Positions 1 to 32,000 of a DNA stretch of 32,000 nt are shown piece after piece (positions within the stretch are counted from its first letter, which is position 1; the number at the start of each line of letters is the position of its first letter). The stretch is from Planctomycetales bacterium (GTDB lineage: Bacteria > 4484-113 > JAFGCY01): positions 2,430,001 to 2,462,000 of the forward strand of contig CP060262.1 of NCBI GenBank assembly GCA_022646745.1. The letters are read 5' to 3'. A model generated the notes under the pieces. The model had not been told where the DNA came from. It saw only the letters and a program-made list of their open reading frames with translations, and ran no database searches. The position numbers and the translations under genes are program-made.

Positions 1-581
1 TCCAGCAGGCAGTGCTGCTGGTCCTGCACCTTGGTGTTACAGGTGATGTAGTCAAACGGGATTTCCTTCAGCGCGGTGAAGCTGGCAATCAGTTTACTCC
101 TGCCCTTGCTCGATGGGAAACTCATCCAACGCTTGCCGTCGAACCACAGTGCATCCCCGGCGAACAGCACGGAGCCGTCCGGCAGGTCGACCAGGTAGCA
201 CACCCCGCCCGGCCGGTGCCCCGGCGTTGGCACCACGTCGATGTCACTGGCCAGCCGGCGATGCTCAAACGGAAAGGCCGTCACATGGACGCATTTCTGC
301 TCGACCGCCTCGCGCTCGGCTTCGCTGCAGTACAGGCTGCAGCCGAAGTGCTCGCTGACCTCATCGCAGTGCGCCGTACGGAAATGGCTGTCACCAAGCA
401 GCTGCATGCCGATGCCGCCCATCGCTTCCAGGTCCGCGAAGCGCTCCGTGATCGTCGACTGATTCGAGAAGCAGGGGAACAGCAGGTTGCCACGTTTGCG
501 CTTCACGAAGAAGGAGATGTATTTCAGCGCAGTCGCCTTGCTGGGCTCAACGACGTACAGGTTCTTCAGTAGTTCCCTCAC
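1..581 (-). CDS. MBL-fold (metallo-beta-lactamase superfamily) protein, partial; 3' end lies beyond the window start
   Basis: Absent from the ORF track because it runs off the edge. My minus-strand translation from GTG 579-581 stays open to position 1: MRELLKNLYVVEPSKATALKYISFFVKRKRGNLLFPC...LLGDSHFRTAHCDE...DIDVVPTPGHRPGGVCYLVDLPDGSVLFAGDALWF. PTPGH-x-PG and F-x-GD resemble MBL-fold motifs, but the usual HxHxDH motif is degenerate (DSHFRTAH). The GTG overlaps the upstream stop (GTGA). The + ORF 12..572 is its antisense shadow. Confidence 0.55.
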   Translation of the reverse strand, partial: MRELLKNLYVVEPSKATALKYISFFVKRKRGNLLFPCFSNQSTITERFADLEAMGGIGMQLLGDSHFRTAHCDEVSEHFGCSLYCSEAEREAVEQKCVHVTAFPFEHRRLASDIDVVPTPGHRPGGVCYLVDLPDGSVLFAGDALWFDGKRWMSFPSSKGRSKLIASFTALKEIPFDYITCNTKVQDQQHCLL

Positions 582-1414
582 TCGCCCTCCGTGATGCCAA
601 TGGCCTCGCCGACCCAGGCACAGCCACCGAGCTGCTGCTCGCCGTGGATCACGGTGGCGATCATGCTGGAGTAAGCTCCGGACATGCTGTCCTGGCAGCT
701 GGCGCTGGCGAATTCGATGGCGATCTCCGCTCCTTCGCCCATCGGCACGCCGGAGATGTTGACAAAGTTCTCGTCCGCTGTCATTTCCGACACGCTGAAA
801 TTCCACTGGCCTTCCGGCGTCGTCAGTGAGAGCAGTCCATTGCTGAACACGGTGATGCCCCAGAAGGGCTCATTGCCGGCGGCCCGGTAGACGACATTCG
901 AGAGGTCCTCCTCGCAGCCGCTGGTCTCCCCGATCGGTGCCGCATGCCACAGCCGCTCGAGGGTCATCGTGGCCTCTCCCATGCTCACATCCATGATCGC
1001 ATAGAACTGCCCGTCCGGGCCGACGAGGTCCGGGGCGGCGGTGCGCAGTGAGTTGGCAGCGTCGTCATTTATGCTCATCTCGCTCAGGCCGCAGGGGGTG
1101 AAGAAGAAACCGGTGCCATTGGCTGTGATGACGCCGCGCATGCGACGCACTTCACCCTCATGCGACATCTCACATGGGTTGGACTCGTCCATGCCCTCTG
1201 CTGCCGCATCTGTCTGTTCACCGGCATCTGCGATTGTTCCGGAATCGGCCGGCTCGCTGTCGCAGGGGTTGGCTTGGCTGTCAGCAGCCGGCTGGCTGCC
1301 GGCATTGCTTGCCGCAGTGTTGCTCCTGTCTTCACCGGACTTGTCAACGCAGGCGCTCAGGCAGAGCGACGCCAGCAGCAGGCAGCTGCTTAACAGATTC
1401 CCAAAGTGCTTCAT
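578..1414 (-). CDS. two-domain lipoprotein, paralog A (function unknown)
   Basis: Signal peptide with a canonical lipobox (LCLSAC). An acidic low-complexity linker is followed by a Cys-framed domain (NPCEM...FFFTPC...GCEEDLS). A second domain carries GNEPFWG and C-x-D-x-MSG...GGC motifs, which I recall from COG3650-type lipoproteins; this needs an HMM check. About one third identical by eye to ORF 1496..2317. Confidence 0.6.
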   Translation of the reverse strand: MKHFGNLLSSCLLLASLCLSACVDKSGEDRSNTAASNAGSQPAADSQANPCDSEPADSGTIADAGEQTDAAAEGMDESNPCEMSHEGEVRRMRGVITANGTGFFFTPCGLSEMSINDDAANSLRTAAPDLVGPDGQFYAIMDVSMGEATMTLERLWHAAPIGETSGCEEDLSNVVYRAAGNEPFWGITVFSNGLLSLTTPEGQWNFSVSEMTADENFVNISGVPMGEGAEIAIEFASASCQDSMSGAYSSMIATVIHGEQQLGGCAWVGEAIGITEGE

Positions 1415-1495
1415 AATGCTTCCTTCCTATTGCCAGATGGGACAAGCCCGGTCTGGCCTGATTCTAGCACCGTGCGCCGGATCAGGGGTTGCTGG

Positions 1496-2317
1496 CTATT
1501 CGCCTGCCGGTGTGGGATCCGGTTGCTCTTCCGGCATTTCAGCAAGCTCGCCCGGCCAGGCCACACCGCTGTGGATGCCTCCGGAGTATCCAAGTCTGGC
1601 CTGCATGCCAAACCAGTCGCCACTCTCACTGTCCACGCTACCTGCCTCTGTGACATCAAGCTCAATGCTGCTGCCATCCACAGGGTTACTGCCGGTGTAG
1701 ATCGTCCGGCCAGGTTCTCGGCGCAATCCGCTGAAGTCATAGAGTGTCTCGTCTATCCCACTGCCGTCGTCAGTCGGCATCAGCAGCGCGATCACCCGGC
1801 TGCCGCGCACTTCCACGCCCCAGTAGGGTTCACTGCCGCGTGCCAGCAGCAGCAGGCCGGACAGGTCCTCGCGGCAACCGAGACTGCGGCCGGTCGGCGA
1901 TGCCCGCCAGAGCTGCTCAAGCGACATTCCATCGTTGTCGATCATCACATCCAGCTGTACATACAGGCTGCCGCTTTCGTTGCCCATCCGCAGCAGCTGC
2001 TCCGCCAGCAGTCCGTCAGCGTTGTCATTGATCGGCAGGGCATCACTGGCATTGCACTGGGTGAACAGCAGCCCGTTGCTGCCATATTGCAGCGTGCCGC
2101 GCATCCGCAGGCGGCCTGCATCCGGCAGCATGGCACAGGGGTTGGCAGGTTCAGCCGTGCTTTCAGGATTCGCTGCATCCGGACTGACAGCCTGCTCCGG
2201 TTGGCTGTCCGCTTGGGCAGTCTCGCTGGAGCCTTGCTGTTGCGGTTCATCGTTACATGACAGGCAGGCCAGGGCCATGAGCAGGATTGCCATGCAGATA
2301 TGGATTCCATTTTTCAT
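1496..2317 (-). CDS. two-domain lipoprotein-like protein, paralog B (function unknown)
   Basis: N-terminal signal peptide ending ALACLSC, a less canonical lipobox. It has the same architecture as paralog A (NPCAM...LLFTQC...GCREDLS...GSEPYWG), but the C-terminal Cys/MSG motif of paralog A is lost. Its ATG overlaps the stop of the upstream DUF2007 gene (ATGA at 2314-2317). Confidence 0.6.
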   Translation of the reverse strand: MKNGIHICMAILLMALACLSCNDEPQQQGSSETAQADSQPEQAVSPDAANPESTAEPANPCAMLPDAGRLRMRGTLQYGSNGLLFTQCNASDALPINDNADGLLAEQLLRMGNESGSLYVQLDVMIDNDGMSLEQLWRASPTGRSLGCREDLSGLLLLARGSEPYWGVEVRGSRVIALLMPTDDGSGIDETLYDFSGLRREPGRTIYTGSNPVDGSSIELDVTEAGSVDSESGDWFGMQARLGYSGGIHSGVAWPGELAEMPEEQPDPTPAGE

Positions 2318-2568
2318 TCGTTGTCATCCTCTGTATCCGAACCACTCTCGGCAAGCTCACCCAGCGTACCTAGAAATCCGCCGATTTGCTCGCGTGCACG
2401 ACCCTCATCCTCGGCGAACACCAGTATGTGACCGGCATGTACGCGCGGGCCACCTTCGATAACCTGGTCGGATTGAATCATGCAGGAAATTCCATTTTCA
2501 ATGAGAAGATCCATCACTGACTGCGCCATCAGCTCGCTCTTTGTCCAATAGACGGAAACTTTTGCCAT
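2314..2568 (-). CDS. DUF2007-like small protein (putative signal-transducing, PII-like fold), paralog A
   Basis: MAKVSVYWTKSELMAQSVMDLLIENGISCMIQSDQ...ILVFAEDEGRAREQI fits the DUF2007 pattern: a short beta-alpha-beta unit, G-I, then a V-x-V-x-x-x-D/E-x-x-x-A tail. Acidic C-terminus. Highly similar to ORF 2621..2881. Confidence 0.65.
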   Translation of the reverse strand: MAKVSVYWTKSELMAQSVMDLLIENGISCMIQSDQVIEGGPRVHAGHILVFAEDEGRAREQIGGFLGTLGELAESGSDTEDDNE

Positions 2569-2620
2569 ATAGAGATTATTGCTGAAGAGCCAAGTTAGCG
2601 TGAAGCGATTCCGCCATTTC

Positions 2621-2881
2621 TCATCCGGCTACATCCTCATCCGTTGTCTCATACTCCGCCAGCTGTCCAAGCGTCCCCTGGAAACCACCGATCAGTTCCA
2701 GCGCTCGGTCCTCATCTTCGCTGAACACCAGGATGTCCCCATAGTAGCCGCGCGGCGTGAAGTTGTAACCTGCCGTCTGGTCAGAACGGATCATGCAGGC
2801 AATGCCGTTCTCATCGAGCATGTCCTTGATCGTCATTGCGAGGAACTCTGATGGAGCCTTGAATACAGATACTTTTGCCAT
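2621..2881 (-). CDS. DUF2007-like small protein, paralog B
   Basis: The ORF track begins at 2917. I place the start at ATG 2879-2881 (MAKVSVFKAPSEF...) because that aligns residue-for-residue with the N-terminus of paralog A. The upstream extension would also overlap a terminator and promoter. Confidence 0.65.
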   Translation of the reverse strand: MAKVSVFKAPSEFLAMTIKDMLDENGIACMIRSDQTAGYNFTPRGYYGDILVFSEDEDRALELIGGFQGTLGQLAEYETTDEDVAG

Positions 2882-2887
2882 ACTGAG

Positions 2888-2917
2888 ATTATAGGCAAGG
2901 GCTGCACGCCTGCACAA
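2888..2917 (-). promoter_or_regulatory. putative sigma-70-type promoter giving a leaderless DUF2007-B transcript
   Basis: Minus strand reads TTGTGC-N18-TATAAT-ctcagt-ATG. The perfect -10 hexamer (plus 2888-2893) ends 6 nt before the ATG, and there is no Shine-Dalgarno sequence. Confidence 0.3.
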
Positions 2918-2944
2918 AAAAAGGGGAGGGCCGGAGCCCTCCCC
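2916..2944 (-). terminator. rho-independent terminator after the dockerin/cohesin lipoprotein gene
   Basis: Minus strand: GGGGAGGGC-tccg-GCCCTCCCC, a 9-bp GC stem, followed by a run of 7 T. It lies about 45 nt after the stop at 2989. Confidence 0.75.
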
Positions 2945-2988
2945 AATGGATTCACATTCAAGCCTGGCTTGCGCCAGACCTCCAATTA

Positions 2989-4623
2989 CTAGCTGGCCGG
3001 ACCGATGTTGATGTCCAGCGGCGGGCCGAGGATCGGGTTGACGGCAGGCACGCCGAACTCCTCACCCCACATCAGGATGAAGGTTGAGCTCTGCGGCCAG
3101 CGGATCGCCTCGGTATTGCTGCCCTCCGCGATGGCGCGGAACTTGATGTAGCCCACGTTGCCACTGCCGTCCACCACGGGCGTGCCCTTCTTCTGGGTGT
3201 CGTTGAAGCCGAGCAGTACATACGGGCTGTCCGCCGGGGCGACATTGTCAATTCCGATGAACAGCGGGTCTGACAGCAGGTTCACACCGCTGAACGCGCC
3301 ATCGGTGTATTCAGGCAGGATCTGGTCCGCACTGTCCACCTCGACAACCTCAAGGATGGAGCCGTCGTACTCAAGGCGCATGTTCGCGCTGAACAGGCCG
3401 ATCACGTCAGTGATGCGCACGGCCACCCAGAACTCGTCGCCAACCGTCAGGCTGCCGGTCGCCGGATCCTGGATCACGAGGTCAACCGGGGCGCCCTTCG
3501 GGGACACGCCGACCTTGGCAATGTTGCTGACCGGGCCCTCATGCGGGGTCTGGCCCTGGCCGGCAAGCGGCACCACAGCCCAGGCGTACTCACCACCGGT
3601 GTCCGGCACGGTGTCGTCAACGAATGTATATGTCAGGCGCACGCCGGTGCTGGGCACCTCGCTGCGCGGAGCGCTTGGCAGGCCCGGGTCAGCCTTGTTC
3701 TCGACCTTGCTCCAGCGCGGGTCCTTCACGTCAGCCGTCGGGTCCTCGCTGGCGGATGACAGCGCGGTGCGGTAGACGTCGTAACCGGTGATCTGAGTGT
3801 TGAAGTTCTGGCCGATCGGCGTGATGTCAGCGAGCGTGATCAGGCCGTTGAAGTCACCGTCCACGATCTCCACCTTGGGAGAAGCGTCCGGGTCTTCCTT
3901 GTCATAGCTCTTGCCGAGGTTGATGCCGAGCGGGGTGATGTCCGCGATGGTCACCACGCCATTGATGTCATAGTCGCCGGTCAGGCGCTCGCGCCAGCTC
4001 AGAGTGGCAATCGCCTCACCGTTGTCCTGCGCGATCAGCTGCTGCTGGGCCACGAGGCCGACCTTGTTGTTCGGGGTGTCGATCGCCATGGTGCTGCGCT
4101 CGGGTACGGCCGCTCCGGATGCGATACTGAGCGTTGCCAGCGGACGGTCAGTGGCAAGCAGGGCAGTGTTGCGTCCGCTGATGCCGATTGCCTGGGTGCC
4201 GCCCGGCATGTTGACGCTGATGCCGATTGCGCCTGCGTCACCGAACTCGACACCCGCCGCATGCTCATCGCCTGCATCGCTGCGCAGGTAGAGCAGGGCG
4301 GAGCCCACCGGCCGGCTGCTGCTGACCACGAGCTCGTTGCCATTGCGCTCCAGCTCAATCGATTCAAGTAACCCAGCGTCGGTCCGGTTGAAGCTGTCCA
4401 GCGCCGTCAGGGAGAAGCCGCCGGCCTCGACCCAGGCTGCACTGCGCAGGGCATCATCCAGCGGGATGACCTGCTCCATCGACTGCTGCGGCTGCCAGTT
4501 TTCGTACCCGGCAGCGTTGCCATTGTCCTGCGCTGCCTGCTGCAGCTCCTGGCCGCCTCCGCAGGCGCCAAGCATCATCGCGGCGCAAAGCAGCGCGGCA
4601 AAGTTCAGAGATGAAATGCGCAC
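2989..4623 (-). CDS. surface lipoprotein with a dockerin-like repeat pair and a C-terminal cohesin-like domain
   Basis: I prefer the GTG start at 4623: AAGGAG lies 8 nt upstream, and a predicted -10 at 4689-4694 puts the transcription start downstream of the ORF-track start at 4683. N-terminus: M/VRISSLNFAALLCAAMMLGAC (lipobox LGAC). Two dockerin-like segments: GDYDINGVVTIADITPLG and VDGDFNGLITLADITPIG (nt 3799-3981). The C-terminal ~150 aa (nt 3049-3495) are cohesin-like: LTVGDEFWVAVRITDVIGLFSANMRLEYDGSILEVVEV. Confidence 0.65.
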   Translation of the reverse strand: MRISSLNFAALLCAAMMLGACGGGQELQQAAQDNGNAAGYENWQPQQSMEQVIPLDDALRSAAWVEAGGFSLTALDSFNRTDAGLLESIELERNGNELVVSSSRPVGSALLYLRSDAGDEHAAGVEFGDAGAIGISVNMPGGTQAIGISGRNTALLATDRPLATLSIASGAAVPERSTMAIDTPNNKVGLVAQQQLIAQDNGEAIATLSWRERLTGDYDINGVVTIADITPLGINLGKSYDKEDPDASPKVEIVDGDFNGLITLADITPIGQNFNTQITGYDVYRTALSSASEDPTADVKDPRWSKVENKADPGLPSAPRSEVPSTGVRLTYTFVDDTVPDTGGEYAWAVVPLAGQGQTPHEGPVSNIAKVGVSPKGAPVDLVIQDPATGSLTVGDEFWVAVRITDVIGLFSANMRLEYDGSILEVVEVDSADQILPEYTDGAFSGVNLLSDPLFIGIDNVAPADSPYVLLGFNDTQKKGTPVVDGSGNVGYIKFRAIAEGSNTEAIRWPQSSTFILMWGEEFGVPAVNPILGPPLDINIGPAS

Positions 4624-4688
4624 TAGGAATTCTCCTTCCTGTAATAGCGGGAATCGCGTGGAAACGCTCCCAGCCAAGCCCAATACCG

Positions 4689-4717
4689 ATTATACAGTGA
4701 TCCGCCCCGGCATAAAA
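4689..4717 (-). promoter_or_regulatory. putative promoter of the dockerin/cohesin lipoprotein gene
   Basis: Minus strand reads TTTTAT-N17-TATAAT. The -10 is perfect (plus attata, 4689-4694) and the -35 is weak. Confidence 0.35.
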
Positions 4718-4769
4718 GCACCTCCAGTCCAATGAATTTCCGGACGCTCCCTGCTGATATCCTTCAGTC

Positions 4770-5567
4770 GTGTCCCAGCCCGGGATCAGCAACCAGCCGG
4801 CCCTGCTTGTGGGCACCCAGCCGCGTGCGGAGGCGGATAGCCTTGTGCGGCTCTATACACCCGGATTCGGTGCGCTGACACTGGTGGCACGCAGCCTGCG
4901 CAAGCCGGGCAGCAAGCTCGCCGGCCAGCTCAAGCCGGCGGATGAGCTGCTGGTCAGCGCTGCTGCCGGACGCGCTGGGGGGCGGATCCTGACCTCCGTC
5001 AGCAGCCAGCGTGACCATCGCATCTGGCAGCAGGACCTGAACCTGCTGGCGCTCTATTGGTTCATGCTGGAGTGCTCCTGGCTGGCCAGTGCGGATGATG
5101 CAAGCAATGCGGACGGCTTTCGCCTGCTGGTGAACCTGCTTCGTTCCGTGGATGAACCCGGGCAGCGCAACAGCCTGGCTGCGGTGTTCTGCATCCGCTT
5201 CCTGGCCCTGCATGGCATGCTGCCCGACCTGCACCACGATGAGGACAGTGATGAGCCGCTGGCCGGGGATGCACTGTGCCGGGCGTCCTTCAACGGCCTT
5301 GTGGATTCTGCCCGTGCTGCAAGCGCTGGGATCCCCCCTTACGGCCTGCTGCGGATCAGTCAGGCGCGGCTGCAGCGCTGGCGCAGGTGGATGTCACGGC
5401 CGCTGCTGGAGTACCCTGGGCAGGAGGCTGATATTGTGGATGTGTCGTTACTGGTCGGCTTCACACGCAACCACGTCGCGGAATCGGCGGGGACTGCGGT
5501 TCGCAGTGCGGAATTCCTGCAGCGCCAGTGGAAGCTGAGCCGCCTGCAGGATTTGGCCGGAAGCTAG
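4770..5567 (+). CDS. recO: DNA repair protein RecO
   Basis: GTG start. The N-terminal OB-fold pattern ALLVGTQPRAEADSLVRLYTPGFGALTLVARSLRKPGSKLAGQLKPADELLV, followed by the helical LLALYWFMLE region, matches RecO as I remember it. I saw no clear Cys4 zinc motif. Confidence 0.55.
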   Translation: MSQPGISNQPALLVGTQPRAEADSLVRLYTPGFGALTLVARSLRKPGSKLAGQLKPADELLVSAAAGRAGGRILTSVSSQRDHRIWQQDLNLLALYWFMLECSWLASADDASNADGFRLLVNLLRSVDEPGQRNSLAAVFCIRFLALHGMLPDLHHDEDSDEPLAGDALCRASFNGLVDSARAASAGIPPYGLLRISQARLQRWRRWMSRPLLEYPGQEADIVDVSLLVGFTRNHVAESAGTAVRSAEFLQRQWKLSRLQDLAGS

Positions 5568-6079
5568 GCCGGGATCTGCTTCTCCAGGAAGCGGATCACC
5601 TTCACCAGCCGTTGGTCCTCAATCAGGTCACGAGCCTTTCCGAGCGCTGCCCGGGCCACTTCAAACTCACCCTTGCGAATACGTACGGCGGCTGCAACCA
5701 TCGCGACTATGCCGGGGAAATCAGCCAGGGTTTCGCGGGGCAGGGAAGTCACTAGCTTCTGGGCGTCATCGCTGCGGTGTTCCGTCAGCAGGCGGATTGC
5801 CTGCAGCAGTTCGTGGGGGATTTCCTGTGCGCCATCACTGGATGCCACACTGTCCTCATCCGCGGCGGTTGCTGCCTGGTTCGGGGCCGTGCTGCCATTC
5901 TGCTGGGCCACATCCACGGACATCACCTCGCGTACGACCTTGGTCAGCTTGCCGAGCTGGGAAACGATGTTTCCGATGCGCTGTGACAGTTCCTCGACCT
6001 GCATCTCCAGGTGCTGGACGCGCACTCGGGTCGCCTTGAGCTCCTCTGCGAGATCACTTTCGGAGGATGAATAATCCAC
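5564..6079 (-). CDS. coiled-coil protein with a C-terminal helical-repeat end (function unknown); third gene of the pseudokinase-TPR operon
   Basis: GTG start 18 nt after the stop of the giant gene, with GAAGGA upstream. Heptad-like N-terminus: DLAEELKATRVRVQHLEMQVEELSQRIGNIVSQLGKLTKVV. A low-complexity linker precedes a TPR-like end: VAAAVRIRKGEFEVARAALGKARDLIEDQ. No signal peptide. Confidence 0.6.
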   Translation of the reverse strand: MDYSSSESDLAEELKATRVRVQHLEMQVEELSQRIGNIVSQLGKLTKVVREVMSVDVAQQNGSTAPNQAATAADEDSVASSDGAQEIPHELLQAIRLLTEHRSDDAQKLVTSLPRETLADFPGIVAMVAAAVRIRKGEFEVARAALGKARDLIEDQRLVKVIRFLEKQIPA

Positions 6080-6097
6080 TAACCAGTCAATCCTTCT

Positions 6098-9000
6098 CTA
6101 GTTCTGTTCGTCATCGTCATCATCACCGAGCATTGAAAGGATCTCATCAAGCTCGTTGATCATGCGCGACTTGTCCTTGGTTCCCTGTGCAGCCGGCGCA
6201 GGGGCCGTCGCATCCGCGGGGCTGGAACCGGTCTGATTGTACAGTGCGTCAAGTCGCTGGCGGCTGTCCCTGTAGTTCTGGCGCAGCACAAGGATCTGCT
6301 CAAGGTTTCGGATGGCCTCTTCGCGGTTGTTGAGGTTCTCCTCGACCTGGGCAAGGCCATAAAGCGTGCGCAGGCGCAGCTCCGGATCAGCGTCATCGAG
6401 CTTGTCATTGCGCAGCAGTTCCGCGAAGGCGCGGCGCGCAATGTTGTAGTCACCTGAAAGGTTGAAGCACTCCGCCAGCACCAGGTAAACCTCGGGTGCC
6501 ACCTGGCCGCGTCCGATGCCGGACTGCAGCTCGTTGATGGCTTCCTCGACGTCCCCGTTCTGCAGGGCCAGCTCCGCAATCCGCAGGGTGCGCTGAGCAT
6601 TGTCAGGTTCACTGCGGGTCTCATCTATCCGCTTGCGGTTGATATCGCGCACCAGCTCAGTGGTCCGCTGGGCAAGGCTCTCACGCTCCGGCAGCAGTTC
6701 ATGCGCCGCCCTGGTGAATTCCAGTGCCTGCTCCAGTTCATTCGCGTCCTGGTGGATCATGCTGAGGCGGGCATTGAGAGCTGCCCTGGCCAGCTTGTCC
6801 TGTGGACCGGCGGCCAGCGCTTCGTTGTACGTGCTGAAAGCCTCATCCTTGCGACCCATCCGCTCAAGCAGCATGCCATAGCGGTACTTGAGGTCCCCGC
6901 TCTTCTCCGCCACCAGCCAGTCAAAGGGCTGCGGGTCCGCGGTGGCATAGGCCCACACAAGGTGGTCCGCCGCGAGATCCATCCGCCCATTGGCGCGATA
7001 CCATTCGATCAGCCAGGTGCGGGCCCGTGCCTGCTGCGGCGTTGTCAACAGCATCTCCGCCAGGTTGACGGCGAGTCCACTCCGCTCCCCGATGGAAGCA
7101 ATGTCGACCGCTTCCAGGGCTGCTGCGGCTTCCTCAAAGTCGCCACGCAGGGTGAGGATCTCGACCCGGGCCAGTTGCTGGCCAATGGCATACCGGTCCC
7201 CCGCCAGGTCGGCAACGACTGACAGTGCCGTCGGCGCAGGGGCTTCATCGCCCTCAACATAGAGCATCGAGAGCTGCCAGGCGCGGGCCTGGTCGCCCAG
7301 CTTGCCGAACAGTTGCAGCAGCAGTTCGATCAGTTCGGGGCTGTCGGGGGATTCATGCACCAGGTCCAGCACGATGCTGATCAATGAACGAACATGCTGC
7401 TTGGGCAGGTTGCCCTGCAGGGCATTGAGCAGCTCGTTGACGAACATTGTGCGGCCTTCGGCACTGGCAAGGTCGATCAGCTTGAGGCGGGCCACGATCA
7501 CCGGCAGGCTGTCGCCGGACTTCTGCTGGTACTCGCCGAGGATGCTGACGGCCTGTTCGCGGCCTTCAGCACCGGTCTGGGCCAGCAGTCCAGCAAACTC
7601 AACCACACGGTCCTCATCGTCCTCGACCATCGCGCTTTCGAGCTGGAACATGCGGATCTTGAAGAGCAGGTCCTCATCCTCCGGCAGGTCCGCAAGGTCC
7701 AGTTCACGCAGGGCGCCGATCAGCTCCTCATTCATGCCACCCGCCAGCTTGCGGGCCTCATTGAAGTAGTTGATCGCGTCGCCACGGTTGCCGACCTTGT
7801 TGGCCAGCCTGTAGAGGTGCAGCAGCAGCTGCGGGAGGTCATCCTCCTCGATCTCGACATTCGGGTAGTTGCGATAGAGGTCCTTGGCAAGCTCGTAGAG
7901 CTCCTCGGCACTCCAGCGAGGCACGAGCCAGTTCAGTGCACTGACGGCCCAGCCCCAGTCGCTGACCCGCTCGCTGTGTGCCACGGCCTTCAGAGCCAGC
8001 AGGTGCAGCGGGTACTTCATCGGATTTGGCACCAGTGCATGGTGATGCCGAAGCTGCGTGAGGATCGGCTCCGCCAGGCTCGGATCCTTGTCCAATGCGG
8101 CGGCATATTCCTCAGCACTGCGCTGCCAGAGGTGCACGCGCAGGTAGGCCTCGCCGAGCTGCATGCTTGCACCCGGGCCTTCGGCCTTTTCCTTTATCTC
8201 TTCAAGCAGCTGGATATATTCGGGATACTCGCCGACGGCATCACGCAGGCCGGCCAGCCGGTCCAGTGCTTCATCAATTCGTCCGGCGTTGAACAGCGCG
8301 CGGCCCCAGCTGACCTCAATTGCACTCGGCAGGTCGGTGTCAACGAGCGCGAGCTGGTCGAACAGCTCCAAAAGCTCCGGGCTGCCCTCATCGCCATTGG
8401 CATTGATCTCGCGCACAAGTGCGGTGGCGCGCTCCTGGTCGCCGGAGATGGCGGCCAGCGCCAGGTTGAAGCGCATGCAGTCCGACTGGTCGCTGCAGTC
8501 CGCCAGCTGTTCAGCGGCGTACATCCGCAGCGGGCGCAGGGCCTCGTTGGCATGGATCTCCTTCTGCTGGAACTGCTGGCGCAGTTTCATCAGGCGGATG
8601 GTGGCCTGCTTCAGGTCACGGCCCGGCGGCACCAGCAGCGTGCGCACGAGGGTGATCATCGCCTCCGGCGAACCCTCGTTGACACTGACCAGGCGTGTTG
8701 CCAGTTCGCGGGCCTCAAGCGGTGCATTGCGGTCCAGCAGGTGGCCGGCGATGGTGATGCCCTCGTCCAGCTTGCCGTTCTCCACGGCCAGGTCGCCGAG
8801 CCGCACCAGCCCGTCCACATCCTCCGGCACGAGGTTCAGCTCAGATATCTGCTTCAGTGCCCATTCAGGGTTCTCGTTCTTGTTTCCGGCGGCTGTCAGG
8901 ATGGCAATCGCCTTGTCCGGGCTTTCCGCGCTGTAGGCGTTGGCAAGCACCTCAGCGATCTCAATCACCGTGGTGGACTGCTCAGGTGCCTTGATCATGA

Positions 9001-11914
9001 GGAAGAAGGTCTCCTCAAGTTCAGAAAGCGCCTTTTCGTCACGGCCACGGGCCAGTGCCAGCAGGTCGCGGGCCACATTCTCGAGGTCGCCCATGTCACG
9101 GTTGGTCTGCAGGCGGTAGCGCAGCGCCGGTTCAAATTCCTCGCGGCAGAGGTCCATCAGGGATTCGTCCAGCAGGCTCTTCAGCGGCGGGTTGGAATCA
9201 AGGCCCAGCCCGCCGGACTCGAAGCGCTCGCTCATGGACTTGATCAGCCCGAGGCACGCATCACTGTCGCCACGGCTGCCAAATGCACCCAGCAGCTTCT
9301 CAGTTGCCGGCAGCAGTGCCTCGTCCGGCAGCTCGCTGCAGATCTGCTCGATCGTCATCGAGTCGTTGACAATGAACTCATCCGGCGAGTCGAACAGGCT
9401 GATCGCCTCCTGCCACTTGCCGGCATGCACCAGCGAGCGGTAGCGCACGGTGAAGCGCACCCCGGCGGGCAGCTTCTCGCCGTACTCGTTGATCAGGTCC
9501 ATCGTCGCCTCAGGGGCGATCAGGGATGCGGCATGCTGCAGCACCTGCTCGAACTGCTGGTGGTTGCCGATGCGCTGGGTCAGGTTCAGGTAGATGCGGG
9601 TCCAGCGCATCCGGTTGCGCGCCGGGTCATCCTCTCCGAGGTCGTCCAGCAGCGGGCGCAGGTCATCCAGCCAGCGGATCGGTTCGCGGCTGATTTCCTC
9701 ATCAAGGTAGTTGTCAAGTGCGTCGATTTCATCGAGTGCGATCGGCAGCAGCTCGGTATGGCCCTTCTCGATGGTCAGGTAGCTGGCCTGCCTGGCGCGC
9801 TGCATGTGCACGTCGCGCGGGTTGATTGACTCGACCCAGATGCTGTAGCCCTGCTGGATGTTGCCATTGTTGAGATCCAGCAGGCTGGCCGCGGTGGCTG
9901 CCTCAAAGCCGGCCAGCGGGTCATCCGAGGACAGGCGCTGGGCATTGGCAAGGGAGAACAGCATCTCAGGCGGGATCTCATCCTGGGAATTGATCCACTG
10001 TTCGATGGACTTCAGCAGGTTGCGTCGTTCCTCACTGCCTTCAGGCAGGGATGTGGCGCGGGCCAGAGCTGCCTGGTAGTCACCCGTCTTCAGGGACAGG
10101 CGGGCGATGTGCGCCGCGATCTCCGGATGTGAGTCAAAGTCCGTGAACATGCGCTCGATGCGCTGGCGCAGGCGGTTGGCATGGTCCTCGTCAGGTACCC
10201 TGATCGAGCGCAGCTCGATCGCGCAGGCGGTGCCGTCGTCCTTCAGGTACATCTGTTCTGCGAACCACAGGTGCGACTCCTCAACCAGCCACGGGGCAAG
10301 CCCGGAGGTCGCGATCGTGCGGCTGATCGCATGCAGTTCGTTGACACTCTGGTTGTCGGGATTTACCTGCTTGTCCAGTACCGCACTCACCTGGTTCGGC
10401 CGCTCACAGTCGGCCAGGCTCTCGATCAGGTGGTCGATGTCGAAGTCGGCGGAGACGACTGCTGCGACATGCTGCAGGTCTTCCGCCACTCCATCCTGTG
10501 GTTCCTCCGTATCGTCACCGGATTCAGGTTCATCCACCTCAGTTCCGGCATCCAGACCTGAGGAATCCTCTCCCAGTTCCTCGCCGGAATCGGCATGGTC
10601 CCCATAGTCATCCAGTACATCTTCTTCGTTTCCAGATTCACCGGACTCGATGGACTCATCGTCATCGTAGGATCCGGCTTCCTCCGGGGAATCGTCAAAT
10701 TCCTCAACTTCCGGCCCAGGCTGGCCGGCGGTATCAATAATGCCCTCCTGGTCCAGTTCGAGGCGGGCAGCCTCCACCGTGCCGCTGCCGTTGACGGAAG
10801 CATCCGGGGTCGGGCGGCTGTCCGGGATCACGTGGTCAGGCAGTTCGGGGAAGTCGATGTTGGTGACCTTGCCGGCTGCGATCTGCAGGAATTCATTCGC
10901 TGCACTGGGCGGCTGCTGCTTGGCCTGCTGGAATGCGCGGAACCAGTTGCCGATCTTGTCCTTGATCAGTTCGCTGTCCAGCTTGACGATGCGCTTGAGC
11001 GTATAGACGGCCAGCTTCTCGTCACGCACCATCTCCTTGTGGTTCGTCAGGTAATTGGCAATCTCCACCGGGTGCTGGTGGGAGCGCTCCAGGCGCTCGC
11101 TGAACACGTTCCAGCCGATGCGCCCGTTGCGGTACTCCTTGACGGAGTTGTCCATCACGATCTTGTGCAGTTCCCAGCAGCACTGCGGGCGGTGGTCGAG
11201 CAGCGAATTGGCCAGCTGGAAGAAGTCATCCCCCACGCTGCGGCCTTCCGCGATGATCTCAACCAGCATGTCTTCAGCCAGGCGGTCATTCTTGCGCAGG
11301 ATCTGCGCCTCGGCCATCATCAGGGTGACCTCGACGGCCTTGTCCCCGAGGCTCTGGCGGTTATCTATCAGGGTTTCAAGTGAACGCACCGCAAGGTCAT
11401 CGCCCTGCTTGACGGTGCCCTTGCTGATCATCTGGCTCAGGCCCCAGGCGAAGTCCTTCCAGTGTGAGACCTCATTGGTGAGGCTGGCGCGCTCGCTCAG
11501 GTATGAAAGGTGGCGCTCCGGACGCATGTTGCCGGTCGTGATGCGCCAGTTGAGCAGCGCCAGGCGGTTGTCACGTGAATCACTCTCCAGTTCGAGCATG
11601 CGGTCCACAAGCCCGGCCAGGCCCGGCACCACCGGAACCTTGCGGCTGCGGGCCACCATGTCGCTGAAGGTGTCAAAGGCCACACGGGTGTCATCCAGCA
11701 CGGCGGCCGCTTCCACCAGGTTCTCGGCACCGCTCTTGAGCTGGCCGGGATTGGCGGCATTGGGGTTGATCACTTCCTCGAGGTAGCGGCGGGCATAATC
11801 CTCCAGGTTCTTGAGCAGTGCCGGGCGGCGCTTCTGCTGCTGCTGGGGATTGAGCCGCTTGTAGGCTTCCACCTGCCGGTTTAGGGATTTGCCGAAATCA
11901 AACCTTTTTAACAT
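6098..11914 (-). CDS. giant (1938 aa) acidic tetratricopeptide-repeat-like protein, cytoplasmic, function unknown
   Basis: A single uninterrupted ORF whose ATG lies 20 nt after the upstream stop. TPR-like units include GEAYLRVHLWQRSAEEYAAALDKDPSLAE, MGRKDEAFSTYNEALAAGPQD and LAECFNLSGDYNIARRAFAELLRND. A D/E/G/S-rich linker is encoded at about nt 10490-10745. The C-terminal tail is DDDDDEQN. No signal peptide or TM segment. Confidence 0.8.
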   Translation of the reverse strand: MLKRFDFGKSLNRQVEAYKRLNPQQQQKRRPALLKNLEDYARRYLEEVINPNAANPGQLKSGAENLVEAAAVLDDTRVAFDTFSDMVARSRKVPVVPGLAGLVDRMLELESDSRDNRLALLNWRITTGNMRPERHLSYLSERASLTNEVSHWKDFAWGLSQMISKGTVKQGDDLAVRSLETLIDNRQSLGDKAVEVTLMMAEAQILRKNDRLAEDMLVEIIAEGRSVGDDFFQLANSLLDHRPQCCWELHKIVMDNSVKEYRNGRIGWNVFSERLERSHQHPVEIANYLTNHKEMVRDEKLAVYTLKRIVKLDSELIKDKIGNWFRAFQQAKQQPPSAANEFLQIAAGKVTNIDFPELPDHVIPDSRPTPDASVNGSGTVEAARLELDQEGIIDTAGQPGPEVEEFDDSPEEAGSYDDDESIESGESGNEEDVLDDYGDHADSGEELGEDSSGLDAGTEVDEPESGDDTEEPQDGVAEDLQHVAAVVSADFDIDHLIESLADCERPNQVSAVLDKQVNPDNQSVNELHAISRTIATSGLAPWLVEESHLWFAEQMYLKDDGTACAIELRSIRVPDEDHANRLRQRIERMFTDFDSHPEIAAHIARLSLKTGDYQAALARATSLPEGSEERRNLLKSIEQWINSQDEIPPEMLFSLANAQRLSSDDPLAGFEAATAASLLDLNNGNIQQGYSIWVESINPRDVHMQRARQASYLTIEKGHTELLPIALDEIDALDNYLDEEISREPIRWLDDLRPLLDDLGEDDPARNRMRWTRIYLNLTQRIGNHQQFEQVLQHAASLIAPEATMDLINEYGEKLPAGVRFTVRYRSLVHAGKWQEAISLFDSPDEFIVNDSMTIEQICSELPDEALLPATEKLLGAFGSRGDSDACLGLIKSMSERFESGGLGLDSNPPLKSLLDESLMDLCREEFEPALRYRLQTNRDMGDLENVARDLLALARGRDEKALSELEETFFLMIKAPEQSTTVIEIAEVLANAYSAESPDKAIAILTAAGNKNENPEWALKQISELNLVPEDVDGLVRLGDLAVENGKLDEGITIAGHLLDRNAPLEARELATRLVSVNEGSPEAMITLVRTLLVPPGRDLKQATIRLMKLRQQFQQKEIHANEALRPLRMYAAEQLADCSDQSDCMRFNLALAAISGDQERATALVREINANGDEGSPELLELFDQLALVDTDLPSAIEVSWGRALFNAGRIDEALDRLAGLRDAVGEYPEYIQLLEEIKEKAEGPGASMQLGEAYLRVHLWQRSAEEYAAALDKDPSLAEPILTQLRHHHALVPNPMKYPLHLLALKAVAHSERVSDWGWAVSALNWLVPRWSAEELYELAKDLYRNYPNVEIEEDDLPQLLLHLYRLANKVGNRGDAINYFNEARKLAGGMNEELIGALRELDLADLPEDEDLLFKIRMFQLESAMVEDDEDRVVEFAGLLAQTGAEGREQAVSILGEYQQKSGDSLPVIVARLKLIDLASAEGRTMFVNELLNALQGNLPKQHVRSLISIVLDLVHESPDSPELIELLLQLFGKLGDQARAWQLSMLYVEGDEAPAPTALSVVADLAGDRYAIGQQLARVEILTLRGDFEEAAAALEAVDIASIGERSGLAVNLAEMLLTTPQQARARTWLIEWYRANGRMDLAADHLVWAYATADPQPFDWLVAEKSGDLKYRYGMLLERMGRKDEAFSTYNEALAAGPQDKLARAALNARLSMIHQDANELEQALEFTRAAHELLPERESLAQRTTELVRDINRKRIDETRSEPDNAQRTLRIAELALQNGDVEEAINELQSGIGRGQVAPEVYLVLAECFNLSGDYNIARRAFAELLRNDKLDDADPELRLRTLYGLAQVEENLNNREEAIRNLEQILVLRQNYRDSRQRLDALYNQTGSSPADATAPAPAAQGTKDKSRMINELDEILSMLGDDDDDEQN

Positions 11915-11934
11915 TTACGCCTATCCTGCCCAAC

Positions 11935-12660
11935 TCAGCTGATTGCCTGCAGGTCCGCTGTCACGGAACTGAGGAACTGTCGGCGAAGCATTCCATGAAG
12001 CTCATCCATGCCGTTTCGCCTGCTTTCCGCCCAGGCGATGCCGTACTCGACGATCTTGTCCTTCAGCTCCTCCGCATTGGCACCACGGCCAAGTAATTCA
12101 CTGAGCAGGTTGAGGGTCTGCTCACGGTCTGCAAGCAGTTCATCCTCCTCGGTCGAACGGACTGCATGTCCGAAGCTGGCCAAGCGCACCCAGCAGGTAC
12201 TGGGTGAGACCCAGAGGTTCTCGGTGTTGATCCGCCCGTGCACGACGGGTTCATCCTGGCCCTGCATGTAATCAACGATTTCAAGGATGCTGAGCGCCAG
12301 CCGGATCCTGTCCGCGCCGGACATTGCATCAGCGTCCATGTCCGCAAGTGGCTGCTCAGCCAGCCAGGGGAAGCCGATGAAGGGCACCTCGAAGTCGCGC
12401 TTGTCGATCTTCAGGGATAAGACATGGGGATGCGCAAGGCTGCGCAGTATGTCCGCCTCGACAGCCAGCCGCCTGAGCGACTCCTCGCTGCCGTCGGAAA
12501 ACTTGACCCACATCCGCATGCCCGAGGACTGTTCACGGGCAAGGAAAACCGGCTCTGTACTGAGCGCGAGGGCCAATTTCTGTTCGAGCAGGAAATACTG
12601 CTGGATGCCTTCCGGCACGCCCCACAGTTCGCTAAGCCTAGCTCCGTGCATGATGGACAA
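11935..12660 (-). CDS. Hanks-type protein-kinase-like protein with degenerate catalytic motifs (predicted pseudokinase)
   Basis: The ORF-track start is TTG 12660; an alternative ATG lies at 12651. Kinase landmarks are recognisable but mutated. The G-loop reads LALALSTEPV. The VAIK-like MWVKF keeps the Lys. The alpha-C helix plus HPHVL is present. HRDLKPEN is replaced by HGRINTEN, losing the Asp. DFG is replaced by SFG, losing the Asp. No APE motif, and the C-lobe is short. Confidence 0.6.
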   Translation of the reverse strand: MSIMHGARLSELWGVPEGIQQYFLLEQKLALALSTEPVFLAREQSSGMRMWVKFSDGSEESLRRLAVEADILRSLAHPHVLSLKIDKRDFEVPFIGFPWLAEQPLADMDADAMSGADRIRLALSILEIVDYMQGQDEPVVHGRINTENLWVSPSTCWVRLASFGHAVRSTEEDELLADREQTLNLLSELLGRGANAEELKDKIVEYGIAWAESRRNGMDELHGMLRRQFLSSVTADLQAIS

Positions 12661-12798
12661 CTTACCCCTGGATTTGGTACTGGAGTTCAGGAAAACCCGC
12701 CTATAACTGTAATCCTGAATCCCGTCTGCTTACTTAAATCCCACTTAACGACAATCTTAACTCGAACCCTCTGGACAGCATCCTCCATTTGACTCAGA

Positions 12799-12874
12799 TT
12801 TGACCCCCGGAATCTGGACTTTCCCTTAGCCTGGAAAGTTGCAGTCTTCCGGTGAAACCGGGCCAGCGGTCAAA
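12799..12874 (-). promoter_or_regulatory. structured 5' leader element upstream of the pseudokinase operon
   Basis: The minus-strand RNA has nested perfect complementary arms: UUUGACC/GGUCAAA, CCGGAA/UUCCGG and CUUUCC/GGAAAG, with apical loop AGGCUAAG. A competing small hairpin (CCGG-UUUCA-CCGG) re-uses one arm. Confidence 0.35.
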
Positions 12875-12894
12875 TGTTGATTTAAGGTGCCTAT

Positions 12895-12924
12895 ATATTA
12901 CCTTATAAGAATTCAAATATTCAA
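12895..12924 (-). promoter_or_regulatory. putative sigma-70-type promoter of the pseudokinase-TPR operon
   Basis: Minus strand reads TTGAAT-N18-TAATAT in the AT-rich part of the 353-nt intergenic region. This would give a leader of about 230 nt. Confidence 0.35.
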
Positions 12925-12962
12925 TCAGCTTATCTCTGGCTGTCCTATTGCTGCCTTTAAGC

Positions 12963-12989
12963 AAAAAGGGCGGCCCCTGAGGGCCGCCC
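12963..12989 (-). terminator. rho-independent terminator after flgE
   Basis: Minus strand: GGGCGGCCC-tcag-GGGCCGCCC, a perfect 9-bp GC stem, followed by TTTTT. It begins about 25 nt after the flgE stop. Confidence 0.8.
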
Positions 12990-13013
12990 CGGAATCGTCA
13001 GTTACTGCTCAGA

Positions 13014-15359
13014 TTACCGCTTCAGGTTCACGATCTCGTTGAGGATCTCATCCTGGGTGGTGAACACCCGGCTGTTGGCCTGCAGTCCGCGCTGGGTGAT
13101 GATCATGTTGGTGAATTCCTGGGCCAGGTCCACATTGGACTGCTCGAGGAATCCGTTGAACACCACGCCGCTGCCGCCGCTGCCCGGACGCAGCTGCACC
13201 GGGCTGCCCGAGTTGGTCGTCGGAATGAATGCCGTGTCACCGGCGCGCTCGAGGCCCTCCGGGTTGCTGAAGGTTGCCAGGCTGAGCTGGGCGATCGGGC
13301 GGCGCTGACCATTGTCGTAGAAGGCGATCAGCGTACCGGTCTGGTCCGCCTCGAAGTCGGTCAGCACGCCCATCGGGTAGCCGTCCTGCTCTCGCGCGGC
13401 GGTCGTGCTGGTGGAGGCGAACTGGGTGATGCCGTTGATCGCCTTGCCATTGCCATCGAAGGTCAGGTCAACGCTGGTCGGCTGTGCGCCGGGGGCGGTG
13501 AAGCTGAAGGCGTCGATCGGGTTGCCGCTGGTGATCAGGCCGCTCTCTCCGAAGCTGATGCGGCCGGTGGTGTTCAGCAGCTCGATGTTCGGCTCCTCCG
13601 GCATCGAGATCTCGTAGTCCCACTCGTTCTCATTGACATGGGTGAAGGTCGTCACCATGTTGTGCGGGTTGCCCAGCGAGTCATAGACGATGCGGCTGGT
13701 GCTGTGCATGAATGCGTCCTCGGTGCCGAAGGTGGCGACGCCGGGCATCAGCTCGTCGATGCTGATGTTCACACCGGGCATCAGCGGCATGTCCGGGCTG
13801 CTGCCCTCGATGCTGTTCTGCACATTGGCCAGCGAGCTGGCGGTGTAGAATGTCGGCGACCAGGCTGCCGGAGCCGTGCTGCGGTCGTAGCCCCAGTCCT
13901 CGAAGTAGCGCACCAGCTCCGGGCCTCCGTTGTCAGGGGTGAACACCAGTTCGGCACGGGCATTCTCGCCGTTGTCAATGATGCCCGCATCAGCGCCGAG
14001 CGCGCCGATGCCCCAGTCGGTGAAGGTGTTGAAACCGTAGCGGGCGGCCAGTCCGGGCGTCGCCGTGCCATCGATGAAGATATCGGCCTCGGCGGCATCC
14101 ACCGGTGCACCGGCCGGCTGGCGCTGCTCACCGGCATAGTTCTGGATGAGGCTGATTGTGCCGTTCGGGTTGGCAATCGCAGTCACCTGGATGTTGGCGG
14201 TGTTGTTGATCGCATTGGCGACGAGGATCGCGTTCTGCTCGGCGGTGTCGGTCAGGCCGGCACTGGAGGTCAGCGTGACCGTCACTCCGTTGACGACGAA
14301 GCTGTCACCGGCCAGCGGGCGGTTCACACCGACACCCATCGGCACGGAGGTGGTCTCGGTGGCCGCCTTGGCGTCCGTCACGGTTACGGTGTTGGTGCCC
14401 ACGAGGAAGCTGCCGGGCTCCTCCGGTGCCTCATACAGGTTGACAAGCATTCCGCTGGAGGCCGGGTCGCTCACGGCAGTGATGTCGATGCTCGTGCCGC
14501 CGTTGCGGCTCTGCAGTACGACCTGGAATTCTCCGTTGACCTCGCGCACGGTGGCCTGCACCTGCAGGCTGGCCACGGGGTCGATGTTGATTGCATCAGC
14601 CACCATGTTCGCGGCTTCCTCGAAGTCCGCTGCGGCGCTGGTGTCATAGGTCACGGTGTTGCCGTTGATGTCTATCGTTTCCGGCCCGGCACTGAGTGCG
14701 GTGACCGTGTCACCGACGGCGATCGCCCAGGGCTCGGCGGCTCCGGCGACCGTCAGGATGCCGGTTGAGCCGAAGCTGGCGGTTTCGTTGTCAGCGCTGC
14801 CGTAGCGGAAGCTCGAGCTGTCCAGGTTGCTGGCGTAGTTGAGCATCGTGGTGGCCCGTGCACTGAGCTTCTGGCCGAAGTTGATCACGATGTCACTGAT
14901 CTTCGAGCCGGGGTCGATCTTCGAACCGTCCTCGTTGAGTTGGGTATAGCCCTGGATGCGCCAGCCGTTGTTGGCGACGAGGCGGCCGTCGCGGTCGACG
15001 TTGAAGTCGCCGGCGCGGGTGTACATCTGTGAGCTGCCGTCGGACAGGGTGAAGAAACCGCTGCCGTTGATTGCGAAGTCCGTCGGACGCGCGGTGTTCT
15101 CCAGCGCGCTCTGCTGCATCAGGTTGTGGATGGCTGCGATCTGCATGCCGAGGCCGACCTGCTTGGGGTTGATGCCGCCGAAGTTGGAGGTCGGTGCGCT
15201 GGCACCGCGCAGGGTCTGGCTCAGCACGTCCGAGAAGATCACGTTGGAGCCCTTGAAGCCCGTGGTGTTGACGTTGGCGATGTTGTTGGCAATTGCGTCG
15301 ATGCGCAACTGGTGGTTACGGAGACCGCTTGCCGCGGTGAAGAAGGCACTACCTGCCAT
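13014..15359 (-). CDS. flgE: flagellar hook protein FlgE (enlarged, 781 aa)
   Basis: N-terminus: FFTAASGLRNHQLRIDAIANNIANVNTTGFK. C-terminus: GFLEQSNVDLAQEFTNMIITQRGLQANSRVFTTQDEILNEIVNL. These are the canonical flagellar rod/hook terminal domains. GGAGGA lies 9 nt upstream of the ATG. Confidence 0.93.
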   Translation of the reverse strand: MAGSAFFTAASGLRNHQLRIDAIANNIANVNTTGFKGSNVIFSDVLSQTLRGASAPTSNFGGINPKQVGLGMQIAAIHNLMQQSALENTARPTDFAINGSGFFTLSDGSSQMYTRAGDFNVDRDGRLVANNGWRIQGYTQLNEDGSKIDPGSKISDIVINFGQKLSARATTMLNYASNLDSSSFRYGSADNETASFGSTGILTVAGAAEPWAIAVGDTVTALSAGPETIDINGNTVTYDTSAAADFEEAANMVADAINIDPVASLQVQATVREVNGEFQVVLQSRNGGTSIDITAVSDPASSGMLVNLYEAPEEPGSFLVGTNTVTVTDAKAATETTSVPMGVGVNRPLAGDSFVVNGVTVTLTSSAGLTDTAEQNAILVANAINNTANIQVTAIANPNGTISLIQNYAGEQRQPAGAPVDAAEADIFIDGTATPGLAARYGFNTFTDWGIGALGADAGIIDNGENARAELVFTPDNGGPELVRYFEDWGYDRSTAPAAWSPTFYTASSLANVQNSIEGSSPDMPLMPGVNISIDELMPGVATFGTEDAFMHSTSRIVYDSLGNPHNMVTTFTHVNENEWDYEISMPEEPNIELLNTTGRISFGESGLITSGNPIDAFSFTAPGAQPTSVDLTFDGNGKAINGITQFASTSTTAAREQDGYPMGVLTDFEADQTGTLIAFYDNGQRRPIAQLSLATFSNPEGLERAGDTAFIPTTNSGSPVQLRPGSGGSGVVFNGFLEQSNVDLAQEFTNMIITQRGLQANSRVFTTQDEILNEIVNLKR

Positions 15360-15368
15360 TTGACGATT

Positions 15369-15395
15369 CCTCCATGATATGTGAGTGCATGGAGG
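15369..15395 (-). promoter_or_regulatory. hairpin sequestering the flgE Shine-Dalgarno sequence
   Basis: mRNA: CCUCCAUG-cacucacauau-CAUGGAGG. This is a perfect 8-bp stem whose 3' arm contains the flgE SD (GGAGG). It lies in an unusually long (131 nt) GC-rich spacer that holds two further hairpins, at 15401-15421 and 15433-15448. Confidence 0.45.
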
Positions 15396-15490
15396 AGCGG
15401 CCCGCCGCGGACGGCGGCGGGTCCATGAGCTTCCATCCCGGGGGATGGTCCGGCTCTCCGCTCCTTGTGGTGGCCCCTGCCGGGGTCTTC

Positions 15491-15889
15491 CTACCGCGTT
15501 CCCTGCAGGAACACGGCGCTGTCAACATTCGTGATCACGCCCTCGCGCATGGCGCCACGGTCCATTGCCGTGATCACCGTGCGTGACGGTATGTTGACAA
15601 CCAGTGCATATTCATCCGCCATCAGCAGGCTGTCCCGTGAGCCCTTGGAGGCTGCCCGCCTGACGGCGTCCTCGATCTCACTCATCTCCCGGTTGCCCAG
15701 TTCGATCCCGCGGCTGCTGATCCGCTTCAGCGCATGCGCGCTGAACTTCACACCACCCTCGCTCCTGAGCGATTCGTCCAGGGACTGCCGGAAGGACACA
15801 TCCGGAAGTTCCTGCCTGCGGGCTGCAGGCCCTGCCTGCTGCCCTGTTGCCACCGGGCGGATCTGGCCCGGCAATAGTCCCTCAACCAT
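15491..15889 (-). CDS. small flagellar operon protein (TIGR02530-like), located between flgD and flgE
   Basis: VKFSAHALKRISSRGIELGNREMSEIEDAVRRAASKGSRDSLLMADEYALVVNIPSRTVITAMD matches my memory of the family found between flgD and flgE in Firmicutes and Spirochaetes. The position fits that family. GAGGAG lies upstream of the ATG. Confidence 0.6.
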   Translation of the reverse strand: MVEGLLPGQIRPVATGQQAGPAARRQELPDVSFRQSLDESLRSEGGVKFSAHALKRISSRGIELGNREMSEIEDAVRRAASKGSRDSLLMADEYALVVNIPSRTVITAMDRGAMREGVITNVDSAVFLQGTR

Positions 15890-15915
15890 CCTGCTCTCCT
15901 CTGCAATCCATCCAC

Positions 15916-16365
15916 TTACTCCGCTTCACGCACCGAGATCACCTGTCCCGGCAGCAGCAGCTTGTCTCCCACAAGCAGCATCGGCACTCCCTGGAGCACT
16001 TCCACGCTGTCCGCGTGGCCCTCAATCAGATCACCGTTGGCATCCACGCCCTCGATTGTCTTGCCCAGCAGCGCAGTGGCCTCACCCAGCCCGCCGCTGG
16101 TGGACTGGTCCTCGATCAGGCCCTTGATGTCCAGCAGGGCCTGCAGGCTGTTCATCGTCGCCAGCTGCTGGGTGAATTGCGCACCATCCGCCGGGTTGAG
16201 CGGGTCCTGGTGGCGCAGCTGCTCCATCATCAGGCGCATGAAGTCCTGGCCGCTGTCGGTGGTCTCCGGACTGGCGATCACCGGGTTCTCCGGGTCCGGC
16301 AGGTTGACAACCCGCTGGTTGACCCCGTTTGACATGTTTGACGGAAGCGTCTTGAGAATCTCCAT
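15916..16365 (-). CDS. flgD: flagellar hook assembly/capping protein FlgD
   Basis: DFMRLMMEQLRHQDPLNPADGAQFTQQLATMNSLQAL is the FlgD N-terminal signature. I place the start at ATG 16365 (GGGAG lies 6 nt upstream) rather than the ORF-track 16431, which would overlap fliK. Confidence 0.85.
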   Translation of the reverse strand: MEILKTLPSNMSNGVNQRVVNLPDPENPVIASPETTDSGQDFMRLMMEQLRHQDPLNPADGAQFTQQLATMNSLQALLDIKGLIEDQSTSGGLGEATALLGKTIEGVDANGDLIEGHADSVEVLQGVPMLLVGDKLLLPGQVISVREAE

Positions 16366-16381
16366 CACATCTCCCTTGTTG

Positions 16382-18532
16382 TCAGCCGGCAGCCTGCTGC
16401 TGCCCGGCTCCGCCACTGATGTCCAGCACACGCATGTCCACCACGCTCAGGCCATCCTCTTCGAGGCTGTCCCTGAGGGCGTCGAGGCTCCTCTGCAGCT
16501 GGTCACGCTGGCCGCGGTTGAGCACCGCCACCTGCATCGCCACGTTGTCACCGCGCACCGCGATGTTCACGATCATCCGCCCGAGTTCCTTCGGGTAGAG
16601 GTCAAGCTTGAGGTTGTACAGGCCGTTGCCGGCATTGCGGAACTCACTCACCTTGTCCATCAGCTGCTGGCGGATCTCATCCAGCGCATAGCCGCTCACG
16701 TCAGTGCCGACCTGCGGCGTGCTGAACTGCAGCAGGCGTTGCGGCACGTCCTGTCCGACCTGCGGATGGGCCGCCAGCTGCGGTCCTCCGCCGGGCTGGA
16801 TGCTGTCAACCGGATGCAGCGGTGCATGCCCACGGCCTGCAGCGGTCACACCGGTCTCCGACTCGGGGATGGACTGGCCACGATCCCGCCTGCTGATCAC
16901 GGATGACAGCAGGGAATCCGGCCTGGCAGCCTTGCCCTCATCCGGCAGGATGCTGTCAACGACATCACTTTCCGGAATCACCACGCTTCGGCCAGTATTC
17001 TCCGCAGGCTCATGCGCTGCTTCCGTGGGTGGAGCAGGCCTGCCGGCCGGTGAAGTCGAACGGACGGGGCTGTTGCCGGTAGGTGGGTTGTCAGCCTCAG
17101 GGACTGATTCACCACGCTGCATCGGCTGGCCTTCAGGCCTGGCAACGGAGCGATCCGGGCTGACGACGGCGGCCTGCTTCTCTCCCGAGAGCACGCGCTC
17201 CATCGCCTCACTGATGCGTTGCATCTCCTGCCCGCTGTACAGCCTGTCAGGCCCGGTGCTGCTCATCTCCATGCTGACAGTCACCGGGGTGCTGCCACCC
17301 TGCGGATCACTGATCGTCACATCGAAACGGCTGGCCGGTTCAAGTGCCGTACTGCGCACCGCACTGACCGCCAGCTTGAGCGGTGTGGCCTGCGGCAGTT
17401 CGATATCTGCTTCAAACAGGTCGCCAACCGGGGCCGCAAACTGATCTGGCCCTTGCGGAGCCAGCTGGGTGATCGTCTCCGGGGACTGCAAGCGCAGGCC
17501 TGCCTGTGGCATTGCCAGCTGGGCAAGCGGTTTCAGCTCAGCCGTGTGCAGATCAGGCCTGCCCGCCGCCTGGCTGTTGAACCAGTCGACGGAAGGGCTC
17601 TTGGCTGTGTGCGTGGTGCCAAGCAGCGGCGCTGCAATGGCCTCCCGCGTCACTGCCCGGGTTCCACCCGCAGGCTCGTCCGGCAGGCTTGCGCCATTGC
17701 CGAATTCAATCATTGCATCCGGCTGCTGGGGACTGAGCTGCTTCTCGGGGGAACCGGAGTATTCAATCACCGGGGCCGGCTGTGCCGGGCCAGTGGCGAC
17801 TTCTTCCAGCTTGAGTTGGCCCTTGCCACCCGCCGGGTTCAGCTCGGCAAACAGCTGCTGCATCACCTGGCGTACCAGCGGGGCCAGCAGGGCAGGGGTT
17901 GCCTTATGCACAACTGCCTGGGCAACCTTCGGCGGCTTGGTTTCCTGCGCCTCTCCAGCAGGGGAGGGCTGGGATTCGGCCGGCTTGCCATGCTCGCCAG
18001 CATCCGGTTTGCCGCTGGCCAGTTGCAGCAGGCTGGCAATCAGCTGCTGGAGCTGCTGGCCCTCATCCGCTTCATCACTATCTGCGTAGGCAAGTGGAGC
18101 ACCTGCCTCCAGCGGCACGGTTTCCTCTGTGGAACCGTCGACGCTGACGCTTGCAGGCTGTGGCTGTTTTGCTTCGGACTTGCTGCTGGCGAGTTCCGCC
18201 ACGGCCTGGCGGATGCGCGCTGCCAGTTTCCCGGCCAGCTGCTCCGCCCCGCCTGCGCTGTCAACCGCGAGGTTGACGATCTCGGCCAGCAGGCCCTGCA
18301 TCACGGCCTGCGGGTCGTAGCCTTCCGCAGCTGCCGCCGCCGGCATTGCCAATCCCTCCGGTTCATCCCCTCCCGCCCCCGCAATCGTGGGCAAGGTCCA
18401 GAGATGTTCGCCGAGCATCAGCGAAAACGCTGTGCCATCCGGCGGGGCTCCCCGTGGGACCGCCGCGGCTGCCTGTGGCATCCCGGCCAGTCCCTGCTCG
18501 CCAACGGGCAGCATCATTGCCAGTTGGTTCAT
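16382..18532 (-). CDS. fliK: flagellar hook-length control protein FliK (long, 716 aa)
   Basis: The body is Pro/Ala/Gln-rich and low-complexity. The C-terminal region LKLDLYPKELGRMIVNIAVRGDNVAMQVAVLNRGQRDQLQRSLDALRDSLEEDGLSV has the Flg_hook-domain pattern. The position before flgD fits. AAGGAGG lies 7 nt upstream of the ATG. Confidence 0.75.
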   Translation of the reverse strand: MNQLAMMLPVGEQGLAGMPQAAAAVPRGAPPDGTAFSLMLGEHLWTLPTIAGAGGDEPEGLAMPAAAAAEGYDPQAVMQGLLAEIVNLAVDSAGGAEQLAGKLAARIRQAVAELASSKSEAKQPQPASVSVDGSTEETVPLEAGAPLAYADSDEADEGQQLQQLIASLLQLASGKPDAGEHGKPAESQPSPAGEAQETKPPKVAQAVVHKATPALLAPLVRQVMQQLFAELNPAGGKGQLKLEEVATGPAQPAPVIEYSGSPEKQLSPQQPDAMIEFGNGASLPDEPAGGTRAVTREAIAAPLLGTTHTAKSPSVDWFNSQAAGRPDLHTAELKPLAQLAMPQAGLRLQSPETITQLAPQGPDQFAAPVGDLFEADIELPQATPLKLAVSAVRSTALEPASRFDVTISDPQGGSTPVTVSMEMSSTGPDRLYSGQEMQRISEAMERVLSGEKQAAVVSPDRSVARPEGQPMQRGESVPEADNPPTGNSPVRSTSPAGRPAPPTEAAHEPAENTGRSVVIPESDVVDSILPDEGKAARPDSLLSSVISRRDRGQSIPESETGVTAAGRGHAPLHPVDSIQPGGGPQLAAHPQVGQDVPQRLLQFSTPQVGTDVSGYALDEIRQQLMDKVSEFRNAGNGLYNLKLDLYPKELGRMIVNIAVRGDNVAMQVAVLNRGQRDQLQRSLDALRDSLEEDGLSVVDMRVLDISGGAGQQQAAG

Positions 18533-18576
18533 CAGTGCACCTCCTTACAGTGCGGTCTCTTGCGCGTCATTTGGCG

Positions 18577-19419
18577 CTAGTCGTCAAGGGTGAAGTCCGA
18601 GATCACGGGGATCACGGAGTTGTCACTTCCATCAATATCGGCCCGGTACTGCGGGAATTGAGCGAGGAAGGCCGCATGTTCCTCCGGGCTGAGCATGAAG
18701 TCCGGCAGAGTTGCCATGCCGCTGTCCGCCGTCGGCTGGACGGAGGGATCAATGCCGGGCTCGGCCGGGTCAGGCGTTGCCAGTGATTCATTCACCTGGT
18801 CCAGGATGCTTTCACCGGGGGGCAGCAGGGCCTGCGCATCATCCATCTGCAAGAGGATGTTGATCCAGTTGGCGGCATCTTCGGGTTTTGCAAATTCGAG
18901 GATGTGGGCCAGTTCCCGCTTCTTCTGGCATGAGAGCACCAGCGTTGCATCATTGTCATTGAGCGCGCTGATCCGCTCCGCAGCCAGCATCGGGTCCATC
19001 CTGCCGAGCGCCTTGCAGATCAGCTGGCGGGTGCGCCCGTCGATGCGGGTTGCGCCTTCCGGATCGACAACTGCGGCAACATCCATTGCAGATTCATCTG
19101 CGGCAGCTGCCTCATCAGGTGATGCCGGGTCAGCGCTTTCATCCACGCCCAGTTCGACCGGCTTGGCCAGCAGCAGAGGGGATTCATTCTTAGCGGCCTT
19201 CTTCGCCGGCTTGCCCGCAGGAAGCATAGCGCTGAGTTCGATGTCGCCAGCCTGGATTCCTGCCAGCAGGGACACCAGCGCGAAGATGGCCAGAGCCAGC
19301 ATCAGGCTGAGCCTGGTGAAGCCGCGACGCCTGAAGCGCTTCCCCAGAAAAGCAGGATCCCGCTGGGACGGAAAAATTCCGGCCAGGCGGGATCTTGAGT
19401 TCGTAAGTTTGCTAGTCAC
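18577..19419 (-). CDS. MotE/YlxF/FlbB-like flagellar protein (single TM segment plus MgtE_N-like helical domain)
   Basis: A basic N-terminus precedes a TM segment (LSLMLALAIFALVSLLAGI). The region LGRMDPMLAAERISALNDNDATLVLSCQKKRELAHILEFAKPEDAANWI resembles the MgtE_N-like repeat of YlxF/MotE proteins, which precede fliK in fla operons. The GTG start sits right at the predicted sigma-28 transcription start. Confidence 0.5.
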   Translation of the reverse strand: MTSKLTNSRSRLAGIFPSQRDPAFLGKRFRRRGFTRLSLMLALAIFALVSLLAGIQAGDIELSAMLPAGKPAKKAAKNESPLLLAKPVELGVDESADPASPDEAAAADESAMDVAAVVDPEGATRIDGRTRQLICKALGRMDPMLAAERISALNDNDATLVLSCQKKRELAHILEFAKPEDAANWINILLQMDDAQALLPPGESILDQVNESLATPDPAEPGIDPSVQPTADSGMATLPDFMLSPEEHAAFLAQFPQYRADIDGSDNSVIPVISDFTLDD

Positions 19420-19427
19420 TGCGGATT

Positions 19428-19454
19428 AGATCGGCAGTGAGCGGGCTGACTTTA
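19428..19454 (-). promoter_or_regulatory. sigma-28 (FliA)-type promoter
   Basis: Minus strand reads TAAAGTCA-N11-GCCGATCT, that is TAAA-N15-GCCGATCT. The consensus is TAAA-N15-GCCGATAA. It lies in the 43-nt gap upstream of the MotE-like gene. Confidence 0.55.
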
Positions 19455-19462
19455 TTAAGAGC

Positions 19463-19846
19463 CTAGTTCTTCTTCTCGGGCATCTTGACGGTCAGGTCGA
19501 TGGTCTCGGTCTTGCCAATGCCAAGCCTGACGTTGGTGTCGTTGCCGGAGGTGATCTCCATCTTCTCGGTGCCCATTACCCAGACCTCAAGGTTGTAGGT
19601 GCCGGCCTTGAGCTCGTTGATGAAGTATCCGCCTTCGTTGTTCGTGGTCTGGCGGGTGACTTCGGCACCGGTTTCAGCATCCACCACGGCGACTGAGGTG
19701 TAGCCCATCGGGACACCCTTGTCATCGATCACCTGTCCGGCGATTGCGCCGGTGATCTGCTCGAGCTTGTCGCAGGAGAAGAGCTGGCCGCTGATTGACA
19801 GGGCTGCGAGAAGCAGTACCAGCTTGAGAAGAGTTGCTTTCATCAT
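19463..19846 (-). CDS. small lipoprotein with a carboxypeptidase-regulatory-like (transthyretin-like) beta-sandwich domain
   Basis: Signal peptide plus Cys (GQLFSC). GQVIDDKGVPMGYTSVAVVD...NEGGYFINELKAGTYNLEV fits the CarboxypepD_reg pattern (G-x-V-x-D...G-x-Y-x-x-x-L-x-x-G-x-Y). Confidence 0.55.
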   Translation of the reverse strand: MMKATLLKLVLLLAALSISGQLFSCDKLEQITGAIAGQVIDDKGVPMGYTSVAVVDAETGAEVTRQTTNNEGGYFINELKAGTYNLEVWVMGTEKMEITSGNDTNVRLGIGKTETIDLTVKMPEKKN

Positions 19847-19857
19847 TTCCTCCGGGG

Positions 19858-20901
19858 TCAGTCCCTGAAGACCAGCTTCGACTTCCCTGAACCCTGCACC
19901 AGCCTGCCGATCACCCGCGGGCTGTGTTCCGCGCAGATCTCCATGGCAGGCCCGGCTGATTCAGGGGACACAAGCAGTGCAAAGCCGATCCCCATATTGA
20001 ATACGTGCCACATCTCATCCGTGGAGATGTTTCCGTGGCTCTGAATTATATCAAATACGGGCAAAATGGAGATCGCCGAGCGGTCCACCTCCACATCCAG
20101 CCCATCGGGTACCACACGAGGCACATTGTCCTGCAGCCCGCCGCCGCTGATATGGGCCGCAGCCTGCAGCAGGCCGGCATTGAAGCAGCGGCCGACGGCG
20201 TTTGCATAGCAGACCGTCGGCTGCAGCAGGGCATGCGCCAGGGAGGAGTCGAGGTCTTCGTTGTAGCTGGTCCACTGGTCGTGGTTCAGTTCGCTGAAGG
20301 CGGCGCGCACGAGCGAGAAGCCGTTGCAGTGCACGCCGTTTGATTCAAGTCCGATCAGCACACTGCCTTCACGGCAGCCGGATCCGTCCAGCATGCGGCT
20401 CCTGTCCACCAGGCCGACGGCGAAGCCAGCAAGGTCGAAGTCGCCGGGCTTGTAGACATCGCGCATCTCGGCGATCTCGCCGCCGATCAGCGCGCAGCCG
20501 ATCTCCCGGCAGGCGGCGGCGATGCCCTTGCCGACCATCTGGTGGATCTGCTCCGGCACCACCTTGTTGATGCCGAGGTAGTCGAGGAAGTACAGCGGTC
20601 GGGCGCCGCTCACGATGATGTCGTTCACCACGCAGCCCACCACATCGCGGCCGGCGTTTTCCCATGTGCCGAAGCGGCTGTGGACGATGGTCTTGGTGCC
20701 CAGGCTGTCCGTGCTGTTCACGAGCACGGGATTGCTGATGCCGGTGAGGTCGGGGGCGAAGGCCGCCCCGAAGGCCCCGACGCCTGCCACAACCTCCGGC
20801 CCATGGGTGGATTCCACATCCTGGCGGAAGGCCGCGATTGCTTCATCCTGCGCTTCAATGCTTACGCCACTGGCCTGGTAGTCGAGGGTGTTCTCACTCA
20901 T
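19858..20901 (-). CDS. purM: phosphoribosylformylglycinamidine cyclo-ligase (AIR synthetase) PurM
   Basis: YQASGVSIEAQDEAI...GAFGAAF...PVLVNSTDSLGTKT...VVNDIIVSGARPLYFLDYL...ALIGGEIAEM is collinear with E. coli PurM. I place the start at ATG 20901; the ORF-track start at 20952 lies upstream of the predicted promoter. Confidence 0.92.
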   Translation of the reverse strand: MSENTLDYQASGVSIEAQDEAIAAFRQDVESTHGPEVVAGVGAFGAAFAPDLTGISNPVLVNSTDSLGTKTIVHSRFGTWENAGRDVVGCVVNDIIVSGARPLYFLDYLGINKVVPEQIHQMVGKGIAAACREIGCALIGGEIAEMRDVYKPGDFDLAGFAVGLVDRSRMLDGSGCREGSVLIGLESNGVHCNGFSLVRAAFSELNHDQWTSYNEDLDSSLAHALLQPTVCYANAVGRCFNAGLLQAAAHISGGGLQDNVPRVVPDGLDVEVDRSAISILPVFDIIQSHGNISTDEMWHVFNMGIGFALLVSPESAGPAMEICAEHSPRVIGRLVQGSGKSKLVFRD

Positions 20902-20942
20902 GCTGGGGTCCCTTGGGAGCTGGGATGTTTCAAGGCGTGCAG

Positions 20943-20951
20943 ATTTTAACA
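20943..20951 (-). promoter_or_regulatory. putative extended -10 promoter of purM
   Basis: Minus strand reads TGtTAAAAT (pattern TGnTATAAT), about 40 nt upstream of the purM ATG. No good -35. Confidence 0.3.
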
Positions 20952-21030
20952 CTGCTTTTGGCGCTATACTTTCTCGGTATCAGCAGCGGGTGTGCACGGG
21001 TATGGCCTGCTGCAGTCATCTGGAGGACCC

Positions 21031-22239
21031 ATGAGCTCTGCAAAACCGCATTTCACTGATCGTTTCGCCTCGCGGCTGGACGACTGCGGTACGGAGGATG
21101 CGTTCGTCGTGCTCGCCCAGGCCAAGGCGCTTGAGGCGCAGGGCCGCGACATCGTGCATCTGCAGATCGGTGAACCCGATTTCGACACTCCGCGCAACAT
21201 AATCGACAAGGCGCACTGGGCGCTGGACCACGGATATACCCACTACACCGGTTCCGCCGGCGCGATGGAGCACCGCGAGAAGTACGCCGAATACGTCTGC
21301 CAGCGCTACGGCGTGGAAGGCGTGACGGGCGAGAACGTGATCATCTACCCCGGCGCCAAGCCGATCGTCTTCCTGACCGCCATGGCGCTTGTCAATCCTG
21401 GCGATGAAGTGATCATCTTCGATCCGACCTACCCGGGTTATGAGGCTGCTGTGCAGCTGATGGGCGGCGTGATCAAGCGCCTGCCGCTGACTGAGGACAC
21501 GGGTTTCCGCTTCGACCATGAGCAGCTCAAGCAGCTCGTCAGCAGCAAGACCAAGCTGTTCTACCTGAACACTCCGCAGAACCCGACCGGTGGCGTACTG
21601 ACCCAGGGAGACCTGGACTTCGTCGCCGAGCTGGCCCGCGAGTACGGATTCTACGTGCTCAGCGATGAGATCTACAACCGCTTCGTGTACGAAGGTGAGC
21701 ATGCCAGCATGCTTAAGGTGCCTGAGTTCCGCGACCAGCTGATCTTCCTCGATGGCCATTCGAAGACCTATGCAATGACCGGCTGGCGCCTCGGCTTCAG
21801 CGTGACGAGTCCGGCGCTTGCCAAGCGCTTGACGCTTCTGGCAACAAACAGCTTCAGCTGCACCGCTGCCTTCACACAGGTGGCGGGCATTGAGGCGCTG
21901 CTCGGTGACCAGAGCGGCAGCCAGGCGATGATCGCCGAGTTCAAGGCGCGACGCAGCCTGATCGTGGATGGCCTCAACAGCATCCCCGGCGTGAGCTGCA
22001 CGATGCCCAAGGGAGCGTTCTACGTCTTCCCGAACATCAAGGAATACACCGTCAAGGCGGGACGTACGAGCCTCGACGTCCAGCGCTACATCCTGCAGAA
22101 CTACGGCGTGGCCCTGCTGGCAGGCACCTCGTTCGGAAAGAACGGCGAGGGCTACCTGCGCCTGAGCTATGCCAACAGCCGTGAGAACATCCAGAAGGCG
22201 ATCGACCTGCTGCGTGAGGCATTCGCCAGCCTGGCCTGA
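21031..22239 (+). CDS. pyridoxal-phosphate-dependent aminotransferase, class I (AspC-like)
   Basis: DIVHLQIGEPDFDTP is followed by the HYTGSAG region and SKTYAMTGWRLGF, which carries the PLP-binding Lys motif. I place the start at ATG 21031 (GGAGG 4-5 nt upstream) rather than the ORF-track 20992. Confidence 0.85.
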   Translation: MSSAKPHFTDRFASRLDDCGTEDAFVVLAQAKALEAQGRDIVHLQIGEPDFDTPRNIIDKAHWALDHGYTHYTGSAGAMEHREKYAEYVCQRYGVEGVTGENVIIYPGAKPIVFLTAMALVNPGDEVIIFDPTYPGYEAAVQLMGGVIKRLPLTEDTGFRFDHEQLKQLVSSKTKLFYLNTPQNPTGGVLTQGDLDFVAELAREYGFYVLSDEIYNRFVYEGEHASMLKVPEFRDQLIFLDGHSKTYAMTGWRLGFSVTSPALAKRLTLLATNSFSCTAAFTQVAGIEALLGDQSGSQAMIAEFKARRSLIVDGLNSIPGVSCTMPKGAFYVFPNIKEYTVKAGRTSLDVQRYILQNYGVALLAGTSFGKNGEGYLRLSYANSRENIQKAIDLLREAFASLA

Positions 22240-22619
22240 TGATGGATATGGGTCTCGGCAGGACAGTCAAGCTCGCATGCCTGGCAATGGCCGTGCTGAT
22301 GCTCGCGTCCTGCTTCGACCCGGAGCCGGCGACGATCACGGTCTCCTGCACCCTGCAGGGACTGCAGCGCAAGTGCGATATCCTGCTGCAGACCGCTGAC
22401 GGGAACGTGACGCGGCGCACGACGACGAACATCCGCGGCATCGGCGAATTCAAGTACATCCTGCCCGGGGATTATGTGCTGAAGTTCGTCGACGCCAAGG
22501 ACAAGGCCTGGCCTGCGGTGCGCGAAGTGAGCGTCAGGTCGGGCGAGGTGCTGCCTATCCGAGTTGAGCTGACGGAAACTGAAGCTCCGCAGGTAAATGC
22601 AGCCGTAGATGAGGCATGA
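22239..22619 (+). CDS. small lipoprotein, paralog of 19463..19846 and 22684..23031
   Basis: Lipobox MLASC. It has the same beta-sandwich pattern: IGEFKYILPGDYVLKF...VSVRSGEVLPIRVEL. Its ATG shares a base with the aminotransferase stop (TGATG). Confidence 0.5.
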   Translation: MMDMGLGRTVKLACLAMAVLMLASCFDPEPATITVSCTLQGLQRKCDILLQTADGNVTRRTTTNIRGIGEFKYILPGDYVLKFVDAKDKAWPAVREVSVRSGEVLPIRVELTETEAPQVNAAVDEA

Positions 22620-22627
22620 GCCCTGTT

Positions 22628-22656
22628 TTGCATTGCAAAACAGCATGGGCTAGAAT
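22628..22656 (+). promoter_or_regulatory. putative promoter (TTGCAT-N17-TAGAAT) embedded in a 21-nt palindrome
   Basis: The -35 lies inside the palindrome CTGTTTTGCA-t-TGCAAAACAG (22623-22643). The downstream gene has AGAGGTG before its ATG. Confidence 0.3.
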
Positions 22657-22683
22657 CTGGTCTCCAACCGCAAGAGGTGAAAA

Positions 22684-23031
22684 ATGAGGAAAATCGCATT
22701 AATCGGTCTGTTCCTGTTTGCCATCCTGTTCGCAGGGTGCGAGGACGAGGGCAGCGCTGAGATCAACGTGATCTGCAAGGATCGTGGACAGTCCAAGAAC
22801 GTCTGGGTCGAGGTCTACAACTCAAAGGGCGTGCAGGTCAAGCAGGTCAGCACCCAGGGTGGCATCGGCTACGTCACCGACCTGCCGGCAGGCACCTACA
22901 CCCTGAAGTTCAAGAATCACGATGACACCTATTTCTCCGCGATCAAGGTCGTGACCGTTGCCGACGGTGACTCGCGTCCGGTGGAGGTGGAGCTGAATGA
23001 TCCGCCCGATGAGGGTGGCTCAGTCCAGTAA
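22684..23031 (+). CDS. small lipoprotein with a carboxypeptidase-regulatory-like beta-sandwich domain
   Basis: Signal peptide plus Cys (ILFAGC). VWVEVYNSKGVQV...GGIGYVTDLPAGTYTLKF...VADGDSRPVEVEL. Confidence 0.55.
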   Translation: MRKIALIGLFLFAILFAGCEDEGSAEINVICKDRGQSKNVWVEVYNSKGVQVKQVSTQGGIGYVTDLPAGTYTLKFKNHDDTYFSAIKVVTVADGDSRPVEVELNDPPDEGGSVQ

Positions 23032-23055
23032 CGGGCTTTAGCTGAACAAGAGAAG

Positions 23056-23085
23056 ATGGCGGGAACTCTCCCGCCATTTTTTTTT
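23056..23085 (+). terminator. rho-independent terminator, probably bidirectional
   Basis: ATGGCGGGA-actc-TCCCGCCAT is a perfect 9-bp stem running into a tract of 9 T. It sits between the convergent genes ending at 23031 (+) and 23084 (-). The minus-strand side is followed by a T-rich stretch (tcttctcttgtt). Confidence 0.8.
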
Positions 23086-24325
23086 AGCCAAGCTGGCTGG
23101 CGATGCGCTTCTGCAGTGCCGCCGTCACATTGATTCCCCGGCCGCTGAGCTGCACCGCATCGCAGTCATTGAAACCTGCGAATCCGCGCAGCGTGGCGGC
23201 CAGTTCAGTTTCGAACTCAGCCGTGGCCTGGAAGCCGTCCTCCAGGTGCAGGGACTGCACTTCCAGCAGCTTCTCCCTGCGCCGGGCCTTGGCATCCAGC
23301 CTGCCGACGAAGCGCTCGCCAAACAGCAGCGGAAGGCTGAAGTAGCCGTACTGCCGCTTCGGCTGGGGCACGTAGCATTCGATCAGGTAGTCGTAGCCAA
23401 ACAGCACCTGCAGCCTGTCACGCAGGATCACCAGGTTGTCAAAGGGGGAGAGGATCGAGACCTGCTCCCGGCGCCTGCGATAGGCAGGCAGGCCCTCAAG
23501 CAGCTCTGGGAAGGCGTACCAGGTATGGCCGACCAGCCCCTCCACCTCTATGGCAACGATATTCCCCTTCGCCTGCATTGATGCGAGCTTTTCCTTCACT
23601 GGCACCAGCCGGCTGGTGCGCAGCATCTCACGGACCTCACGCTCCCTGGCAATCCCGTAGGCCCCGATCGTGCGCCGCACGATGAACTCAGCAAGTTCAT
23701 CCTCGTCTGGCTCAGTCCTGTCAAGGCCGTCCGGCAGCACTCGGTCGCGCAGGTCGTAGATGCGCTGGAAGCCACGGCGCTCGCTGACCATCAGCTCCCC
23801 GAGGCTCGTCAGCAGCTCGAGCGCGGACTTTGCCGGCTTCCAGTCCCACCAGCTGCCGCCCCGTGATCCATGTTCGTCGCCAAAATCCGCGCTGCTCATC
23901 GGGCCCTGCTGCTCGATGCGTTCGAGGATCGCCGGGAACAGCGCTTCATGCTTCCTGAGCGAGCGCGCAAAGGGGATGCCGGGACGCTCGCGGTAGCTGC
24001 GGGCCAGCGGCAGGTAGAAGCGGTAGTCCTCCATCGGCAGGAAGGAGGCTGCATGCCCCCAGTACTCGAACAGCTGGCGCTGCTTCAGCAGGGGGTACAG
24101 GGCACCATCACTGTAGGCCGGTACACGCGACCAGGTGGTGTGGTGGTGCGCCCGGTTGACAACGGAGATGCTGTCAATCTGCACGTAGCCCAGCCGCCTG
24201 ACGGTTTCAAGGACAGCGCCTGTGCCCTTGCCCAGCCCCTTGCGTGGCCCGAGCAATGCGCTGTCAACGGCGATGCGGCGTGCCTGGGCGAGGCTGATCC
24301 TGTGTGCTGCTTTTCCTGCCGTCAT
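23084..24325 (-). CDS. YcaQ/AlkZ-family winged-helix protein (putative DNA interstrand-crosslink glycosylase)
   Basis: ISLAQARRIAV...LGYVQIDSISVVNRAHHHTTWSRVP...LFEYWGHAASFLPMEDYRFY parallels the E. coli YcaQ N-terminal region as I remember it. I place the start at ATG 24325 rather than the ORF-track 24415, which would overlap the upstream permease gene. Confidence 0.7.
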   Translation of the reverse strand: MTAGKAAHRISLAQARRIAVDSALLGPRKGLGKGTGAVLETVRRLGYVQIDSISVVNRAHHHTTWSRVPAYSDGALYPLLKQRQLFEYWGHAASFLPMEDYRFYLPLARSYRERPGIPFARSLRKHEALFPAILERIEQQGPMSSADFGDEHGSRGGSWWDWKPAKSALELLTSLGELMVSERRGFQRIYDLRDRVLPDGLDRTEPDEDELAEFIVRRTIGAYGIAREREVREMLRTSRLVPVKEKLASMQAKGNIVAIEVEGLVGHTWYAFPELLEGLPAYRRRREQVSILSPFDNLVILRDRLQVLFGYDYLIECYVPQPKRQYGYFSLPLLFGERFVGRLDAKARRREKLLEVQSLHLEDGFQATAEFETELAATLRGFAGFNDCDAVQLSGRGINVTAALQKRIASQLG

Positions 24326-24347
24326 CCTGTCAATCCTACAGGTTGGC

Positions 24348-25562
24348 TCAGATTTCGCTTCGCAGGCAGGCCACTGGGTCCTGCTTTGCGGCACGCGCTG
24401 CGGGCCAGGAGCCAAAGATCAGGCCAACCGCAATACTGAACAGCGCTCCGAGTGCGATGGTGCGTGGGCTGACCCAGGGTTCCCATTCGGTGTAGTTGCA
24501 GTAGATGAACACGCCGAGCACCCCGAGCCCAATGCCGATCACGGCCCCGATCAACGCCTTGACACAGGCCTCGATCAGGAACTGGATGGCAACCTGCCCC
24601 TGGCTGGCCCCGACCGCGCGGCGGATGCCGATCTCCGGCCGGCGCTGGATCACCCGGATCAGCATCACATTCATGATGCCGATGCCCGCCACCAGCAGTG
24701 CAATGCTGGACACGCCCAAAAGCACCACCTTGAAGATCTCCAGCGCCTTGTCCATCAGCTTGACGGCGTCCTTCACTGTGAACACCGAGTAGCTTTCCTC
24801 GAGGATCTCACCATCGTTGAGTGTCGTCTGTAGTGCATCCCTCACTGCCGCCATGGCTTTTTCCTCGCCGACCTGCTGGCTATAGCGCACAAAGAAGCCT
24901 GTCACGCCGACAAAGCCGAGCAGCTCCTGCTCAACCTCCAGCGGCATGTAGGCAGCGTTGTCCATGTCCTCCATCCCGACCCGGCCGCGTGTTTTGAGTA
25001 GTCCGACCACCTTGAAGGGCTCGTCCCTGATCTGCACCTCGCGGCCGATGATGTCCTCATCCTCGCCAAACAGCGCTGCGGCAACACTGGGTCCGAGCAC
25101 AAGTACCTTTGACTGCTCTTCAATGTCCCCATCCTGCAGGAAGCGGCCCTTGTCAATCTCGTGCCCACGGGATTCCAGGAAATACTGGTTGATACCGAAC
25201 AGGGTGGTGTAGGACTGCTTTTCACCATTGAGGATGTAGCCGGGCAGCATCAGCGCCGGGGCCACATTCTCCACCTCCGGCAGCGGCTCGACCACACGCC
25301 AGCTTTCGTCCGGCAGCTGCACGCTGGCGCCCTTCATATTGGCAAAGGGCCCGGCCTTGAAGTCGATGTAGGGGGAGACCATGAACACGTTCGCACCGAA
25401 CTCGTTGATCATGCCCATCGTCTGGCGCCGTCCGAGGTCGGTGATGCTGATCAGCATGATCACATTGGCAACCCCGATCGCAACGCCGAGGATCGCCAGG
25501 CTGCTCTGCACGAGATAACGCCTGATCTGGACCATGCCCTGCCTGAGGAAGTACTTCAGCAC
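24348..25562 (-). CDS. ABC-transporter permease, MacB/FtsX family (no partner ATPase in the window)
   Basis: TM1 (SSLAILGVAIGVANVIMLISI) is followed by a periplasmic domain of about 220 aa and a C-terminal three-TM FtsX-type region (LLGVSSIALLVAGIGIMNVMLIRVIQRRPEIGIRRAVGAS). Confidence 0.8.
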   Translation of the reverse strand: MLKYFLRQGMVQIRRYLVQSSLAILGVAIGVANVIMLISITDLGRRQTMGMINEFGANVFMVSPYIDFKAGPFANMKGASVQLPDESWRVVEPLPEVENVAPALMLPGYILNGEKQSYTTLFGINQYFLESRGHEIDKGRFLQDGDIEEQSKVLVLGPSVAAALFGEDEDIIGREVQIRDEPFKVVGLLKTRGRVGMEDMDNAAYMPLEVEQELLGFVGVTGFFVRYSQQVGEEKAMAAVRDALQTTLNDGEILEESYSVFTVKDAVKLMDKALEIFKVVLLGVSSIALLVAGIGIMNVMLIRVIQRRPEIGIRRAVGASQGQVAIQFLIEACVKALIGAVIGIGLGVLGVFIYCNYTEWEPWVSPRTIALGALFSIAVGLIFGSWPAARAAKQDPVACLRSEI

Positions 25563-25644
25563 CGCGAGATAGTACTACCCGGCAGGGGCTTCGCCAGTCT
25601 TCCTGTCGCTATAATTCAGGAGGGATGAGACCTGCTGGTGCACG

Positions 25645-26271
25645 ATGAGACCACGCTACGATCCACGGCTGTTTATCGGGCTGACCACTTCGCGTACAGT
25701 CCAGAGCAAGCTTGAGGCCTGCCAGGCGGAGGTGCGCAAGCACCTGTTCAACTGGCACTTCATCCCGCCCACCAATTTCCATATCACCCTGCATTTCATT
25801 GGCGAGGTCAGTGAATCCCAGATCCCGGAAATTGACCGGGCGATGAACAGGCTCGGTTCACAGATGCCACCGTTCACTCTTGAATGGAACAGCGTGGATT
25901 TCTTCGGCGAGCCGGACAATGCTCGGGTGCTGTTCGTCGGGGCGGATCCCTGCCCGGAGCTGACGGAACTGACCACCCGGATCGCGGACATCATCCCCAC
26001 CAGGCGGGCCCGCAAGGAATTCCACCCGCACATCACGCTGGCCAAGGCGCGCAAGCAGATGGAGCCTGACACCAAGGTGATGAACGCCAACATGCTGCGC
26101 CGCCTGCGGGAGCACAACCGCATCGGGCCGGAGCCGGTGCAGATCGAATTCAGCACCGTGCACCGCGAGTTCATGCTGATGGAAACCGTCTGGGTCGGCC
26201 GTGTGGTGAGCTACGAGGTACGACAGCGCTATTCGCTGGAGGGCGGGGGAGCCAATAGCGGCGGCTACTGA
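25645..26271 (+). CDS. thpR: RNA 2',3'-cyclic phosphodiesterase (2H phosphoesterase, ThpR/LigT)
   Basis: RLFIGL at the N-terminus and two H-x-T-x motifs (FHITLHF and HPHITLAK) at the spacing expected for the 2H family. Confidence 0.8.
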   Translation: MRPRYDPRLFIGLTTSRTVQSKLEACQAEVRKHLFNWHFIPPTNFHITLHFIGEVSESQIPEIDRAMNRLGSQMPPFTLEWNSVDFFGEPDNARVLFVGADPCPELTELTTRIADIIPTRRARKEFHPHITLAKARKQMEPDTKVMNANMLRRLREHNRIGPEPVQIEFSTVHREFMLMETVWVGRVVSYEVRQRYSLEGGGANSGGY

Positions 26272-27464
26272 GCCCCGGTGATATCCGGCATGAACAGCTG
26301 CATCACGTGCAGTTCATTGCTGCCACGCGGCACCACCAGCAGCCGGTCATCATCCGAGACCTGGAAATGCTCGCAGTCACGCGACACGAGGTGCTTGTCC
26401 CCGGTCTGCAGGTTGATCAGCCAGAGCTGGCTGACGGTGTAGTTGTCGGTATTGCGCACGAGGATCAGGCCAGGCTCGGACAGGCAGGCGATGTCGAGCG
26501 GGGCATCACTGAGCGGCACCTGCAGGTTGCTGCCGAGGTGCCAGGTGTCGGCGCGGATGTAGTAGGGCGCCTCCTGGTCGCGGCTGGCGATGTGGCAGCC
26601 GACGCTGCCCCATTCCGCGTTGTCCGCCATCAAGAGCCCGCTGCGCTCATTGTCATAGCTCAGGGTCTGGTTGGCAACGTCCAGGATGGCGAGCCCGGGC
26701 CGGCTGCGGAACTCCCCGTTCTGCAGCTCCGCACTGGCCAGGCAATGCTGTGCGCCGGTTTCGCCTGACCACCAGATGCGCTTCAGGAAACTCAGGTCGT
26801 GCGTGCTGACCCGCCAGGCCTCTGCGCCGTTGAGCAGGTCGAGCACCAGCAGGCTGATCTCGCTTCCCTCGCTGTAGGCGTCATTGCTGAATACGGCGTA
26901 TCGGTCATCATCACTGAACAGGACATCGTGCACATGCATCCCGCCGGGTGGCTCGAAGCTCTTGCTGACGAAGAACGGCGGGTCGGAGATGTCGAGCAGG
27001 CGCCACTGGAACTGGCCCGCGCTGTCCCGCCAGTGCAGGAACATGTAACGGTGGCTGGGGGAAAGGCTCCAGGACAGGTTCAGGCATTCAGGGAAGCGCG
27101 CGATGTGCTCATTGAAGAAGGGCGGGCTGATGTACATCGAACGCTCGCCGCTGTTGTAGGTTACTGTCCACACGCATGCACCTTCCGGCCCGGCGGTCAG
27201 GCAAAGGTAGTGGTTGTCATCCAGCCAGGCGGCATTGCGGATCAACTCACCGGGGAAGGTGATGCGGTCCATCAGGCGGAACTGGGGTTCGGTCACGGCT
27301 GCGAACCTGCCGTCCTGCATGGGCGGTGGGCTGTCCAGCACCTCCGTCACGTCACCCTGCGCGAGGGCGGATCCGGCCGGCAGCGACAGGGCTGCAAGCA
27401 GCGTGATCAGGAGGGAAAACGCACAAAAAAAAGGCACCCGGAGCACCGTAACATTATCGGTCAC
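26265..27464 (-). CDS. secreted protein, probably a PD40/WD40-like beta-propeller (function unknown)
   Basis: Signal peptide FFCAFSLLITLLAALSLPAGSALA-QG. Recurrent degenerate PD40-like strands: LSPSHRYMFL, FSDDDRYAVF, VSDDDRLLVV. The GTG start lies inside a terminator hairpin, so the exact start is uncertain. Confidence 0.5.
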   Translation of the reverse strand: MTDNVTVLRVPFFCAFSLLITLLAALSLPAGSALAQGDVTEVLDSPPPMQDGRFAAVTEPQFRLMDRITFPGELIRNAAWLDDNHYLCLTAGPEGACVWTVTYNSGERSMYISPPFFNEHIARFPECLNLSWSLSPSHRYMFLHWRDSAGQFQWRLLDISDPPFFVSKSFEPPGGMHVHDVLFSDDDRYAVFSNDAYSEGSEISLLVLDLLNGAEAWRVSTHDLSFLKRIWWSGETGAQHCLASAELQNGEFRSRPGLAILDVANQTLSYDNERSGLLMADNAEWGSVGCHIASRDQEAPYYIRADTWHLGSNLQVPLSDAPLDIACLSEPGLILVRNTDNYTVSQLWLINLQTGDKHLVSRDCEHFQVSDDDRLLVVPRGSNELHVMQLFMPDITGAQ

Positions 27465-27477
27465 GGAGCCGGGTGCC
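27425..27477 (-). terminator. intrinsic terminator/attenuator after acpP, overlapping the start of the next gene
   Basis: Minus strand: GGCACCCGG-(27-nt loop with an inner ACCG/CGGT pair)-CCGGGUGCC followed by U8. It begins 19 nt after the acpP stop. Confidence 0.6.
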
Positions 27478-27495
27478 GGCTGATTCTGGTCTTGT

Positions 27496-27729
27496 TCAGC
27501 TCTTGAGGCGGTCGATGGCGTTCACGACGTCACTGACGGTCTTGAACTGCTCGGTGTCCTCATTCGCGAAGTCGATCTGGTACTGCTCCTCGATAGCCAT
27601 CACGAGGTCGGCCAGGTCAAGGGAGTCGGCTCCCAGGTCGTCGATGAAGCTGGATTCAGGCTTTACATCGGCGGCGTCAACGGACAGCTTCTCCGAGATC
27701 AGCTGCTGGACATCATCAAAAGTAGCCAT
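27496..27729 (-). CDS. acpP: acyl carrier protein
   Basis: 77 aa. DDLGADSLDLADLVMAIEEQY carries the phosphopantetheine-attachment Ser in the DSL motif. Confidence 0.93.
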   Translation of the reverse strand: MATFDDVQQLISEKLSVDAADVKPESSFIDDLGADSLDLADLVMAIEEQYQIDFANEDTEQFKTVSDVVNAIDRLKS

Positions 27730-27759
27730 AGTTACTCCCCTGGCAGAAGAATAGGTGAT

Positions 27760-27975
27760 TTATTCGTCGTCAGCTTCACGCTTGACGCGGTCACGCTTGA
27801 CGAATACCTGGCGTCCACTGTACCAGCCACACTCCGGGCAGGCGAAGTGCATGCGCTTCGTCGCGGCGCAACGAGGGCACTTGTTCATCTCAGGCTTACT
27901 GATCTGGCTGAGAAAGTTTGCCGCCCGCCTGCTGCGGGTATGGCTACGTCGAGTTTTGTACTTTGGTAATGGCAT
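27760..27975 (-). CDS. rpmF: 50S ribosomal protein L32
   Basis: MPLPKYKTRRSHTRSRRA... together with CPRC...CPECG zinc-ribbon cysteines and GWYSGRQV. Confidence 0.93.
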   Translation of the reverse strand: MPLPKYKTRRSHTRSRRAANFLSQISKPEMNKCPRCAATKRMHFACPECGWYSGRQVFVKRDRVKREADDE

Positions 27976-28002
27976 GGTTGGACCGCCGAATTAGAGCATA
28001 CG

Positions 28003-28030
28003 ATTATACAGTTATCACGGAGAGTGTCAA
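28003..28030 (-). promoter_or_regulatory. consensus sigma-70 promoter of rpmF
   Basis: Minus strand reads TTGACA-N16-TATAAT, with both hexamers perfect. The predicted transcription start is about 20 nt upstream of the rpmF ATG. Confidence 0.6.
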
Positions 28031-28116
28031 CTTCATTTGAGCGATATTTCCTGATTTCCACTCGCTTCACAGGAAACACACGGTGAGTCTCAAAGAGAAT
28101 TGTTAATGCTACATAG

Positions 28117-28136
28117 TTATCCACAGGTTATACACA
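28117..28136 (+). promoter_or_regulatory. two tandem DnaA boxes
   Basis: TTATCCACA (28117-28125) is the perfect consensus. TTATACACA (28128-28136) fits TTATNCACA. They share orientation, are 11 bp apart start to start, and abut the -35 of the putative OMP-gene promoter. Confidence 0.5.
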
Positions 28137-28165
28137 TGGACTTTAAGGCATCTATACAATATAAT
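28137..28165 (+). promoter_or_regulatory. putative promoter of the outer-membrane protein gene
   Basis: TGGACT-N17-TATAAT. The -10 ends 11 nt before ATG 28177, implying a leader of only 4-5 nt. Confidence 0.3.
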
Positions 28166-28176
28166 GAGCACTTCCA

Positions 28177-30162
28177 ATGTCCGGGGTATATTGCAGACAC
28201 GCTCTGATTGCGGTACTGCTGCTGTCTATTGCAGCCCTCCCCGTGCGCGCCCATGCCCAGCAGACCCGAGCGATGGAGGTCGATCCTGCTGCATCCGGGG
28301 CGCTCGACCTGGCCGCCCACAGTGATGAAAGCGGTGAAAGCCAGGCACTGGAAATCCCCGTGGATCGCGGTGGGCATGCGCTCAGCGCCGGCTCTCTGGA
28401 GCTGTGGCGCAACATCTCCGCAAACTACCGGATGGCCGGAGAGCTGCTGGCGACAATCCGCCACGAGCTGGAGCTGGCCGGCGATGATCCGCCGAGCCGG
28501 GTTGCAGTCTGGCAACAATACGGCCCGTTACTGGTGGATACCCGCAACCGGCTGAATGACATGCGGCACATGATCGCCGCCAGGCTGGCGGAAGGCGGCC
28601 TGCAGGACGGCACGGAGCGCCAGGCCTACGGCAGCTGGAATGACGACCTGTACCGCGTGATCGCGATGCTTGACAACGACGTGATCGTGCTGGACCGCGA
28701 GGCCAGCTTCTACGGCGGCCTGTCCAGCGATGTGTACGAGGACGCCTTTGGCAGCGGCGTGAGCGAATCCCCGATGGAAAGCACCTTCTGGGGCGGCGAG
28801 ACCCGCAAGCCCGAGCCGAAGGAAGAGTGGGAGTACGAGGCCGAGTTCGGCTTCCAGTCCGGCCAGAGCACCTATGCAGAGAACGAGGCCTGGAATGCCG
28901 AGTTCGTCGAGCGCCTGATCGCCGCCGGTGGCAACGAGTTCGAGTTCTACCAGCAGTACAACAAGGACATCAGCTACGTCGAAAGCGAGAGCTGGACCGT
29001 CGGTGCGGAGCAGAAGATCAAGGACATCCTCTGGGAGGGCGACCTGCGCCTGAAGGAGGAGTTCGGCCAGTATCGGGACAAGGATGACTCCGCCAACGAC
29101 CTGCAGGAAGGCGAGTTCAAGATGCGCTTCGACCCGGAGTGGAGCGACGGCAGGTGGCAGGCGGACGTCGAGTACCGCTACAACGTGAAGGTCTATGAGA
29201 CCTTCTCCACCCGCAGCTACAAGCTCAACAGCGGCAAGCTGAAGCTCGAGCATGAGTTCAGCGAGGACCTCGAGGGCAACGTGCGCGGCGCATTTGACGA
29301 CTACAACTACAGCATCGGCAGTGACCGTGGCAACTCAAAGACGCAGTACGGCAGCGGGATGGACTGGGACATCACGAACGACCTTAGCATCGGCGTCGAC
29401 CTTGAGCAGGAGTCGAAGAACTACGACGTGCGCAAGGACCGCAACCATGAGGAGCGCAAGTACGGCGTCGACCTCGACTGGAAGCCGGATGACCACAGCC
29501 AGCTGAGCCTGAAGCACGGCTTCACGGACCACGACCGCTTCTATGACCCGGGTGAGAATTATGAGGACAACGCGACGGATGCGCGTTACCGCCGCAGCCT
29601 GAGTGACGAGTTCGACTTCGACCTGAACTGGTCATACCGCGACAAGCAGTTCGACATCGACCCGCTGAGCGACACCCTGCAGCGCGGCTACGGCTTCGGG
29701 ATGAACTACAACCCGGATGAGGACTGGAACCTGGCCTATTCGTTTGACAACCGCGACTACGGCTACAGCGACCCGGTCCGCGAATACGAGGCCCGCGGGC
29801 ACCGTGGCAGCATCGGCTACCGCCACCACAACATCTCGCTCAACCTCGACATCTCGCGCAGCGAGAACGACTACGCGATGGATGCACTGCGCAATTACAC
29901 GCGTGACGACTACGACCTGGACTTCGACTACCGGTTTGACCGCCATTCCGTGCGGGTATATTACGGGGTTGGCTACCTGGACCAGGCTGATCCGGCATCG
30001 ACCAACGACTACAGCGAGACCCGTGTCGGAGCAGGCTGGGACTATGAGTTGAGCGAGGAGGCACAGCTGCGCCTGAGCTACGACTTCAACGTGCGTGAAT
30101 ACGACAGCCAGCCCGAACAGGAAGACAACCGGCTGCAGGCAATCATCTCCTTTAGGTTCTGA
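28177..30162 (+). CDS. outer-membrane beta-barrel protein with an N-terminal periplasmic helical region (function unknown)
   Basis: Signal peptide ALIAVLLLSIAALPVRAHA-QQ, then about 200 aa of helical sequence. This is followed by about 440 aa of alternating-pattern, Y/D/N-rich strands (YDLDFDYRF, VRVYYGVGY, LRLSYDFNV). The C-terminal beta-signal ends in AIISFRF. Confidence 0.55.
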   Translation: MSGVYCRHALIAVLLLSIAALPVRAHAQQTRAMEVDPAASGALDLAAHSDESGESQALEIPVDRGGHALSAGSLELWRNISANYRMAGELLATIRHELELAGDDPPSRVAVWQQYGPLLVDTRNRLNDMRHMIAARLAEGGLQDGTERQAYGSWNDDLYRVIAMLDNDVIVLDREASFYGGLSSDVYEDAFGSGVSESPMESTFWGGETRKPEPKEEWEYEAEFGFQSGQSTYAENEAWNAEFVERLIAAGGNEFEFYQQYNKDISYVESESWTVGAEQKIKDILWEGDLRLKEEFGQYRDKDDSANDLQEGEFKMRFDPEWSDGRWQADVEYRYNVKVYETFSTRSYKLNSGKLKLEHEFSEDLEGNVRGAFDDYNYSIGSDRGNSKTQYGSGMDWDITNDLSIGVDLEQESKNYDVRKDRNHEERKYGVDLDWKPDDHSQLSLKHGFTDHDRFYDPGENYEDNATDARYRRSLSDEFDFDLNWSYRDKQFDIDPLSDTLQRGYGFGMNYNPDEDWNLAYSFDNRDYGYSDPVREYEARGHRGSIGYRHHNISLNLDISRSENDYAMDALRNYTRDDYDLDFDYRFDRHSVRVYYGVGYLDQADPASTNDYSETRVGAGWDYELSEEAQLRLSYDFNVREYDSQPEQEDNRLQAIISFRF

Positions 30163-30194
30163 TGTTCCTGGGCAGCCCCGTGCTGGAGAGAACA

Positions 30195-32000
30195 ATGAAA
30201 CTGAACATCAATTTCAGGCTTAACGGCATCCTGCTGGCAGCGCTCATGCTGTTGCTGGCCGTGCCCGCTCACGCGCAGGATGATGCCTTCGGCATCGTCG
30301 TGGAGCGCATCGCGGGCAGCGTGGAAGTACGCCACACGGAGCTGACGGAGAACCAGTGGCGCCAGGCCGAGAAGGGCGAGAACATCGGCGCGGGCTGGAG
30401 CCTGCGCACCGGTGAGGAGTCCAAGGTGCAGCTGCGCTTCCCCGAGGACAACGTGGTGATCCTGCGCCAGAACAGCGAGCTGGTCGTAGACCGGCTGTCC
30501 GCTGATGGCGGGGCCAGCCTGGAGGCGCTCAGCGGCGGGATCCTCGTCAACATCGAGAATGCACTGTCCCCCGGCAGCCAGTTCGAGGTCAAGACCCCGA
30601 CGGCTCTCGCCGTGGTGCGTGGCACCAAGTGGGGCATGGATGAGATCGACGAGTTCGACTGCCTGTGCTACGGCTACGACGGCACGGTGGCACTGTTCAC
30701 GGTTGACACCTTCGGCGACCCCGACCCTGCCAGCCAGGTCGACCTGACCATTGACACCGAGGTGGTTGCGGCCTATGGCAACCTGCAGGGCCCGGACCCG
30801 GCGGGCAGTGCCGCGCTGCTGTTCCTGCAGGAGATGGAGGACGAAAGTGCCTTCGATGCCTACGAGCAGGCCCTGCAGGACCTTGCCAGTGACCTGCGTC
30901 CCTTCGCACAGCGCGCGGATGACTTGCTGGACAAGCTCAGCGATTACGAGAAGGAATGGAACCGCTACGAGCGCAATGACCAGCGCTTCCAGATGCTGTA
31001 CCTCTACGTGCAGGTGCTCTACGCCTGGGATTCCCTTGATGAGCTGGGCAGTGACTATGCCTCCTTCCTGGAGGATGCCGAGCCCCGCCTGATCGTGCCC
31101 GTGCCGGACGGCCTGGCCAACAGTGCATTCACCGGCTTCAGCGATTCCCAGGACCCGGGTGACAACTTCGACTACTACGATGACCAGCTCGGGCTGCTGC
31201 GCCGCATCACCTCCGAGGAACTGCGCCAGGGCATCGGCGGCGTGCTGCGCATGATCGCCAGCGACAACCGCGACGCCTATGAGATCCTGCGCAACTTCAT
31301 GGATGACGCGGAACCCTTCATTGACACCAACCAGGACCTGATCGACCAGCTGCAGGGCCTGATCGAGCCCAGCGGCAACCCGGCGCTCTCCCTGCGCTGG
31401 AAGCTGTTCGACACTGACAACGACGGCATCTCCGACGTGGATGAGACCATGCTCGGGCTCGACCCGTTTGACAACAACTCAGACGGCTTCATCACCCTGC
31501 TCAACCCGGATGACGGCGAGGAGCTGGCCTACCCGGATGACAGCGAGGTGGAATTCAGCTTCGAGGAGCTGGACACCGACTTCATCGAGCAGTATGACCT
31601 CGTGCTGACCTCGAGCCGCGGCCGCCAGTGGGTGGCGCGCGATGTGGACAACGACACCACGGTCGAGACCGAGTTCCTGTTCGGCAACGGCGGGATCTTC
31701 GCTGACGACATCGTGGCGGACTCCAGTGGCCGCACGCTTGAGCTGAGCTGGCAGATCGTGGCCAAGGTGGATGAGGACGAGCTGTTCGCCGGCATCGCGG
31801 CGGCCAACCCGGACTTCGCCTCCGCCTTCGGCGGCACCATCGCCAGCGAGCAGCGCGAACTGACGATCACCGCCCCGTTCATCGACCAGGAAGTGATCAT
31901 CGACCTCGAGGGCATCGGCCGCACCGACGTGACCTGGGACGGACAGCTGTTCAGCCCGGACACGGTGCGCATCCGCGGCCTGATCAGCGATGTGAGCGAC
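30195..32000 (+). CDS. secreted FecR-domain protein with a thrombospondin-type-3-like Ca-binding motif, partial; runs off the window end
   Basis: Absent from the ORF track because there is no stop in the window. My translation from ATG 30195 (GGAGAG upstream) stays open to 32000. Signal peptide ILLAALMLLLAVPAHA-QD. FecR-like region: AGSVEVRH...W..A..G..IGAGWSLRTGEESKVQLRFPEDNVVILRQNSELVV...FEVKTPTALAVVRGTKWG. DTDNDGISDVDETMLGLDPFDNNSDG is encoded at nt 31406-31488. Confidence 0.65.
   Translation, partial: MKLNINFRLNGILLAALMLLLAVPAHAQDDAFGIVVERIAGSVEVRHTELTENQWRQAEKGENIGAGWSLRTGEESKVQLRFPEDNVVILRQNSELVVDRLSADGGASLEALSGGILVNIENALSPGSQFEVKTPTALAVVRGTKWGMDEIDEFDCLCYGYDGTVALFTVDTFGDPDPASQVDLTIDTEVVAAYGNLQGPDPAGSAALLFLQEMEDESAFDAYEQALQDLASDLRPFAQRADDLLDKLSDYEKEWNRYERNDQRFQMLYLYVQVLYAWDSLDELGSDYASFLEDAEPRLIVPVPDGLANSAFTGFSDSQDPGDNFDYYDDQLGLLRRITSEELRQGIGGVLRMIASDNRDAYEILRNFMDDAEPFIDTNQDLIDQLQGLIEPSGNPALSLRWKLFDTDNDGISDVDETMLGLDPFDNNSDGFITLLNPDDGEELAYPDDSEVEFSFEELDTDFIEQYDLVLTSSRGRQWVARDVDNDTTVETEFLFGNGGIFADDIVADSSGRTLELSWQIVAKVDEDELFAGIAAANPDFASAFGGTIASEQRELTITAPFIDQEVIIDLEGIGRTDVTWDGQLFSPDTVRIRGLISDVSD

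Follow-up and report, generated by a model that had tools for sequence, protein, structure and literature searches.

Directly downstream of the flagellar hook gene flgE lie three uncharacterised genes, in a 32,000-nt stretch of contig CP060262.1 from a Planctomycetales bacterium (the window). What do these genes encode, and does their position indicate a function in the flagellum? The preliminary description had proposed, from this position, a flagellum- or pole-associated scaffold with a pseudokinase as adaptor or switch. The reading somewhat favoured here is that the trio is a self-contained, lineage-specific cytoplasmic multi-protein scaffold and not an enzyme, and that its adjacency to flgE reflects inherited gene order.

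The three ORFs are all on the minus strand, and include g1 (11935..12651), a very large gene termed the giant (6098..11914), and g3 (5564..6079). The spacing described earlier was reproduced from the ORF coordinates, 20 nt (11915-11934) separating g1 from the giant and 18 nt (6080-6097) the giant from g3. The ORF call of g1 extends to 12660 with a TTG; however, the start was placed at the ATG at 12651, as shown by the orthologues and by 10 database proteins of 238 aa, and g1 therefore encodes 238 aa and not 241. The giant has 1,938 aa (217 kDa, pI 4.6, net charge -150), whereas g3 has 171 aa and its stop codon shares a 4-nt overlap with the convergent recO. In four relatives (L002, L008, L009 and L017) the giant stop overlaps or abuts the g3 start, and the order g1-giant-g3 is unbroken at every examined locus with visible flanks. 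With the common strand, the short or overlapping junctions and the order kept across relatives, the trio is best read as one autonomous, vertically inherited, putative operon. The three proteins are acidic (pI 4.86 for g1, 4.59 for the giant and 5.16 for g3). No TM segment was predicted in any of them (maximal Kyte-Doolittle 19-residue means of 1.07-1.31, the giant having 1.07), and no hydrophobic N-terminus was found by the hydropathy check. On this hydropathy basis, the earlier statement that signal peptides and TM segments are absent from the trio holds.

Homologues are few. In a database of 5.8 billion proteins, 19 belong to the family of the giant and 15 to that of g1. When the N-terminal profile of the giant was run exhaustively with HMMER over 1.84 billion representatives, 21 matches were returned, all at E<=7e-23 and none borderline; the scan recovered only the family itself and no relatives outside the lineage. 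The profile of the conserved core, used in a word-indexed search, gave zero matches and missed even the known family members, so that this search is uninformative. As far as these searches reach, the giant family is sharply bounded and confined to one uncultivated bacterial lineage. Pfam, NCBIfam and PADLOC gave only generic TPR or kinase matches for the trio, which is thus a real conserved unit of no characterised family, as had been suggested, and a well-defined orphan operon. Because the family is conserved in one candidate lineage and absent elsewhere in the searches, it marks lineage-specific cell biology in never-cultured organisms.

The g1 protein was compared with protein kinases. The Pfam Pkinase model (PF00069) matched it with E=2.7e-5 and 24.2 bits, under the gathering cut-off of 31.7 bits. 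A profile of six g1 orthologues matched 697 PDB sequences at E<=1 (best E=9e-8), and all of the 60 that were listed are protein kinases. The profile matches and the sub-cut-off Pfam score together indicate that kinship to the kinase fold holds, and that Pfam does not count g1 among its curated members. The HRDLKxxN motif is HGRINTEN in the window g1. Across the six orthologues, the HRD column reads R/S/Q/E/D/R, the catalytic-loop Asn column N/H/N/F/P/A, the DFG Asp column S/G/G/G/G/G (aspartate in none of the six), and the VAIK Lys column K/V/K/L/K/K; none of the four residues that are conserved in active kinases is conserved here. The kinase matches stop at residue ~170-189, and about 65 aa are left after the DFG position. 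The predicted fold includes the N-lobe and the catalytic-loop region, and a complete C-lobe (activation segment, APE, helices F-I) is apparently missing. Judged from its sequence, g1 is a truncated pseudokinase, which agrees with the kinase fold with replaced catalytic residues described before.

The giant is composed of a 350-aa N-terminal solenoid, an acidic disordered tether, a solenoid of ~1,400 aa, and a tethered C-terminal helix (coordinates of its parts are likewise on the minus strand). The AF2 model of the C-terminal 1,200 aa contains ~66 helices and no strands (pLDDT 83.6), and both models of the giant show a helical solenoid. Only one stretch, aa 1675-1881 (6272..6892), is recognised as TPR by Pfam; the scores were 48.7 bits for TPR_2 (gathering cut-off 27), 45.7 for TPR_19 (cut-off 25), and 44.7 for TPR_14 (cut-off 23.5). 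The giant thus combines Pfam TPR matches above the gathering score with helical-hairpin models, as expected of the TPR clan. The most conserved region is a canonical TPR core of 150 aa (aa 1196-1346, 7877..8329), in which the column identity is 70-82 % compared with ~45 % overall; this core matches consensus TPR designs with E=6e-6. No internal sequence repeats were detected by self-BLAST, and the hairpins are ancient and diverged. At the C-terminal end, a variable P/A-rich linker precedes a conserved amphipathic helix (aa 1919-1930, 6125..6160; consensus I-L-D-E-I-L-S-L-L-G), which corresponds to residues 1177-1190 of the C-terminal model and has flanks with pLDDT <50. The poly-Asp tail noticed before (DDDDDEQN, 6101..6124) is real; however, it is found in the window clade only.

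Foldseek returned only long TPR/HEAT scaffolds for the giant, for example IFT139, Ski3, Ctr9 and OGT. For the C-terminal 1,200 aa, the top of the list was held by IFT139/TTC21B, Ski3/TTC37 and Ctr9 (E 1e-13 to 1e-9). Like the giant, they are continuous helical-hairpin solenoids of >1,000 aa, and they are complex subunits in the matched PDB entries; whereas the TM of ~0.1 and the identity of 10-13 % leave the repeat type alone in common. These proteins are eukaryotic, have other partners, and are without the N-terminal domain and the conserved core of the giant.

The N-terminus of the giant had been described as a non-repeat region, which was not borne out. The AF2 model of aa 1-350 (10865..11914) is a family-specific helical-hairpin solenoid of 19 helices (pLDDT 89.5), and no PDB sequence match to this region was found; Foldseek gave only generic TPR matches (TM 0.2-0.38). 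On these results, a non-repeat domain or a known fold or family was rejected. The best Foldseek matches, at E ~1e-3, were complexes of LGN/Pins, whose matched PDB entries represent a TPR domain bound to partners such as Inscuteable and NuMA. However, LGN/Pins is eukaryotic, and with a TM of 0.2 and 10-14 % identity the likeness is a design analogy only. The loop S-R-K-V-P-V-V-P-G-L (aa 90-99, 11618..11647) is located between helices 77-89 and 99-108 of the model. Nine of its ten positions are invariant, the exception being V96, which is Ile in one giant (P0019), and the loop is a candidate docking site. The acidic linker described before was confirmed as a disordered tether rich in D/E/G/S (aa ~375-480, 10475..10792). 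The pLDDT is <50 from aa 362, the net charge of aa 401-500 is -40, and the conservation collapses across the linker, the sequence of which is not conserved. The invariant N-terminal loop, the acidic disordered tether, the 150-aa TPR core and the C-terminal helix are the four strongly constrained elements of the giant. No embedded catalytic domain was found in the giant by Pfam, NCBIfam or PADLOC, and the models contain helices only. The term scaffold is used because of the fold class and this absence of catalytic domains, and the giant as a cytoplasmic acidic TPR scaffold is supported.

The region between flgE and g1 was examined as the possible regulatory region of the trio. The non-coding stretch is 353 nt long (362 nt when counted from the g1 ATG, 12652..13013, minus strand). 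Its GC content is 47 % compared with 62 % for the window, which confirms the low-GC upstream region described earlier. The terminator closing flgE, which had been placed at 12963-12989, was found at 12967-12990 with a 10-bp stem (9 GC pairs) and a T-run. The leader has 74-75 % identity to those of L004 and L005, compared with 58 % at the third codon positions of g1, and within it an AT-rich box (12871-12926), a candidate promoter, is conserved. A sigma-70 consensus promoter was not called in a scan of the window. A structured RNA or riboswitch in the leader was rejected, as no Rfam family matched the ~350 nt at E<=1 and the RNA fold z-score was -0.95; a conserved small ORF was also not found there. 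The trio would be transcribed from this leader of its own.

The neighbourhoods were compared at the trio loci only, which represent 13 lineages. The giant and g1 occur together at every examined locus. The gene immediately upstream of g1 is flgE in about eight lineages (the window clade, L001, L002, L009/L012, L010, L011, L014 and the P0010 locus), and flgE is not adjacent in five (L007 with P0019, L018 with P0005, P0014, P0015/L008 and P0006/L017). Homologous trios are therefore neither mainly without flagellar genes nor never near them. In two of the five (L007 and L018) the backbone purM-CarboxypepD_reg-[ ]-trio-recO is kept, whereas the five-gene flagellar block (ylxF-like/fliK/flgD/flg-new/flgE) is cleanly absent; in the other three (P0014, P0015/L008 and P0006/L017) the trio is intact and the surroundings are unrelated. 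The lineages without an adjacent block are scattered over the tree of giants. The backbone from purM to recO is conserved, and the block was probably either inserted into it or lost from it. Moreover, purM, recO and a cohesin-domain gene are neighbours of the trio as conserved as flgE, and the adjacency is therefore as expected from inherited gene order, which is its simplest explanation. The giants are only ~40 % identical among lineages, yet the adjacency persists in about 8 of the 13, which is compatible with a functional link. A backbone that rearranges slowly, with the block coming and going, accounts here for the conserved flagellar adjacency, which should not be taken as evidence of shared function.

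A cytoplasmic scaffold associated with the flagellum or the pole, for example at the C-ring, at the export gate or as a polar landmark, with g1 as adaptor or switch, is considered rather unlikely. This reading would account for flgE immediately upstream of g1 in the ~8 lineages, and might fit the CheA gene located 8 kb downstream of the trio in L003. The C-terminal helix ILDEILSLLG might also resemble the peptides through which CheZ and FliM bind CheY; a 25-position profile of it gave no PDB match, and is too short for this result to be telling, so that the likeness is a lead only. Large acidic scaffolds such as HubP and FimV serve as polar landmarks, and they share with the giant a strongly acidic composition and long acidic stretches that are disordered. 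However, HubP/FimV carry a LysM domain in the periplasm and are anchored by a TM segment, whereas the giant has no LysM match in Pfam, no TM segment, and is mostly an ordered solenoid. The known systems PflA/PflB, FlcA and HubP/FimV are periplasmic or membrane-anchored. The Campylobacter PflA/PflB and the Borrelia FlcA are TPR-rich like the giant and are linked to the flagellum; they are much smaller, and they are periplasmic (a location also given in the title of PDB 9hmf). The giant, by contrast, shows no Sec signal or TM segment by hydropathy and no homology to flagellar families in Pfam or NCBIfam, and the Campylobacter periplasmic scaffold came up only as a generic structural match, at rank 48 of the Foldseek results (E=1.4e-6). 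Between flgE and g1 stand the terminator and a separate leader, and no sigma-28 or sigma-54 consensus was matched in the window, although the promoter types of the lineage may differ. Together with the five lineages that keep the trio away from flagellar genes and the equally conserved purM and recO, these data do not support a flagellar role as claimed from position; the flagellar reading is weakened and not refuted, and the trio may still have a role in motility or polarity. A bolder version is very doubtful, namely that the trio is a new type of cytoplasmic mega-scaffold at the flagellar base or cell pole, in which the C-terminal helix would dock a receiver-domain protein, g1 would be a nucleotide-gated switch, and g3 a multimeriser. 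If true, it would be a bacterial analogue of the eukaryotic signalling platforms of TPR scaffold and pseudokinase, coupled to motility.

The kinase kinship of g1 raises two further readings. The trio might be a Ser/Thr-phosphorylation hub, with g1 as partner or decoy of an active Hanks-type kinase encoded elsewhere and the giant presenting substrates, that is, a split and degenerate PknG-like design; this appears quite unlikely. PknG is a single polypeptide, catalytically active, with a short C-terminal TPR domain; whereas the trio has separate genes, a truncated kinase fold without catalytic residues, and a TPR partner of 1,938 aa. Common to both would be a cytoplasmic kinase-fold unit that works with a TPR scaffold. 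Among the matches listed, the g1 profile was best on bacterial STKs including StkP, PknG and PknI; PknG was matched at E ~2e-5, and the likeness is confined to the generic kinase core. The Ser of the invariant S-R-K-V-P loop might be a phospho-site. However, the conserved neighbours include neither an active kinase nor a phosphatase or FHA gene, there is no co-occurrence support, and g1 is without most of the C-lobe that is used in substrate binding and kinase dimerisation. Coupling of kinase and TPR is an established design, and the role of the TPR scaffold in the PknG-type arrangement is described in PMC8546545. That the trio serves in anti-phage defence, or is a mobile accessory system of another kind, with a kinase-like sensor and a TPR sensor, is hardly credible. 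The best PADLOC/NCBIfam matches of g1 were the defence kinases PD-T4-6 (E=1e-7) and MAD6 (E=7e-7 and 1e-5); however, they span the generic kinase core only, and MAD6 scored 24.3 bits against a cut-off of 460 bits. Effector domains, whether nuclease, protease, NTPase or other, are absent from the trio, and no methylase or nuclease genes are neighbours. Mobility genes are not conserved neighbours either, a lone transposase/integrase pair (HTH_Tnp_1, rve) being located ~3 kb downstream in L018 only, and the locus keeps its synteny within a backbone of housekeeping genes and has been inherited vertically. A defence-system annotation of the trio was therefore rejected, as the PADLOC/NCBIfam matches are sub-threshold and generic to kinases or TPR.

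In the favoured reading of a lineage-specific cytoplasmic scaffold, the giant would be a two-armed platform, with the groove of the TPR core and the N-terminal loop binding partners. The pseudokinase g1 would bind the giant stoichiometrically, as an adaptor or as a conformational switch, and may still bind nucleotide. A complex of the trio, if it forms, would show a stand-alone pseudokinase dedicated to a TPR platform of >200 kDa; this would be rare in bacteria, the design being otherwise tied to eukaryotic signalling and transport scaffolds. The g3 protein would dimerise or trimerise through its coiled coil, and thereby cross-link or oligomerise the assembly. Behind this N-terminal coiled coil, g3 has a linker of low complexity and then a C-terminal part that is conserved and helical. 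The coiled coil described before was recovered at aa ~6-53 (nt 5921-6064) by matches to GCN4-type coiled coils; whereas the proposed helical-repeat end was not confirmed, since hhalign against the TPR core of the giant gave a probability of 0.6 % and a TPR at the C-terminal end is not supported. The g3 of L007 has only 67 aa, and the C-terminal part may therefore be dispensable.

The trio consists of three consecutive ORFs on the minus strand, namely the pseudokinase gene g1 (ORF 11935-12660 from a TTG), the giant TPR gene (6098-11914; ATG, 1,938 aa) and the coiled-coil gene g3 (5564-6079; GTG, 171 aa). The g1 start was moved to ATG 12651, which is supported by the orthologues and by 10 database proteins of exactly 238 aa. 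The intergenic gaps are 20 nt between g1 and the giant gene (11915-11934) and 18 nt between the giant gene and g3 (6080-6097), and both downstream starts have an AGGA-type ribosome-binding sequence ahead. A non-coding leader of 362 nt (12652-13013, minus strand) precedes g1; its GC content is 47 % versus 62 % window-wide. A strong intrinsic terminator lies at 12967-12990, 3' of flgE. The ORFs, the terminator and the low-GC regulatory region of the preliminary description were thus all recovered, save for a 9-nt shift of the g1 start. Terminator calling also found a strong terminator between flgE and g1 in the related locus L002, and none in L001 or L004.

The leader is 74-75 % identical to those of L004 and L005, whereas the identity at the third codon (synonymous) positions of g1 is 58 %. 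It includes an AT-rich box (12871-12926, GATTGAATATTTGAATTCTTATAAGGTAATATATAGGCACCTTAAATCAACATTTG). A consensus scan of the leader region gave no sigma-28 or sigma-54 match; no Rfam family matched the leader, its RNA fold was not significant, and no small ORF accounting for its conservation was found. In the distant loci L001, L002, L009, L007 and L018, g1 likewise has about 300-460 nt of non-coding sequence ahead of it, and in the locus of the giant-family protein P0015 it has 192 nt.

The giant has a pI of 4.59 and a net charge of -150, and no TM-like segment was found in it. Its Pfam TPR matches are confined to aa 1675-1881. AlphaFold2 models from the family alignment showed 19 helices in hairpins at aa 1-372 (pLDDT 89.5), and about 66 helices and zero strands at aa 739-1938 (pLDDT 83.6). 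Foldseek matched only repeat scaffolds: the N-terminal part hit LGN/Pins and OGT, and the C-terminal part hit IFT139, Ski3 and Ctr9. The TM-scores were 0.1-0.38, and therefore only the repeat class is in common with them. Self-BLAST detected no internal repeats in the sequence. By the models and the repeat-only matches, the N-terminal region is another solenoid, and the giant hides no catalytic domain. The acidic nature, the lack of a TM segment and the TPR-type hairpins had been described correctly; the "non-repeat" N-terminal region had not.

Sequence conservation is highly uneven along the giant. A TPR core of 150 aa (aa 1196-1346), which matches consensus TPR designs, has a column identity of 70-82 %; elsewhere the giants compared are about 40 % identical. 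An N-terminal constrained stretch (aa 56-146) holds the surface loop S-R-K-V-P-V-V-P-G-L, with nine of its ten positions invariant. The acidic linker noted earlier corresponds to an unconserved tether at aa ~375-480, and the stretch aa 401-500 has a net charge of -40. About 10 residues from the end is a conserved amphipathic helix (I-L-D-E-I-L-S-L-L-G) after a variable Pro/Ala linker; the poly-Asp tail is present as described but limited to the window's own clade.

The single g1 sequence scored 24.2 bits against Pfam Pkinase, under the 31.7-bit threshold. A six-orthologue profile matched hundreds of solved Ser/Thr kinases (e.g. StkP, E=9e-8), and the similarity spans the N-lobe and the catalytic loop. 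The HRDLKxxN positions read HGRINTEN in the window; the catalytic-Asp column is R/S/Q/E/D/R across the orthologues, none has Asp in the DFG-Asp column, the VAIK Lys is not conserved, and the protein ends just about 65 residues after the DFG position. Judged from these alignments, g1 is a truncated pseudokinase, in line with the kinase fold with replaced catalytic residues proposed before. Among the L001-L009 orthologues of g1, those outside the window clade terminate exactly in x-D-L-COOH (TADL, TVDL, MTDL, TQDL, AADL); the window-clade g1, whose C-terminus is encoded at 11935-11970 in the window, carries four extra residues, QAIS. Speculatively, the conserved C-terminal peptide might be a ligand of a TPR groove. 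The g3 coiled coil is also supported, as aa 6-53 match GCN4-type coiled coils only; the C-terminal part is conserved. In L007, the most divergent locus, g3 has just 67 aa (16009-16212), the coiled-coil part alone; either the conserved C-terminal helical part may not be needed, or the L007 copy may have decayed.

The best-supported interpretation is that the trio is an autonomous, lineage-specific operon for a cytoplasmic scaffold complex. While the folds, the conservation pattern, the operon structure and the distribution are shown directly, we infer that the three products would bind each other: the giant might be a two-armed TPR platform, with the conserved core groove and the N-terminal loop as likely binding sites, the pseudokinase might be an adaptor or switch, and the g3 coiled coil might be the oligomeriser. 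Taken singly, a TPR solenoid, a pseudokinase and a coiled coil are familiar kinds of part. What is new is their combination, the size and the family, which is confined to a single uncultured lineage. In a database of 5.8 billion proteins, 19 relatives of the giant were found, all of 1,300-2,070 aa, with "tetratricopeptide repeat protein" as the fullest annotation. Exhaustive HMMER with the N-terminal profile against 1.84 billion cluster representatives gave 21 proteins, all with E<=7e-23 and none borderline, and therefore the family is sharply bounded. The 15 relatives of g1 have about 230-238 aa, barring one 129-aa fragment. The trio is an orphan operon with clear family limits and conspicuous peaks of conservation, and its sole functional hint is the flagellar adjacency.

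Gene context was compared across 18 related loci. In every locus with a visible flank, g1 is ahead of the giant gene; g3 follows the giant gene, and the stop and start codons often overlap. In the window, the upstream genes are flgE (13014-15359), the Flagellar_put gene (15491-15889), flgD, fliK (16382-18532) and an unannotated 280-aa gene (18577-19419), and recO (4770-5567, plus strand) is convergent with g3 downstream, with a 4-nt overlap. A flagellar or polar function, which had been proposed from this position, is doubtful. In its favour, flgE is kept directly upstream of g1 in most lineages (the window clade L004-L006, L001, L002, L009/L012, L010, L011, L014 and the P0010 locus), and the tethered C-terminal helix of the giant may be similar to the peptides with which CheZ and FliM bind CheY. 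The comparative data weaken the adjacency hint. L007 (P0019) and L018 (P0005), the latter the sister of the window clade, have the order aminotransferase-purM-CarboxypepD_reg-g1-giant-g3-recO, which is the window backbone minus the five-gene flagellar block (window 13014-19419); in an otherwise collinear backbone, the block behaves as a clean insertion/deletion between the CarboxypepD_reg gene and g1 (L007 8874-9275; L018 3788-4247). The trio is also intact in unrelated surroundings in P0014 and P0015/L008 (PQQ_2/Wzy) and in L017 (EPSP-synthase). Loci without an adjacent flgE are interspersed among flgE-linked lineages in the neighbour-joining tree of giants, and therefore several independent changes occurred while the trio was never broken. 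The positions of purM, recO and a cohesin-domain gene are as conserved as that of flgE. The housekeeping proteins of the compared loci share 52-74 % identity with those of the window, a divergence at which unrelated genes could plausibly have kept their order. Inheritance of the gene order, with gain or loss of the flagellar block, is the simplest explanation for the place beside flgE.

The giant also differs from PflA/PflB/FlcA, which are defined by a periplasmic location, and from HubP/FimV, defined by LysM and a TM anchor; it has none of these. PknG, a kinase-plus-TPR module, and the very long eukaryotic TPR scaffolds Ski3, Ctr9 and IFT139 are alike in design; however, the trio and the giant, respectively, are not members. 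A hub for phospho-signalling that works with an active kinase encoded elsewhere seems a little less probable than a flagellar role, and a defence system is highly improbable, since the matches are far under the family cut-offs, no effector domain is present, and the locus is syntenic among housekeeping genes.

Some neighbouring genes also showed particular features. FlgE is long (781 aa in the window, 793-968 aa in relatives), and about 400 residues separate its Pfam matches D1 (aa 96-147) and D2 (aa 544-661), so the hook protein probably carries a large extra domain there. The 280-aa protein has no Pfam match in the window; its L001 counterpart has a weak MgtE_N match, which brings to mind the YlxF/FlbB-type proteins encoded in the flagellar operons of Bacillus and spirochetes. 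L003 (the P0016 MAG) has cheA, with the domains Hpt, P2, H-kinase_dim, HATPase_c and CheW, at 15853-17141, about 8 kb away on the downstream side of the trio; no cheA was seen in the other loci compared. The cohesin-domain protein (C-terminal domain; 520-564 aa) is encoded just beyond recO in the window (2989-4683) and in L001, L002, L004-L006, L009, L011 and L018. An AlkZ-like DNA glycosylase gene (23084-24415) lies between the MacB/FtsX permease and aminotransferase genes, and a 119-aa ORF alone occupies its backbone position in L007.
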